Below, in pieces: positions 1 through 32,000 of a DNA stretch of 32,000 nt. The DNA comes from Erysipelotrichaceae bacterium (GTDB taxonomy: Bacteria > Bacillota_I > Bacilli_A > Erysipelotrichales > Erysipelotrichaceae). The DNA is taken from contig JAFRKI010000009.1 in NCBI GenBank assembly GCA_017431825.1, forward strand, positions 69,198 through 101,197. The letters are read 5' to 3'. How positions within the stretch are numbered: the first letter of the stretch is position 1; every line of letters begins with the position of its first letter. Position numbers and translations under genes: made by a program. The notes beneath the pieces were generated by a model that did no database searches, was not told the DNA's origin, and saw only the letters and a list, made by a program, of their open reading frames with translations.

Positions 1-341
1 TTGGAATCGCCTGTATTCCGGTCGATCGCGGATACTATGAGGATGGCCGCATCCAGGATCCTGAGCGACCTGTTTCTTTCGTAGCGGAAATCGTTATGGC
101 CCGGCGTATCGATATAGATGTATTCTCTTCCCTTATACTCGAAACGGGCTTCCTTGTTGTAGATGGTGATGCCCTTGTCCTTTTCCAGCTTGTTGAAATC
201 GAGAAAGGCATCCTTATGATCGACTCTTCCCGCTTTTCTTATCGCATTCGTCTTATATAAAAGGCACTCAGCCAGAGTGGTCTTTCCGGCATCCACGTGG
301 GCTAAGGCACCGATGACTATCTTATCTGTGTTGGCAGCCAT
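1..341 (-). CDS. translation-factor GTPase family protein (EF-G / Tet(M)-like), N-terminal part only; the 3' end runs off the window
   Basis: Reverse-strand translation from the ATG at 341..339 reads MAANTDKIVIGALAHVDAGKTTLAECLLYK...YIDTPGHNDF. This carries the G1 (AHVDAGKTT) and G3 (DTPGH) motifs typical of EF-G/TetM-type GTPases. It is absent from the ORF track because the window edge truncates it. Confidence 0.75.
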   Translation of the reverse strand, partial: MAANTDKIVIGALAHVDAGKTTLAECLLYKTNAIRKAGRVDHKDAFLDFNKLEKDKGITIYNKEARFEYKGREYIYIDTPGHNDFRYERNRSLRILDAAILIVSAIDRNTGDS

Positions 342-396
342 GTTTATATTATAAAAGGTTTTCATTTATCATAAAATAAGGGTGGAGGAAAAACTC

Positions 397-1041
397 ATGG
401 ATAATAAGGAAATATTAAGTCACGTGGATCACACTTTATTAAAAGCAACTTCGACCTGGGAACAGATCAGAAAGATCTGTGAAGAGGCACAGCGTAATCA
501 TACAGCAGCCATCTGCATCCCCCCGGCATATGTGAAACAGGCCAGGGAAAACTTTCCGGAACTGAAGATAGCCACCGTCATCGGTTTCCCTCTAGGATAC
601 AATACGACAGCCGTCAAGGTCTTTGAGACAAAGGAAGCCATCAGGGAAGGAGCCGATGAAATAGACATGGTAATCAATATCGGCTGGGCCAAGGACGGTC
701 TGTTCGATAAGATCACAGACGAGATCAGACAGCTTAAGGAAGCCTGCGGCGATCTGATCCTGAAAGTCATCGTCGAGACCTGTTACCTTTCCGAAGAAGA
801 GAAGAAGGCGGTATGCCGGTGCGTTACCGATGCCGGAGCCGACTACATCAAGACTTCTACCGGCTTTGGAACTGCCGGAGCTACCATTGAAGATGTAAAG
901 CTCTTCAAGGAATACATCGGACCAAACGTCAGGATCAAGGCAGCCGGAGGCATCAGGACCAAGGAAGACATGGAAGCCTTCCTGGAAGAAGGTGTTGACC
1001 GTATTGGCTGCAGTGCTGCCGTAAGTGTACTGGGAGAATAG
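397..1041 (+). CDS. deoC: deoxyribose-phosphate aldolase
   Basis: The ORF track gives 382..1041. The sequence MDNKEILSHVDHTLLKATST...ADYIKTSTGF...IKAAGGIRT matches the DeoC class I aldolase pattern, including the Schiff-base Lys in IKTSTGF. I prefer the ATG at 397, which lies 8 nt after a GGTGGAGG Shine-Dalgarno, over the GTG at 382. Confidence 0.9.
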   Translation: MDNKEILSHVDHTLLKATSTWEQIRKICEEAQRNHTAAICIPPAYVKQARENFPELKIATVIGFPLGYNTTAVKVFETKEAIREGADEIDMVINIGWAKDGLFDKITDEIRQLKEACGDLILKVIVETCYLSEEEKKAVCRCVTDAGADYIKTSTGFGTAGATIEDVKLFKEYIGPNVRIKAAGGIRTKEDMEAFLEEGVDRIGCSAAVSVLGE

Positions 1042-1055
1042 AATAAACGGGCACA

Positions 1056-1083
1056 TTAACATAGATTATTAGCAGATTATAAG
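1056..1083 (+). promoter_or_regulatory. possible sigma-A-type promoter for the island operon
   Basis: TTAACA (1056-1061), a 16-nt spacer, then TATAAG (1078-1083), just upstream of the 1095 start. This is a weak pattern match in AT-rich DNA. Confidence 0.25.
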
Positions 1084-1094
1084 AAGTTTAGATT

Positions 1095-2708
1095 ATGAAA
1101 AGTATACCAATAGTAGTAGGCATAACTGGACATAGATTACTAAGAAAAAGCGATTATCCATTGCTTAAAGAAAGAGTAAGAACTGAATTGTCTCAAATAA
1201 AGGGATTATGTCCCAATTCTTCTTTAGTATTATTAGATTCAATAGCGTCTGGAGTGGATTCTCTTTGTGCTGAAGTTGCTTTAGAACTTGGTTATGAATT
1301 AGTTGTACCGTTGCCATTTGAACAAGATGAATATACTAAAGACTTTGAGGGAGAGGATTTAATAGTCTTTAAAGAGTTAATAAATAAAGCAAGCAAGAAA
1401 TTTGAACTTACCTCTTTAAGCGAAAATAATAGAGATCATGGTTATTTAGAAGCTGGTCTTTACATAGTAAAACATTCACATATTCTTATTGCATTATGGG
1501 ATGGCGGAGAACCAAAGCCTAATGGATGTGCAACTGCCGAAGTTGTTGACTTTGCTATGAGGGGAACAGATGAATCGAAAATAGTGCCGACTCCTATTAC
1601 GACCATAATTCACATTTATGCACCGAGAGCATCTGCGAAGGAAATAAAGAACGTTGGTGAAACTACAATTTATGAGAATAAGCAGAGTTCGATGTTCGAA
1701 TGCCTGTTTATGACTGATGAATTTAATAAAGAAAGCATTAATAGTGATTATGATAATTCTCTTGTTGACGAAGATACTCTAAAAGGACTGGATGTTCAGT
1801 TGAGTTATTACAACGACTTATATAAAAAAGCAGACAGCTTATCATCTTTTTATCAGAAAAAATATCTGAGTTCTTTAAAGCTGATATCCTTACTTAGTTC
1901 TTTCCTGGCGCTTAGCTATCTTCTTTATGATGAAATGGAGCTAAAGATCATGTCTTTGGTACTGATCTGTTTGATCATCACAGTAGCTGTTTATTTGCCA
2001 ACAAGGCCGAAGAAAGGAAAGTGGCACGAGAAGTACCTATCATATAGAATGTTAGCTGAAAGTCTGAGGATTCAGTTTTTTACATTTGCATGTGATGTAA
2101 AAAGAAATGTAGCAGATTTGTTTTCTTGGTCTACCAGAGAAGGAAACAACTGGACCTATAAAGCACTTAAGGTCATAGAACCAGTTGAGATCAATAATCT
2201 GTTTAAAGACCGAAGAGTATTAGAAACATGGATAAACGAACAACTCGATTATCATAAAAAAGCATATAAGAAGAACGATGAAAGTTTAAAAAGAAACAAT
2301 ACATATTCAGATATTTTGCTGTTAATGACTGTTTCATTATATTTAATCGTTGTTATGTTGGAACTTATGTTTCCTGTTTTCATGAACAAGATATTGTTGA
2401 CTCTAAACAATGAATTTCTGTTTATAAATAAGGGAACTGAACTTGATGTTAGGGGAATGTTTAAAATACTGACCGGTATCGTGGCAGCATCAGCTTTATT
2501 GTTGGCAAATTATTATGGTAAACTATCTTTAGATAATAAAGAAGATGATCACAAAAGATACACATCATTATATGTGGAGGCAAACAAAGTTTTAAGCAAT
2601 CCTACAGATGAACTTATTTGGGAATTAGCCAGAGAAGAGTTATTAATCAACAGCGCCTGGCTAACATATTCAAAGGAGAACGATTCAAACTTCTTAGATA
2701 TATTTTAG
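1095..2708 (+). CDS. SLOG-like nucleotide-sensor domain fused to two SLATT-like 2TM modules (4 TM helices); predicted membrane effector
   Basis: Residues 1-160 read IVVGITGHR...SGVDSLCAEVALELG...ILIALWDGGEPKPNGCATAEVVDFA, a Rossmann-like SLOG (LOG/DprA/YpsA-type) glycine-rich signature. TM pairs lie at about aa 259-301 and 404-473. The first pair is followed by WHEKYLSYRMLAESLRIQFF and the second is preceded by QLDYHKKAYKKNDESLKR, which are SLATT-type flanking helices. Confidence 0.55.
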   Translation: MKSIPIVVGITGHRLLRKSDYPLLKERVRTELSQIKGLCPNSSLVLLDSIASGVDSLCAEVALELGYELVVPLPFEQDEYTKDFEGEDLIVFKELINKASKKFELTSLSENNRDHGYLEAGLYIVKHSHILIALWDGGEPKPNGCATAEVVDFAMRGTDESKIVPTPITTIIHIYAPRASAKEIKNVGETTIYENKQSSMFECLFMTDEFNKESINSDYDNSLVDEDTLKGLDVQLSYYNDLYKKADSLSSFYQKKYLSSLKLISLLSSFLALSYLLYDEMELKIMSLVLICLIITVAVYLPTRPKKGKWHEKYLSYRMLAESLRIQFFTFACDVKRNVADLFSWSTREGNNWTYKALKVIEPVEINNLFKDRRVLETWINEQLDYHKKAYKKNDESLKRNNTYSDILLLMTVSLYLIVVMLELMFPVFMNKILLTLNNEFLFINKGTELDVRGMFKILTGIVAASALLLANYYGKLSLDNKEDDHKRYTSLYVEANKVLSNPTDELIWELAREELLINSAWLTYSKENDSNFLDIF

Positions 2709-2716
2709 GAATTACA

Positions 2717-4132
2717 ATGAACCACGAAGTTTTTATAAGTTATTCCAATAAGGATAAGAACGTAGCAGATGCGATAGTTAACCGCTTTGAATCCAGCGGT
2801 TTAAAGTGTTGGTATGCTCCAAGAGATATCAATCCTGGAAGCGAATGGGCGGAATCGATCGTTGAAGCCATTAAAGCTTCGAAAAAGATGATCCTTATCT
2901 TTACTGATTATTCCAACGCTTCAAAGCAGGTAGTCAGAGAAGTAGAGACAGCGATCAACAGCGGAGTGGTCGTTATTCCTTTTAAACTGACAGCCAGTAA
3001 TCCGTCAGGATCCATGGAGTATTACCTTTCGACTCTGCACTGGCTTGATGCCATGGATAAACCTTTAGACAACGCCATCAATGATCTGAAGGAAATGGTC
3101 ATAAATATTGATGCTTCAAAAAGCTATGTGCAGAAAAAGAAAAGAAATTTGAAGACAATCATAATATCATCGATACTAGTTTTAGCCATGATAGTTTCCG
3201 GTATCTTCTTCATAATTACAAATAAGAACAAGAATAATGAAAGTGATGTTTTTATCCCTGTTGATTATAATGAAAAGAATATTAATAATTGTTTGAATAG
3301 CAACCTTGTCTACTATTATGATGATGAAAACCTTTATTATAATTATTTATTATGGTTAGATGACGAAGGAGAAACCATTCCATATCCTCTTATCTTTGTT
3401 ACAAGTGAAAGAGATTTTTTATGGAATATAGCTGATCCTAATAAACTTGTTTGTATTAAACAAACGTCAAACTTTGCTGCTACAAAAGATTTTATATTTG
3501 ATGCTCCTGATAGCGGAGGCATCATTAGACATGATGTTTTGTCTGGTGAAGAAATAACTATTTATACTAATAACTGTTCAAATCTTTTAATTAACGGGGA
3601 TTGGTTGTTGTTTATTGATCTTTCTAATAATCAATTAATGAGAATAAGCTTTGATGGGTCTATAGTTGAACAATTTGACGGAGTATATGCAAGAAGTTTC
3701 TTTGTACATGATAAGAGAATCTTTTTTATTTCCAATGACGGTACTTTATGTATTTATGATAGCGGAGATATAATAAATACAAATAATAACAATATTATAA
3801 ATATGTGTTATGGCGACAGCAATTTATATCTTTACTGTTCAGTGGGCAACGGGATATATAGTGTTCCAATCAAAAGAAGGGAAGCTTTGCCAGAATACAT
3901 AACATCCATTGAAGATGAATTGACCTTTGACTTTACATACTGGAACAACAAACTATATTATATTAACGAAGATAAAAAAATACATGAATTAGATTTAATA
4001 ACCAAGGCAGATCATACAATAAGTACCCAGTATGAATTTGCTGTAGATATTAGTATTGTTAACGGAAGTATTTATGTAATGACGGCAGATTCGGAGAACA
4101 ACGCATATATTGAAATAATTGAGTTACAATGA
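2717..4132 (+). CDS. TIR domain - single TM - beta-propeller-like (DUF5050/TolB-like) protein, paralog 1
   Basis: The start is taken at the ATG at 2717 (MNHEVFISYSNKDK...), after an AGGA at -11 and 8 nt past the upstream stop. The 2618 start in the ORF track would overlap the previous gene by 91 nt. The TIR_2-type motifs are FISYSNKD, CWYAPRDINPG, IFTDYSNASKQVVREVETAI (candidate catalytic Glu about E75) and HWLDA. A TM helix lies at about aa 147-168, preceded by KKKRNLK. The C-terminal roughly 290 aa carries about 6 repeats such as NGDWLLFIDLSNNQLMRISFDGS and WNNKLYYINEDKKIHELDL. Confidence 0.7.
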   Translation: MNHEVFISYSNKDKNVADAIVNRFESSGLKCWYAPRDINPGSEWAESIVEAIKASKKMILIFTDYSNASKQVVREVETAINSGVVVIPFKLTASNPSGSMEYYLSTLHWLDAMDKPLDNAINDLKEMVINIDASKSYVQKKKRNLKTIIISSILVLAMIVSGIFFIITNKNKNNESDVFIPVDYNEKNINNCLNSNLVYYYDDENLYYNYLLWLDDEGETIPYPLIFVTSERDFLWNIADPNKLVCIKQTSNFAATKDFIFDAPDSGGIIRHDVLSGEEITIYTNNCSNLLINGDWLLFIDLSNNQLMRISFDGSIVEQFDGVYARSFFVHDKRIFFISNDGTLCIYDSGDIINTNNNNIINMCYGDSNLYLYCSVGNGIYSVPIKRREALPEYITSIEDELTFDFTYWNNKLYYINEDKKIHELDLITKADHTISTQYEFAVDISIVNGSIYVMTADSENNAYIEIIELQ

Positions 4133-5553
4133 ACCACGAAGTATTTATAAGTTATTCAAACAAGGACAAAAATGTGGCAGATGCGATAGTAAATCGCTTT
4201 GAATCCGGTGGTTTAAAGTGTTGGTATGCGCCTAGAGACATTAATCCTGGAAACGAATGGGCTGAATCTATTGTCAAGGCCATTAAAGCTTCAAAGACCA
4301 TGGTCCTTATTTTTACTGATTATTCTAATGCTTCAAAACAGGTAATTAGAGAAGTTGAAACTGCTATCAATAATGGAGTTGCCATTATTCCTTTCAAACT
4401 GACCGCCAGTAAGCCGTCAGGATCCATGGAATACTACCTTTCGACTTTACATTGGCTAGATGCCATGAACACCCCTCTAGACAATGCTATAAATGATTTG
4501 AAAGAAATGGCTCAAAATTTGAATAATTCAAAAAGTTTTGTTCAGAAAAAGAAGAAGAACAAAAAGACAATTATTATCACGTCAATACTGATTGTAGCTT
4601 TGATAGTTATCGGAATCTTCTTCATAATTTCAAATAAGAACAACAATAAAGAAAGCGATGTATTTATCCCTGTTGATTACTGTGAAAAGAATATAAACTA
4701 TTGTTTAAGTAAAAATGTTGTCTATTATTATGACAATGAAAACTTCTATTTATGCTATTTATATAATGGTGAAGACGGTATTTCATATCCATTACCTACC
4801 TCTATGGTTTTGGATATGAAAGAGAGTGATTTTTCTAAGGACGCAAATTTTGCAAATTATTTCGTTGCTCTTAATCCTTTCTTTAGTTGTGCGGCAACAA
4901 AAGATTACATTTTTATAGCTAACTCCAAAGGAGTTATTAGATATGAAGTATCTTCTGAAGAAGAAATAACCGTATATAATAAAGACGCTGAGAATTTATG
5001 TATTAATGGAGATTGGCTATTATTCATAGATTCAGATACAAAACAATTAATGAGAGTAAATTTCGATGGTTCGAAAATTGAAACTTTTAATGATGTTTAT
5101 GCAACGAGTTTCTTTATCCATGATAATAGAATTTATTTTATTTCCAATGATGAGGAATTATGCATATATGATAAAGGAGTAATAACAAAAGCCGACATAC
5201 AAGGCGGTTTCAGCCAAATGTGTTTTGACAATGATAATAGTATTTATGTATTTAATGGTTATAATAGGGCTTTTTACAGAATAGATCTAGATGGTAGCTT
5301 TAATCCTGAATTAGTCTATGTGTCCGAGAATACAATAGTTCCGTGGAATCTGTCCTTTTGGAATGGGAATCTTTATTATTCAGACATAGATTATAGAATC
5401 TGTGAACTCGACTTAGAAACTCAGCGGATAAATGATGTTCCAACAGAGCATAAGTATACAGTTATATTTAATATTATTGATGGACATATTTATGCCTTTA
5501 CCATGGATGAAATTTCAAAATATGAATATACAGAAATAATTGAATTACAGTAA
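4129..5553 (+). CDS. TIR domain - single TM - beta-propeller-like protein, paralog 2
   Basis: The architecture matches 2717..4132. Its ATG overlaps the upstream stop (ATGA at 4129-4132). By hand count the TIR part is about 90% identical to paralog 1 (12 differences in the first 125 aa). The C-terminal repeat domain is much more diverged, but both end in EIIELQ. Confidence 0.7.
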   Translation: MNHEVFISYSNKDKNVADAIVNRFESGGLKCWYAPRDINPGNEWAESIVKAIKASKTMVLIFTDYSNASKQVIREVETAINNGVAIIPFKLTASKPSGSMEYYLSTLHWLDAMNTPLDNAINDLKEMAQNLNNSKSFVQKKKKNKKTIIITSILIVALIVIGIFFIISNKNNNKESDVFIPVDYCEKNINYCLSKNVVYYYDNENFYLCYLYNGEDGISYPLPTSMVLDMKESDFSKDANFANYFVALNPFFSCAATKDYIFIANSKGVIRYEVSSEEEITVYNKDAENLCINGDWLLFIDSDTKQLMRVNFDGSKIETFNDVYATSFFIHDNRIYFISNDEELCIYDKGVITKADIQGGFSQMCFDNDNSIYVFNGYNRAFYRIDLDGSFNPELVYVSENTIVPWNLSFWNGNLYYSDIDYRICELDLETQRINDVPTEHKYTVIFNIIDGHIYAFTMDEISKYEYTEIIELQ

Positions 5554-5623
5554 ACTGTGTTTTAATAATTTTTATTTGTGAAAGTACTTATGTTTGATTG
5601 TTAATGAGAATAGGAAAGAGATT

Positions 5624-6349
5624 ATGACTACTATTATTGTTTTTTTAGCAGTATTGCCATCACTTGTATTGTTATTCTACATTTATAAAAGAGACTCAAT
5701 TAACAAGGAACCGAAGAGTCTTTTATTAAAATTGTTTGTCCTTGGTTGCTTATCGGTTATTCCTATAATAATAGCTGAATTTTTTGTTGTGGATTTAATG
5801 GATATTTATATTTTCGATAATACTTTATATAATCTTGTGGATGCTTTCGTTTGTGCTGCTTTGGTTGAAGAATCGATTAAATTCATCGTTACAAAATTGA
5901 CTATTTGGAAAAACAAAGCTTTTGATTCAACATTTGATGGAATGGTCTACTGTGCTTTTGTATCAATGGGCTTTGCCACGGTAGAAAACATAATATACTG
6001 CCTTTTCTTTGGCCTACCTACAGTTTTTTCTCGAATGTTTACTTCTATACCCGGCCATTTTTCTTTTGCTATTGTGATGGGCTTTTTCATATCAAAAGCC
6101 AAATATGAAGAGACCAAAGGCAAAAAACAAGAAATAAACACTAACAAAAGTAGAAAACTTCTAGCGTGTTCATTAATTATCCCTGTTATTCAACATGGAT
6201 TCTATGATTTTTGTTTGGTTCAAGATAGCAGAGTCCTGTTTTTTGTATTTATCCTAGTAGTTGTTTTCTCGTATTTAATAATTCTCATTATTGTGCATAG
6301 AGAACATAAAAGGGACACTTTGTTTTATGAAGACGATAGATTATTGTAA
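5624..6349 (+). CDS. PrsW-family intramembrane metalloprotease
   Basis: This is a polytopic membrane protein. Its N-terminus LPSLVLLFYIYKRDSINKEPKSLL, the motif VEESIKF (EExxK) and the motif QHGFYDF (HxxxD) are the PrsW signature motifs. I prefer the ATG at 5624, after AGGAAAGAG, over the TTG at 5594. Confidence 0.65.
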   Translation: MTTIIVFLAVLPSLVLLFYIYKRDSINKEPKSLLLKLFVLGCLSVIPIIIAEFFVVDLMDIYIFDNTLYNLVDAFVCAALVEESIKFIVTKLTIWKNKAFDSTFDGMVYCAFVSMGFATVENIIYCLFFGLPTVFSRMFTSIPGHFSFAIVMGFFISKAKYEETKGKKQEINTNKSRKLLACSLIIPVIQHGFYDFCLVQDSRVLFFVFILVVVFSYLIILIIVHREHKRDTLFYEDDRLL

Positions 6350-6845
6350 AAAGATTTTTTATGAAGCAAGTTGTTTTTATGAAGAGTCAAGTTCTACTTT
6401 TGAAAAGGTTTTAAAGTGTTCTCTATATTATGACGAAAATAACCAACCAGTTTTAGAACGTGATGCATTTTATTATTTCACATTTGTAATTGTTAATGGT
6501 GTTTTTGCTTGCGAATTATTTCTAAAGTCATTGATTTGTTACAAAACAAATAACGAGATTCAGGCAAATAGAACTCATTCATTAAAGAAACTAATCAATC
6601 TGTTAAGCAAAGATGATAGGGAAATAATAATGGAGACATTTGACAAGAACGAAATAGATGAAAGCAGTTTTAATTCCAAAATTGATGAAATTGATACAGC
6701 TTTCGTTGATTGGAGATATGTTTTTGAGGAAGGAAAGCACAGGTCGGTTGATTTAGTATTCTTGGATCATTTGCTTGGAATCTTAAGGTACATTGCCACT
6801 GAGGCATTTGAAAATGATAATAAAAAGCATTCAGATCCGGTCTGA
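6327..6845 (+). CDS. hypothetical all-alpha protein, tentatively HEPN-like
   Basis: The start is taken at the ATG at 6327 (MKTIDYCKK), overlapping the prsW-like stop by 23 nt. The motifs ACELFLKSLI ... NRTHSLKKLINLL ... FVDWRYVFE resemble HEPN-type helices. A canonical Rx4-6H spacing is not evident. Confidence 0.3.
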   Translation: MKTIDYCKKIFYEASCFYEESSSTFEKVLKCSLYYDENNQPVLERDAFYYFTFVIVNGVFACELFLKSLICYKTNNEIQANRTHSLKKLINLLSKDDREIIMETFDKNEIDESSFNSKIDEIDTAFVDWRYVFEEGKHRSVDLVFLDHLLGILRYIATEAFENDNKKHSDPV

Positions 6846-6850
6846 ATGCT
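6828..6850. terminator. hairpin between convergent genes (bidirectional terminator candidate)
   Basis: GCATTCAGA-tccgg-TCTGAATGC forms a perfect 9-bp stem spanning the TGA stop at 6843-6845, followed by TTTAAAT. Confidence 0.5.
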
Positions 6851-6861
6851 TTAAATACAGT

Positions 6862-7167
6862 TTAATCGTTTCTGTCGGTCTGTTTATAATCCAACGGCAC
6901 GATGGCCAGCGTTTTTCCTAATGCGAGTAGCACTTTCAATACCGTGTCGATCCTTGGAGAAGTATGGCCTTTTTCCATTCTGGCAATTACCGGCTGGCTT
7001 ACTCCGCATAATTCCTCGAGTTCTTTCTGACTGATCTTTTTTTCGTTACGGGCTTTGATCAGTTCACACATTAAAGCAACTCTCAGATCGCTTTCGGCAA
7101 TTTCTTCAGGCGTGAATATCTCTTTTTCTACTTCTTCCCAGCTTTGACCTATAGGGCTGTTTTTCAT
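6862..7167 (-). CDS. XRE-family helix-turn-helix antitoxin (HigA-like)
   Basis: KKISQKELEELCGVSQPVIARMEKGHTSPRIDTVLKVL is a classic XRE HTH. The gene overlaps the upstream toxin gene by 4 nt. Confidence 0.8.
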   Translation of the reverse strand: MKNSPIGQSWEEVEKEIFTPEEIAESDLRVALMCELIKARNEKKISQKELEELCGVSQPVIARMEKGHTSPRIDTVLKVLLALGKTLAIVPLDYKQTDRND

Positions 7168-7508
7168 TCTCCGTCACCTCTTTCTTTTATCTCTTTCAGT
7201 TCTTTCTTCGCACGTAAGATCTCTCTTCGCGGTGTCTTTTGAGTATTTTTTATAAAATGATGCAACAGGTAGTAGCTTTCTTCACTTCCGGCAACGAATA
7301 GTATCCTGTCTCTTAATGGCCTCAGTTCCCATATTTCATCCTGAAGATGCCTGACAAACGGCATATCTGCCTTGGTTCCTTGCATCTCAAGGATCTTGAT
7401 GTATTCCCGGATCTTTTCAAGTTTTATGCGGGCATCTTTTCCATTCTGGTCAGCCAGTTCCTTAAGATATTCCCTGAACGGCTGTTTTCCGTTTCTGTCT
7501 CTATACAG
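7164..7508 (-). CDS. Gp49/HigB-like (RelE/ParE superfamily) toxin; the start codon is unclear
   Basis: The ORF track starts at the ATG at 7385. The same frame stays open up to a TAA at 7541..7539. That upstream stretch encodes LYRDRNGKQPFREYLKELADQNGKDARIKLEKIREYIKILE, the usual N-terminal half of Gp49-like toxins. An AAAGGAGAAG Shine-Dalgarno lies at 7519..7510. The only start-like codon after it is the CTG at 7508..7506. Confidence 0.55.
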   Translation of the reverse strand: MYRDRNGKQPFREYLKELADQNGKDARIKLEKIREYIKILEMQGTKADMPFVRHLQDEIWELRPLRDRILFVAGSEESYYLLHHFIKNTQKTPRREILRAKKELKEIKERGDGE

Positions 7509-7524
7509 TCTTCTCCTTTCAATG

Positions 7525-7544
7525 TAATAACTTATAAGTTATTA
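7525..7544. promoter_or_regulatory. 20-bp perfect palindrome, candidate TA operator
   Basis: TAATAACTTA|TAAGTTATTA lies immediately upstream of the toxin gene. The half-site TAAGTTATT recurs at 7560-7568. GTTATTGAA is directly repeated at 7564-7572 and 7599-7607. Confidence 0.5.
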
Positions 7545-7683
7545 TTCAATAAGTACTTTTAAGTTATTGAACGTATAGTCTGATATAAGCCTCAATATGT
7601 TATTGAAAGGAAAAGACACAATTCCTAAAGAAAGTAAATAATCGCTGATATATGTTAAACTGTTAGAAAAAAGGGGAAAGCAT

Positions 7684-8769
7684 ATGGAAAACAGAGTATA
7701 CAACTTTGCAGCCGGACCATCGATGCTGGCAGACGATGTTCTGATCAGAATGAAGGAAGAACTTTTCAATTATAAAGATACGGGCATGTCGGTGATGGAG
7801 ATGTCACACCGTTCAAAGATCTATCTGAAGATCTTCGAAGAGACCAAGGATACCTTGAGAAGAGTCATGGATATCCCGGAAGATTACGAGATCCTTTTCA
7901 TGCATGGCGGAGCGACCGGACAGTTTGCAGCCATCGGTCTTAACATCCTTAAAGGAAACAAAGCCGACTATGTCATTACCGGCAACTTTTCCAAGAAAGC
8001 TGCTCAGGAAGCGGCAAAATACGGCGAAGTCCACATCGCTTATGATGGCAAGGACAACAACTATTCCCATATACCTCTTCAGGATGAACTGGGTCTTTCA
8101 CCCGATGCCAGGTATGTCCATATCTGTGCCAACAACACCATTTTCGGGACCGAATGGAAGTCTTTCCCTGATGTCAAAGGTAAGATACTGATCGCCGATA
8201 TGAGTTCCGATATCCTTTCAAAAAAGGTAAATGTCAAAGACTTCGGTATGATCTATGCCGGAGCCCAGAAGAATATGGGCATAGCCGGAATAGCCGTCGT
8301 CATCATCCATAAGAGCCTCATCAGCGAAGCTCTGGCGGATACGCCTGCCGTTCTTTCCTATGAACTGATGCAGAAGAACGATTCCATGTACAATACCCCG
8401 GCTACCTATCCGATCTATGTCTTAGGCAAGGTGCTGGAATGGATCGAAGAGATCGGCGGTCTTGAGGAAATGGAAAGAAGGAACAGGGCCAAGGCAGCAG
8501 TCCTCTATGACTATCTTGACTCTCAGGCTTTCTATAGACCGCATGCGGAAAAGGACAGCAGATCGCTCATGAACGTCACCTTCACGACACCTGATCCGGA
8601 ACTCGATGTCTTATTCGCAAGCGAAGCAGCCAAACAGGGTCTGGTGAACCTGAAGGGTCACAGACTGGTGGGAGGTCTCAGAGCATCGATATACAATGCG
8701 ATGCCTTTGGCAGGCGCGGAGAAACTGGTAAGCTTCATGAGGGACTTTGCGAAGGAGAACGATAAATGA
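7684..8769 (+). CDS. serC: phosphoserine aminotransferase
   Basis: MENRVYNFAAGPSMLADDVL...GAQKNMGIAG...LKGHRLVGGLRASIYNAMP are canonical SerC motifs, including the PLP Lys in AQKN. Confidence 0.9.
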   Translation: MENRVYNFAAGPSMLADDVLIRMKEELFNYKDTGMSVMEMSHRSKIYLKIFEETKDTLRRVMDIPEDYEILFMHGGATGQFAAIGLNILKGNKADYVITGNFSKKAAQEAAKYGEVHIAYDGKDNNYSHIPLQDELGLSPDARYVHICANNTIFGTEWKSFPDVKGKILIADMSSDILSKKVNVKDFGMIYAGAQKNMGIAGIAVVIIHKSLISEALADTPAVLSYELMQKNDSMYNTPATYPIYVLGKVLEWIEEIGGLEEMERRNRAKAAVLYDYLDSQAFYRPHAEKDSRSLMNVTFTTPDPELDVLFASEAAKQGLVNLKGHRLVGGLRASIYNAMPLAGAEKLVSFMRDFAKENDK

Positions 8770-9917
8770 AAGTAAGATTAGCCAACAGAATAGATGAAAA
8801 CGGACTAAAGCTCTTCGGTGAAACATATGAATACGGAGAAGACCTGAAAGATGAAGATGCGATCCTGGTAAGGAGCGCTTCCCTGCATGATTATGATCTT
8901 CCGGAAAGCCTGCTGGCCATCGCCAGAGCCGGAGCCGGAGTCAACAATATCCCGATCGATAAGTGTACCGAAAAGGGAATAGTCGTCTTCAATACACCTG
9001 GTGCCAACGCCAATGCCGTAAAGGAACTGGCTTTGTGTTCCCTGTACATGGCTTCAAGAGACATCAAGGGCGGCATCAGCTGGGAAGAGTCCCTTGAAGA
9101 TACGCCTGATTTCTCCAAGGTGATCGAAAAAGGCAAGTCGTCCTTCGTGGGTCCGGAGATATCCGGCAAGAAACTGGGAGTGATCGGACTGGGCGCCATC
9201 GGCGTACTGGTGGCCAACGCCGCCGTGAAGGAAGGCATGGAAGTATACGGCTATGATCCGTACATCTCCGTAAACTCCGCCTGGGCTTTGTCCAAGTGGG
9301 TAAAGCACGTCACCAACCTGAACGAGCTTTTAGGCGACTGTGATTATATAACCCTTCATCTTCCATGCAACGAGAAGACGAAGAATACCGTCAACAGGGA
9401 ATTCCTGGGCAGTGTTAAGAAAGGCGTAAGGCTCATCAACCTGGCCCGAGGCGAACTGGTCGATGAAGAAGCCCTGATCGATGCCTTGAATGACGGCACC
9501 GTTGCCAGATATGTAACGGACTTCGGCAGCTACCGTCTGGCACATAGCGATAACGTCGTCTGCTTTCCGCATTTGGGAGCCTCAACTCCGGAATCGGAAG
9601 AGAACTGTGCGGTCATGGCCGTCAGGGAACTTACTGATTATCTCGAAAACGGCAACATCAGCAATTCCGTAAATCTGCCGGCAGTTTCGGAACCGCGGAC
9701 CACAGCTCACAGGATCTGCGTCATCCATAAGAACGTGCCGAACATGCTGGCACAGCTGACGACGATAATCGGAAAGAATCATATCAATATCGAAAACATG
9801 GTCAACAAGGCCAAAGGCGACATCGCCTACACGATGATCGATACCGATTCCATCGTCGATGAAAAAGCCATCTATGAGGTCGACAACATCATCAGAGTAC
9901 GAGTGATAGGCCAGTAA
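8766..9917 (+). CDS. serA: D-3-phosphoglycerate dehydrogenase (2-hydroxyacid dehydrogenase with a C-terminal ACT-like domain)
   Basis: It has an ATGA overlap with serC. The NAD-binding motif is GVIGLGAIG, HLGAST carries the catalytic His, and a C-terminal roughly 70-aa regulatory domain is present. Confidence 0.85.
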   Translation: MKVRLANRIDENGLKLFGETYEYGEDLKDEDAILVRSASLHDYDLPESLLAIARAGAGVNNIPIDKCTEKGIVVFNTPGANANAVKELALCSLYMASRDIKGGISWEESLEDTPDFSKVIEKGKSSFVGPEISGKKLGVIGLGAIGVLVANAAVKEGMEVYGYDPYISVNSAWALSKWVKHVTNLNELLGDCDYITLHLPCNEKTKNTVNREFLGSVKKGVRLINLARGELVDEEALIDALNDGTVARYVTDFGSYRLAHSDNVVCFPHLGASTPESEENCAVMAVRELTDYLENGNISNSVNLPAVSEPRTTAHRICVIHKNVPNMLAQLTTIIGKNHINIENMVNKAKGDIAYTMIDTDSIVDEKAIYEVDNIIRVRVIGQ

Positions 9918-9930
9918 CAGACAAAGAAAA

Positions 9931-9960
9931 AACCGCAGTTCATCACTGCGGTTTTCATTT
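9931..9960. terminator. rho-independent terminator
   Basis: AACCGCAGT-tcatc-ACTGCGGTT is followed by TTCATTT. A-rich sequence on the 5' side makes it potentially bidirectional. Confidence 0.7.
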
Positions 9961-9964
9961 CCGA

Positions 9965-10040
9965 TGGCGGTGCATACGGGAATCGAACCCGTGATCTCCT
10001 CCGTGACAGGGAGGCATGTTAACCGCTACACCAATGCACC
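9965..10040 (-). tRNA. tRNA-Asp (GTC)
   Basis: The reverse complement folds as a cloverleaf. The acceptor stem is GGTGCAT/ATGCACC, the anticodon loop is CTGTCAC, the T-loop is GGTTCGATTCC, and the 3' CCA is encoded. Confidence 0.9.
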
Positions 10041-10149
10041 ATTACATTAGTTGCTACTTAATAATAAACTATTTTATCCCTTTATTCAAGTATGAAGAGT
10101 TTCTTTTTTTCATAAATAATGTTTTAATCAAATTGTAAAGGAAAGAGCT

Positions 10150-11031
10150 ATGGAATATACGGCTAGAAGCGAATATATCGATATATTCTTCGATGCCGTC
10201 AGTGCCGGTACCTTCGATCTGCTGATGCCGGATAATACTGATGTGATGTTTTTTGATCTGCTTTTATCCTTCGGCAATATAGCGGATGTAAATGACTTTG
10301 AATCAAGAAGAAAGGACTATCTTTCCATAGTTCCAAAGTTCCATGACAAAGCCATCACCGATAATATCTGGTGGGGAAGCTTTGCGAGAAACAATGGGAT
10401 CGACAGGCTGAGATCATCCGGTTCCAAGATCAGGATCTGGGCCAGCAAGAGAGCTTCCGATGATCTGTGCGGACTTTATTATCTCTGCAGCGAATTGACG
10501 GACAATGATCTGTATCTCGTCGATATTCCGATGAACGGCGACAGCAGAGTCAACTACAACGATGTGATCTGTTACCTCAGCGGCAACTCGGACGGAACCT
10601 TCAATATGATAGATCCAAGCGAAAAGGAAGCGGAATACTACAATGATTTCCATAAGGGCATCATCTTCAATCGAATAAATGACGACAAAAAGAAAGAGTA
10701 CGCAGATAAGTGGCGGAAACTCGTGGAAGAGAACTCTGACTTAAGAACATATGACAGGGGAGTGGTGACATCCTATTACTATGATGACTACTATGATGTA
10801 CTGCTGAGGATGACCGGCAGTAAGCAGTTCCTTAAATACAGTTCCGCTCCCGAGTTTCTCATATCCCTCAATGCTTCATACGATCTCAATATCTGGCAGA
10901 TACAGGCCACCATATCCGATATGGCTGATAAAGGAGCCTTCATGGTACTGGGAGAACTGGAGATCGATCCCGGTGCACCGGCTACCGATTACTATCTCAT
11001 AGCCAACAAGAACTACAGCACCAGAAACTGA
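10150..11031 (+). CDS. hypothetical protein, DUF1835/DUF3658-like
   Basis: KIRIWASKRASDDLCGLYYLCSEL and ADKWRKLVEENSDLRTYDRGVVTSYYYDDYYDVLL resemble the DUF1835 and DUF3658 signature regions. The function is unknown. Confidence 0.4.
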   Translation: MEYTARSEYIDIFFDAVSAGTFDLLMPDNTDVMFFDLLLSFGNIADVNDFESRRKDYLSIVPKFHDKAITDNIWWGSFARNNGIDRLRSSGSKIRIWASKRASDDLCGLYYLCSELTDNDLYLVDIPMNGDSRVNYNDVICYLSGNSDGTFNMIDPSEKEAEYYNDFHKGIIFNRINDDKKKEYADKWRKLVEENSDLRTYDRGVVTSYYYDDYYDVLLRMTGSKQFLKYSSAPEFLISLNASYDLNIWQIQATISDMADKGAFMVLGELEIDPGAPATDYYLIANKNYSTRN

Positions 11032-11052
11032 TATCCGATATGCAGCAAAACA

Positions 11053-11080
11053 AAAGCATTCCCTACGGAATGCTTTATTT
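11053..11080. terminator. rho-independent terminator
   Basis: AAAGCATTCC-ctac-GGAATGCTTT forms a perfect 10-bp stem followed by ATTT. Confidence 0.7.
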
Positions 11081-11084
11081 CTGA

Positions 11085-11158
11085 TGGAGCAGATGAAGGG
11101 AATCGAACCCTCGTGTCGACCTTGGCAAGGTCGCGTTCTACCATTGAACTACATCTGC
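11085..11158 (-). tRNA. tRNA-Gly (GCC)
   Basis: The reverse complement is GCAGATGTAGTTCAATGGTAGAAC...TTGCCAA...GGTTCGATTCCC...CATCTGCTCCA. The anticodon is GCC. Confidence 0.9.
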
Positions 11159-11164
11159 AGATTC

Positions 11165-11256
11165 TGGCGAAGATGGAGGGATTTGAACCCTCGCGCCGGA
11201 TAACCCGACCTAAGGCCTTAGCAGGGCCTCCTCTTCAGCCACTTGAGTACATCTTC
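11165..11256 (-). tRNA. tRNA-Ser (GCT)
   Basis: The reverse complement starts GAAGATGTACTCAAGTGG. The anticodon loop is CTGCTAA, a long variable arm is present, the T-loop is GGTTCAAATCC, and CCA is encoded. Confidence 0.9.
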
Positions 11257-11373
11257 ATGCCAACGCTTAAGCCAGATATTTGGTGCTTTCTAATTATACA
11301 CAGATATATCTTTTTTTACAAGATACAATATTCAAATTATCATTATCCAGTTTAAAGAGTGTAGAATGAACTT

Positions 11374-12312
11374 ATGAAAGTATTTGATATGCATGCCGAT
11401 ATGGGCACCAATTTCTATGAAAGACAGCTTAACGGAGAGAAGGATGTCTTCAGGAACTACAATAAGAACAACCTTAACGAAGGCGAAGTCAGAGGGGTCT
11501 TCACGGCCTGTTTCTTTGAAGGCAGGGAAGACTGGGACTATATGCAGAAGATGATAGAGTTCTGCAATCAGGAAATCAGTTCCAACAGCGACGTCCTAAG
11601 ACAGGTGAAAAGCAGGGAAGATCTGATCGAAGACGACAAGACCCTGGCCGTCATATCCGTTGAAGGAATGTGCGGAGTAAGAGACCATGCCGATGAAAAG
11701 GTAGAGTGGATGTATGAACACGGTGTTAGAGTGGCATCTCTGGTGTGGAATGAGTCCAACGCCCTGGCCAACGGCTGGAAGCAGGATCCTTTAAGAGGCC
11801 TCAGTGAAGAAGGCTTCAAGGCTGTCAGGAAGATGAACGAGCTGAAGATGGTGATCGATGTTTCCCATATCAATGAGAAGGGTTTCTGGGACGTGATAAG
11901 CACGAGTGAAAGACCGATCATCGCCACCCATTCCAACTGTAGAAAGCTCTGCAGCCATCAGCGGAATCTCACTGACCAGCAGATCAGGGCCATAGCCTCA
12001 AGAGGAGGTCTTATCGGTCTTAATGCCTGTGCTCATTTCATCAGTGAAGACGTCAGTAAGCAGACTTCTCTTGAACTTGCAGAACATGCCCGTTATATGG
12101 CCGATCTTGTGGGTGTTGAGCATATCGCCTGCGGCTTTGACTACATGGACTTCCTGATCGGTGACTACAGCGATGATATGGCTAAGGACATGACCAACGC
12201 TTCCTATACCCAGAATCTCATCAGATCGCTTAAGGAAGTCGGTTTCAGCGATGAAGAAACTGCAGCTATTGCGTTCTATAATGTCTTCAATTTCTTAAAG
12301 AAAGAATTATAG
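11374..12312 (+). CDS. membrane dipeptidase (peptidase family M19)
   Basis: VFDMHADMG, SVEGM, VASLVWNESN, IDVSHINEKGFWD and IATHSNCRKLC are M19 renal-dipeptidase-type metal-ligand motifs. Confidence 0.8.
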   Translation: MKVFDMHADMGTNFYERQLNGEKDVFRNYNKNNLNEGEVRGVFTACFFEGREDWDYMQKMIEFCNQEISSNSDVLRQVKSREDLIEDDKTLAVISVEGMCGVRDHADEKVEWMYEHGVRVASLVWNESNALANGWKQDPLRGLSEEGFKAVRKMNELKMVIDVSHINEKGFWDVISTSERPIIATHSNCRKLCSHQRNLTDQQIRAIASRGGLIGLNACAHFISEDVSKQTSLELAEHARYMADLVGVEHIACGFDYMDFLIGDYSDDMAKDMTNASYTQNLIRSLKEVGFSDEETAAIAFYNVFNFLKKEL

Positions 12313-12326
12313 AGTATAATTTAAAC

Positions 12327-12812
12327 ATGGCTATCGCAAGATTTGAAAAGGTATCCAGGGAGCAGTTCACCAAGGATCTTAAGGAACTTCTGGGCAGTGA
12401 AGATGAGTTTTATGATGACATCATCCTGCCTGTAAGAGCCACTAAGGGTTCGGCCGGCTATGACTTCAGCAGTCCTGTCGATGTCACCTTAAGACCGGGC
12501 GAAATGGTCAAGGTACCAAGCGGCATAAGATGCTGCATCGAGGAAGGCTATGTCCTTCACATCTATCCCCGCTCTTCCTTGGGCTTTAAATACCAGCTCA
12601 GCTTAGCCAATACCACCGGCATCATCGATGCCGACTACTACAACGCCCTCAATGAAGGGCACATCATCGTCGCTCTGGTAAACAGAGGTAATAAGGACAT
12701 CGTCATTAAGAAAGGCGAACGTTTCGTCCAGGGCATCTTCCTTAAGTTCTATACGGCTGAGGAAGAGGAAGTGACGAACGTACGGACAGGAGGCTTTGGT
12801 TCCAGTAACTGA
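12327..12812 (+). CDS. dut: dUTP diphosphatase
   Basis: RATKGSAGYDF, IYPRSSLG, GIIDADYY and the C-terminal RTGGFGSS are the trimeric dUTPase motifs. Confidence 0.85.
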   Translation: MAIARFEKVSREQFTKDLKELLGSEDEFYDDIILPVRATKGSAGYDFSSPVDVTLRPGEMVKVPSGIRCCIEEGYVLHIYPRSSLGFKYQLSLANTTGIIDADYYNALNEGHIIVALVNRGNKDIVIKKGERFVQGIFLKFYTAEEEEVTNVRTGGFGSSN

Positions 12813-12814
12813 AT

Positions 12815-12890
12815 GCGCCTGTAGCTCAATGGATAGAGTGTTTGATTCCGATTCAAAAGGCTGTAGGTTCGATTCCTATCAGGCGCGCCA
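12815..12890 (+). tRNA. tRNA-Arg (CCG)
   Basis: GCGCCTGTAGCTCAATGGATAGAG...TTCCGAT...GGTTCGATTCC...CAGGCGCGCCA. The anticodon is CCG. Confidence 0.9.
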
Positions 12891-12899
12891 TTTGTTTAT

Positions 12900-13364
12900 A
12901 TGATCAGAAAAGCAGAATTGAAAGACTATGAAGGCATCAGGGACCTCCTGTTTCAGGTACAGGACGTGCATGCGGCAGGAAGACCCGATATCTTCAAAAG
13001 GGGAGCCAAGAAGTTCTCCGACGTCGAATTAAGGGAAATACTCAAAGGTAAGGGACTTACCTTCTTTGTCTATGAGAAGGATGAGGAGATACTGGGTTAT
13101 GTCTGCGTGGAACTTAAGGAGACCAGGGAATCGGATTCCCTGTTCCAAAGAAGAGAGCTCTATATCGAAGACCTCTGCGTCGACATGTTCCATCGCCGGG
13201 AAGGCATAGCCACCAAGCTTCTTGATTATGTGACGAAACTTGCGAAAAAGAAGGAATGCGACTGCCTGACACTGAACGTCTGGGAACTCAATGAAGAAGC
13301 CAAGCAGTTCTATGAAGCCAGAGGCATGTTTCCTTTAAAGACGATAATGGAAAAGATACTCTAG
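12900..13364 (+). CDS. GNAT-family N-acetyltransferase
   Basis: The protein is 154 aa. LCVDMFHRREGIATKLLDYV matches the acetyl-CoA-binding Q/RxxGxG/A motif of GNAT enzymes. Confidence 0.75.
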   Translation: MIRKAELKDYEGIRDLLFQVQDVHAAGRPDIFKRGAKKFSDVELREILKGKGLTFFVYEKDEEILGYVCVELKETRESDSLFQRRELYIEDLCVDMFHRREGIATKLLDYVTKLAKKKECDCLTLNVWELNEEAKQFYEARGMFPLKTIMEKIL

Positions 13365-13378
13365 AAGGGGGAATATAT

Positions 13379-14752
13379 ATGAAAACAGCATGGTCACAGT
13401 ACAAGGGTGCCAAGATGCAGGCTCTGATGGATCTTTCAGATGACTACAAAGCATTTTTAAGCGCATCCAAGACCGAAAGAGAAGCCGTCAGGAATTCGAT
13501 CTCTCTGGCTAAGAAAGCCGGATTCAAGGATCTGAAGAAAGCCGAGAGCGTAAAGCCGGGCGACAAGCTCTACTACGATAACCGCGGCAAATCGCTGGTG
13601 CTCTTCGTTGTCGGAAAAGAAAAACTGGAAAAAGGCATGAACATCCTTGGTGCCCATATCGATTCGCCAAGACTCGACTTAAAGCAGAATCCTTTATATG
13701 AAGACGGAGGACTGGCCCTGTTCGATACGCACTATTACGGCGGTATCAAGAAATACCAGTGGGTAGCTCAGCCGATGGCCTTACACGGTGTCGTCTGCAG
13801 AAAAGACGGCAGCAAAGTCGAGATCGTTATCGGTGAAAAGGACAGCGATCCGGTAGTCGGCATCTCCGACCTGCTGATACATCTGGCAGCCGATCAGATG
13901 GCCAAGACCGGCGCCAAGGTCATCGAAGGCGAAGACCTCAACGTCTGTGTCGGTTCGATTCCTGTATCAGGCAAAAAGGAAGAGAAGGATCCGGTAAAGG
14001 CCAACATCCTCAAGCTCTTAAAGAAGGAATACGACATCGAAGAAGACGACTTCGTTTCTGCCGAACTGGAAATAGTTCCTGCCGGCAAGGCCAGAGACTA
14101 CGGCCTCGACAGATCGATGGTGATCGGCTACGGTCATGACGACAGGATCTGTGCCTATACTTCCTTAAGGGCTATCCTTGAGATGTCCAAGCCATCAAGG
14201 ACCAGCTGCTGCATCCTTTCCGATAAGGAAGAAGTAGGATCCCAGGGCAATACCGGTATGCAGAGCAGATCGTTCGAAAACACCATCGCCGAGCTGATGG
14301 CCAAGAAGGGCGAGTACAGTGAGCTCTCGCTCAGAAGATGCCTGACCAATTCCTACATGCTATCAAGCGATGTCAGCGCTGCCTTCGATCCTAACTATCC
14401 GAGCGCTTCCTCACCTAACAACAACAACGCCTACTTCGGCCGGGGCATCGTCTTCAACAAGTATACCGGTGCCAGAGGCAAGGGCGGTTCCAATGACGCC
14501 AATCCGGAATACATCGCCAAGATCAGAAAGGTCATGGACGACAACAAGGTCGCCTTCCAGACTTCCGAACTGGGCAAGGTCGATCAGGGAGGCGGCGGTA
14601 CCATCGCCTACATCCTGGCCAACCTCGACGTCGAAGTGATCGATGCGGGCATCGCTCTTCATAATATGCATGCCTGCTACGAGATTGCTTCCAAAGTCGA
14701 TATCTATGAAGCCTACCGGGCTTATGTGGCTTTCCTGAAAGATATTAAATAA
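13379..14752 (+). CDS. M18-family aminopeptidase
   Basis: GAHIDSPRLDLK, GYGHDDRICAY, SDKEEVGS and ALHNMHA are metal-ligand motifs of the M18 (aspartyl aminopeptidase-like) family. Confidence 0.8.
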   Translation: MKTAWSQYKGAKMQALMDLSDDYKAFLSASKTEREAVRNSISLAKKAGFKDLKKAESVKPGDKLYYDNRGKSLVLFVVGKEKLEKGMNILGAHIDSPRLDLKQNPLYEDGGLALFDTHYYGGIKKYQWVAQPMALHGVVCRKDGSKVEIVIGEKDSDPVVGISDLLIHLAADQMAKTGAKVIEGEDLNVCVGSIPVSGKKEEKDPVKANILKLLKKEYDIEEDDFVSAELEIVPAGKARDYGLDRSMVIGYGHDDRICAYTSLRAILEMSKPSRTSCCILSDKEEVGSQGNTGMQSRSFENTIAELMAKKGEYSELSLRRCLTNSYMLSSDVSAAFDPNYPSASSPNNNNAYFGRGIVFNKYTGARGKGGSNDANPEYIAKIRKVMDDNKVAFQTSELGKVDQGGGGTIAYILANLDVEVIDAGIALHNMHACYEIASKVDIYEAYRAYVAFLKDIK

Positions 14753-14755
14753 GTA

Positions 14756-14779
14756 AAAGGTTCGTAAAGAACCTTTTTT
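14756..14779 (+). terminator. rho-independent terminator
   Basis: AAAGGTTC-gtaaa-GAACCTTT is followed by a T-run. Confidence 0.7.
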
Positions 14780-14795
14780 GGTAGAATGTAATTGT

Positions 14796-16448
14796 ATGAA
14801 AAAGAAGAAAAAGAACTTACTGACACTGTTCATCATCCTGCTGCTGCTGGTACTTGCTTCAGGCGCCTATCTCCTGTTCTTCATGGATGCCAAAGGCAAG
14901 ACGACGCCGATGTATCTGGCAAGCGACGATCCTCTCGCCACGGTCATCGACAAGGAAGGCAACGAGTTTACCTTTACCAGAGGAAAGGAAGTCGAAGCTT
15001 CCGCCAAAACGAAGAAGATAGATGAACAGGAATACGTCAGGATCTATATCGATGATGAAGAATACTATGTTTTAAGCGACTTTTTAGTTGAAGACAAGGA
15101 AGCTGCCGTACTGGAGAAAGATCTCTGGGTCTATCGGACCTGCAGCGTCTATGCGGGACCTGAAGGAAGCGGACTGAACGGTCTTATCTATAAAGGGGAA
15201 GGCATCACCGTAACTTCCCATTCGCCTTTGAAGGACGACGGTACCGTCGACCGCTACGGATATGACGGCGGCTATATCCTTAGCAAATATCTGACTGATG
15301 ATGAGGATTATGCCAAAACGCCTTATGAATCGCATTTCATCAACGATACGGAAGATCCTTACGGTGCCGGCAGTGCCGCCACTCTTGACTATTATCCTAA
15401 TGAGAAACCGTCATTTGAAGACAACGTCATGCCGGAAGTATGCAAGGCTCTTTACATCAATACCGAAGCCCTTTATGATATCGAAGATTATATCGATTAT
15501 GCGCTGACCACCAACGTCAACACTTTCGTTATCGATATCAGGGACTCCCATATCGTATCCTACGCTTCACCTATAATGGAGAAGTATTCCCCAAGCAGTT
15601 ATGCAGCCGGCCAGTTCACCAAGGCCGAGTTCACTGAAAAGGTAAAGAAGTGTAAGGATGCCGGTCTTTATGTGGTAGCCAGGATAACGGTCTTCAAGGA
15701 TTCCAACTTCATGAACGACCATCCGGAATATGCGATACTCGACAAGAACGACGACATGCGTCCGTTCCAGTACGGCAGTGCCTACTGGCCTAGCGGATAC
15801 TGCCGCAATGTCTGGGAATACAACGTCGAGCTTTCCAAAGAAGCCATCACCGACATCGGTTTCAATGAGATCCAGTATGACTATGTCAGATTCCCGGAAC
15901 AGATCGACTACTTTGCGGATGTGCTGAATGCGCTTGATCTGCAGAACACCTATGATGAGACCAGATCCGAAGCCATCCAGCGTTTCCTGATGTATGCGAC
16001 GGATGAAGTGCACAGCGTCGGCGGCTATGTATCGGCTGACGTCTTCGGCGAGACTTCGGAAGGCTACGTCTGTGCCTACGGCCAGTTCCTTCCGGCTATC
16101 TCCAACGTGGTAGATGTCGTATCGCCGATGCCTTATCCTGATCACTTCTCTCCTCATGCCTACGGCATTACGGAAGTCGTCTGGGAAGTTCCATACAAGC
16201 TGCTGATAAACTGGGGCAAGCATACCAGGGAATGCCAGGAAACGATACCGACACCGGCCAAGGTCAGGACCTATATCCAGGGCTACAATTCCATCTATGA
16301 ACCGTTCGTCTTCTATGACAACGCCAAGCTCGACGAACAGATCAGAGCTCTGATCGACAGCGGCATCTATGACGGTTACATCGTCTGGAACTCCGGCAGT
16401 TATATCGATACCTATCAGCTGTTCAGGGAAGCGCTGTCCAAGTATTAA
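14796..16448 (+). CDS. membrane-anchored putative glycoside hydrolase (DUF4015 / GHL-type TIM barrel)
   Basis: The ATG at 14796 gives MKKKKKNLLTLFIILLLLVLASG, a signal anchor. An SH3b-like stretch follows, then the catalytic-type region FVIDIRD...GFNEIQYDYVRFP typical of DUF4015. Confidence 0.6.
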   Translation: MKKKKKNLLTLFIILLLLVLASGAYLLFFMDAKGKTTPMYLASDDPLATVIDKEGNEFTFTRGKEVEASAKTKKIDEQEYVRIYIDDEEYYVLSDFLVEDKEAAVLEKDLWVYRTCSVYAGPEGSGLNGLIYKGEGITVTSHSPLKDDGTVDRYGYDGGYILSKYLTDDEDYAKTPYESHFINDTEDPYGAGSAATLDYYPNEKPSFEDNVMPEVCKALYINTEALYDIEDYIDYALTTNVNTFVIDIRDSHIVSYASPIMEKYSPSSYAAGQFTKAEFTEKVKKCKDAGLYVVARITVFKDSNFMNDHPEYAILDKNDDMRPFQYGSAYWPSGYCRNVWEYNVELSKEAITDIGFNEIQYDYVRFPEQIDYFADVLNALDLQNTYDETRSEAIQRFLMYATDEVHSVGGYVSADVFGETSEGYVCAYGQFLPAISNVVDVVSPMPYPDHFSPHAYGITEVVWEVPYKLLINWGKHTRECQETIPTPAKVRTYIQGYNSIYEPFVFYDNAKLDEQIRALIDSGIYDGYIVWNSGSYIDTYQLFREALSKY

Positions 16449-16474
16449 ATACATGTCCTTATAATAAAGAACAG

Positions 16475-16506
16475 CGGTCATCAGAAATGATGGCCGTTTT
16501 TATTTT
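16475..16506 (+). terminator. rho-independent terminator
   Basis: CGGTCATC-agaaat-GATGGCCG (one G-U pair) is followed by TTTTTATTTT. Confidence 0.65.
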
Positions 16507-16573
16507 CTGAAAAATAATTTAGGAAAATCATTAAAACCTGTCAATAAAGAAGTAGGGGAAAGAAAGGAGAAAC

Positions 16574-16738
16574 ATGAAATCGTTTTTTGAAGAATACGGC
16601 TTTGTGATGCTGGCGGCAGTCGTGGTGATCGCTCTTATCGCCATGACCTCCAACGTGGGAGAAGCCATCGAAGGCAACATCACCAGTCTTATCACCAGCT
16701 TTTCAACGAAGATCAGCAGCAGTTTGAACGGTGTTTAA
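16574..16738 (+). CDS. Flp-like type IVb pilin without a conventional leader (54 aa)
   Basis: This ORF is not in the ORF track because it is short. A GAAAGGAGA Shine-Dalgarno lies 4 nt before the ATG. The product MKSFFEEYGFVMLAAVVVIALIAMTSNVGEAIEGNITSLITSFSTKISSSLNGV aligns with mature Flp pilins (xxxxEYGLIAALIAV...LG..l...f..i) starting at residue 3. Confidence 0.6.
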   Translation: MKSFFEEYGFVMLAAVVVIALIAMTSNVGEAIEGNITSLITSFSTKISSSLNGV

Positions 16739-16760
16739 ACTCGTTAAGGAATAGCAGCGG

Positions 16761-17831
16761 ATGGGCATAGAGATAAAGGAAGAACTGTTCAAGGAACTGT
16801 GGCCGTTCATTCTGGATGAGAACGTGACCGACATCAAGTGGAACGGGACGTCACTCTGGATAACGGATCTAAGCAGGGGCCGGTATATGGTCAAGGACAT
16901 CAGTCTCTCGGAAGAATGGCTGAGGATATTCACCAACCTGATCGCCAATTCGGTCAATGAGAATTTCAACATATCCCGTCCCTCGCTCAAAGCGGAAACC
17001 AGAGAACTGCGAATTCAGGCTGTTCACGGCAGTGTATCGGAGGAAGGCAGGATCTGCCTGGCCATACGCAAGACCCCGAGCTGTGCCAGGCTCTTACACC
17101 AGGATCTCTTAAAGAGCGGTTATGCGGATGATTTCGTACTGAAACTCCTGCCTTGTCTCATGCGAGGACATCTTTCCGGTGTCATAACCGGTGATGTCGG
17201 AGCCGGCAAGACCGAACTCGAGAAATACCTGTGCTCTTTCATACCGGACTCTGATCCGATCATAACAGTTGAAGATACTCTGGAAATGAAGCTCAAGACG
17301 CTTTATCCGGAAAAGGATATTTACTCGCTAAAGATCAGTGACGCCTATTCCGCTGAACAGGCCATCAGGGATGCCCTGAGACTCAATACCAAATGGCTCA
17401 TCATCTCCGAATCAAGAGGAAGAGAGATCCTGAGGATCATCGAAGGTGCCTCATCAGGCTGTGTCGCTCTGACGTCCATCCATACGGAAAACGTCTGGGA
17501 AGTGCCTGACCGCATCCTCAACATGGCCGGAGACAATACGCGAAACAGTCTCGAGAATGATGTCTTTACCTTCTTTGACTATGCCATCAAGGTCAAGGCT
17601 GACTATTCGAACAGCGGTATCCGAAGAAGCATCGATCAGATATGCTTCTTCGACCGCAAGGATAAACAGAACTCCGTCACGGTCATCGTGAGGGACGGCA
17701 AGCCCGTCAAGGCCATGATACCGGAGAGGATCTACAGCAGATTTTATGAAAACCGGGAAAGGGAATTCATGGAAGCCTATTCAAAATTCTTAAGGAAGAA
17801 ACAGAGGAAAGAAAATGAAGGATTTGATTAA
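16761..17831 (+). CDS. type II/IV secretion-family ATPase (CpaF/TadA/VirB11-like)
   Basis: NVTDIKWNGTSLWITDLSRG and LAIRK are present. Walker A is GDVGAGKTE, the Asp box is ITVEDTLEM, Walker B is WLIISESRGRE, and the His box is LTSIHTEN. Confidence 0.8.
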   Translation: MGIEIKEELFKELWPFILDENVTDIKWNGTSLWITDLSRGRYMVKDISLSEEWLRIFTNLIANSVNENFNISRPSLKAETRELRIQAVHGSVSEEGRICLAIRKTPSCARLLHQDLLKSGYADDFVLKLLPCLMRGHLSGVITGDVGAGKTELEKYLCSFIPDSDPIITVEDTLEMKLKTLYPEKDIYSLKISDAYSAEQAIRDALRLNTKWLIISESRGREILRIIEGASSGCVALTSIHTENVWEVPDRILNMAGDNTRNSLENDVFTFFDYAIKVKADYSNSGIRRSIDQICFFDRKDKQNSVTVIVRDGKPVKAMIPERIYSRFYENREREFMEAYSKFLRKKQRKENEGFD

Positions 17832-19311
17832 AAGATACAGTATCAGAGAACTGAAGAACGATATCAGCAGATACGGCTTCAGTTATTCGACGAAAGACTT
17901 TCTGATCGAAATGATCGTTATCATCGGCATCGTGCTCTTTGTAGCCTATATCTCAAGACTGAGATACAGGTACATGCTGGCGCTGGTGCTGATCGCAATG
18001 GCCCTGATTCCCCCGCTGATCCAGGCATGGTTCCGTCAGAACTATAACATCCGCAGGTTTACGATGCTTTCGGACTATCTTTCCAACATCATTCCCATTT
18101 TCATGCAGAAGACCAAGATCCGTTATACGCTGGGTGAGCTCTTTGACATAACGAGCGGTCTCATGAAGGATACCATAGGCAAAGCTCTCGATTATCTCGA
18201 CAATACGGTCGATGACCCTGATCTCAACCGCAATGCCCTCAAGATCATCGAAGATGAATTCCCCAATTCCCGGGTAAAGTCGGCTCATAAGCTGATCCTG
18301 AGCATCGAAGCATCCAATTCCCTTAACTATGAAGACGTCTGCGAGAATCTCTATGACGATATCGAAAAGTGGATCAAAAGAGTCTATACCTTCCAGAAGG
18401 ATCTGAAGAACCGCAGGACCAAGCTGCTGATCCTGTGTCTGGCAACGCTGTTTATGAATTCCGTCTTTGTCTACTTCTATGTGGCCAATGACTATTTCAT
18501 CGGCTTTACCGAAAGCCCCGTGTATCAGATCTCCACACTGATCTTTATCGCTATCATCCTTGTCACAATAACCGTCATCATGATCAGATTAAACGGCGAA
18601 TGGCTGATAAACGACATGACCTACCGCAAGGATGAGGAACTCAGAAGGAAGTACATCCTCTATAAGGACGGCCAGCCCAAGGCCAGGATCGTTACGATAC
18701 TGGTCTGTCTGATCTGCGTAGCCGGAGGCGTGTATCTCGGGATAATAAACAGGATACCCGCATCCTTCCTGTGCTTTGGCATAGCGCTGATGGTCTTCTT
18801 CGATTCACCGGCCAGATACCATTCGGCCTATAAGAGCCTCAGCAAGAACCTGACCATCGAGTTTCCCGTCTGGCTCAGAGAGATATCCCTGGCCTTAAAC
18901 AGCTATACGGTACTCAATGCGATCGAAAACTCCCAGAACATAACTTCCTATCCTTTGAGAAAGGAACTCAGAAAATTCCTCGATGAAGCCAAAAAGGACC
19001 CGACATCCATCAGACCTTACAATGAATTCCTCAGTGAATTCGATCTGGAAGATGCCCGTTCATCAATGAAGGTCCTCTATGCGATCCAGAACATCGGCAA
19101 GGAGGACGTCAAGGTCAGAGTATCCAATCTGATACTGAGAAACCAGGAAATGCTGGACAAGGCCGAAAGCATCAGAAACAACGATTCCATCAGCGGCATC
19201 GAAGCCCTGGGCTATGTGCCGGTAGCCGTCTTCTCGGGACAGATGCTGATATCGATGTTTGCGATGTTTACCTACATGATGAACCTCGTATCAGGAGCAA
19301 TAAATCTATGA
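17815..19311 (+). CDS. polytopic platform protein with two T2SSF (TadB/TadC/GspF-like) repeats
   Basis: It overlaps the ATPase gene by 17 nt and has about 7-8 hydrophobic helices. Each of two cytoplasmic helical regions (aa about 85-200 and about 345-460) is followed by a TM segment, as in T2SSF repeats. Confidence 0.55.
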   Translation: MKDLIKRYSIRELKNDISRYGFSYSTKDFLIEMIVIIGIVLFVAYISRLRYRYMLALVLIAMALIPPLIQAWFRQNYNIRRFTMLSDYLSNIIPIFMQKTKIRYTLGELFDITSGLMKDTIGKALDYLDNTVDDPDLNRNALKIIEDEFPNSRVKSAHKLILSIEASNSLNYEDVCENLYDDIEKWIKRVYTFQKDLKNRRTKLLILCLATLFMNSVFVYFYVANDYFIGFTESPVYQISTLIFIAIILVTITVIMIRLNGEWLINDMTYRKDEELRRKYILYKDGQPKARIVTILVCLICVAGGVYLGIINRIPASFLCFGIALMVFFDSPARYHSAYKSLSKNLTIEFPVWLREISLALNSYTVLNAIENSQNITSYPLRKELRKFLDEAKKDPTSIRPYNEFLSEFDLEDARSSMKVLYAIQNIGKEDVKVRVSNLILRNQEMLDKAESIRNNDSISGIEALGYVPVAVFSGQMLISMFAMFTYMMNLVSGAINL

Positions 19312-19733
19312 GGATAATGGTAAGGATGATGGGACTTTCCATCATCGGTTTCTGTACCTGCCTGATGCTGATGCACATCTTCGATCTCAACGTCCGCCTC
19401 GATGAGCTCAACAAGATCTCGTCACTGGCGATGTCCAATACTCAGATCGTGGTCCAGGAAAACATCGAAGACAGACTCTATGGCACAGACAATGCCCGCT
19501 TAAGGATAGACAGCAATGACAAATATATCAGCCTCTACAAGGAAAACCTCAGTAAGCTCATAAGCACCGACAGCACCTATGAAGTGAGCGATTACCTGGC
19601 TGATCATGAGCGGGGATTATTATATGTGAAGGTCGACTGCAGCTATAAGACCTTGAACGGCAACACGAAGACTTTAAGCAGAAAACTGCTGAACATAATC
19701 GATGTCAATGAAAACTATGAAGAGAATGCTTAA
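19308..19733 (+). CDS. pilin-like / minor pilin candidate (141 aa), function unknown
   Basis: It has an ATGA overlap with the platform gene. The N-terminus MRIMVRMMGLSIIGFCTCLMLM shares the M-[KR]-x-hydrophobic pattern and single N-terminal TM of the other small proteins in the operon. Confidence 0.35.
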   Translation: MRIMVRMMGLSIIGFCTCLMLMHIFDLNVRLDELNKISSLAMSNTQIVVQENIEDRLYGTDNARLRIDSNDKYISLYKENLSKLISTDSTYEVSDYLADHERGLLYVKVDCSYKTLNGNTKTLSRKLLNIIDVNENYEENA

Positions 19734-21069
19734 ATGCCTGCTGGTAACAGCAGCGATTATCATCCAGTGTGCAGGCACCGCCATGGCCGAAGGGGAACCG
19801 CCTGACGGCTACAGCGAATGGAACACGGAAAGCAGCGGCGATCCGAATGAGATATCCGCCATCCAGTACGGCAGACAGCTGCCAAAGGAATGGTCGGAGT
19901 GGTCGATCGAAGTTCCCGAATCTCCCTATCAGAAAGAAGGAGAGGAGCTGGAAAGACACTATGCCTATGACGGCGTCAGCTATTTCTGGAACAATGCCCG
20001 GGCCAAGACGCTGTTCGAGTGGAACTTTCCTTCGAAGTCAAGGATCGTCTACTTCTATGCGGATGTCGATACCTATGTCGACAGGACCTACACCAACTAT
20101 TCCGGTCCGCCCTTACAGCTGTACTGCGATGGCAGACAGGTAGCCAGTACCGGACGCCACAACCATCTGAACAACTGGAATCCCGATATCGACTGCGAGT
20201 GCAGTGTCCTCAAGCTTACGATGTCAGCCGATACCGGCAACGGACGCAATGCGACCTGCATCGTCGGTACCTGGGCGACCACATATCTGAAGACCTATTC
20301 CTATGTCATAAGCTGGGAAGAACCGGGAGACTGGCGCTTCGATGAAGCCTATCCGCATCTCTACGGTGAGGAAAGCCAGATACCGGCCGAAAGGACCGTC
20401 TATTCAAGTCCTATCGTCTATCATATCAGCTACGACTTTGACGGCGGGGAAGCCATAGGTGAAGCGACTGATTCCTATACTGTCCTTGATGAAGTTGATC
20501 TGCCCGGAGCCCATAAGGCAGGGTATGATTTTATCGGCTGGTATGAAGGAGATACACTGATCGAAAGGATCGAAAAAGGTACGTTCAGGAACATAAGCCT
20601 CATAGCCGTATATGACCGTCACAAGCCGAGCATCTTCACCGGTTATGCTTTCTTTGATGAAGATGACCGGCACATCGGGATCAGTGATCTGCTGGATATC
20701 ATCAAGGCATCCGCAAGCGATGAGGTGGACGGTGACATCACCGGCAGGATAAAGGTCGAAAGCATCACCTATGAAAAGAGCGGCACGACCGTCAGCAGGC
20801 CTGCATATCTGGACGTCGGCACCAGTCAGAGCGTCATCATCAGGCTCTCCGTCACCAACAGCGGCGGCAAGAAGGCCGAGATCGAAAGACGCTACTACAT
20901 CTTAGGCAAAGGCACAGACATCGAAAGAGACGATGACGTCAGGGTCTATTCCCGTTTCATTTCTGAAGATTTCAGAGAGACCCTCAGTCCGGGTTCGGTC
21001 TGGCGCAATTATGACTACATGGAAGTATTGGAAGCAGCTTATATGAAAGCTAGAAAGGATCAAGGATGA
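19702..21069 (+). CDS. secreted protein with a Listeria-Bacteroides repeat (Flg_new) and an Ig-like (DUF5011-like) domain
   Basis: The Sec signal peptide ends in AGTAMA|EG. YHISYDFDGGEAIG...HKAGYDFIGWYEGDTLI is a Flg_new-type repeat. ASASDEVDGDITGRIKVESITYEKSG...SVTNSGGKKAE is DUF5011/Ig-like. Several in-frame ATGs (19702, 19708, 19717, 19726) leave the start uncertain. Confidence 0.6.
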   Translation: MSMKTMKRMLKCLLVTAAIIIQCAGTAMAEGEPPDGYSEWNTESSGDPNEISAIQYGRQLPKEWSEWSIEVPESPYQKEGEELERHYAYDGVSYFWNNARAKTLFEWNFPSKSRIVYFYADVDTYVDRTYTNYSGPPLQLYCDGRQVASTGRHNHLNNWNPDIDCECSVLKLTMSADTGNGRNATCIVGTWATTYLKTYSYVISWEEPGDWRFDEAYPHLYGEESQIPAERTVYSSPIVYHISYDFDGGEAIGEATDSYTVLDEVDLPGAHKAGYDFIGWYEGDTLIERIEKGTFRNISLIAVYDRHKPSIFTGYAFFDEDDRHIGISDLLDIIKASASDEVDGDITGRIKVESITYEKSGTTVSRPAYLDVGTSQSVIIRLSVTNSGGKKAEIERRYYILGKGTDIERDDDVRVYSRFISEDFRETLSPGSVWRNYDYMEVLEAAYMKARKDQG

Positions 21070-21212
21070 GAAGACTGTTTGCCCATTACGGATTACTGAT
21101 GCTGGCGCTTGTCGGAGGCTTTACGGCCATCACGATATTCATCAGCGTCTTCCTGAATGAAGAAAACGCCATCGGCAATATCCTGGGACTGTGGCTGTCT
21201 CATCTGATGTAA
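21066..21212 (+). CDS. small Flp-like pilin paralog (48 aa)
   Basis: This ORF is not in the ORF track. It has an ATGA overlap with the upstream stop. The product is MRRLFAHYGLLMLALVGGFTAITIFISVFLNEENAIGNILGLWLSHLM. Confidence 0.5.
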   Translation: MRRLFAHYGLLMLALVGGFTAITIFISVFLNEENAIGNILGLWLSHLM

Positions 21213-21213
21213 T

Positions 21214-21645
21214 ATGAAAAATCTGTTTGAAGAATACGGGGAATCGATCATTTCCCTGATCTGTTCACTGGTGATCGTTACCATGTTCATATCGGTCTTC
21301 CTTATCGAAGTGCTGGGGACCAATGCCGGCATGATAGGCGACAATACGGTCGAAGCCAGGCCGGCAGCTCCTGAAGATGAGATCAGGATCAGAGCCTTCA
21401 GTGTCAGGGACATCCTGATAACCCAGGGCGAAGAGATAAACTGGAACGGAAGGATCGAAGCGACCAACAACCGCGGCGATTACAGCGGCAGCGACGAGGA
21501 CATCTCTTCCTATGTCAGCCTTTACGGCGATGTCGATACTTCAAGTCCGGGCGTTAAGGAAGCGACCTATGTCCTCAGATACAACGGCGAGACCAGATTC
21601 GCCAAAGCCAGGGTGATCGTTACGCCAAGGGAGGAAGAACTCTAA
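21214..21645 (+). CDS. pilin-like N-terminus fused to an Ig-like (DUF5011-like) domain; minor pilin / tip adhesin candidate
   Basis: The N-terminus MKNLFEEYGESIISLICSLVIVTMFISVF has the same motif as the 16574 pilin. The C-terminus SSYVSLYGDVDTSSPGVKEATYVLRYNGETRFAKARVIVT is Ig-like. Confidence 0.5.
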   Translation: MKNLFEEYGESIISLICSLVIVTMFISVFLIEVLGTNAGMIGDNTVEARPAAPEDEIRIRAFSVRDILITQGEEINWNGRIEATNNRGDYSGSDEDISSYVSLYGDVDTSSPGVKEATYVLRYNGETRFAKARVIVTPREEEL

Positions 21646-21971
21646 TGAAAAGCATGGTCGAACATATGACGACGATGATCATCATGATGGTGCTGATCTT
21701 CGTCTTCACCATCATCATCACTACCGGTCTGCAGATAGTAAATGCCAGACTCATCCATACCAATGCCATCGAAAGGATGCAGTCGTCATTCTACAACGTA
21801 CCGGTAAGCGATCTCAATGCCGAACTTGACGAAGGCTGGTACTTTGAAGTGAACGAGCTTTCCAGCGTCAAAACCCGCAAGGATTATGAAGTTACGCTCA
21901 ACTACATCATCAGGATGCCGCTGTTCAATGAAGGCGGCGTATACGGACGGATCGTGGGGTATGCCCGATGA
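21645..21971 (+). CDS. pilin-like / minor pilin candidate (108 aa)
   Basis: Its ATG (21645-21647) overlaps the upstream TAA stop (21643-21645) by 1 nt. The N-terminus is MKSMVEHMTTMIIMMVLIFVFTIIITTG, a single N-terminal TM. Confidence 0.35.
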   Translation: MKSMVEHMTTMIIMMVLIFVFTIIITTGLQIVNARLIHTNAIERMQSSFYNVPVSDLNAELDEGWYFEVNELSSVKTRKDYEVTLNYIIRMPLFNEGGVYGRIVGYAR

Positions 21972-22075
21972 GAGAACTGATCGGAGAATACCTGGAGACC
22001 ATCCTGGAACTGTGCATGGTGATCATGTTTACGGAGATGATATTCGTGATAATGAAAATGATTTTTGCGATTTAA
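21968..22075 (+). CDS. very small pilin-like protein (35 aa)
   Basis: This ORF is not in the ORF track. It has an ATGA overlap with the upstream stop. The product is MRELIGEYLETILELCMVIMFTEMIFVIMKMIFAI, with E-Y at positions 7-8 as in the other pilin-like genes. Confidence 0.35.
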   Translation: MRELIGEYLETILELCMVIMFTEMIFVIMKMIFAI

Positions 22076-22092
22076 CGTTTTACCTGTATAAT
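22065..22092 (+). promoter_or_regulatory. candidate promoter for the metG leader
   Basis: TTGCGA (22065-22070), a 16-nt spacer, then a consensus TATAAT (22087-22092) preceded by TG. Confidence 0.4.
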
Positions 22093-22104
22093 GATAGTTG
22101 GTAA

Positions 22105-22297
22105 CGAAGGATAGAGTAGCTGATGAAAGCTCATAGAGAGTCCTTGGGCGGTGGAAAAGGACAGCGGCAGCCAGCGAACATGGATCCGGAACCTCTGTCA
22201 CGATAGGTAGTGCCAGACGTGTACTCGCGTTAAGAGCTCAAGTTAAAAGTAAGGTGGTACCGCGCAGCTGCGCCCTTGTGTCACCTTTTTATTTTTT
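22105..22297 (+). promoter_or_regulatory. T-box riboswitch leader, Met specifier
   Basis: The AG-bulge AGAGAG lies at 22135-22140 and a distal-loop-like GGTGGAAA follows. The specifier-loop context is GCGAAC-ATG-G, with ATG at 22180-22182. The conserved T-box sequence AAGGTGGTACCGCG lies at about 22251-22264. A GC-rich hairpin plus TTTTTATTTTTT terminator follows, directly upstream of metG. Confidence 0.8.
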
Positions 22298-22309
22298 GGA
22301 GGAAGTCTT

Positions 22310-24232
22310 ATGGAAAACAAAGGGAAATACTACATAACGACCGCTATCGCCTACGCCAGCGGCAAGCCGCATATCGGCAATACCTATGAGATCATCATGG
22401 CTGACAGCATCGCCCGTTATAAGAAGCTGACCGGTTATGACGTCTACTTCCAGACCGGAACCGATGAACACGGCCAGAAGATCGAAGAGAAAGCCAAGGC
22501 TGCCGGCATGACACCGAAGGAGTTCGTCGATGTCCAGGCTGCCGAGATCAAGCGCATCTTCGATCTGATGAATACCCGCTATGACCGTTTCATCCGTACG
22601 ACCGACGACGACCATGAAGCCCAGGTCAAGAAGATCTTCAAGAAACTCTACGATCAGGGCGACATTTACAAGAGCGAATATGAAGGCTGGTACTGTACGC
22701 CTTGTGAATCATTCTGGACCGATTCCCAGCTGGTGGACGGCAAGTGTCCGGACTGCGGCAGGGAAGTCCATAAGGAAAAGGAAGAATCCTATTTCTTCAA
22801 GCTTTCGAAATACCAGAAACAGCTGGAAGAATACATCGAAAGCCATCCGGAATTCATCCAGCCGGAATCAAGAAAGAACGAGATGATCAACAACTTCCTC
22901 AAGCCCGGCTTACAGGACCTGTGCGTATCCCGTACTTCCTTCAAGTGGGGCATTCCGGTAGATTTCGATCCGAAGCATGTCGTCTATGTCTGGATCGATG
23001 CCTTGAGCAACTACATCACCGGACTCGGTTATGATGTCGACGGCAATCACGGCGAACTCTATAAGAAGTACTGGCCGGCTGATCTGCATCTTATCGGTAA
23101 GGACATCATCAGATTCCATACCCTGTACTGGCCGATCATGCTGCTGGCCCTGAACGTACCATTGCCTAAACAGGTATTCGGACATCCGTGGATGCTGGTA
23201 GGCGAAGACAAGATCTCCAAATCCAGAGGCAACGCCATCTATGCCGATGACCTCGTGCATTTCTTCGGCGTCGATGCCGTCAGATATTACGTCCTTCATG
23301 AAATGCCTTTTGCCCAGGACGGAACCATCACCTGGGAACTCATCATCGAAAGGATCAACTCCGACCTGGCCAACGTCTATGGCAACCTCGTAAACAGGAC
23401 CGTCGCCATGACCAACAAGTACTTCGGCGGCCAGCTCAAGAGACCGGAACGTTTCGCGGATGAAGATAAGGAGTTCAGAGATTTCATCACGGAAAGCGTC
23501 AAGGCCGTTGATGAAAAGATGGATCAGTTAAGAGTCGGTGATGCCATGGAAGCCATCATGGAACTCTTCAGACGCTGCAACAAATACATCGATGAGACCG
23601 CTCCTTGGACCTTAGGCAAGGACGAAACAAAGAAGGAAAGACTCAACGAAGTCCTCTACAATCTCCTTGAAGGCATCAGGATCGGCTCCGTACTGATGGA
23701 ACCGTTCATGCCGGAAACCAGTCAGAAGGTCTATGAGCAGATCGGCACCGGCAAGGTGGCTTATGATACCTTAAGCGAATTCGGTGCCTATGAATGCGGC
23801 AAGGTAGCCGAAAAGCCGGAAGTCCTCTTTGCGAGACTCGATTCCGAAAAGGTCATGGAAGAAGTCCATGAATACCTGAAAAAGGACGAAGGAGTAAAGA
23901 TCGAACATCTCCCGGAGATCACCATAGATGATTTCGCCAAAGTCGAGCTTACGGTCGGTCAGGTCCTTGAATCCAAGAAACACGAAAAGGCCGACAAGCT
24001 GCTGGTATCCCGGATCGATATCGGCAACGGCGAGGTAAGACAGATCGTATCGGGCATCGCCGATATCATCAAGCCTGAAGATTTCGTCGGAAAGAAGGTC
24101 GTAGTCGTCACCAATCTAAAGCCGGCTGTCCTTAGAGGCGTCGAATCACAGGGCATGATACTCTGTGCCGAAAACGGCGATCAAGTGGAGATCATAAGTT
24201 CCACATTGCCGACAGGCAGCAAATTAAGATAA
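22310..24232 (+). CDS. metG: methionine--tRNA ligase with a C-terminal tRNA-binding (Trbp111/EMAP-like) domain
   Basis: The HIGH motif is in ASGKPHIGNTYE, the zinc knuckle is CTPCE...CPDCG, and KISKSRG is the KMSKS variant. The C-terminus is DFAKVELTVGQVLESKKHEKADKLLVSRIDIG. Confidence 0.95.
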   Translation: MENKGKYYITTAIAYASGKPHIGNTYEIIMADSIARYKKLTGYDVYFQTGTDEHGQKIEEKAKAAGMTPKEFVDVQAAEIKRIFDLMNTRYDRFIRTTDDDHEAQVKKIFKKLYDQGDIYKSEYEGWYCTPCESFWTDSQLVDGKCPDCGREVHKEKEESYFFKLSKYQKQLEEYIESHPEFIQPESRKNEMINNFLKPGLQDLCVSRTSFKWGIPVDFDPKHVVYVWIDALSNYITGLGYDVDGNHGELYKKYWPADLHLIGKDIIRFHTLYWPIMLLALNVPLPKQVFGHPWMLVGEDKISKSRGNAIYADDLVHFFGVDAVRYYVLHEMPFAQDGTITWELIIERINSDLANVYGNLVNRTVAMTNKYFGGQLKRPERFADEDKEFRDFITESVKAVDEKMDQLRVGDAMEAIMELFRRCNKYIDETAPWTLGKDETKKERLNEVLYNLLEGIRIGSVLMEPFMPETSQKVYEQIGTGKVAYDTLSEFGAYECGKVAEKPEVLFARLDSEKVMEEVHEYLKKDEGVKIEHLPEITIDDFAKVELTVGQVLESKKHEKADKLLVSRIDIGNGEVRQIVSGIADIIKPEDFVGKKVVVVTNLKPAVLRGVESQGMILCAENGDQVEIISSTLPTGSKLR

Positions 24233-24233
24233 A

Positions 24234-24257
24234 AAGAAGTGGCAACACTTCTTTTTT
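24234..24257 (+). terminator. rho-independent terminator
   Basis: AAGAAGTG-gcaa-CACTTCTT is followed by TTTT. Confidence 0.75.
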
Positions 24258-24274
24258 GATGTAAAATTTTACTA

Positions 24275-25174
24275 ATGGAATATGCGCTTATAGTATCAAA
24301 ACAACTGCTGGTGATGTTTGCCTATATGATGGTAGGTTTTGCCTTCTATAAGGCTAAGCTTTTGACTGACAGCGGCACGGCATCCATGTCCAATATACTG
24401 GTCTATGCCGTCATCCCGTCCATCATCCTGCATACCTTCTTCATACCTTATGATCCGTCAGTAATCCAGAAAATGGGTGAAGGTCTGCTGGCGGCTTTGA
24501 TCTGTCTGGGTGCGGGAGCCATCCTCTGCATCCTGGTCTTTAAGGAGGATCCTTTAAACAGGGTCGGCTGTACTTTCCCGAACGCCGGCTTTATCGGCAT
24601 CCCTTTGATAACGGCCGTTCTGGGAAGCGAAGCCATCGTCTATCTGATGCCTTACCACATGATGCTTAATGTCTTTCAGTATACCTATGCGGTAACGGTC
24701 TTTTCAAAAGAAAGGACAGGTTTCGTCAAGGCCATATTAAAGAATCCAATGGTCATTTCGATTGCTGTGGGTCTTACTGTTTTCCTGTGCGGACTTGGAG
24801 ATAAGGTCCCGTCAGCCATAACCGGCGTCGTTGACGGTTTATACGGCATGCTTACACCGTTGTCGATGATAGTTCTGGGAACCTATCTGGCTCAGGTCGA
24901 TTTCCGAAAGATCAGCTATCTGCGTGACTTTAAGGCTGCCGGTACCAGACTGCTGCTGATACCTGTATGTGCGTTTATACTTTTAAGGCTCATACCGTTA
25001 TCTGCCGATGCCCGCATGGTAGCTCAGATCGCTTCATCCTGTTCGATCGGATCGGTGATCGCCATCTATGCCGACAAGTTCGATATGGATTATGTCTATG
25101 CCTGTGAAGTGGTGGCGTTCTCCACTCTGATGCTGCTGGTAACGATGCCGCTTATCATGATGTTCCTGGTTTAG
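24275..25174 (+). CDS. AEC (auxin efflux carrier) family transporter
   Basis: This is a roughly 10-TM protein of 299 aa. The N-terminus and the FPNAGFIGIPL motif are typical of the Mem_trans/AEC family. Confidence 0.65.
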   Translation: MEYALIVSKQLLVMFAYMMVGFAFYKAKLLTDSGTASMSNILVYAVIPSIILHTFFIPYDPSVIQKMGEGLLAALICLGAGAILCILVFKEDPLNRVGCTFPNAGFIGIPLITAVLGSEAIVYLMPYHMMLNVFQYTYAVTVFSKERTGFVKAILKNPMVISIAVGLTVFLCGLGDKVPSAITGVVDGLYGMLTPLSMIVLGTYLAQVDFRKISYLRDFKAAGTRLLLIPVCAFILLRLIPLSADARMVAQIASSCSIGSVIAIYADKFDMDYVYACEVVAFSTLMLLVTMPLIMMFLV

Positions 25175-25189
25175 TTATATAATTGACTT

Positions 25190-26512
25190 ATGAGAAAGAC
25201 CTTAGCGATACTTATCTGTAAACTTACAAGAAATATCGGAAAGCTCGTAGGCAGGGGATCGAGTCTTCCCGGACTCATCGCCCTTAAAACCGATCCGAAC
25301 ATTCTTTCAAAACTAAAATTACCTAAATACGTAATAGCGGTGACCGGCTCCAACGGCAAGACTTCCACGGTCGAGATGATCAAAGGAGTCCTGGAAGCAG
25401 CCGGTCTTCGTGTTGCCTATAATGCGGAAGGATCCAACCAGACCGAAGGCGTCACCACTTTCATGCTGGAAAACGCCAACCTGAAAGGGGAGATCCAGAG
25501 CGATGTGGTCCTCATGGAATCCGATGAAAGATATGCCCGTCATACCTTTAAGCATTTCGTGCCGACCCACTACGTCATAACCAATCTTTACCGTGACCAG
25601 CTGACCCGTAACGGTCATCCGGAATGGATCTACAAGATCATCGAAGACAGCATCCATCCGGGATCCGAACTGATCCTGAATGCGGACGATCCGCTGGTAA
25701 ACAGCTTAAAAGGCGAAAGCTGCGTCTATTACGGAATAGACCGCTATGGCGATTCCAAAGAAAAGAACACCAGCGTCTATAACGACGGTGCCTACTGTCC
25801 GGTATGCAGAAAGCCGATGACCTATGAATACTACCACTACAACCATATCGGCAAATACGAATGCAAGTCCTGCGGCTATAAAAGGAACGAACCGAAGTAC
25901 CGCATCAGCACCGTTGATCTTGATGAAGGCTATCTCATAATCGACGACAAGTACAGGATCAATCTGGCACTCAAGAGCATCTACAATGCCTACAACATCC
26001 TGGCTACCTATGCTTTGGGGAGAGAACTGAACATCAGCCCGGAGATCATCGCGGATACTCTCAACAACTACATCCTTAAAAACGGCCGTGTAAAACAGTT
26101 CAAGGTAAACGGAAAGGAAGGAACGCTGCTGGCATCCAAGCATGAGAACTCCATCTCCTACAATCAGTCATTGAGAGTTGTCGGTAATCACAAAGGCGAC
26201 GTAACGGTCTTCATCATGGTCGATGCGATAAGCCGCAAGTACTTCACCAGCGAAACGTCCTGGCTCTGGGATATCGATTTTGAACTTCTCAGCAGCAGAA
26301 ACATAAAAAAGATAATCCTGGCGGGTCAGTATGCCAGTGACGTGGCGGAAAGATTAAGCTATGCCGGACTTGATTTTAATAATATCCACATCGAAAAGGA
26401 TATCGCCAAAGCCGTCGATTATCTGGGCGAAGAAGCAATCGGTCATATCTATGCGGTCACCTGCTTCTCCGATCAGCACAAGCTCTTAAGCAGAGTGGAG
26501 GTCAGCGAATGA
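25190..26512 (+). CDS. Mur-ligase-family protein, MurT-like (lipid II isoglutaminyl synthase ligase subunit type)
   Basis: The P-loop is VTGSNGKTST. A Cys4 ribbon CPVCRK...CKSCGY interrupts the central domain, as in MurT. The C-terminal DUF1727-like region contains SWLWDIDFE. Confidence 0.7.
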   Translation: MRKTLAILICKLTRNIGKLVGRGSSLPGLIALKTDPNILSKLKLPKYVIAVTGSNGKTSTVEMIKGVLEAAGLRVAYNAEGSNQTEGVTTFMLENANLKGEIQSDVVLMESDERYARHTFKHFVPTHYVITNLYRDQLTRNGHPEWIYKIIEDSIHPGSELILNADDPLVNSLKGESCVYYGIDRYGDSKEKNTSVYNDGAYCPVCRKPMTYEYYHYNHIGKYECKSCGYKRNEPKYRISTVDLDEGYLIIDDKYRINLALKSIYNAYNILATYALGRELNISPEIIADTLNNYILKNGRVKQFKVNGKEGTLLASKHENSISYNQSLRVVGNHKGDVTVFIMVDAISRKYFTSETSWLWDIDFELLSSRNIKKIILAGQYASDVAERLSYAGLDFNNIHIEKDIAKAVDYLGEEAIGHIYAVTCFSDQHKLLSRVEVSE

Positions 26513-27204
26513 AACTGCTTCATTTATACCACGATCTGATGAACCTTTACGGTGAATACGGGAATATCGTCGTCTTACAGAAACACCTGGAAGACCAGGG
26601 TTTTGAAGTGAAGCTTGACCGTAAGAGTCTGGGTGAGAGGATCGATTTCTCGAAATACGATTTCATCTACTGCGGCAGCGGTACTGAGGCCAATGAGATG
26701 GTGGCAATTGAAGACCTTTTGAAGAGAAAGGATTCCTTTGCGAAGGCCGTCGAAAAAGGAACCGTCATACTGCTTACCGGCGGAGCCATGGAATTCTTAG
26801 GCAAAAGCGTAAACGGAAAAGAAGCCCTGGACCTTCTGCCTTTGGAAACGGAGTTTACCGATAACAGATATACGGGAGACGTCATCGTCAGAAATGATGA
26901 GATCGGCGAAGTCGTCGGTTTCATCAACAAGTGCTCCCTGATAAAGGAAGACGAGGATATCAAACTTTTCGACTATGTCTTCAAGCAGAACGAAGTAAAG
27001 GACAACGCCTATGAAGGCTACCATTATAAAAACGTCTACGGCACCCACATCATCGGTCCGATCCTGGTGAAGAATCCGAACTTTATGAAGAAGATCATCG
27101 GGGATCTGGGAGGAAAGGATTTCATTTATAAGGATATTTCCTACCCGTTCGAGGAAGACAGCTACAGCGTAACGCTTAATGCCCTAAAGGAAAGGATAAA
27201 ATAA
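26509..27204 (+). CDS. GatD-like (CobQ/CobB-type glutamine amidotransferase-like) partner of MurT; catalytic residues appear substituted
   Basis: It has an ATGA overlap with the murT-like gene. LHLYHDLMNLYGEYGNI, RYTGDVIV and HYKNVYGTHIIGPILVKNP align with GatD. TGGAMEFLGK sits where GatD has CGGYQFLGK, and IIGP sits where GatD has LHGP. Confidence 0.6.
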   Translation: MKLLHLYHDLMNLYGEYGNIVVLQKHLEDQGFEVKLDRKSLGERIDFSKYDFIYCGSGTEANEMVAIEDLLKRKDSFAKAVEKGTVILLTGGAMEFLGKSVNGKEALDLLPLETEFTDNRYTGDVIVRNDEIGEVVGFINKCSLIKEDEDIKLFDYVFKQNEVKDNAYEGYHYKNVYGTHIIGPILVKNPNFMKKIIGDLGGKDFIYKDISYPFEEDSYSVTLNALKERIK

Positions 27205-27210
27205 AAGCCG

Positions 27211-27624
27211 CTACATCAGCGACTTTATTTTTTCTTTTAATGCTTCATAGGCATCTTGCGGATCATCGATATCCTGCACCGTCTTTTCCATCGGACAGAT
27301 GTCATCGCCCTTGCGGTTGATGATCCTCTCAGTCAGGGTCCCGTAAGTATAAGGAATGTGATATTCCTCAAGCCTGGCCGCACCGGCCTTGCTCATAACT
27401 TCACCGTATGCCTCTTTGATGCCGGCAAGCACATACAGGGATGCTGCAGCCTTGCCCACTATCCGGTCGGCTATCGAAAAGCCTCTGATGTCTATTCCTT
27501 CGTTAAGAAAGCCCATCAGCGGGGCAATGCCTTTCCTTACGGAAGAATAGATCCTGTCGTCCTTTACCAGTACACAGGTCTTGTCGTCAGTCAGAAGTTC
27601 TCTGGCTTTTTCCATATCAGTCAT
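27211..27624 (-). CDS. DUF1893-domain protein
   Basis: The protein is 137 aa. TCVLVKDDRIYSSVRKGIAPL...ADRIVGKAAASL...DDICPMEK resembles the TM1506/DUF1893 family. Confidence 0.5.
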   Translation of the reverse strand: MTDMEKARELLTDDKTCVLVKDDRIYSSVRKGIAPLMGFLNEGIDIRGFSIADRIVGKAAASLYVLAGIKEAYGEVMSKAGAARLEEYHIPYTYGTLTERIINRKGDDICPMEKTVQDIDDPQDAYEALKEKIKSLM

Positions 27625-27676
27625 GGAAACATTATAACATTAAAAAAATAAGGGTTTCCCCTTATTTATCTGATAA

Positions 27677-27765
27677 TGGCGCAGTGGGTGGGATTCGAAC
27701 CCACGGACCGTTGCCGGTCAAACGATTTCGAATCGTTCTCGTTATGACCACTTCGATACCACTGC
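27677..27765 (-). tRNA. tRNA-Ser (CGA)
   Basis: The reverse complement starts GCAGTGGTATCGAAGTGGTC. The anticodon loop is TTCGAAA, a long variable arm is present, the T-loop is GGTTCGAATCC, and CCA is encoded. Confidence 0.9.
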
Positions 27766-27814
27766 AGATCATAAGCATCAATATAATTTTAGGACTTATA
27801 ATGAATTTATACAA

Positions 27815-28516
27815 ATGGGAATTCAGTATAACTGCTGGCACGGCTGCCACAAGAAGTCCGAAGGCTGTCTGAACTGCTATGTTTACAGGCGTGATGAGTC
27901 CATCGGCAAGGATGCTGCCGTCATCTACAAAACCTCATATTTCAGCCTGCCCGTAAGGAAAGACCGCAAAGGCAATTATAAGTATAAAGGCGGAACGGAG
28001 TTTTCGATGTGCTTTTCCAGCGACTTTTTCATCGAGGAAGCCGACCAGTGGCGAAAGGACGTTCTGGCCATGATCAGGGAAAGAAGCGACTGCACCTTCT
28101 TCTGCATAACCAAAAGACCTGAAAGGATAATGGAATGCATCCCTGACATCGAAGACTATGACAATCTCATCATCCACTGCACGATGGAGAATCAGAAGCG
28201 CTTCGACGAAAGGGCACCTATCTACTTAAGCCTGCCATTAAAGGAAAAGGGCATCGTCATGGAACCGATGCTGGAAAGGATAGACATGTCAAAGTACCTT
28301 GATGAGGGTATCGACACCGTTACCTGTGGCGGAGAATCGGGTCCCAATGCCAGAGTCATCGATTTTGAATGGGTAAAGGAAATAAAGGAAAACTGCGATA
28401 AAAAAGGCATCGGTTTCTATTTTCATCAGACCGGTGCCAATATCGTCGTTAACGGTAAGCTCTATCACGTGGAAAGGAAGTTCCAGCACTCCCAGGCCCG
28501 CAAGGCCTTTAAATGA
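27815..28516 (+). CDS. DUF5131 (phage Gp37/Gp68-like) family protein
   Basis: The N-terminal CWHGCHKKSEGCLNCY cysteine motif and the later GGESGPNAR motif are characteristic of this family. Confidence 0.65.
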   Translation: MGIQYNCWHGCHKKSEGCLNCYVYRRDESIGKDAAVIYKTSYFSLPVRKDRKGNYKYKGGTEFSMCFSSDFFIEEADQWRKDVLAMIRERSDCTFFCITKRPERIMECIPDIEDYDNLIIHCTMENQKRFDERAPIYLSLPLKEKGIVMEPMLERIDMSKYLDEGIDTVTCGGESGPNARVIDFEWVKEIKENCDKKGIGFYFHQTGANIVVNGKLYHVERKFQHSQARKAFK

Positions 28517-29044
28517 TCAGTACTGGGTCTTAGCCAGCGTTTCTTTGGCCTTGTCTTCCCCGGCAAGCGCCTTTACGATCTCATAGCCGAATTCAAATGC
28601 CGCACCGACACCCTTGCCGGTGATCATTTTATTATCGGTAAAGCTCTTGCCTGCAGCCGGTTTCAGATCATTCTCAAAGCCCGGATAGCAGACGAATCTT
28701 TCACTGTTTATAAGACCCTTATGGATGAGTATCGAAGGAGCGGCACAGATAGCCGCAACGTACTTGCCGTCTTTTACGAAACGGTCGATAAGTTCCTGTA
28801 CTCTTTCATCCTTTTCGAGATTGAGGGTACCCGGCATGCCTCCCGGCAGCACCAGACAGTCGCAGTCCTCATATTCAAGATCATCTATATTAAGATGAGG
28901 CATGAACCTGACGTTATGGGATGAAACTATCTCATCTTCAAGTCCGACCAGTTTTACGTCTATTCCGGCTCGGAAAAGCACGTCATAGGTGATCAGCGCT
29001 TCACATTCCTCCAGCCCCGGGGCACACAGTATCGCAGCTTTCAT
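28517..29044 (-). CDS. DJ-1/PfpI family protein
   Basis: LVLPGGMPG and the nucleophile elbow AAICAAP are present. The protein is 175 aa. Confidence 0.8.
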   Translation of the reverse strand: MKAAILCAPGLEECEALITYDVLFRAGIDVKLVGLEDEIVSSHNVRFMPHLNIDDLEYEDCDCLVLPGGMPGTLNLEKDERVQELIDRFVKDGKYVAAICAAPSILIHKGLINSERFVCYPGFENDLKPAAGKSFTDNKMITGKGVGAAFEFGYEIVKALAGEDKAKETLAKTQY

Positions 29045-29068
29045 ATCGTTTCCTCCTGTTTTTATTAT

Positions 29069-30631
29069 ATGCGATATTGTAGTAAAATATTGTTTATGAA
29101 ACGAATCATGAGTATCTATGAAAGCTGCAAGATGCCGATCAGGATATGCTTCTTTGGCTTTATTCTGATAGCTTTCGGCTTTCTGATCCAGAATGAAAGC
29201 GTCAATATCTTCTATACCTTTACCAGCAAATACCTGCTGATGTTTGCCCAGGGCTGTCTGATGCTGGGCAATACGATAATCATAAATCTGCCGCTGATCT
29301 TCATGGTCTATATCGTCTGCAAGAAGGCCAACAGCGGTGTACCGATCGCGCTGGCGCTGATCGGCTATTTTGCGTATCTGGTTACGACGACGCTGTTTTC
29401 AAGTCAGGCACTGTCACCTTATGCCTATGCCAGCGGAGTAGGAATAAACGCCATCATCGACATGAGCGGCGTCACCAAGTATCCGCTGGAGACCGGAATG
29501 ATCGGTGCCTTTATCGTAGCCTATATCACGAGATACTCCTTCATCAGAAGCCGCCACAGAACGTCCCATTCCCTGCTGGGCTTTCTTAACAGGGATTCGG
29601 CTGCCATCATCTACAACATCTGCTTCTGCACCTTTGCGGGCATGATCGTTTCCTATGTCTTCCCGTATCTGTATTCATATCTGAGCACGCTGATAACCTA
29701 TATATCAAGGGACCTCTCCGATCCGTTAAGGATGGGCCTTTACGGAGCCCTGGACAGGGCTTTGTCCATACTGGGACTTGGCAATTACATCCGTTATCCT
29801 TTCTGGTATACGGCTATGGGCGGTTCCTATCAGACCCTTTCCGGCCAGTCTATCGTCGGTGACGTAAACATCTGGAACTACACCAAGGACATCATGACCA
29901 CCTATTCCGGTGCCGGAAGATTCATAACGCCTTACTATGTCATAAACATGTTCATAGCCCCGGCTTTATACATGGGCATCCTTTTCTCGATGACCGACAA
30001 GCAGGAAAGAAGCCACTTCATGTTCTTCTTCATCCTGGCAGCCATCGGTTCCTTCGTGGTCGGCAATCCTTTGCCGCTGGAACTGATGATGCTGTTCACG
30101 GCGCCGTTCCTGCTCCTGTGTTATCTGGGCATCGTGGCCGTCGTCTTTGCCTACCTGAGTTCAGCAGGCATTTACTTAGGTTCCAGCATCGGCTCCAATC
30201 TCAATACCATCACGGCCATGCCGGGCACCTTCCCTGATTTCATCATCAACCTGAGAAGCGTCATCCACTTTGACGCTCTGCTGCAGATCTTCCTGGTAGG
30301 ACTCGCTGCGGCACTGATCACCTATATCGTAGCTTACGTCTACTACCGTTTCCTGGCCTTCAATCTCATCAATTCCGGTAAGGATCAGGCCATCGTCAAT
30401 GCCACCGTGGAAGCTATGGGCGGCTATGACAATATCGAGAACGTCGGTTCCGGTTTCAACAGGGTGAACTTCGCCTTAAGAAACAACGAGCTGGTGTCCG
30501 TCGACAGGCTGCAGTCCCTGGGCGTCAACCGCATAACGGAGACCCGTACCGGCATTTCCATCGATTTCGGATCATCGAGCTGCATCATTTCCCGAATGGT
30601 GAAAGCCGTCTTAAAGGAGCTGGGCAGATAG
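29069..30631 (+). CDS. divergent PTS EIIC-like membrane protein with a C-terminal EIIB-like domain lacking the phospho-Cys
   Basis: A polytopic membrane domain is followed by AMGGYDNIENVGSGFNRVNFALRNNELVSVDRLQSLGV. This aligns with glucose-type EIIB (ALGGxxNIxxxxxCxTRLRxxVxD), but Ser-Gly-Phe-Asn replaces C-x-T-R. The start is uncertain (ATGs at 29069, 29096 and 29108). Confidence 0.45.
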   Translation: MRYCSKILFMKRIMSIYESCKMPIRICFFGFILIAFGFLIQNESVNIFYTFTSKYLLMFAQGCLMLGNTIIINLPLIFMVYIVCKKANSGVPIALALIGYFAYLVTTTLFSSQALSPYAYASGVGINAIIDMSGVTKYPLETGMIGAFIVAYITRYSFIRSRHRTSHSLLGFLNRDSAAIIYNICFCTFAGMIVSYVFPYLYSYLSTLITYISRDLSDPLRMGLYGALDRALSILGLGNYIRYPFWYTAMGGSYQTLSGQSIVGDVNIWNYTKDIMTTYSGAGRFITPYYVINMFIAPALYMGILFSMTDKQERSHFMFFFILAAIGSFVVGNPLPLELMMLFTAPFLLLCYLGIVAVVFAYLSSAGIYLGSSIGSNLNTITAMPGTFPDFIINLRSVIHFDALLQIFLVGLAAALITYIVAYVYYRFLAFNLINSGKDQAIVNATVEAMGGYDNIENVGSGFNRVNFALRNNELVSVDRLQSLGVNRITETRTGISIDFGSSSCIISRMVKAVLKELGR

Positions 30632-30642
30632 CTCTTTTTTGT

Positions 30643-30671
30643 TTGACAAAGCCCCCTTAAACTATTAAAAT
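30643..30671 (+). promoter_or_regulatory. near-consensus sigma-A promoter of rpmH
   Basis: TTGACA (30643-30648), a 17-nt spacer, then TAAAAT (30666-30671). Confidence 0.6.
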
Positions 30672-30706
30672 AGAATAGCATTGACTAAAGAAAGGGTGGC
30701 TATCGT

Positions 30707-30841
30707 ATGAAAAGAACTTATCAGCCAAGTAAGAGAAAGCACGCAAATACTGCAGGCTTCAGAGCTCGCATGAAGACCGTCGGCGGACGCAAGGTCCTTG
30801 CCAGACGCAGAGCTAAGGGAAGAAAAGTATTATCTGCTTAA
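30707..30841 (+). CDS. rpmH: 50S ribosomal protein L34
   Basis: This ORF is not in the ORF track because it is short. The product is [44 protein letters not shown], preceded by a GGGTGG Shine-Dalgarno. Confidence 0.95.
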
Positions 30842-30875
30842 AATATGAGCCACGATCGTGGCTTTTATTAACAAT

Positions 30876-31205
30876 ATGATCAAACAGTACCGCATCAGAA
30901 GAAACGAAGAATTCTCGGATATCATCGCCAAAAAGAAGTCAAAAGCCGGCGATGCTTTTGTGCTGTACGCTGATGACAGGAAGGAAGCCTATTCAAGAGT
31001 GGGCATTTCGGTATCGAAAAAGCTGGGCAATGCCGTAACCCGCAACAAGATAAAACGTCAGATCAGGATGATGTTTGCGAACATTTATGACTTCACTGAA
31101 AGCCCCAAAGATCTCATCGTCATCGCCCGCAACCGCTATCTTGAACGCTCCTTTGAGGAAAACCAAAGAGAATTGGAAAAGCTCATTAAAAGTTCTATAA
31201 TATAA
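30876..31205 (+). CDS. rnpA: ribonuclease P protein component
   Basis: It lies directly after rpmH. The motifs are RIRRNEEFSDI...RVGISVSKKLGNAVTRNKIKRQIR. I prefer the ATG at 30876 over the GTG at 30858, but the start is uncertain. Confidence 0.85.
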   Translation: MIKQYRIRRNEEFSDIIAKKKSKAGDAFVLYADDRKEAYSRVGISVSKKLGNAVTRNKIKRQIRMMFANIYDFTESPKDLIVIARNRYLERSFEENQRELEKLIKSSII

Positions 31206-31227
31206 AGGTATGAGCAAGGAGATTAAT

Positions 31228-32000
31228 ATGAACAGAAAGCGTCTCACATTGGTACTGACAGTCGTATGCTTGCTGATTTTGATGAGCGGATGCAGTACCA
31301 ATTTCAGTCCGATATATCTCGATACGCCTATCTCCGACATGTATCAGGACGGCATTTTTGCGGTTGCTTTGACTTATCCGCTTGCCCAGGCCATCAACTT
31401 CCTTAGTCAGAAGATCGGAGTATTCTGGGCTGTTTCGATCGTTACCCTGATCTTAAATGCGATCATCATCGCCCTCACATTCAGATCCAACGTTTCCATG
31501 CAGAAGATGCAGGAACTCCAGCCGGAGATCCAGAAGATCCAGCTGAAGTATGAAGGCCGCTACGGCGAAGCTTCACAGCAGAGGATGAATGTCGAGATCC
31601 AGAATCTCTACAAGAAAAACAACGTCAATCCGCTGGGATCACTTATCGCAACCTTCATTCAGTTCCCGGTGCTGATTTCCATGTACGCTGCCGTCAGAAG
31701 ATCGGCTGCCGTAGCCAACGGCACCTTCTTGGGACAGTCTTTAGCCTTAACGCCTAAAGAGGCCTTCATGGAGAAAGCCTTCATCATCGTCGCCATCTAT
31801 GTAATCATGATCATCATGCAGTTCATCTCCGTCTCAATCCCTAGATGGCTGTCGATCAGAAAAGGCAGGATCGAAGCTGAAAAGAAACATAAGAGCTATG
31901 AGAAGCCAGCTCAGCAGAATTCCTTCATGATGTACGGCATCGTCGTTTTCATCGCTGTGATCATGCTGTCATGGCCGGCTGCTCTGTCGCTGTACTACTG
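31228..32000 (+). CDS. yidC: YidC/SpoIIIJ-type membrane protein insertase (lipoprotein form), 3' end beyond the window
   Basis: MNRKRLTLVLTVVCLLILMSGCS contains a lipobox. It is followed by QKMQELQPEIQKIQLKYEGR...NPLGS..FIQFPVLISMY, which are typical YidC motifs. The frame stays open to the window end. Confidence 0.85.
   Translation, partial: MNRKRLTLVLTVVCLLILMSGCSTNFSPIYLDTPISDMYQDGIFAVALTYPLAQAINFLSQKIGVFWAVSIVTLILNAIIIALTFRSNVSMQKMQELQPEIQKIQLKYEGRYGEASQQRMNVEIQNLYKKNNVNPLGSLIATFIQFPVLISMYAAVRRSAAVANGTFLGQSLALTPKEAFMEKAFIIVAIYVIMIIMQFISVSIPRWLSIRKGRIEAEKKHKSYEKPAQQNSFMMYGIVVFIAVIMLSWPAALSLYY

Follow-up and report, generated by a model that had tools for sequence, protein, structure and literature searches.

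A putative Thoeris-like module of membrane proteins on a low-GC island of an Erysipelotrichaceae bacterium

Three tightly packed genes of an Erysipelotrichaceae bacterium, one encoding a putative membrane effector and two encoding TIR-domain proteins, raise the question of whether they form an immune system and, if so, of which kind. They lie in a window of 32,000 nucleotides (the whole stretch of DNA that was analysed; contig JAFRKI010000009.1). Judged from sequence, these genes 1-3, which sit on a small island of foreign DNA, appear to encode a novel version of Thoeris, an immune system of bacteria. An original prediction, made from the letters of the DNA, had proposed a Thoeris-type system with a SLOG-gated membrane effector. 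The SLOG and TIR domains and the operonic pairing of their genes were recovered, and the first of two SLATT modules in part, whereas the second was not; the predicted membrane anchor and outer propeller of the TIR proteins had been overlooked, and the effector idea has precedents.

The island and its genes

The island is inserted between deoC (382-1041) and serC (7684-8769); its flanking genes (NCBIfam) are deoC, serC and a serA-like gene. The features are as follows.

1042-7600, no strand: low-GC island (GC 0.29-0.35 versus about 0.48 in the flanks, composition profile)
1095-2708, + strand: gene 1, SLOG-4TM protein of 537 aa (ORF), putative signal-gated membrane effector
1095-1690, + strand: gene 1 SLOG (YpsA/DprA-like Rossmannoid) domain, aa 1 to about 198 (Foldseek, conserved motifs)
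1794-2099, + strand: gene 1 first 2TM module with flanking helices, aa about 234-335, SLATT-clan-like (AF2; sub-threshold Pfam/NCBIfam matches)
2211-2705, + strand: gene 1 second 2TM module with C-terminal helices, aa about 373-537, family-specific (AF2 secondary structure)
2717-4132, + strand: gene 2, TIR-TM-propeller protein of 471 aa (TIR_2 E 4.4e-21; AF2 pLDDT 80)
2717-3115, + strand: gene 2 TIR domain, aa 1-133 (Pfam TIR_2)
3149-3229, + strand: gene 2 TM helix, aa 145-171 (AF2 model)
3329-4126, + strand: gene 2 beta-propeller, aa 205-470 (AF2 model, Foldseek)
4129-5553, + strand: gene 3, 474 aa, tandem paralog of gene 2, sharing its architecture (TIR_2 E 5.6e-21)
4129-4527, + strand: gene 3 TIR domain (Pfam TIR_2)
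about 4555-4644, + strand: gene 3 TM helix
about 4741-5550, + strand: gene 3 propeller
5624-6349, + strand: gene 4, PrsW-family intramembrane protease (Pfam PrsW-protease E 5.9e-35)
6291-6845, + strand: gene 5, 184 aa, overlapping the end of gene 4 (Pfam HEPN E 0.0079, under cut-off)
6862-7167, - strand: HigA-like HTH protein (HTH_3 E 7.8e-15) of a convergent toxin-antitoxin pair at the island edge
7164-7385, - strand: Gp49/HigB-like toxin-antitoxin partner (Gp49 E 9.4e-16), island edge

The co-orientation and tight packing attributed to genes 1-3 were borne out by the ORFs and the sequence. The stop codon of gene 1 (TAG, 2706-2708) is followed by 8 nt (gaattaca) and by the ATG of gene 2 at 2717; genes 2 and 3 share a stop-start overlap (ATGA, 4129-4132). 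All of the motifs that had been quoted for the three proteins (GITGHR, SGVDSLCAEVA, WDGGEPKPNGCATAEVV, WHEKYLSYRMLAESLRIQFF, QLDYHKKAYKK and REVE) were found in the translations. Gene 4 is co-oriented with gene 3 and starts 71 nt downstream; it matches NCBIfam PrsW with an E of 1.4e-43, under the equivalog cut-off, and no homolog of it was found adjoining gene 1 relatives elsewhere. For gene 5, a PDB sequence search gave no match and no homologs were found in related loci. The HigA-like/HigB-like pair is a neighbour, outside the module. The island is a mosaic, because neither gene 4, gene 5 nor the toxin-antitoxin pair is a conserved partner.

A candidate membrane effector and two membrane-anchored TIR proteins

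The AF2 model of gene 1 (pLDDT 89.6, pTM 0.89) contains a SLOG fold followed by four transmembrane helices. The SLOG domain claimed for this protein is weak by sequence (Pfam YAcAr E 0.052, below Pfam significance for the window protein alone) and is borne out at fold level, the top Foldseek match being YpsA (2nx2, E 5e-6, TMt 0.65). DprA, ShosA, LOG and MCP structures were also matched, the ThsA SLOG structure 7uxs marginally (E 0.21) and TRPM2 weakly (E 0.23). YAcAr matches 7 of 41 members of the gene 1 family and DNA_processg_A matches 2/41. Four motifs are conserved in the family, GxTGHR (aa 9-14), AxGxD (51-55), ALWDG (133-137) and GTAE (146-149); structure model and conserved columns together give the fold and the glycine-rich nucleotide-binding loops of the SLOG superfamily (SMF/DprA-LOG). 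Going by the modelled fold, the cytoplasmic SLOG domain of gene 1 probably reads a TIR-made signal; cADPR sensing has been placed in the YpsA-like clade (PMC9503650).

In the membrane region, the first 2TM module consists of a long helix (aa 234-281), a second one (285-300) and an amphipathic one (310-332) in the AF2 model, with Y278, R318, E322 and R325 invariant in the gene 1 family. Only this module has the layout of SLATT proteins, a 2TM hairpin flanked by conserved cytoplasmic helices. No SLATT-clan profile of Pfam or NCBIfam matched the window's gene 1 protein above its curated threshold: over aa 242-334, Pfam SLATT_3 gave an E of 0.0022 (18.7 bits, cut-off 26.3) and Pfam DUF4231 an E of 0.019 (15.8 bits, cut-off 24.7), both sub-threshold, and NCBIfam SLATT_3 gave an E of 6.6e-5 (23 bits, cut-off 45). 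DUF4231 matches 19/41 family members (best E 7.6e-7), and SLATT_3 or DUF4231 is among the precomputed Pfam matches of a few members. We take DUF4231 to be a member of the SLATT clan, which is consistent with co-matches on one protein at a distant-homolog locus. The second module carries an outward beta-hairpin (aa 433-451) and invariant Q383, E514 and W522. SLATT models matched none of the C-terminal halves of 10 family members, no internal repeat was detectable in gene 1 (hhalign probability of 0.8% between modules 1 and 2) and no known relative of the second module was found. Of the two SLATT modules originally proposed, the first was thus retained as SLATT-clan-like at a sub-threshold level and the second was not.

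Genes 2 and 3 begin with TIR_2 domains, as had been claimed, with matches that span aa 5-115 and exceed the curated cut-off. The catalytic glutamate expected of a Thoeris TIR is retained in both proteins (Glu75), and an alignment of 39 TIR-TM-propeller homologs shows no variation at E75, S69, R74 and W32. Both proteins continue with a TM helix (aa about 145-171) and a C-terminal beta-propeller of roughly 270 aa, which had been overlooked. Unlike the soluble ThsB-type sensors, they are predicted to be single-pass membrane proteins with an extracytoplasmic propeller, and the sensing logic therefore likely changes. The gene 2 propeller was matched by Foldseek to BamB, to the seven-bladed propeller 3s25 and to LRP6. 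On average, K+R residues number 4.0 ahead of the TM helix and 1.6 behind it, and they are more numerous ahead of the helix in 71 of 81 TIR or TIR-like proteins; the TIR domain is therefore placed inside and the ectodomain outside. Protein identity between genes 2 and 3 (40-codon windows) is 70-97% over TIR and TM helix (aa 1-200) and 18-62% in the ectodomain, with dN/dS of 0.085/1.20 and 0.46/1.75, respectively.

Existing defence models did not recognize the locus: no PADLOC model matched gene 1, and the PADLOC ThsB models matched genes 2 and 3 weakly (E 1.9e-4 to 3.3e-3), with better scores for the SAVED_TIR and Aga_TIR models. The module escapes existing defence finders.

Genomic linkage, proposed mechanism and competing explanations

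Large as it is, with 3,515 clusters at E<=1e-30 (at least 3,500 at 50% identity), the gene 1 (SLOG-4TM) family is unannotated and has no Pfam model. Its linkage with TIR genes was assessed in 48 species-representative gene 1 loci with at least 4 kb of flank on both sides, and TIR genes were counted within 6 kb. A same-strand TIR gene was present in 29/48 loci (60%), a TIR or degenerate TIR-like gene in 34/48, and a TIR, TIR-like or HD-RyR gene in 41/48. Same-strand TIR genes were almost always upstream of gene 1 homologs within one operon, 57 of them upstream against 4 downstream; no TIR gene was found in the 355 kb of flank lying 2-8 kb downstream. The nearest relative (44% identity) has the order of the window, gene 1 then TIR, and two of three distant homologs are paired with a TIR gene. 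The operonic co-conservation of TIR and effector genes, named as a check in the original prediction, was thus found, with directional placement. Because degenerate TIR-like paralogs share operons with gene 1 homologs, the signalling complexes may be hetero-oligomeric.

The other partner that gene 1 homologs often have, in 56% of the 48 loci, is the HD-RyR protein, which combines an HD motif with an RyR domain at its C-terminus and shows an invariant EHxxW...GW motif. In 17 loci it is the only partner, with no TIR gene nearby; the window has no RyR-domain gene. RyR-domain proteins of phages were recently shown to bind 2'/3'cADPR or to cleave it (PMC13232231). By analogy, the HD-RyR partner would be an independent pointer to an ADPR-type ligand, and its recurrence ties host-encoded RyR domains to a pathway in which phage RyR proteins bind cADPR isomers.

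With slightly better than even odds (about 0.55), genes 1-3 constitute a Thoeris-like second-messenger module of membrane proteins, in which the NAD-derived signal of surface-sensing TIRs opens or assembles a SLOG-controlled effector. Signal production, SLOG binding, membrane permeabilization, the trigger and an anti-phage role are the parts of this scheme that we infer. The gene 2 and gene 3 products would be type-II single-pass membrane proteins, with the TIR domain (Glu75) in the cytoplasm and the fast-diverging beta-propeller turned outward. A cell-surface event, perhaps the adsorption of a phage or contact with some other ligand outside the cell, would alter the oligomeric state of the TIRs, and these would use NAD+ to make a signal derived from ADP-ribose. 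The SLOG at the N-terminus of gene 1, whose predicted fold would provide the adjacent effector of a Thoeris locus with a domain able to bind such a signal, would bind it. The four-helix membrane part, with its SLATT-like first pair, would then open or oligomerize and make the membrane permeable, and growth arrest or cell death would be the end result. Several observations count against this scheme: the 17 loci with HD-RyR alone, sampled TIR-TM-propeller/LRR relatives that lack a gene 1 homolog, the mostly housekeeping neighbourhoods, the failure of PADLOC models to match gene 1, a second TM module of no known kin, and two 'SLOG and 4TM' candidate systems that did not defend E. coli.

Immunity is not the only use to which such parts could be put. 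In non-immune outside-in signalling, the ectodomains would sense an environmental or envelope ligand (wall fragments, host or dietary glycans, neighbouring cells) and the TIR product would gate gene 1 as a regulated ion channel, changing physiology without death, by analogy with ADPR-gated TRPM2 and its SLOG-like N-terminal domain. We consider this unlikely. It agrees with the ectodomains of the TIR proteins, which are of the beta-propeller, LRR_5 or LRR_4 types typical of gut Clostridia surface proteins, with the weak TRPM2 match and with the size of the gene 1 family and its near absence from viral contigs. It agrees also with the absence of a clear defence-island signal, since a crude PADLOC scan of 144 neighbours, run without a baseline, gave scattered matches only and the neighbourhoods of gene 1 homologs are mostly housekeeping. 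The immediate contexts argue the other way: the module shares its low-GC island with a toxin-antitoxin pair, the nearest relative adjoins a PIN/MazE pair and one distant homolog is surrounded by TIR-NB-ARC, SLATT and RHS genes. Moreover, the expansion of paralogs with divergent ectodomains fits an arms race, and the SLATT and SLOG-TM effectors characterized so far all come from conflict systems.

The remaining explanations separate gene 1 from the TIR signal in one way or another. A reading in which the TIR-TM-propeller proteins work on their own, as NAD+-depleting effectors or receptors, and gene 1 is independent or modulating (e.g. buffering or reporting ADPR) is distinctly unlikely. Many bacterial TIRs are NADase effectors and not signal producers (bioRxiv 10.64898/2025.12.03.692087), and related TIR-TM-X genes frequently stand alone; because three of three sampled TIR-TM-propeller/LRR relatives have no gene 1 homolog nearby, these proteins do not need the gene 1 effector. 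However, the TIR genes are strongly linked to gene 1 homologs, with directional placement in shared operons, the partner proteins carry predicted ligand-binding SLOG and RyR domains, and degenerate TIR-like paralogs occur in the same operons. It is very improbable that the SLOG of gene 1 is a membrane-tethered enzyme (a LOG-like N-glycosidase or a nucleotide-processing enzyme) that degrades or converts the signal rather than sensing it. LOG enzymes carry a PGGxGTxxE motif, which the GxGTxE-type motif kept in the gene 1 family resembles, and LOG structures are among the Foldseek matches; the best of these matches, YpsA and DprA, belong instead to the non-catalytic or sensor branch, cADPR sensing has been placed in the YpsA-like clade (PMC9503650), and it is more typically in effectors that such a domain is joined to a conserved 4TM region resembling SLATT. 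Finally, the presence on the same island of genes that are not conserved partners would fit a chance joining of unrelated membrane-protein genes on horizontally acquired DNA. This is hardly credible, given the 8-nt gap, the stop/start overlap and a TIR-gene 1 pairing seen again, with strand and order preserved, in dozens of species from different phyla; the proportion of loci with a same-strand TIR and its directional placement effectively refute it.

Relation to known systems

The Thoeris-like reading is closest to type VII Thoeris, in which a TIR acts with the SLATT effector ThsH and a canonical cADPR signal (bioRxiv 10.64898/2025.12.03.692087). In both, a TIR gene adjoins a SLATT-type membrane effector predicted to breach the membrane upon binding a TIR-made ADPR derivative. 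ThsH, however, has no annotated domain besides SLATT, and its proposed binding site for cADPR lies between SLATT protomers, whereas gene 1 has a fused N-terminal SLOG, a second, unrelated 2TM module and SLATT similarity that is sub-threshold only, and the TIRs of genes 2 and 3 are membrane-anchored with ectodomains. The same study lists 'SLOG and 4TM' candidate effectors from Streptomyces sp. GKU 895 and Ca. Nitrospira nitrosa COMA1 (Tables S1/S2, bioRxiv 10.64898/2025.12.03.692087); both systems were tested and gave no defence in E. coli, and the class holds only five TIRs, all from Actinobacteria, Nitrospira or metagenomes. Compared by description only, these effectors resemble gene 1 in having a SLOG and four TM helices beside a TIR gene, whereas their TIR domains are weakly similar to that of gene 2 (best 18 bits). 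With TIR+SLATT and 'SLOG and 4TM' as precedents, the module is not categorically new, and the effector idea has been put forward before.

Type I Thoeris (ThsA SIR2-SLOG with ThsB TIR), whose SLOG reads 3'cADPR (bioRxiv 10.64898/2025.12.03.692087), shares a TIR producer and a SLOG reader and often has several TIR paralogs. Its output is a SIR2 NADase in place of the 4TM membrane module of gene 1, whose N-terminal SLOG belongs to the YpsA/DprA (YAcAr) type and matches the ThsA SLOG marginally; the ThsB HMMs match genes 2 and 3 weakly. The Macro-TM effector of type II (bioRxiv 10.64898/2025.12.03.692087), which responds to His-ADPR and kills by a pore, likewise fuses a ligand-binding domain to TM helices, but the sensor domain is Macro there and SLOG in gene 1. 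Type III has several TIR genes and an effector of which the description says only that it contains SLOG. The NCBIfam model ThcB4 matches gene 3 at an E of 0.033 only.

Beyond Thoeris the likenesses are analogies only. The TM parts of the module showed no homology to TRPM or RyR channels; a SLOG-type domain would control a membrane permeability module, as it does in ADPR-gated TRPM2, and an RyR (R12) domain is present in the partner protein of many gene 1 homolog loci. Genes 2 and 3 have in common with TLRs a single-pass receptor, a repeat ectodomain and a cytoplasmic TIR, in reversed order (N-terminal TIR, TM helix, C-terminal ectodomain). A wider reading, tentative and at most a possibility, is that gut and rumen Clostridia have a receptor-type TIR pathway in which paralogous TIR(-like)-TM-variable LRR/propeller receptors, on meeting an extracellular ligand such as a phage tail or receptor-binding protein at adsorption, would make an NAD-derived nucleotide for two readers, the SLOG membrane effector and HD-RyR. 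If true, no bacterial system of immunity or signalling known before would share this TLR-like outside-in topology, and the pathway would be a prokaryotic counterpart of the cADPR/ADPR-TRPM2/RyR signalling axis.

If the predicted topology is right, TIRs of the gene 2 and 3 type would read something extracellular, a new sensing mode for bacterial TIR signalling by which phage could be detected before DNA entry. Two large unannotated families, SLOG-4TM and TIR-TM-propeller/LRR, the latter abundant in gut and rumen Firmicutes, would thereby be given a function. To our knowledge, the TIR sensor is intracellular in every characterized Thoeris type; outward-facing TIR sensors and an HD-RyR partner appear undescribed.

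Layout of the low-GC island

A composition profile placed the genes in a low-GC island (GC 0.29-0.35 over about 1-7 kb, against ~0.48 in the flanks). The features in and around it were as follows.

382-1041: deoC, upstream flank of the island
1095-2708 (+): gene 1, ORF of 537 aa
2717-4132 (+): gene 2, ORF of 471 aa
4129-5553 (+): gene 3, ORF of 474 aa
5624-6349: gene 4, PrsW-family intramembrane protease, 71 nt 3' of gene 3
6291-6845: gene 5, ORF of 184 aa overlapping the end of the PrsW gene, with a weak HEPN match (E 0.0079)
6862-7385 (-): HigA-like HTH and Gp49/HigB-like toxin-antitoxin pair, at the island edge
7684-9917: serC/serA-like genes, downstream flank of the island
9965-12890 and 27677-27765: five tRNA genes (Asp, Gly, Ser, Arg, Ser), downstream of serA

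Genes 1 to 3 had originally been described as co-oriented and tightly packed. The 8-nt gap and the ATGA overlap were both seen in the sequence and all the motifs quoted in the original prediction were found in the window translations, so that observation was real. Genes 4 and 5 were also co-oriented and closely packed. They were rejected as conserved partners, since homologs of neither were found beside gene 1 relatives in the related loci examined. A PDB sequence search with gene 5 gave no match. Gene 5 and the HTH antitoxin gene converge on a hairpin with a 12-bp stem (6824-6852), a probable bidirectional terminator; a scan for promoters and terminators was uninformative. No tRNA gene abutted the island, which is thus not an obvious tRNA-targeted insertion. 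Toxin-antitoxin modules may be marks of island mobility. A PIN/MazE pair adjoins the nearest gene 1 relative (L102:131-756).

Fold and family of gene 1

Gene 1 was nearly unannotatable from its sequence alone. Its Pfam matches (SLATT_3, E 0.0022; DUF4231, E 0.019; YAcAr, E 0.052) and its NCBIfam SLATT_3 match (E 6.6e-5) were all under the cut-offs, no PADLOC model matched, and none of the 118 full-length relatives found by homolog search carried an informative name. The family profile gave nothing meaningful against PDB sequences, and only the fold search worked. An AF2 model was built with an alignment of 41 relatives (pLDDT 89.6, pTM 0.89) and compared using Foldseek. Residues 1 to about 200 adopted the SLOG superfamily fold, as originally proposed. 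The best match was YpsA (2nx2, E 5e-6, TMt 0.65), followed by DprA, ShosA, the Moco carrier protein and LOG enzymes; the match to the SLOG domain of ThsA was marginal. Glycine-rich loops are to be expected in this fold, and the conserved motifs of the family (GxTGHR, AxGxD, ALWDG and GT(A)E) supply them. SLOG and SLATT were reportedly defined by Burroughs et al. in NAR in 2015.

Beyond the SLOG domain the protein was helical, with four TM segments. Two SLATT-type 2TM modules had been predicted here, and the claim was partly borne out for one of them. The first module, with its flanking helices, resembled SLATT_3/DUF4231 below cut-off, DUF4231 matching 19 of 41 family members (best E 7.6e-7). 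YAcAr matched 7 of 41 members across the family. The second gave a SLATT match in none of 10 members. An internal duplication was not supported, the hhalign probability between modules 1 and 2 being 0.8%. The architecture is therefore accurately described as SLOG plus a SLATT-like module plus a family-specific 2TM extension.

A profile search over 1.84 billion representatives counted 3,515 family clusters at E<=1e-30 and 8,277 at E<=1e-10, the members being mostly 500-650 aa long. TIR-SLOG-4TM fusions were sought among the longer members and none was found. One full-length match was obtained in 2.9 million viral contigs; because of this near absence, a phage origin of the family is unlikely.

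Putative TIR receptors and other partners of gene 1

Genes 2 and 3 carried the expected TIR_2 domains (Pfam TIR_2 over aa 5-115, E 4.4e-21 and 5.6e-21, respectively). The conserved Glu noted in them, the putative catalytic Glu75, was invariant across an alignment of 39 homologs, together with S69, Q71, R74, W32-R36 and an N-terminal FxSYS motif. Two features of both proteins had been overlooked in the original prediction: a single strongly hydrophobic helix after the TIR (aa about 143-172) and a C-terminal domain of ~270 aa. In the AF2 model (mean pLDDT 80, about 85-95 in the TIR and C-terminal domain), these appeared as a TIR (aa 1-133), a TM helix (145-171) and an all-beta domain (205-470). 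Foldseek likened the latter to beta-propellers (BamB, the Eubacterium rectale protein 3s25 and the YWTD propellers of LRP6), 3s25 being a seven-bladed propeller with a TMt of 0.69, and Pfam PF16472 (LRP1-like beta-propeller) was present in homologs. K+R residues averaged 4.0 before the TM helix and 1.6 after it, and of 81 related proteins 71 had more of them before it. The positive-inside rule thus predicts a cytoplasmic TIR and a propeller outside the membrane.

By their substitution rates, genes 2 and 3 are old tandem paralogs (dS above 1). Their TIR+TM parts (dN 0.085, dS 1.2, dN/dS about 0.07) are under strong purifying selection, and the ectodomains were far more diverged (dN 0.46, dS 1.75). 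This pattern would be expected if ligand specificity diversified while signalling was conserved. PrsW cleaves RsiW, an N-in/C-out single-pass anti-sigma factor. The TIR proteins have the same predicted topology, and by analogy regulated proteolysis of these receptors is conceivable. The homolog locus L004 has, after its gene 1 homolog, genes for a 359-aa protein of unknown function and an M48/M56 membrane peptidase.

Co-conservation, which the original prediction proposed to survey, was measured in GTDB species representatives. At least 570 loci were found and the best 80 were examined, almost all from rumen/gut Clostridia MAGs. An iterative TIR HMM detected TIR genes beside gene 1 homologs in 41 of these best 80. 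Among the 48 well-flanked loci (>=4 kb on each side), 29 (60%) had a same-strand TIR gene within 6 kb, so that the predicted association was borne out; 34 (71%) had a TIR or degenerate TIR-like gene, 27 (56%) a gene for an HD-RyR protein (HD motifs and a C-terminal RyR domain), and 41 (85%) at least one of the three. Position was highly biased: 57 same-strand TIR genes lay upstream and 4 downstream, with none 2-8 kb downstream in 355 kb of flank, and chance adjacency is effectively excluded. The nearest relative (44% identity) kept the order of the window, the gene 1 homolog being directly followed by a TIR gene. Of three distant homologs, drawn from other lineages, two shared an operon with an upstream TIR_2 gene, and one of these two sat among TIR-NB-ARC, SLATT and RHS genes.

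The TIR-TM-ectodomain plan was found in 49 of 62 neighbouring TIR proteins, with LRR, WD40/PQQ-like or LRP1-like propeller ectodomains. The same operons encoded LRR proteins of 900-1,300 aa (L051:4927-7989, L026:2102-5929, L014:4237-7752 and others), in which an N-terminal degenerate TIR-like domain (~120 aa; hhalign against TIR, probability 97.3%, E 2e-11) precedes one TM helix. Such proteins may serve the active TIR-TM proteins as co-receptors that lack catalytic activity.

HD-RyR is a soluble protein of ~600-700 aa, adjoining the gene 1 homolog in 32 of the best 80 loci (L027:5923-7956, L001:6195-7967, L026:5942-7972 and 29 further loci), usually immediately upstream; it was the sole partner at 17 gene 1 loci, and the window contained no such gene. 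Its metal-binding motifs of the H..HD..H..D type were invariant, the HD Pfam match being weak (4 of 24 members), and its RyR domain (PF02026) was detected in 11 of 24 members (best E 1.3e-15). Against the PDB, its profile found the RyR Repeat12 region and a Bacteroides 'putative ryanodine receptor'. Phage RyR-domain proteins (RyDEP) bind 2'/3'cADPR at nanomolar affinity or cleave it, by means of a His and of the Trp at the third position after it (PMC13232231, May 2026 preprint). The invariant EHxxW...GW motif of HD-RyR would correspond to H75/W78 of RyDEP. By analogy with the RyDEP ligand, this partner points independently to the use of ADPR-type nucleotides in the pathway of the gene 1 family.

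Proposed mechanism and relation to Thoeris

Given this architecture, topology and co-conservation, the most likely mechanism, to which we assign a probability of roughly 0.55, is a surface event relayed by a TIR signal to SLOG-driven membrane permeabilization. An extracellular event would alter how the TIR-TM-propeller proteins oligomerize, their cytoplasmic TIRs would produce an NAD-derived nucleotide, and the SLOG domain of gene 1 would bind it and drive the 4TM part to permeabilize the membrane. The trigger, the catalysis, the binding, the permeabilization and an anti-phage role are all presumed here.

There are three rival readings. The TIRs could be stand-alone NADases, and seen from the TIR side gene 1 is an optional neighbour. 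The TIR-TM-propeller/LRR_5 family (for example L087:7001-10425, L091:7001-8494 and L095:7001-8392) counts more than 431 relatives, is abundant in gut Firmicutes and is often stand-alone or paired with other unknowns; none of three sampled relatives had a gene 1 homolog beside it. A 588-aa gene beside one of the three, the TIR relative P0127, was rejected as a gene 1 homolog, being unrelated and without a Pfam match. A second TIR-LRR_5 gene lay 6.5 kb off in L087, and a single genome may thus carry several of these receptors. Alternatively, gene 1 could have an enzymatic SLOG domain; LOG enzymes are among its fold matches, and a fused, partly SLATT-like 4TM region is commoner in effectors. Finally, the system could serve surface signalling outside immunity, gene 1 acting as a regulated channel. 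Gene 1 homologs lay mostly in housekeeping contexts, and among 144 neighbours a crude PADLOC scan gave scattered matches only; the TIR-NB-ARC and SLATT genes beside one distant homolog speak against this reading. The main interest of the module lies in its predicted outward-facing TIR sensors and in the large unannotated family of putative effectors.

Thoeris types I-XI are defined in a December 2025 preprint by Yirmiya et al. (10.64898/2025.12.03.692087), which describes type I as SIR2-SLOG with 3'cADPR, type II as a Macro-TM pore with His-ADPR, type III as several TIRs with a SLOG effector and type VII as a SLATT effector with canonical cADPR. Its tables also contain a candidate class named 'SLOG and 4TM', whose five TIRs come from Streptomyces, Nitrospira and metagenomes; two systems of this class were tested in E. 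coli and gave no defence. Pairing a TIR with a SLOG-TM effector is thus an idea already catalogued there, unvalidated. The five TIR domains of that class were only weakly similar to the TIR of gene 2, and its effectors are likened to gene 1 by their described architecture. A keyword search of the open-access literature for membrane-anchored bacterial TIR receptors with ectodomains gave nothing relevant, which is weak evidence of absence. The Clostridial family, with its membrane-anchored ectodomain TIRs and its HD-RyR partner, was absent from the portions of the preprint dataset examined.

Follow-up and report, generated by a model that had tools for sequence, protein, structure and literature searches.

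Membrane-anchored TIR proteins with a predicted extracytoplasmic propeller lie beside a candidate SLOG-SLATT effector in a rumen Erysipelotrichaceae bacterium

The 32,000-nucleotide stretch of DNA analysed here (the window), from a rumen Erysipelotrichaceae bacterium, contains two neighbouring paralogous genes on the forward strand, TIR1 (2717..4132, +, 471 amino acids) and TIR2 (4129..5553, +, 474 amino acids), whose gene models we confirmed. Their products are 59% identical over their full length, and each is predicted to combine an N-terminal TIR domain, a transmembrane (TM) helix and a C-terminal propeller. The TIR2 start overlaps the TIR1 stop codon in a 4-nt ATGA (a gap of -4 nt), and TIR1 begins 8 nt after the end of an upstream gene (1095..2708, +) that encodes a protein of 537 amino acids. 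The best explanation of this spacing is that genes 1095-5553 form a single tightly packed operon. They lie in a low-GC island (30-34% versus 48%) that also contains a toxin-antitoxin pair. A scan of this AT-rich island for promoters and terminators was not informative, as it gave 38 promoter-like sites where 31 were expected, and we found no empty site that would define its ends, as it is present in every identical-serC assembly that reaches upstream of the toxin-antitoxin pair.

Directly downstream of TIR2, and possibly co-transcribed with it, is a gene for a PrsW-family intramembrane protease (5594..6349, +; Pfam PrsW E 5.9e-35; NCBIfam E 1.4e-43, below the equivalog cut-off). We considered this gene, a weak-HEPN ORF and an HTH/Gp49 pair as conserved partners of the TIR genes and rejected all three: in 79 related loci, there was no homolog of PrsW, no homolog of the HEPN-like ORF beside the TIR genes, and just two weak, non-adjacent HTH matches. 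We therefore treat them as island neighbours, and the PrsW gene probably lies outside the conserved module. The HD/RyR protein that serves as a partner in other genomes was absent from the window in all six frames.

An N-terminal TIR domain in both paralogs, as proposed in an earlier note on this DNA, was borne out by profile searches. Pfam TIR_2 (PF13676) matched residues 5-115 of each protein at E about 5e-21 (76 bits, cut-off 28; covering positions 1-111 of a 122-position profile), with E values of 4.4e-21 for the TIR1 domain (residues 1-135; 2717..3121, +; pLDDT > 90) and 5.6e-21 for the TIR2 domain (residues 1-135; 4129..4533, +), both of which are predicted to be cytoplasmic. The closest solved sequences to the TIR1 domain were those of TIR-STING (6wt6), Hydra TRR2 (4w8h) and PdTIR (3h16). 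Glu75, in a REVE motif, occupies the usual catalytic position and was invariant across 48 aligned relatives; E75 is the NADase catalytic residue in the numbering of PMC7075850. Both TIR domains are predicted to be catalytic. The two domains share 87% identity, and their dN/dS of 0.06 indicates strong purifying selection on the aligned sequences. A ThsB label, which the earlier note's comparison had implied, suited the proteins poorly, since the PADLOC ThsB models reached them just weakly (E 1.9e-4 to 1.9e-2). PADLOC recognised no known system at the locus and returned no ThsA match, using a 2023 version of PADLOC-DB that predates the definition of Thoeris types III-XI.

The C-terminal domains lie at residues about 198-471 of TIR1 (3308..4129, +; AF2, profile and Foldseek evidence) and at 4720..5550 (+) in TIR2 (profile evidence, with PF16472 in a precomputed Pfam record), and both are predicted to be extracytoplasmic, DUF5050-like beta-propellers. 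In the AF2 model of TIR1, which has a pLDDT of 80 for the whole protein and of about 90 across residues 260-450, residues 169-197 are a linker modelled with low confidence. The beta-rich domain that follows has about 26 strands, arranged as six well-modelled four-stranded blades and an N-terminal blade that is poorly modelled. When this propeller model was compared with PDB and BFVD in Foldseek, the top 50 matches were all beta-propellers, with E values down to 1e-10. At the level of the model, we regard the beta-propeller fold as established, and its 6-7 blades are close to the "about six" that had been anticipated. The example given earlier of a repeated blade motif, NGDWLLFIDLSNNQLMRISFDGS, is indeed present at TIR1 residues 293-315, but significance as sequence repeats did not hold against shuffled sequences. 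An ungapped BLOSUM62 self-comparison gave a maximum of 63 for TIR1, versus a mean shuffle maximum of 69, and a score of 105 at offset 64 for TIR2, versus 104 for the largest shuffle. As these scores were not clearly above shuffles, repeat statistics were not used as evidence for the propeller.

When the C-terminal domain was used by itself in a word-indexed homology search, just the query protein was returned, and because the domain is too divergent for such a search, we used a profile instead. The profile of both propeller domains matched 204 proteins, usually in several stretches each, and PF16472 (DUF5050, LRP1-like propeller) was found in all 61 of the matches that were scanned. In the precomputed Pfam table, TIR2 is listed with TIR, TIR_2 and PF16472; PF16472 was absent from our own Pfam scan at E <= 0.1, and the TIR1 propeller had no direct PF16472 match reaching Pfam significance. 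Searched against PDB sequences, the propeller profile found nothing below E 0.06. Of the earlier description of the blades as TolB/DUF5050-like, the DUF5050 part thus stood, through the PF16472 carried by the profile matches, whereas the TolB affiliation was discarded, as the Foldseek matches were generic propellers. The C-terminal domains of TIR1 and TIR2 appear to be within, or closely related to, the DUF5050 family of Firmicutes and Bacteroidetes. Members of this family are mostly secreted proteins or lipoproteins (45 of the 61 relatives begin with a signal-like hydrophobic N-terminus), and the scanned matches were mostly joined to signal peptides, TPR, PASTA-kinase and other domains, unlike the TIR fusion found here. 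The propellers of TIR1 and TIR2 are 17-41% identical in their outer segments, about 60% identical over residues 271-360 and 68% identical over alignment columns 293-352. Purifying selection on the TIR domain (dN/dS 0.06), set against this divergence of the outer propeller, was counted in favour of the module proposed below.

Between the two domains, the basic patches that had been pointed out previously (QKKKRNLK and QKKKKNKK, residues 139-146) are present, and each is followed by one hydrophobic segment at residues 148-168. In TIR1, the patch QKKKRNLKT (residues 139-147) and the TM helix IIISSILVLAMIVSGIFFIIT (148-168) are encoded at 3131..3220 (+; hydropathy and AF2), and in TIR2, the patch QKKKKNKKT and its TM helix (148-168) are encoded at 4543..4632 (+; hydropathy). 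The Kyte-Doolittle 19-mer means of the segment are 2.84 in TIR1 and 3.26 in TIR2, and the AF2 model of TIR1 has a helix at residues 145-171. Lysine and arginine residues number 6 in the N-flank and 2 in the C-flank of the TIR1 helix, and 7 and 2 in those of TIR2. Neither protein has an N-terminal signal sequence. By hydropathy and charge statistics, both show what is expected of a type II membrane protein, with a single TM helix, a positive-inside bias and no signal peptide to be cleaved. A TM helix was found in about 117 of 120 homologs, conserved in position and not in sequence, and K+R was more abundant in the N-flank than in the C-flank in 87 of 97 single-TM homologs (means of 3.57 versus 1.32, p = 3e-16). 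Homologs with several TM helices mostly have three, which keeps the C-terminus outside.

The C-terminal modules among the 120 homologs (46 DUF5050, 53 LRR_5 of the BspA type and 1 SBP_bac_3) are typical surface-protein types, and 16 of 79 related loci have a lipoprotein gene immediately upstream. The family-wide charge bias, these surface-type modules and the missing signal sequence all agree with the orientation suggested in the earlier note. A topology with the TIR domain inside and the propeller outside is therefore well supported computationally for TIR1 and TIR2, though not proven. The propeller contains 6 cysteines in about 300 amino acids, a slightly unusual number for a domain secreted by Firmicutes, and this counts against the topology.

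The upstream gene (1095..2708, +) is a candidate effector or receiver on the basis of its fold match and family HMMs. The 537-amino-acid protein has a YpsA-like SLOG domain at about residues 1-215 and a helical, multi-TM, SLATT-like domain at about residues 234-528, with TM-like peaks at residues 283-301, 407-425 and 452-470. The top Foldseek matches of its AF2 model (pLDDT 91, pTM 0.91) were YpsA (2nx2; E 2.6e-5, target-normalised TM-score 0.63), DprA, ShosA and LOG-like proteins, and the LOG/SLOG-type motifs GxTGHR, GAD and GCGTAE were conserved in its family. As modelled, the N-terminal domain can be assigned computationally to the YpsA-like SLOG fold. Across 65 family members, Pfam found DUF4231, which we take to be a member of the SLATT clan, in 29 (best E 7.6e-7), YAcAr (SLOG) in 15 and SLATT_3 in 2; the SLATT_3 matches of the 537-amino-acid protein itself (E 2e-3 in Pfam, 7e-5 in NCBIfam) did not reach the curated cut-offs. 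No PADLOC model, ThsA or other, matched this protein, which we regard as a candidate SLOG-SLATT effector. YpsA-clade SLOG domains have been described as cADPR sensors, and SLATT domains as permeability effectors gated by ADPr derivatives (PMC9503650).

The TIR-TM-propeller architecture is widespread and not special to the present locus. A family scan of species-representative genomes found 251 loci and a homolog search found hundreds of protein clusters; rumen and gut Firmicutes and Actinobacteria encode hundreds of TIR-TM-DUF5050 and TIR-TM-LRR_5 proteins. Genes for SLOG-SLATT proteins adjoin both types in Lachnospiraceae, Coriobacteriaceae and others, and as this adjacency is kept across ectodomains and phyla, it argues for function and not chance. 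Of 79 TIR-TM-X loci, 63 had neither a SLOG-SLATT nor an HD/RyR gene at a distance of up to about 10 kb, and hence the TIR receptor does not depend on a SLOG-SLATT partner. A TIR gene is absent from many SLOG-SLATT loci, in which the partner is an HD/RyR protein. The flanks of 18 loci containing both TIR and SLOG-SLATT genes held mostly housekeeping genes and few defence genes, with no clear defence-island pattern; some of these loci abut GmrSD or restriction-modification genes, and prophage recombinases lie beside one relative.

A TIR gene beside an effector gene with a signal-binding domain, the arrangement that characterises Thoeris, is present here with the SLOG-SLATT gene 8 nt upstream and recurs in other lineages. 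Thoeris type VII combines a TIR protein, ThsB, with the SLATT effector ThsH through a canonical cADPR signal, and type III combines multiple TIRs with a SLOG effector, its signalling being uncharacterised (bioRxiv 10.64898/2025.12.03.692087). The locus resembles type VII in having a TIR gene beside a candidate SLATT-type membrane effector, with an ADPR derivative proposed to lead to membrane disruption. However, the window TIRs are predicted to be membrane-anchored with a large ectodomain, whereas the preprint mentions TM helices just for effectors; the effector here bears an extra N-terminal YpsA-like SLOG domain; there are two TIR genes; and the TIR sequences of the preprint supplement, compared by eye, were unlike the CWYAPRDI subfamily. 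With type III, the locus shares several TIR genes and a SLOG-containing effector in one operon, but the effector output here is SLATT-like, in a comparison made by description only, and we found no description of type III TIRs as membrane receptors in the literature examined. The likeness to type I (the TIR protein ThsB with the SIR2-SLOG protein ThsA) consists of a TIR signal generator and a receiver SLOG of the YpsA-like clade. In type I, a soluble ThsB detects infection from within the cytoplasm, and the output of ThsA is a SIR2 NADase. The locus departs from type I in the weak PADLOC ThsB matches of its TIRs (E 2e-4 or worse) and in having no ThsA match.

The comparison with Toll-like receptors in reversed order, made in the earlier note, is fair as an analogy of logic and not as a homology of architecture. 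TIR1 and TIR2 resemble these receptors in being, as predicted, single-pass proteins in which one TM helix connects an ectodomain built of repeats to a TIR domain in the cytoplasm, and their homologs carry LRRs outside in 53 of 120 cases (TIR-TM-LRR_5). They lack the Toll-like receptor architecture of an N-terminal LRR ectodomain, TM helix and C-terminal TIR, however, as the order is inverted (an N-terminal TIR in a type II membrane protein) and a propeller takes the place of the LRRs. Furthermore, the catalytic Glu is retained in the TIR domain, which more probably acts as an enzyme than as an adaptor scaffold. The analogy does not imply that the architecture as a whole descends from an ancestor shared with Toll-like receptors.

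We consider it an even call whether 1095-5553 is a membrane-embedded, Thoeris-like module with outward TIR sensors and a SLOG-SLATT output. In such a module, TIR1 and TIR2 would be single-pass, N-in/C-out proteins in which a short flexible linker tethers a 6-7-bladed DUF5050-type propeller to the outer side of the membrane. A ligand outside the cell would bind the propellers and cause the receptors to cluster or re-orient, with TIR1 and TIR2 acting either as heteromers or as two separate specificities. Clustering would join the cytoplasmic TIR domains into composite active sites, and a cADPR-type signal derived from ADP-ribose would be made there from NAD+. The protein encoded upstream would bind this signal with its YpsA-like SLOG domain, and its SLATT-like domain would then open or oligomerise and permeabilise the membrane, leading to growth arrest or abortive infection. 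The domain identities, TM helix, charge bias, propeller and SLOG folds, and recurrent adjacency of SLOG-SLATT and membrane-TIR genes were observed computationally; the catalysis, the identity of the signal, the ligand and a role in phage defence are what we infer, and phage adsorption or injection as the sensed event is conjecture. Together, the findings suggest outside-in TIR signalling in bacteria. Tentatively, gut and rumen bacteria would possess receptor-type TIRs in which the propeller or LRR senses a surface event (damage to the wall, a toxin from a competitor, penetration by a phage tail, or ejection proteins), and TIR clustering yields a nucleotide that gates the SLOG-SLATT channel before the invader genome is expressed.

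A literature search for membrane-anchored bacterial TIR sensors, from DUF5050, TM-TIR, BspA and TLR-like angles, found no description of such proteins. To our knowledge, the characterised bacterial TIR signalling systems (Thoeris I, II and IV-XI) all sense infection inside the cell. If the proposed module is correct, a TIR with an external recognition domain would add a new surveillance point, at adsorption, injection or envelope damage, in a prokaryotic outside-in immune pathway of Toll-like-receptor-analogous logic. That logic (ectodomain, TM, TIR) would then have arisen in bacteria too, with an enzymatic TIR. As the ectodomains are interchangeable (DUF5050 propeller, BspA-type LRR or solute-binding), the family offers a natural system for external-ligand control of TIR catalysis. 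The association is also a first lead to the function of DUF5050; it ties a so far unannotated family of roughly 530 amino acids to SLOG-SLATT effectors, and links both to a bacterial HD/RyR-domain protein.

The same architecture and topology could instead serve general transmembrane signalling and not immunity, a reading that we find somewhat doubtful. On this view, ligands from the environment, the host or the cell wall (rumen glycans, bacteriocins or peptidoglycan fragments, for example) would be recognised by the ectodomains, and the TIR domain would produce a nucleotide second messenger. SLOG-SLATT would act as a regulated channel, and the HD/RyR protein of other loci would degrade or receive the messenger. 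Most family members do stand alone among housekeeping genes, their ectodomain types are those that gut Firmicutes use for surface binding, the lipoprotein partner is conserved, and the HD-type phosphohydrolase partner is similar to enzymes that break down the messenger in other second-messenger systems. However, the experimentally characterised bacterial TIR and SLOG/SLATT pairs in the searched literature are all anti-phage, the window copy shares its low-GC island with a toxin-antitoxin pair, and the prophage recombinases beside one relative and the GmrSD or restriction-modification genes at some loci also speak for defence.

It is unlikely that the TIR-TM-propellers are self-contained suicide effectors that answer an extracellular trigger by NAD+ depletion, with SLOG-SLATT independent or auxiliary. 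The 63 of 79 relatives that lack a SLOG-SLATT or HD/RyR neighbour would fit this explanation, as would the many bacterial TIRs that are NADase effectors, for example in TIR-pAgo and CBASS. The Thoeris survey lists TIR-pAgo/CBASS-type contexts and leaves them out (bioRxiv 10.64898/2025.12.03.692087). Against it, translational coupling and the 8-nt spacing tie the window genes together, and the SLOG-SLATT adjacency persists despite ectodomain swaps and across phyla. Finally, it is very improbable that the topology is wrong, with a segment that is not membrane-inserted or a propeller in the cytoplasm, as in an ordinary cytoplasmic or peripheral TIR sensor: the propeller does contain several cysteines, and TIR-fused cytoplasmic (WD40) propellers are known in bacteria, but hydrophobicity over 19 residues (2.8-3.3) is far above usual TM thresholds, the helix keeps its position (not its sequence) in nearly all homologs, the charge bias is strong, homologs mostly have an odd number of TM helices, the families to which the C-terminal domains belong usually lie outside the cytoplasm, two cytoplasmic domains around a single TM helix are geometrically impossible, and an N-out orientation would require export of a 145-amino-acid TIR without a signal peptide and away from NAD+, a cytoplasmic substrate.

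Beyond the earlier reading of the locus, which concerned the TIR proteins, the proposed Thoeris-like module includes a SLOG-SLATT candidate that recurs with membrane-anchored TIRs in many lineages. In metagenomes, SLOG-SLATT genes also lie beside other TIR-like-TM-LRR proteins of 390-1170 amino acids.

Two neighbouring paralogs of the window, TIR1 (471 aa; 2717-4132, + strand) and TIR2 (474 aa; 4129-5553, + strand), had been described in an earlier note as an N-terminal TIR domain, a basic patch, one transmembrane (TM) helix and a C-terminal beta-propeller, and our analysis confirmed this observation as a whole. Pfam TIR_2 matched residues 5-115 of both proteins (E 4.4e-21 for TIR1, 5.6e-21 for TIR2), which are 59% identical overall. 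The basic patches QKKKRNLK and QKKKKNKK were present as claimed, as was the single very hydrophobic segment (residues 148-168; Kyte-Doolittle 19-mer means of 2.84 and 3.26 in the two proteins). Blade repeats had also been claimed, with a string at TIR1 residues 293-315 as the example, but internal repeats in the C-terminal domains were statistically invisible by simple self-comparison, and we therefore checked the propeller by other means. A word-indexed homology search with the C-terminal domain alone matched only the domain itself. A two-domain C-terminal profile, searched against 1.84 billion representative proteins, found 204 proteins at E <= 1e-3, most of them aligning in several stretches apiece, and all 61 of the 61 scanned carried PF16472 (DUF5050, labelled 'LRP1-like_beta_prop' in the precomputed Pfam table), which is also listed for TIR2 in its precomputed Pfam record. 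In the AlphaFold2 model of TIR1, made from an alignment of 48 sequences (mean pLDDT 80), the TIR domain was confident (pLDDT above 90), residues 145-171 formed a helix, 169-197 a disordered linker and 243-469 an all-beta region (pLDDT about 90). Counted on the secondary structure of the model, the propeller has six well-formed blades of four strands each plus a poorly modelled one at its N-terminal end, close to the roughly six repeats of the earlier note. The best PDB matches of the model were beta-propellers throughout (E down to 2e-10; designed 8-bladed proteins, beta-TrCP WD40, LRP6 YWTD, BamB and YncE), and matches in a viral structure library agreed. The propeller fold thus stood, on profile, model and structure matches, while the repeats were not significant by self-comparison.

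We judged topology from family statistics, namely hydropathy, flanking charge and TM count. The TM helix lay directly C-terminal to the TIR domain in about 117 of the 120 best homologs, and in the 97 single-TM homologs the 15 residues flanking it held on average 3.57 K+R on the TIR side and 1.32 on the far side, the TIR side being richer in 87 and poorer in 1 (Wilcoxon p = 3e-16). Multi-TM homologs mostly had three TM helices (14 cases), an odd number that leaves the C-terminus across the membrane from the TIR domain, and TIR1 and TIR2 have no N-terminal signal peptide. NAD+, the TIR substrate, is cytoplasmic. The C-terminal modules of the 120 homologs were DUF5050 (46), BspA-type LRR_5 (53), SBP_bac_3 (1) and DUF285/LRR (1), all of them modules typical of surface or secreted proteins in Gram-positive bacteria; 45 of the 61 profile-found DUF5050 proteins start with a signal-like hydrophobic segment, and a lipobox-like motif was present in 19. 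The family-wide charge bias, the TM counts, the lack of a signal peptide and the surface-type modules together point to TIR inside and propeller outside, as the earlier note had it, a predicted topology that is well supported, though not proven. The juxtamembrane outer segment (residues 171-205) is unusually conserved between TIR1 and TIR2 (77% identity). A gene for a PrsW-family intramembrane protease lies 41 nt past TIR2 (5594-6349, + strand), and the receptors could conceivably undergo site-1 cleavage of the PrsW type; PrsW genes held no conserved position next to the TIR relatives.

Proteins in which a TIR domain and TM helix precede any C-terminal domain X (TIR-TM-X) were found at 251 loci in a scan of one genome per species, so the architecture is common, only unstudied. 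The 79 loci kept for analysis, mostly from rumen or gut MAGs, span Erysipelotrichaceae, Lachnospiraceae, Oscillospiraceae, Christensenellales, Coriobacteriaceae, Eggerthellaceae and others. Two or more TIR genes occurred in 8 of the 79, and in 6 of those 8 they stood in adjacent tandem like the pair of the window. Because synonymous sites are saturated, the duplication that gave TIR1 and TIR2 is old. Their TIR domains are 87% identical and under strong purifying selection (dN/dS 0.06); the outer parts of the propellers are down to 17-41% identity, with a conserved core at residues 271-360. A conserved TIR domain joined to a diverged propeller would fit receptors for two different ligands, or subunits that pair as a heteromer. 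Other relatives (proteins P0014, P0019, P0030 and others; loci L017:10001-11323 and L084:1589-2908) combine TIR, one TM helix and LRRs (LRR_5) in one bacterial protein, the reverse of the Toll-like receptor order, and in P0114 an SBP_bac_3 solute-binding domain stands in place of LRR_5. Directly upstream of the TIR gene, 16 of the 79 loci encode a small protein with a canonical lipobox (about 175-230 aa, with an acidic low-complexity linker and no Pfam family; L023:9278-9982, L044:9461-9988, L013:9427-9987 and 13 further loci). No gene for this lipoprotein occurs in the window; its role may be that of a co-receptor outside the cytoplasm.

In the window, which comes from a rumen or gut Erysipelotrichaceae MAG, both genes lie in a low-GC island (1095-7400; 29-35% GC vs 46-52% in the rest of the window, or 30-34% vs about 48% in the flanks) between deoC (382-1041) and serC (7684-8769). 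The island was present in every assembly with an identical serC that reaches far enough upstream. Its first gene, a 537-aa ORF (1095-2708, + strand), is separated from TIR1 by 8 nt, and TIR1 from TIR2 by -4 nt, so the three are almost certainly carried on one transcript and translationally coupled. Further along, besides the PrsW gene, are an ORF of 172-184 aa with a weak HEPN match (E 0.008; 6291-6845, probable start 6327, + strand) and, still inside the island, an HTH (HigA-like)/Gp49 (HigB-like) toxin-antitoxin pair on the - strand (6862-7385); a hairpin with a 12-bp stem (6824-6852) separates this ORF from the convergent pair. NCBI names the exact protein matches 'TIR domain-containing protein' (MBR0461910, MBR0461911) and 'hypothetical protein' (MBR0461909). 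In a metagenome assembly of the same strain (ERZ28655079, L186:3144-4581), TIR2 is broken into 237-aa and 245-aa ORFs, either by a frameshift, as an early pseudogene or through faulty assembly, and several assemblies call the 537-aa ORF from a shorter start (515 aa).

About 118 clusters of 'hypothetical proteins', each roughly 530 aa long, make up the family of the protein encoded by this first gene, and the nucleotide-loop motifs GxTGHR, GAD and GCGTAE are nearly invariant in it. The AlphaFold2 model of the window protein, a very confident one (pLDDT 91, pTM 0.91), showed an alpha/beta domain at residues 1-215 and then long helices, some membrane-spanning. With the N-terminal domain, Foldseek returned YpsA (2nx2) first (E 2.6e-5), then DprA, ShosA and LOG-like proteins, which places the modelled domain in the SLOG superfamily. 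Pfam matches among 65 family members were to DUF4231 (29), a SLATT-clan family, YAcAr, a YpsA-related SLOG model (15), and SLATT_3 (2); the window protein's own SLATT matches were sub-threshold. We refer to it as SLOG-SLATT, the SLATT half being less certain.

TIR catalysis needs self-association, as in SARM1, plant TIRs and AbTir. In the literature, TIR domains are described as making signals derived from ADPR, YpsA-clade SLOG domains as sensing cADPR variants (PMC9503650), and SLATT as a predicted membrane-disrupting effector, experimentally implicated in type VII Thoeris (bioRxiv 10.64898/2025.12.03.692087; PMC9503650). On the basis of these roles and of TIR self-association, we propose that an outside ligand would bind the propellers and cluster the receptors, that the clustered cytoplasmic TIR domains would make a cADPR-type signal, that the SLOG domain of the upstream protein would bind this signal, and that the SLATT domain would then permeabilise the membrane. 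The parts and the adjacency of their genes are observed, and from them we infer each step; the whole sequence, from ligand clustering to permeabilisation, we would call an even chance.

Signs of a defence role among the TIR-TM-X and SLOG-SLATT loci were mixed. The window copy lies in a low-GC island with a toxin-antitoxin pair, one relative, where an IMG/VR viral contig ends, has a pair of large serine recombinases beside it, and GmrSD adjoins two related loci; housekeeping genes make up most flanks of the related loci. The same TIR receptor might serve non-immune signalling, a reading with which the housekeeping flanks agree better than the island does, and which we consider possible if rather unlikely. 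A SLOG-SLATT homolog adjoined the TIR-TM-X gene in 6 of the 79 TIR-seeded loci, with varying ectodomains (LRR_5 in L017 and L019; a larger C-terminal domain in L044, L013, L009 and L033). Neither SLOG-SLATT nor the HD/RyR partner protein of other loci was found in 63 of the 79, and many SLOG-SLATT genes had HD/RyR as sole partner; neither TIR-TM-X nor SLOG-SLATT is always accompanied by the other. Seeding with SLOG-SLATT gave 587 metagenome loci, and in the 80 examined the gene directly upstream often encoded an HD/RyR protein of 580-710 aa, a TIR-TM protein (e.g. L084, L113), or a roughly 390-aa TIR-TM protein paired with a 1030-1170-aa protein (L133, L139, L140, L155, L160 and L094; e.g. L133:2712-3872 + 3894-6989). 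The 1030-1170-aa proteins start with a degenerate TIR-like domain, followed by a TM helix around residue 125, and most likely account for the LRR_4 and LRR_EndoS hits among the scanned neighbours; at L151 a single 922-aa TIR-TM protein lies upstream. The SLOG-SLATT effector family thus recurs together with TIR proteins that are anchored in the membrane and carry large domains on its far side. This recurrence argues against a self-contained, NAD+-depleting TIR receptor to which SLOG-SLATT is auxiliary, a reading that would suit the loci with TIR-TM-X alone and that we regard as improbable. A wrong topology of TIR1 and TIR2 is, given the charge bias, very improbable indeed.

The proposed receptor-to-channel module shares its generator-receiver logic with Thoeris type VII (TIR + SLATT), type III (several TIRs + SLOG effector) and type I (TIR + SIR2-SLOG), but differs from them in that its TIR proteins are predicted to be integral to the membrane, with one domain facing outward, and its effector joins SLOG and SLATT in one protein. 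Curated defence models did not recognise the module. The earlier interpretation is partly supported: it stands for architecture and topology, while ThsB identity and the sensing of phage are putative. A Thoeris survey mentioned TM helices for effectors only and discarded stand-alone TIR proteins (bioRxiv 10.64898/2025.12.03.692087). The window proteins are not Toll-like receptors, because they run in inverted domain order, carry a propeller as ectodomain and have a TIR domain that looks enzymatic; the logic is parallel, and the TIR-TM-LRR_5 relatives bring the parallel closer. We found no description of such membrane-anchored bacterial TIR proteins in the literature, which is weak evidence since most subscription journals lay outside coverage. 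The module would amount to Thoeris-like TIR signalling with a membrane-anchored, predicted outward-facing sensor. The TIR-TM-X architecture is widespread, approachable by experiment and conceptually striking, its proposed function being putative throughout.

In the HD/RyR protein the HD-phosphohydrolase-type motifs are invariant, and a RyR repeat domain forms the C-terminal part (E 4e-15 for a profile compared with PDB RyR repeats; Pfam RyR in 13 of 22 members). Its gene, absent from the window, very often lies directly upstream of SLOG-SLATT, with or without TIR genes (e.g. L015:11622-13634, L044:7444-9435, L080:5201-6967). In animals, cADPR is linked to the ryanodine receptor, which makes a RyR-domain protein in operons with TIR, maker of a cADPR-type signal, a curious find. 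The last 10 kb of the viral contig IMGVR_UViG_3300048836_000958 (L164/L181) hold, in order, two large serine recombinases, a lipoprotein, a 491-aa TIR-TM protein, SLOG-SLATT and HD/RyR, and this module is either prophage cargo by the integration module or adjacent host DNA. A soluble 180-aa TIR protein from the same subfamily (MNHDVFISYS...CWIAPRDI), lacking both TM helix and C-terminal domain, is encoded on thirteen IMG/VR phage contigs (L165-L177; e.g. L165:6001-6543) and might act as a decoy, as an interference factor or in counter-defence.

Follow-up and report, generated by a model that had tools for sequence, protein, structure and literature searches.

The machines that assemble type IV filaments have, to the best of our knowledge, always been thought to require a leader-processing enzyme, and we know of no studied type IV filament that does not need leader cleavage. 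According to a published phylogeny, the Tad systems among them derive from archaeal systems (PMC6668835). Relatives within the Erysipelotrichales carry comG, and Bulleidia also contains a classical tad locus of 13 genes with tadV first, a locus reported to be absent from Solobacterium (PMC12786226). On plasmids of the pXO2/pAW63 group, an ATPase has been termed 'VirB11' in the literature (PMC1196294; PMC9673590).

Here, we describe a nine-gene operon within a 32,000-nucleotide stretch of DNA from a gut Erysipelotrichaceae bacterium (contig JAFRKI010000009.1; hereafter, the window). With moderate confidence, we favor the reading that it encodes a minimal, chromosomally fixed Tad/Flp-like ('type IVc-like') filament machine that is probably independent of a prepilin peptidase; both filament formation and function are what we infer from sequence.

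Organization and boundaries of the operon

ORF calling revealed a run of + strand ORFs without a break from 16574 to 22075. An earlier note on this DNA had described the same run and junctions but counted ten genes, whereas there are nine (g1-g9). Of the eight junctions, taken from 5' to 3', the first is a 22-nt gap, the second an overlap of 17 nt, and the fourth an overlap of 32 nt; the sixth is a gap and the seventh an overlap of 1 nt each, and the third, fifth, and eighth are ATGA. The nine genes are translationally coupled and form a single operon. The features, in window positions, are as follows:

16473..16508, + strand: intrinsic-terminator-like hairpin and T-run (11-pair stem with 5 GC pairs, tail TTTATTTTCT)
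16574..16738, + strand: g1, 54-aa leaderless Flp-like major pilin candidate (MKSFFEEYG, then a hydrophobic helix)
16761..17831, + strand: g2, 356-aa hexameric-type secretion ATPase of the T2SSE family (Pfam T2SSE, 7.6e-19)
17815..19311, + strand: g3, 498-aa polytopic membrane protein (hhalign, AF2/Foldseek, sub-threshold T2SSF)
19308..19733, + strand: g4, 141-aa bitopic protein with an N-terminal membrane helix and a ~110-aa outside domain (sequence, conservation)
19702..21069, + strand: g5, 455-aa protein secreted via Sec, carrying a single Listeria-Bacteroides repeat domain (Pfam Flg_new, 9.4e-7, residues 240-302)
21066..21212, + strand: g6, 48-aa leaderless pilin-like protein, MRRLFAHYG... 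(N-terminal motif; coding signature)
21214..21645, + strand: g7, 143-aa minor-pilin-like protein, MKNLFEEYG..., then a ~100-aa outside domain (N-terminal motif)
21645..21971, + strand: g8, 108-aa minor-pilin-like protein, MKSMVEHM... (N-terminus; conservation; plasmid counterparts)
21968..22075, + strand: g9, 35-aa leaderless pilin-like protein, MRELIGEYL... (N-terminal motif; coding signature)
22065..22280, + strand: 3' boundary, metG promoter and T-box leader (promoter prediction; RF00230)

The hairpin closes the upstream DUF4015 gene and delimits the operon on its 5' side; from there to g1, the search for a sigma-70 consensus promoter on the + strand gave no match. At the 3' end, a sigma-70-like promoter (22065-22092), whose -35 box lies within the 3' end of g9, and a T-box leader (22095-22280; RF00230, 95.7 bits against a cut-off of 93) precede the 640-aa metG ORF (22310-24232), and no terminator was found from g9 to the T-box. 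The upstream terminator and downstream metG promoter and T-box proposed earlier were borne out; the original observation thus stands in part, with the gene count and some protein details requiring correction.

The GC content of the operon equals that of its flanks. In the NCBI record, every gene except that of the ATPase is given as 'hypothetical protein' and g9 is not called, in agreement with the earlier suggestion that these proteins may be too divergent for annotation. In every small ORF, identity by codon position follows the order 2 > 1 > 3, a coding signature. The run of ORFs is far beyond chance expectation, and the preservation of the nine-ORF order in ~17 genomes, together with this signature, indicates that the genes are real.

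The secretion ATPase and its plasmid relatives

The NCBI name for g2 is 'type II/IV secretion system ATPase subunit'. NCBIfam comparison pointed to the VirB11 (3e-23) and TadA-type (4e-19) models, both far below the model cut-offs, and the best PDB match was 2oap, afGspE (Archaeoglobus GspE; 1.6e-13), followed by VirB11 and then CpaF. The FlaI model scored g2 at only 21.8-23.6 bits, and the ComGA model gave 37 bits against a cut-off of 300. In a neighbor-joining tree lacking archaeal, ComGA, and monoderm TadA references, g2 fell outside both the proteobacterial VirB11 pair and the proteobacterial CpaF pair and far from PilB/GspE/PilT, with the E. coli PilB/GspE-type ATPases in the other half of the tree. 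By these comparisons, g2 appears to belong to the VirB11/CpaF/archaeal half of the T2SSE family, not to the PilB/GspE/ComGA half. Its boxes had earlier been described as intact; this holds for Walker A, Walker B, and the Asp box, but not for the His box, whose first His is replaced by Cys in the g2 family.

The nearest ATPases outside the family, at ~30% identity, reside on conjugative plasmids of Listeria, B. velezensis, and the pXO2/pAW63 group, and form a joint clade with g2 (90% bootstrap). The pXO2/pAW63/Listeria plasmid modules are unrecognized Tad-like modules and the nearest relatives outside the family.

The platform protein

No Pfam or NCBIfam model matched g3, nor was there a profile match to the PilC-type protein HofC. 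All platform and pilin matches to named families fall under curated thresholds; among relatives of g3, the commonest such family was T2SSF (18 of 57), always at ~residues 95-221. Alignment of the N-half with the C-half by hhalign uncovered an internal duplication (probability 82%, E 1e-6). The halves also align to two separate TadB/TadC-like membrane proteins that adjoin CpaF/VirB11 ATPases on plasmids of Listeria and Bacillus and on pXO1; the probabilities were 86-92% for three proteins and 34% and 75% for two others. The pXO1 relatives of one plasmid platform protein carry the NCBI name 'type II secretion system F family'. When residues 70-205 were modeled with AF2 (pLDDT 92) and compared with 350,542 PDB chains, the top Foldseek matches were the cytoplasmic domains of EpsF and PilC (TM 0.52-0.64, probability 0.75-0.99, E 0.16-1.3), with a further resemblance to the SpoIIIAB fold (6bs9, TM 0.55-0.60). 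In these fold comparisons, E-values of 0.16-0.44 stand against probabilities reaching 0.99 and TM above 0.5. By this remote evidence, g3 is predicted to consist of two GspF/PilC/TadB-C-type platform domains fused to each other. The polytopic platform named in the earlier note is thus upheld by a GspF/PilC-type cytoplasmic domain at the fold level and by the duplication.

Leaderless pilin-like proteins without processing genes nearby

Across all orthologues, g1, g7, and g9 share an invariant M-[KR]-x-x-x-x-E-Y start, from which g6 and g8 deviate only slightly. This start reproduces the Flp motif "G/XXXXEY" at the right spacing, with Met-Lys/Arg instead of the leader and cleavage glycine; the -1-equivalent residue is Lys, Arg, or Asn in every orthologue and never Gly, Ala, or Ser. 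M1, E7, Y8, and G9 of g1 are invariant (21 unique orthologues), as are E3, E7, and Y8 of g9 (14 unique orthologues). An AAGGAG ribosome-binding site precedes g1, whose reading frame meets a stop 6 codons upstream and offers no other start. In-frame stops also lie 4 codons upstream of g6 and 2 codons upstream of g7; a longer leader is therefore excluded for these three.

Sub-threshold matches of g1 were to Flp_Fap, opening at profile position 12, past the leader, as well as to Flp1_like and DUF4244; such Flp-type families are the top sub-threshold matches and together the three most frequent. Alignment with Caulobacter PilA (8u1k) pairs E7 of g1 with mature residue 5 (E = 0.8). A weak Ig-like match was obtained for g7 (E 0.011). 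The most widely conserved small component is g8, which extends to distant loci and plasmids (plasmid counterparts, 118-120 aa), and a near-identical class of g9-like proteins is abundant in human-gut contigs, adjoining g2/g3 relatives.

Neither the window nor the flanks examined contained a prepilin peptidase, TadZ, or TadE-domain protein, and none turned up in locus L028 of a complete genome or, by a phmmer search of low sensitivity, in 1.4 Mb of related loci. Lacking a class III leader, the -1 glycine, and all three of these proteins, the operon therefore departs from canonical Tad systems in several defining respects. This is its most unusual feature, and one that was overlooked: the earlier note had recognized the 54-aa Flp-like pilin, in line with its EY motif, but not that the leader is entirely absent. 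The broader proposal, which placed the operon in the type IV filament superfamily as a compact and divergent member, is supported by the T2SSE ATPase, the GspF/PilC-type platform, and the Flp EY motif. We know of no precedent for a two-residue N-terminal extension with Lys in a filament core.

The accessory proteins g4 and g5

Five further small proteins had been credited with pilin-like N-termini; those of 48, 143, 108, and 35 aa have them, whereas the 141-aa g4 has a membrane helix without the EY motif and only a weak TadF match (E 0.017). It is kept throughout the family, lying directly 5' of the ATPase gene in distant loci and plasmids. The 455-aa g5 carries a Sec-type signal and a single N-terminal hydrophobic segment, as expected from its earlier description as a Sec-secreted repeat protein; however, self-BLAST detected no internal repeats, and there is a single Flg_new domain. 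No C-terminal anchor was found. Full-length g5 occurs only in the Solobacterium-like clade, and the protein is a candidate tip adhesin or cargo.

These properties raise an alternative that we regard as unlikely: a short pseudopilus or piston, acting in T2SS-like secretion or in adhesin display, that pushes or presents g5 through the thick cell wall. The g5 gene sits inside the operon, coupled on both sides, its product has a signal peptide and no wall or membrane anchor, and the 35- and 48-aa pilin-like proteins fit a core-only stalk. Nevertheless, g5 is absent or only partly matched in distant chromosomal loci and plasmid modules that keep the ATPase, platform, g4, g8, and pilin, and is therefore accessory rather than the machine's reason. 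Moreover, tandem arrays of 2-4 major-pilin genes among metagenome relatives suggest that bulk subunit output matters.

Distribution and a possible link to DNA transfer

The nine ORFs occur in the same order in ~17 independent Solobacterium-like genomes; in all syntenic genomes they are flanked by the DUF4015 gene and metG, the latter lying downstream in 16 syntenic loci. A distant version lies between ychF and dapA in the complete genome of Eubacterium sp. F2 (NZ_CP176393). The platform family comprises 850 clusters at 50% identity. When metagenomes were scanned for the start motif, 122 complete ORFs were obtained, 88 of them no longer than 70 aa, and g2 or g3 relatives were present in 35 of the 62 start-motif loci of at least 6 kb. 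The leaderless pilin start is coupled to the g2/g3 machine and recurs in gut metagenomes.

A DNA-transfer accessory appears quite improbable, whether as a fiber for DNA uptake or as a mating-pair or contact apparatus left over from Gram-positive conjugative plasmids and since domesticated. Its appeal lies in the plasmid ATPases, which are the closest outside relatives and belong to modules of the same gene order, the pXO2 module adjoining a TrbC/VirB2-family gene. The earlier note had held that clustering with conjugative T4SS or Com systems would speak against a type IV filament; strictly, no such clustering was seen in the tree or in the ComGA score, and neither VirB4, VirD4, nor a relaxase lies nearby, although the nearest outside relatives are nonetheless on conjugative plasmids. 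ComEA and ComEC are likewise absent from the window. The DUF4015/metG and ychF/dapA settings, moreover, point to vertical inheritance and not to a mobile element, the GC content matches the flanks, and no relatives were found in viral contigs, nor any meaningful match in PHROG.

Proposed mechanism and remaining alternatives

In the favored reading, a peptidase-independent filament machine, the small proteins would insert N-in/C-out, with Met-Lys/Arg alone as the cytoplasmic 'leader'. Residue 3 would be equivalent to +1 of a mature Flp pilin, placing Glu at +5 and Tyr at +6, and cleavage would be neither needed nor possible. The ATPase would turn or lift the platform, pulling g1 out of the membrane and stacking it into a thin helical fiber of near-pure alpha-helices that crosses the cell wall. 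As minor pilins, g6-g9 may prime and cap the fiber, and g5, at the tip or alongside, could serve as its adhesive element, as do PilY1-type proteins. The machine would likely act in adhesion or aggregation within the gut or rumen.

We give very little weight to a canonical Tad pilus whose pilins are cut by ComC, TadV, or another peptidase with its gene at some other site in the genome. Different systems sometimes share a peptidase, and MSH loci without their own prepilin peptidase have been described (PMC6668835). Here, however, there is nothing to cleave, as the ORFs cannot extend upstream and the -1-equivalent residue is unsuited in every orthologue; TadZ and TadE-domain proteins are also missing. 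It is just as improbable that the small proteins are membrane subunits of another ATPase-driven complex, resembling Flp merely as short hydrophobic helices: every pilin-family match is sub-threshold and short transmembrane peptides easily match spuriously (holin, ABC2, and PsbH matches appear), but the E-Y pair recurs in Flp register, exactly four residues past M-[KR], in five paralogues, Flp-type families jointly lead the matches, and the ATPase and platform partners are of the kind that polymerizes pilins in every known case.

Comparison with known systems

The SpoIIIA sporulation channel (SpoIIIAA ATPase and GspF-like SpoIIIAB) resembles the operon in the fold of the g3 cytoplasmic domain; however, gene content and sizes differ, no SpoIIIA family matches were obtained, and the operon contains pilin-like genes. 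The ComG competence pseudopilus of Firmicutes is likewise encoded by a monoderm type IV filament operon in which genes for several small pilin-like proteins accompany those for an ATPase and a platform, but the ATPase gene comes first there and the pilin leaders are cleaved by ComC. Archaeal type IV pili (afGspE/FlaI-type) supply the best solved-structure match to g2, 2oap, whereas their pilins bear class III leaders that PibD, FlaK, or EppA remove, and the present hosts are Firmicutes.

Closer likeness is found in the Tad/Flp systems (type IVc; A. actinomycetemcomitans tad, Caulobacter Cpa, Bifidobacterium breve Tad, and Bulleidia extructa tad). Common to both are the order of pilin first, TadA-like ATPase, and TadB/TadC-type platform; a very small (~50 aa), nearly all-helix major subunit with Glu-Tyr at +5/+6 of the mature equivalent; extra pilin-like proteins; and, as in monoderm versions, no secretin. 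Unlike them, the operon is without a leader, Gly -1, the TadV peptidase, TadZ/CpaE, and TadE-domain (PF07811) pseudopilins; its TadB and TadC are fused (498 aa) and miss the T2SSF model, and its ATPase, at 356 aa, is short and branches outside the proteobacterial CpaF pair. It is a different system from the Bulleidia tad locus. In the pXO1 Tad-like locus, too, a TadB-like protein comes after a CpaF/VirB11-family ATPase and matches the N-half of g3 (probability 86%, E 5e-6), but this locus retains the canonical form: its Flp pilins have a normal leader ending in Gly, and a TadZ-like ParA/MinD ATPase is present.

The 'VirB11' plasmid modules (pAW63/pXO2/pBT9727, Listeria pLM5578-type, and B. velezensis) hold the closest ATPase relatives outside the family, as a sister clade. 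They differ in having a platform split into two proteins of ~250-280 aa, a longer ATPase (412-443 aa), and small proteins without the EEYG start, and they lie inside transfer regions with adhesins and a VirB2-family gene, whereas the nine-gene operon is chromosomal, in a housekeeping context. Their proteins, too, are annotated as hypothetical, and they share the core order of the distant chromosomal loci: a g4-like gene, ATPase, platform, a g8-like gene, and tiny pilin-like genes.

Organization and conservation of the operon

ORF calling in the window returned an uninterrupted run of nine plus-strand ORFs at 16574-22075, designated g1 to g9. The earlier note had spoken of ten genes, a miscount, as its own component list sums to nine; all eight gene junctions it described are exactly reproduced by the ORF coordinates, and the upstream terminator, the downstream metG promoter and the T-box it claimed were likewise located.

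Features of the operon and its boundaries (positions in window numbering)
16473-16508, terminator-like hairpin with T-run, upstream operon boundary
16574-16738, plus strand, g1, 54 aa, Flp-like pilin candidate
16761-17831, plus strand, g2, 356 aa, T2SSE-family ATPase
17815-19311, plus strand, g3, 498 aa, putative platform protein
19308-19733, plus strand, g4, 141 aa, bitopic protein
19702-21069, plus strand, g5, 455 aa, putatively secreted protein
21066-21212, plus strand, g6, 48 aa, pilin-like protein
21214-21645, plus strand, g7, 143 aa, pilin-like protein
21645-21971, plus strand, g8, 108 aa, pilin-like protein
21968-22075, plus strand, g9, 35 aa, pilin-like protein
22065-22092, sigma-70-like promoter of metG, -35 box within the final codons of g9
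22095-22280, T-box leader (95.7 bits), followed by metG

With this -35 box inside g9 and no terminator separating g9 from the T-box, transcription of the operon would be expected to continue into the methionine-sensing metG T-box leader. The gene order is well preserved: metG lies downstream of the operon in 16 syntenic loci, and a genome scan seeded with the g3 family detected 31 loci, with all nine genes matched in identical order and followed by metG in 14 loci (among L001-L014). Three loci truncated by a contig end (L003, L015 and L017) show the same order for the genes present, and even the 35-aa g9 was matched in its place in syntenic loci. A coding signature, with identity at codon position 2 > 1 > 3, was found in six of six small ORFs (for g9, 0.77, 0.59 and 0.46 at positions 2, 1 and 3, respectively). 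Identical proteins occur in an Erysipelotrichaceae bacterium metagenome-assembled genome at NCBI (MBR0461924-31, locus tags IJJ00_04340-04375), where the ATPase alone is named, as 'type II/IV secretion system ATPase subunit'; the others are listed as 'hypothetical protein' and g9 is unannotated.

The neighbouring genes are housekeeping in nature (peptidases, dUTPase, a DUF4015 protein, metG and murT/gatD), and the GC content of the operon is uniform with its flanks, on which ground a horizontal island was rejected. A phage origin was also rejected, the PHROG matches not being meaningful and viral contigs containing no relatives. Operon-metG synteny was also seen on contigs L013, L001, L012, L003, L006 and L014, binned as Methanomethylophilaceae archaeon, Paratractidigestivibacter, Agathobacter, Acutalibacteraceae and Oscillospiraceae, with the DUF4015 gene directly upstream in L001 and L012; these odd names likely reflect mis-binning, not transfer.

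The DUF4015 neighbour (14778-16448) encodes 556 aa, with a membrane segment at the N-terminus and a putative glycosyl-hydrolase domain, and is separated from the operon by the terminator. It directly precedes the operon in L001, L002, L004 and L012, the four syntenic loci whose flank extends that far, and in L014 a DUF4015 match lies ~8 kb upstream. The protein might have a part in remodelling wall or polysaccharide. Elsewhere in the window, a low-GC island (1095-6845; GC 0.29-0.35 versus ~0.48 elsewhere) encodes two tandem TIR-domain proteins (2618-4132 and 4129-5553; TIR_2 5e-21), a 537-aa ORF without assignment (1095-2708), a PrsW-family protease (5594-6349) and a 184-aa ORF, and looks like an acquired defence island.

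The ATPase

The g2 product matches Pfam T2SSE at 7.6e-19, above the cut-off, and thus provides the ATPase that characterizes the superfamily of type IV filaments (TFF). Its motifs had been described as intact; this holds for Walker A (GDVGAGKT), the Asp box and Walker B (LIISESRG), but Cys takes the place of the first His in the His box. At this site (window 17461-17481; g2 residues ~234-240), the window protein reads SGCV, with Cys also in Eubacterium sp. F2 (L028, TGCS), Leu in L021, and Gly-His in all reference ATPases. Every NCBIfam score falls far under its equivalog cut-off: VirB11 82 bits (cut-off 250), TadA-type TIGR03819 69 (373), ComGA 37 (300), PilT 25, FlaI 24, GspE 19 and PilB 17. 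Among solved structures, archaeal afGspE comes closest (2oap, 1.6e-13), ahead of VirB11 proteins and, after these, CpaF; one relative at 59% identity carries the NCBI name TadA.

In a neighbour-joining tree (338 columns, 100 bootstraps), the window ATPase family is monophyletic (100%), with the ATPases of Listeria, B. velezensis and pXO2 plasmids as its sister group (joint clade 90%). The family lies outside both the proteobacterial VirB11 pair and the CpaF pair, and GspE, HofB and YggR are far from it (100%). As the reference set comprised no archaeal, ComGA or monoderm TadA sequences, the tree tells what g2 is not, rather than its exact origin. By its place outside the VirB11 pair and by the VirB11 and ComGA scores, g2 does not, in the strict sense, group with conjugative type IV secretion or Com ATPases, a grouping that the earlier note had set against a filament, although its nearest outside relatives belong to Gram-positive conjugative plasmids. 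Some g2 relatives (P0377-P0390 among the extended entries) are 575-585 aa long, with an extra C-terminal part.

The platform protein

The g3 family is large, comprising 850 clusters at 50% identity with E <= 1e-3, 357 of them with E <= 1e-30; all Pfam and NCBIfam models nonetheless score below threshold on g3, and its profiles retrieve only designed helical repeats among PDB sequences. At the level of remote homology, g3 is concluded to be a fused TadB-TadC-type platform, because four independent lines converge. First, of the Pfam families matched below threshold, T2SSF recurs most often (18 of 57 diverse members, best E 5e-4), the match always falling on residues ~95-221 and spanning nearly all of the 125-position model. 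Second, g3 is internally duplicated: its N-half and C-half profiles align (hhalign probability 82%, E 1e-6), and the hydrophobic segments repeat in step. Third, plasmid genes for CpaF/VirB11-family ATPases are followed by genes for two separate membrane proteins of ~250-280 aa, the first aligning to the g3 N-half (Listeria 270 aa, probability 92%, E 5e-7; pXO1 TadB-like, 86%, E 5e-6) and the second to the C-half (B. velezensis 243 aa, 87%, E 4e-6). Relatives of the pXO1 type are named 'type II secretion system F family protein' by NCBI, and a homology search from the pXO1 TadB-like protein returned 8 close relatives only.

Fourth, when an AF2 model of the cytoplasmic domain (residues 70-205, pLDDT 92) was compared with 350,542 PDB chains, the four best matches were the cytoplasmic domains of EpsF (2vmb, 2vma) and PilC (2whn), with TM 0.52-0.64, rmsd 3.6-4.2 Å, probability 0.75-0.99 and E 0.16-1.3, the E-values alone not being significant. 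SpoIIIAB, known for its GspF-like fold, was also among the matches. The full-length model (pLDDT 86.9) gave only spurious long-helix matches in the PDB (E >= 0.5), and in hhalign the g3 profile showed no alignment to E. coli HofC (PilC-type) or two Rhizobium tad-locus proteins. The TFF platform (GspF/PilC/TadB-C, T2SSF domains) is thus represented by g3 only at the remote-homology and fold level, and the two platform paralogues of Tad/Flp systems, TadB and TadC, are represented as a fusion. Several platform relatives (P0119, P0120, P0197, P0229 and P0089) reach 720-820 aa through an N-terminal addition of 220-320 residues; no Pfam domain was found in the extra 220-320-aa extensions of some g3 and g2 relatives.

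Leaderless pilin-like subunits

Common to g1, g6, g7 and g9 and, more loosely, g8 is the start M-[KR]-x-[LFI]-F-x-E-Y-[GA], which leads into a hydrophobic helix and is kept in every orthologue. Of the five further small proteins previously credited with pilin-like N-termini, g4 falls away, having a membrane helix without the motif. In g1, E7, Y8 and G9 are invariant across 21 unique sequences, distant Eubacterium/Emergencia-type loci included (MKSFLEEYG, MNTFLQEYG).

The Flp processing motif is G/XXXXEY. Canonical Sphingobium Flp reads ...EKG/LTAVEYAV..., whereas in g1-type proteins XXXXEY comes directly after M-K; the EY stands at the Flp-correct spacing counted from residue 3, with the Gly and the leader missing. 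Consistent with this register, Pfam Flp_Fap scores 15.7 bits on g1 (cut-off 32.2) and covers only model positions 12-46, past the leader, and the structure of the Caulobacter Tad pilin (8u1k), matched weakly, has its mature residue 5 aligned with g1 residue 7. The sub-threshold families that lead over 16 g1 relatives are Flp_Fap, Flp1_like and DUF4244, with Flp-type families in 11 member-matches. The best hhalign match of the pilin profile to individual Flp sequences was pXO1 Flp (E 5.7e-4, probability 30%), which is uninformative at such short length.

Upstream of g1, g6 and g7 the reading frame is closed by a stop at 6, 4 and 2 codons, respectively, without an intervening start codon, and g1 has an AAGGAG ribosome-binding site. 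With translation starting at M-K, these stops indicate that the Flp-like subunits are made without a class III leader and without a small -1 residue; indeed, every orthologue has K, R or N at the place equivalent to -1. The class III signal peptide of the TFF superfamily (short basic leader, Gly/Ala/Ser at -1) is accordingly absent from all five pilin-like ORFs, and g1 retains only the EY of the motif that defines a Tad/Flp pilin. From sequence, a prepilin peptidase has no predicted substrate among the pilin-like proteins of the window. To our knowledge, removal of the leader by an A24 aspartyl peptidase counts as a universal and defining step in every type IV filament, be it pili, T2SS, Com, archaella or Tad; literature searches on leaderless or peptidase-independent pilins found nothing relevant.

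A scan of metagenome contigs for DNA encoding M-K-x-F-[FL]-[EQ]-E-Y-G yielded at least 120 loci. Among the matches listed, 88 of 122 complete ORFs are of at most 70 aa, nearly all consisting of the motif plus one helix; 35 of the 62 loci that span 6 kb or more encode relatives of g2 or g3 as well; in some loci there are 2-4 leaderless pilin genes in tandem (L131, L129, L055; also the L082-L084 group); and many contigs come from human gut. Since the start recurs beside g2/g3 relatives, it is a family trait coupled to the ATPase and platform, not a one-genome oddity. The same matches include proteins of 223-265 aa with an MK.F[FL][EQ]EYG start and a helix (L050, L068, L100, L110 and others), which look like pilins with large outside domains.

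Accessory proteins and alternative readings

The N-terminal membrane helix protein g4 is conserved throughout, has its gene directly upstream of that for the ATPase both in distant loci and on plasmids, and has a weak TadF match (E 0.017). For g5, described earlier as a Sec-secreted repeat protein, one signal-peptide-like segment and one Flg_new domain were found; internal repeats are absent, as is an anchor. A short pseudopilus presenting g5 is the foremost rival to a surface filament; such a secreted partner would suit it, whereas the restriction of full-length g5 to the Solobacterium-like clade speaks against it. At the locus in the complete Eubacterium sp. F2 genome, between ychF and dapA, there are only g4-like, ATPase, platform, 210-aa protein and pilin genes.

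An accessory role in DNA transfer would fit the plasmid sister group of the ATPase. The components of conjugative type IV secretion (VirB4, VirD4, a relaxase and a VirB11 equivalog) are absent from the window, where the other genes are housekeeping, and neither a secretin nor a ComE gene was found there. A canonical Tad pilus served by a distant peptidase is a further, less likely reading, against which the missing leaders speak. The window contains no A24 peptidase, TadZ/CpaE or TadE-domain protein, Pfam matches for the Tad components TadV, TadZ/CpaE and TadE/TadF with TadE domain being absent from both operon and window; nor does the L028 locus contain an A24 peptidase. Across 1.4 Mb of related loci, neither a Rhizobium TadV nor a pXO1 TadZ-like query found a match by single-sequence phmmer, a search of low sensitivity. 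A non-filament complex, to which the largely sub-threshold profile matches would lend themselves, sits poorly with the T2SSE ATPase and Flp-like starts.

Proposed assembly and significance

A compact, divergent type IV filament member overlooked by annotation, as the earlier note had proposed, is supported by the naming of the ATPase alone in the NCBI record, the remote platform homology of g3 and the Flp-like starts. The parts list and its conservation are observed; from these we infer the steps of assembly. Subunits would insert N-in/C-out, leaving just Met-Lys on the cytoplasmic side as a minimal end, and a g2 hexamer would drive g3 so that g1 is extracted and stacked into a thin helical fibre. 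The g6-g9 proteins may prime or cap this fibre, with g4 as a conserved assembly partner and g5 as a tip or cargo protein specific to the clade. Speculatively, Lys2 or an amino terminus left unprocessed could contribute a positive charge to pair with the conserved Glu on the adjacent subunit, as the newly exposed N-terminus does in pilins that are processed. The role is most likely adhesion or aggregation.

More broadly, we tentatively suggest, as a possibility we rate somewhat short of an even chance, that these loci form a large lineage, as yet unnamed, of machines of the type IV filament kind that gut and rumen Firmicutes run without prepilin leader and peptidase, whose subunits are translated 'mature' with Met-Lys replacing the processed N-terminus, and whose plasmid sisters (the pXO2/pAW63/Listeria 'VirB11' modules) are the missing pilus-like contact apparatus of Gram-positive conjugation. 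Two points stand out: a processing step thought universal in the superfamily has apparently been lost, and the unrecognised family is large. If true, widespread ready-to-assemble subunits would show leader cleavage to be dispensable and would offer a natural experiment on the roles of the free N-terminus and Glu5 in assembly. Detection tools relying on T2SSF, Flp and peptidase profiles very probably miss the g3-type family, which leaves surface filaments of gut Firmicutes incompletely counted. With nine small genes and no accessory enzymes, the operon would also be an attractive minimal model for reconstituting filament assembly.

Comparison with known systems

In a tblastn search of plasmids, the ATPase matched most closely 'CpaF/VirB11 family' genes on plasmids of the Listeria pLM5578 type (30% identity) and of B. 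velezensis (32%), then those of pXO2 and pXO1. The modules of Listeria pLM5578 (L032 8374-12587), the B. velezensis plasmid (L034 5403-9262) and pXO2 (L040 4334-8220) share the order of distant chromosomal loci, namely g4-like, ATPase, two half-platforms, g8-like and tiny hydrophobic proteins; that of pXO2 adjoins a TrbC/VirB2-family gene. In the pAW63/pXO2 literature, the ATPase is termed VirB11 and its neighbours conserved hypotheticals (PMC1196294; PMC9673590). Judged by gene content and order, these blocks look like unrecognised Tad-like modules within Gram-positive conjugation regions, and 'VirB11 plus conserved hypotheticals' on pXO2/pAW63-type and Listeria plasmids would be reinterpreted as such.

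The pXO1 locus (L033 4845-9432) is more canonically Tad-like, with a TadZ-like ParA/MinD ATPase, a CpaF/VirB11 ATPase, a TadB-like protein and two leadered Flp-like pilins; an unlisted 248-aa ORF (L033 8004-8750) may be TadC. The TadZ-like ATPase and the Flp pilins, whose normal leaders end in Gly, set pXO1 apart from the window operon. The tad locus of Bulleidia extructa, a classical one with 13 genes, is a different system from the window operon; its proteins other than PilA1 were reported to lack homologues in Solobacterium (PMC12786226). A ComG pseudopilus was rejected on gene content, the ComGA score (37 against 300 bits), the missing profile match of g3 to HofC and the leaderless pilins, and a SpoIIIA-like channel on gene content and model scores. 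Although it is without the canonical leader with Gly at -1, TadV, TadZ and TadE domain, the window operon would appear to work like a Tad/Flp system.

Follow-up and report, generated by a model that had tools for sequence, protein, structure and literature searches.

A putative Tad/Flp-related operon of a gut Erysipelotrichaceae bacterium whose pilin-like proteins may be made without a cleavable leader

Do the pilin-like proteins of a compact operon from a gut Erysipelotrichaceae bacterium carry a leader that must be removed before assembly? This pilus-like operon (16574-22075, + strand) lies in a 32,000-nucleotide stretch of DNA, the window. Six of its nine tightly packed genes are for pilin-like proteins, a 54-aa major pilin and five more, and the other three for a T2SSE-family ATPase, a polytopic membrane protein of 498 aa and a secreted repeat protein:

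16473..16498, + strand: terminator-like hairpin, an 11-pair stem then a T-run, which ends the upstream DUF4015 gene and forms the 5′ boundary of the operon
16563..16569, + strand: AAAGGAG, ribosome-binding site for the major pilin
16574..16738, + strand: major pilin, 54 aa, MKSFFEEYGF then a hydrophobic helix; Flp-like, apparently without leader
16761..17831, + strand: assembly ATPase, 356 aa, T2SSE family (CpaF/VirB11/archaeal GspE-like), PF00437
17815..19311, + strand: polytopic membrane protein, 498 aa, candidate platform
19308..19733, + strand: minor pilin-like protein, 141 aa, MRIMVRMMGL
19702..21069, + strand: secreted protein, 455 aa, Listeria-Bacteroides repeat, PF09479
21066..21212, + strand: mini pilin-like protein, 48 aa, MRRLFAHYGL
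21214..21645, + strand: modular minor pilin-like protein, 143 aa, MKNLFEEYGE, C-terminal Ig-like domain
21645..21971, + strand: minor pilin-like protein, 108 aa, MKSMVEHMTT
21968..22075, + strand: mini pilin-like protein, 35 aa, MRELIGEYLE
22095..22280, + strand: T-box leader of metG (RF00230, 95.7 bits vs gathering score 93), the 3′ boundary, outside the system

The gene for an M18 aminopeptidase, 1.8 kb upstream of the operon, is syntenic in the related locus L003.

The six N-termini, at 16574, 19308, 21066, 21214, 21645 and 21968, are exactly those listed in the initial annotation, and all open M-[KR]-x-[LFM]-[FIV]-x-E/H-Y/M and then enter a hydrophobic helix. Each start is the first ATG, GTG or TTG after an in-frame stop (for the major pilin, a TAG at 16553-16555, six codons upstream), and the annotation's failure to find an upstream in-frame start is borne out, with none in seven related loci either. 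The stop always falls 0-8 codons upstream of the major pilin (42 genes, 7 loci examined), an AAAGGAG-like site precedes the major pilin start in seven of seven loci, and in L014 GTG or TTG takes the place of ATG at the identical position. Given these stops, the strong ribosome-binding sites and the GTG/TTG starts, a longer N-terminus is, as judged from sequence, impossible for these pilin-like proteins. The six classes are found again with the identical N-terminal pattern in the orthologous operons L001, L003, L004 and L005, and also in the variants L007, L013 and L014; codons 2-10 change synonymously with the amino acids fixed, so that selection acts on the protein. This recurrence, the upstream stops in 42 genes of seven loci and the synonymous variation together argue that the shared pattern is not chance. 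Counted from residue 3, four of the proteins do place E/H-Y at positions 5-6 and three of these also have Gly7, as first proposed; the fourth is the 35-aa protein, with E7-Y8 but neither Gly nor Ala at position 9. The 108-aa class is off by one residue (orthologues MKNMFEYMTT, E6-Y7).

A family-wide profile search places the major pilin in a large, metagenomic family of 406 clusters at 50% identity. Profile position 1 aligns to protein residue 1 in 145 of the best 150 clusters, the remainder being one 5′-truncated fragment and four exceptions with an internal Met at the expected place. Among the 143 best cluster representatives, on which all conservation counts are based, the N-terminus reads MK[SKA]F[FL]EEYGF from residue 1 (M1 in 143, K2 in 141, F4 in 139, E7 in 125, Y8 in 141, G9 in 143 and Phe10 in 124), with residue 3 variable (S/K/A/D/N/Q). 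Conservation peaks over residues 1-10, identity dropping to ~40% at the C-terminus, and these ten residues contain the block common to the paralogue classes (residues 1-9), much as ordinary pilin sets share a block from -1 to +5. Such a block at residues 1-10 is expected of a mature pilin N-terminus and not of a discarded leader.

The Flp_Fap profile aligns residues 7-43 of the major pilin with profile positions 12-46 (15.7 bits, gathering score 32.2) and is the commonest Pfam match in the family (32 of 143 members), always sub-threshold, and hhalign sets E7Y8G9 on E19Y20G21 of Ralstonia Flp, i.e., +5/+6/+7 (Prob 23%). The proposed register, with E7-Y8-G9 on Flp Glu5-Tyr6-Gly7, is thus reproduced by both alignments at sub-threshold scores, and the pilin-like assignment is supported, the operon also holding a T2SSE-family ATPase. 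Gly7 belongs to the Flp motif and is not a cleavage site, and the subunit register of the Tad pilus of Caulobacter is set by Tyr6 (PMC10710030). Ala1 of that pilus packs on the neighbouring subunit's Tyr6, and two extra N-terminal residues would have to fit this packing here.

Our preferred reading, at about an even chance, is a minimal and divergent type IV filament system, related to Tad/Flp, predicted here from the genes of monoderm gut bacteria (Erysipelotrichaceae), in which the pilins are made without a cleavable leader. The free N-terminal amine and Lys/Arg2 would hold the N-terminus in the cytoplasm by the positive-inside rule, so that pilins would insert N-in/C-out and be assembly-competent at once, without being processed by an A24 enzyme. 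Extracting the pilins from the membrane and stacking the N-terminal helices to form a fibre would fall to the ATPase and the platform-like protein, with E7, Y8 and G9 standing in for Glu5, Tyr6 and Gly7 of Flp. The Glu-less 141-aa, Ig-domain 143-aa and 108-aa proteins and the two mini-pilins may prime or cap this fibre, and the secreted 455-aa repeat protein may serve as adhesin or accessory. If leaderless, these would possibly be the first type IV-type pilins to dispense with a peptidase for leader removal. Points against a leaderless pilin are the sub-threshold Flp scores, a membrane protein with neither T2SSF signature nor PDB fold match nor significant match to canonical TadB/C, the packing that two extra residues would have to enter, the precedent of loci served by a peptidase from elsewhere, the comG and tadV systems of relatives in the Erysipelotrichales, and a plausible A24 site at Gly9-Phe10.

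This last point was overlooked in the initial annotation, whose statement that there is no Gly-containing cleavage site is too strong for a family with invariant Gly9: Gly/Ala9, followed by Phe/Leu and ~20 hydrophobic residues, makes a plausible A24 cleavage site. The main rival is that these are ordinary class III prepilins with a nine-residue leader, M-K-x-F-F-E-E-Y-G, cut after Gly/Ala9 by a ComC/PilD/TadV-type A24 peptidase encoded elsewhere, a possibility we regard as real but rather unlikely. The mature pilin would begin at Phe/Leu10 and lack Glu5, as archaeal pilins do (PMC10710030), and the best PDB match of the ATPase is in fact an archaeal GspE-type protein. Leaders 'invariably' end in Gly or Ala (PMC10191384), and position 9 is Gly/Ala in 7/7 orthologues of the 48-aa class and in 7/8 each of the 141-aa and 143-aa classes; it is, however, Leu/Val/Phe/Ile in all 35-aa orthologues but one and mostly Thr in the 108-aa class, and in the 143-aa class such a cut would leave most orthologues with Asp/Glu as the first mature residue. 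The PilFind prepilin motif matches none of the six window proteins and none of the 143 family members, failing because no Asp/Glu stands at +5 after Gly9, whereas two canonical Flp control sequences score at the correct Gly. Cleavage at this position would also place the most conserved block almost wholly in the discarded leader, unlike known prepilins, and fix leader length at exactly nine in 143 diverse members and five paralogue classes, and the Flp alignment sets Gly9 on Gly7 of Flp, which is not cut (PMC10710030). No Peptidase_A24 is found in the window or its 10-kb extensions (~50 kb in all), nor in 10 kb of flanking DNA at each of five related loci (L006-L008, L013 and L014). A peptidase from another locus can serve a type IV filament system, e.g., MSH (PMC6668835), and Erysipelotrichales commonly carry comG systems, and tadV systems too (PMC12786226).

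Removal of the Met-Lys prefix, or of formyl-Met alone, by a non-A24 protease or aminopeptidase would make residue 3 the +1 position and put Glu at +5. The exact register of E7 and a nearly invariant Lys/Arg2, a possible recognition residue, fit such processing, and the upstream M18 gene could offer an enzyme, but this gene is ordinary chromosomal backbone, absent from the variants on putative mobile elements, and no candidate protease is conserved within the operon in any locus examined. The variable residue 3 defines no P1′ position, and methionine aminopeptidase is not known to act where Lys or Arg follows Met; we consider this route very improbable.

The assembly genes bear on whether a filament is made at all. 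The ATPase matches PF00437 (68 bits, cutoff 24.9), with VirB11 and TadA-like models below their cutoffs (best NCBIfam match VirB11, 82 bits vs cutoff 250); its PDB matches are led by archaeal GspE-type 2oap (1.6e-13) and include VirB11 and CpaF, and its closest annotated relatives, ~30% identical, come from Tad-like loci carried by plasmids of Listeria and Bacillus. None of 117 homologues of the 498-aa membrane protein has a Pfam domain. Its AF2 model (pLDDT 86) is all-helical, with a helical bundle in each half between hydrophobic helices that, judged from the hydrophobic stretches of the model, would span the membrane; searches return no PDB fold match, no T2SSF match and canonical TadB/C at Prob 3.9% only, yet residues 257-489 match a 244-aa protein at the TadC position of B. 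thuringiensis pBMB64 (Prob 96%, E 4e-9). The small single-pass proteins could instead be subunits of a membrane complex driven by a VirB11/CpaF-like ATPase, e.g., a secretion, DNA-transfer or aggregation device tied to mobile elements, with a convergent Flp-like motif. Sub-threshold Flp similarity, a platform without T2SSF signature and the VirB11 match are compatible with this, as are the mobile-element-type genes adjoining related loci (ParA/ParB, SSB, AcrVA2-like) and the conjugative plasmids of Listeria and Bacillus that carry the nearest annotated relatives. VirB4, VirD4 and relaxase are, however, not found in or adjoining the operon, the membrane protein finds a match in a Tad-like locus, and an abundant small subunit, minor ones with a common N-terminal helix and adhesin-fused majors together form a type IV pilin architecture; we judge a non-filament device improbable.

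The 141-aa protein, with Arg/Lys in place of the acidic residue, is a candidate Glu-less tip or cap subunit; its TadF match (E 0.017) is not reproduced in orthologues. Orthologues of the 48-aa class read MRKLFSEYGL, and Big_3, Rib and Bact_surface_Ig-like matches recur in orthologues of the 143-aa class (Big_3 22.1 bits vs cutoff 21.2 in L004). The 455-aa protein (PF09479, 29.3 bits, cutoff 27) opens with a hydrophobic segment, in our reading a Sec-type signal peptide, and is a candidate for an adhesin or accessory role; its gene keeps its position in L001 and L003, and L016 has a 450-aa counterpart. In other family members the major pilin carries extracellular DUF6273, BspA-type LRR and Ig-like adhesin modules C-terminal to the helix, which points to adhesion as the probable function of the system.

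Among known systems, Tad/Flp (type IVc) pili such as Caulobacter Cpa and Aggregatibacter Tad share with this operon a small all-helical major pilin (54 aa here) whose E-Y-G, in the Flp register, leads into hydrophobic residues, an ATPase of the CpaF/VirB11 clade, and the grouping of several minor pilin-like genes in one operon that lacks a retraction ATPase. Here, in contrast, Met-Lys/Arg stands in place of the hydrophilic, Gly-terminated leader, Phe replaces Thr2 of the Flp motif, all family scores are sub-threshold, one fused 498-aa membrane protein without T2SSF Pfam signature stands for TadB plus TadC, and tadV, tadZ, rcpC/cpaB and tadE/F/G are not detectable.

Firmicutes plasmid Tad-like loci (B. 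thuringiensis pBMB64, Listeria pFV5) supply the closest ATPases and, in pBMB64, the match to the C-terminal half of the platform-like protein, and their membrane proteins likewise lack Pfam T2SSF matches. Their two membrane proteins are, however, encoded separately, the N-terminal regions of their small candidate pilins are long and hydrophilic, and pBMB64 has kept, besides its T2SSE-family ATPase, a second ATPase of the AAA family and a protein with a SAF domain. Gram-positive tad-like loci without recognisable prepilin signal peptide motifs were described by Imam et al. 2011 and, unlike this operon, have tadZ, rcpC and tadV homologues (PMC3244431). Loci of this kind reportedly lack recognisable prepilins, and an MKxFFEEYG start is seen in none of the plasmid or Gram-positive loci.

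Archaeal type IV pili (Epd/Aap-type) resemble this system in the 2oap match of the ATPase, and their pilins without Glu5 would fit cleavage at Gly9. Archaeal leaders can be short, with Lys/Arg at -2, but they still require Gly/Ala at -1 and a FlaK/PibD/EppA peptidase, whereas residue 3 here is often Lys, Asp or Asn and thus leaves no [KR][GA] site near the start. Modular type IV pilins of monoderms, e.g., Streptococcus sanguinis PilB/PilC, are type IVa pilins with long cleaved leaders and PilB/PilC/PilD machinery, unlike the proteins described here, but resemble the many family members that join DUF6273, BspA-type LRR, Ig-like and lectin-like adhesin modules to the N-terminal helix.

The nine genes of the operon are all encoded on the + strand, abutting or overlapping by a few bases, and are bounded as follows:

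16473-16498, terminator-like hairpin, 5' boundary of the operon
16574-22075, + strand, nine-gene operon
22095-22280, T-box leader of metG (RF00230, 95.7 bits), 3' boundary of the operon

A sigma-70-like promoter match at 22065-22092 overlaps the 3' end of the last gene, which encodes a 35-aa protein. We confirm the N-termini of the six pilin-like products, which are MKSFFEEYGF (54-aa major pilin, 16574), MRIMVRMMGL (141 aa, 19308), MRRLFAHYGL (48 aa, 21066), MKNLFEEYGE (143 aa, 21214), MKSMVEHMTT (108 aa, 21645) and MRELIGEYLE (35 aa, 21968). The initial annotation had read these as perhaps leaderless Flp-type pilins preceded by Met-Lys/Arg only, unless an upstream start furnished a normal leader; none does, since each of the six genes begins at the first ATG, GTG or TTG downstream of an in-frame stop. 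For the major pilin gene this stop is a TAG six codons ahead of the start, and the ribosome-binding site reads AAAGGAG. Among the 42 genes in seven loci compared, an in-frame stop always lies 0-8 codons upstream of the major pilin, and in one variant locus (L014) GTG or TTG occupies the exact position of the ATG start. Codons 2-10 vary synonymously with the amino acids unchanged, which places the selection at the protein level.

The same gene classes recur in orthologous and variant loci, i.e., the major pilin, a protein of about 140 aa, one of 48-49 aa, a modular Ig-like-domain protein, one of 108-110 aa and one of 35 aa. Common to them is an N-terminal pattern, M-[KR]-x-hydrophobic-hydrophobic-x-E-aromatic, with the ≈140-aa class carrying Arg/Lys where the other classes have Glu. 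A profile built from 18 homologues of the major pilin and searched against 1.84 billion cluster representatives (E ≤ 0.001) matches 406 clusters. Profile position 1 falls on residue 1 of the protein in 145 of the best 150 of these 406; one further sequence is a 5'-truncated fragment, and the remaining four carry an internal Met at the very point where the others begin, which indicates miscalled starts. In 143 of the best representatives, residue counts are M1 143, K2 141, F4 139, E6 120, E7 125, Y8 141, G9 143 and F10 124, and information content is highest at residues 1-10 both within this family and pooled over the minor classes. One metagenomic gene call (P0002) extends the pilin 32 residues upstream (MTVRNDG...RRHMKSFFEEYGF); in this extension, which no other relative shares, the motif is not preceded by a Gly, and the start is probably miscalled.

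Members of the major pilin family range from 54 to 573 aa, and about half of the relatives are 190-570 aa long with C-terminal modules (P0263-P0408; L002:1178-2188), which include DUF6273 (23 members), BspA-type LRR, Ig-like, lectin-like and Laminin_G_3 domains. This is the module pattern of modular pilins and places the C-terminus outside the cell. One relative carries a Peptidase_M23 domain, and Hint/intein-type families match one member each.

The major pilin is likely homologous to Flp, as judged from sequence comparison. Pfam Flp_Fap (PF04964) aligns residues 7-43 with profile positions 12-46 (E 0.013), scoring 15.7 bits, below the gathering cutoff of 32.2. No other Pfam family matches as many of the 143 members (32 at E ≤ 0.1, best E 0.0018), none of these 32 matches approaching the gathering score. 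A PDB sequence search with the pilin profile returns spurious poxvirus matches only. Alignment by hhalign to an annotated Ralstonia Flp pairs E7-Y8-G9 with E19-Y20-G21, positions +5, +6 and +7 of mature Flp (Prob 23%). In the Caulobacter Tad pilus structure, Gly7 belongs to the conserved Flp motif and Tyr6 lies under residue 1 of the next subunit (PMC10710030). From these weakly scoring alignments and that structure, the register first proposed, with residue 3 at +1 and Lys2 in the place of the Gly at -1, emerges as the natural one. The E-Y-G of the Flp motif is thus present and in register, while the full motif G/XXXXEY[GA], cleaved by TadV four residues before the Glu, is absent, with Lys/Arg2 instead of Gly at -1 and only Met ahead of it. 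Removal of Met-Lys by an enzyme of another kind, which would generate a mature N-terminus at this same register, strikes us as highly improbable.

We next consider where, if anywhere, a prepilin peptidase might act. Prepilin leaders are described as "invariably" ending in Gly or Ala, with processing required before assembly (2023 review, PMC10191384). The six pilin-like proteins have the hydrophobic helix and acidic residue of pilins with a class III signal peptide, in which a hydrophilic leader with a terminal Gly or Ala precedes some 20 hydrophobic residues, usually with Glu at +5; none of the six has a leader ending in Gly or Ala ahead of the Glu. The PilFind motif, [GAS]-x4-[DE] plus 14 uncharged residues (PMC3244431), is found in 0 of the 6 window proteins and in 0 of 143 sequences of the family; in two canonical Flp pilins used as controls it scores at the correct Gly. 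Cleavage after residue 3, at an archaeal-type [KR][GA/S] site, was rejected, as 52 of the 143 members have Lys, Asp, Asn or Gln there and the minor classes also lack a small residue at that position. These findings fit a leaderless pilin, in which the conserved block already forms the mature N-terminus and no A24 enzyme cleaves, a reading that we hold to be about evenly poised between right and wrong.

A different site is offered by position 9, where Gly/Ala9 would be the -1 residue of a nine-residue leader and the mature pilin would begin at Phe/Leu10. Gly9 is invariant in the major pilin family, the 141-, 48- and 143-aa classes have Gly or Ala there in almost every orthologue (a single exception in the 141-aa and another in the 143-aa class), and what follows is Phe or Leu and then about 20 hydrophobic residues. 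However, such processing would discard the most conserved part of the protein, would require every leader, in family and paralogues alike, to be nine residues long, and would leave no Glu at +5, in keeping with the PilFind result; a Gly or Ala at this position is in any case already accounted for as Flp Gly7 (PMC10710030), two canonical Flp pilins having EYG and EYA. The minor classes fit poorly as well, as position 9 is Leu, Val, Phe or Ile in all but one of the 35-aa orthologues and mostly Thr in the 108-aa class, and most 143-aa orthologues would start with Asp or Glu. We therefore regard cleavage after residue 9 as rather unlikely.

A search of the 32-kb window and of 10 kb on either side of it, together with 10-kb flanks at five related loci (L006-L008, L013, L014), finds no Peptidase_A24 gene. 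This does not speak for the genome as a whole. Type IV filament loci are able to use a peptidase encoded elsewhere (PMC6668835), and Erysipelotrichales have comG systems and, in at least one case, a canonical tad locus that includes tadV (PMC12786226). The broader proposal, of a filament lineage that dispenses with both prepilin leader and prepilin peptidase, its pilins translated in an assembly-competent form and served by a minimal ATPase and a fused, sequence-orphan platform, is tentative, and we give it slightly less than even weight. Full-text literature searches return no paper that describes type IV pilins lacking a leader or made independently of a peptidase.

The 356-aa ATPase belongs to the T2SSE family (PilB/GspE/TadA/FlaI; PF00437, 68 bits vs. 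a cutoff of 24.9). The closest relatives of known structure are an archaeal GspE-type ATPase (PDB 2oap), VirB11 proteins and CpaF, and the closest annotated ATPases, at ≈30% identity, are in Tad-like loci on plasmids of Listeria and the Bacillus cereus group. It scores 82 bits against the VirB11 equivalog TIGR02788 (cutoff 250) and 37 bits against the ComGA model (cutoff 300).

Neither the 498-aa membrane protein nor any of its 117 homologues carries a Pfam domain, and a Pfam scan of 32 platform homologues finds T2SSF (PF00482; the GspF/PilC/TadB-TadC/FlaJ family) in none; weak matches to PrgI, DUF2207_C and Spo7 in this set were judged to be chance. An AlphaFold2 model from the 32-sequence alignment is all-helical and confident (pLDDT 86), and can be read as two modules, each a helical bundle between hydrophobic, putative transmembrane, helices; this predicted layout resembles a fused TadB-TadC or a FlaJ-like protein. 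Foldseek of the model against the PDB gives nothing at E ≤ 0.001, the top matches being generic helical proteins, and a PDB sequence search with the membrane-protein profile gives no match. The C-terminal half matches (Prob 96%) a protein of 244 aa that occupies the TadC position in the Tad-like locus of B. thuringiensis pBMB64, where a SAF-domain gene reads as RcpC-like and an AAA-family ATPase gene as TadZ-like. By hhalign, the N-terminal half and the pBMB64 305-aa protein align at Prob 4%, and the comparison with canonical TadB/C gives a nonsignificant Prob 3.9%; tblastn against plasmids finds no match. The two halves align with each other at equivalent places, but with a Prob of only 1.3% (hhalign), which does not establish an internal duplication. 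On the strength of the TadC-position match and the bundle layout, set against the lack of a PDB relative and the nonsignificant TadB/C comparison, we call this protein a candidate platform. That the operon instead specifies a membrane complex that is not a filament seems to us improbable.

An Erysipelotrichaceae MAG encodes proteins identical to the major pilin (54 aa) and to the ATPase. Two contigs (L001 and L003) have the same operon in an identical chromosomal setting (M18 aminopeptidase, DUF4015 hydrolase, operon, metG), and two more (L004 and L005) have the gene order of the window. The operon-carrying contigs L002, L003, L004 and L005 lie in bins labeled Treponema, Paratractidigestivibacter, Oscillospiraceae and Methanomethylophilaceae archaeon. 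All four contigs are low-GC (0.31-0.33), L003-L005 share the operon gene order, and L003 also keeps the Erysipelotrichaceae flanks (M18 peptidase, DUF4015, metG); the unrelated labels probably reflect mis-binning or contaminated bins. Just past the 3' end of the window lie rnpA, yidC and jag (L016:11763-13643), which probably places the pilus operon near the chromosomal origin region.

Variants of the operon (L007, L013 and L014, and the more remote L006) often lie beside genes typical of mobile elements, and the system may travel on plasmids or ICEs. Neighbors in L006, L013 and L014, and also L007, include ParA/ParB, an Eco57I-type enzyme, NrdD with an intein, an AcrVA2-like gene, SSB, an HNH gene and giant surface proteins. 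Among the ATPase and platform homologues from protein searches are far longer proteins, of up to 585 and 756 aa, including those of L006 (536 and 733 aa) and L013 (383 and 610 aa). A search of viral contigs gives no relatives.

Elsewhere in the window, a low-GC island (1095-6845; 0.29-0.35 vs. ≈0.48 elsewhere) encodes two TIR-domain paralogues in tandem, a PrsW-family intramembrane protease and two orphan proteins, of 537 and 184 aa. With PADLOC the matches stay at the level of the TIR domain (SAVED_TIR, ThsB-like, Aga_TIR), and the island could be a defense island of undescribed type. Just after it, at about 6860-7360 on the - strand (L015:14686-15188 in the gene calls of the matching contig), an HTH_37/HTH_3 and Gp49-family pair looks like a toxin-antitoxin module. 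Five tRNA genes are dispersed among housekeeping genes (9968-11256, 12815-12887, 27680-27765), three of them clustered at 9968-11256 on the - strand.

A working model for the leaderless case is that the pilins would insert N-in/C-out, steered by the N-terminal amine and Lys/Arg2, would need no maturation, and would be polymerized by the ATPase and the platform-like protein, with E7, Y8 and G9 in Flp-like roles. The Ig-domain and small minor proteins may prime assembly, and the Glu-less 141-aa protein may cap the tip, by analogy with Glu5-less minor pilins that do so in other systems (PMC10191384). For the secreted protein of 455 aa with its List-Bact repeat, a role as adhesin or accessory is proposed. 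Related major pilins carry adhesin modules, which makes adhesion the likely function, and as many family members have them the system may matter for host colonization.

Leader cleavage by an A24 aspartyl peptidase is regarded as universal and obligatory in type IV filament biogenesis. Leaderless pilins, if real, would be an exception to the rule that type IV pilins all have a Gly/Ala-ending leader in need of cleavage, and would test what the leader and its removal serve (setting topology, keeping subunits from assembling prematurely, or creating the N-terminal amine), whether the geometry from Glu5 to the N-terminus tolerates two extra residues, and how small a filament machine can be. Even if Gly9 is cleaved, a leader with a conserved Glu-Tyr and a bacterial major pilin lacking Glu5 would still be unusual. 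As PilFind-style motifs miss these proteins, Flp scores are sub-threshold and the platform lacks T2SSF, adhesive fibers of the Erysipelotrichaceae, a common gut and rumen clade, may be overlooked.

Among known systems, the competence (Com) pilus finds no counterpart in ComGB or ComGC matches, nor type IV secretion in a VirB4- or VirD4-like gene in the window. A weak TadF match on the 141-aa protein is absent in four orthologues and was rejected, and a single-sequence AlphaFold2 model of that protein is unusable (pLDDT 49). Pfam and NCBIfam give no matches in the operon to TadZ, TadV, RcpC/CpaB, separate TadB and TadC, or the TadE/TadF pseudopilins (also TadG). Gram-positive tad-like loci that have no recognizable prepilin were described by Imam et al. 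2011 (PMC3244431), but those loci keep tadV and tadZ, and no N-terminus of the present kind is described there. The system that the window operon would most resemble in its working is the Tad/Flp pilus, from which it differs in pilins that have no leader ending in Gly and no Flp_Fap score above threshold, and in a single fused orphan platform where Tad has TadB plus TadC.
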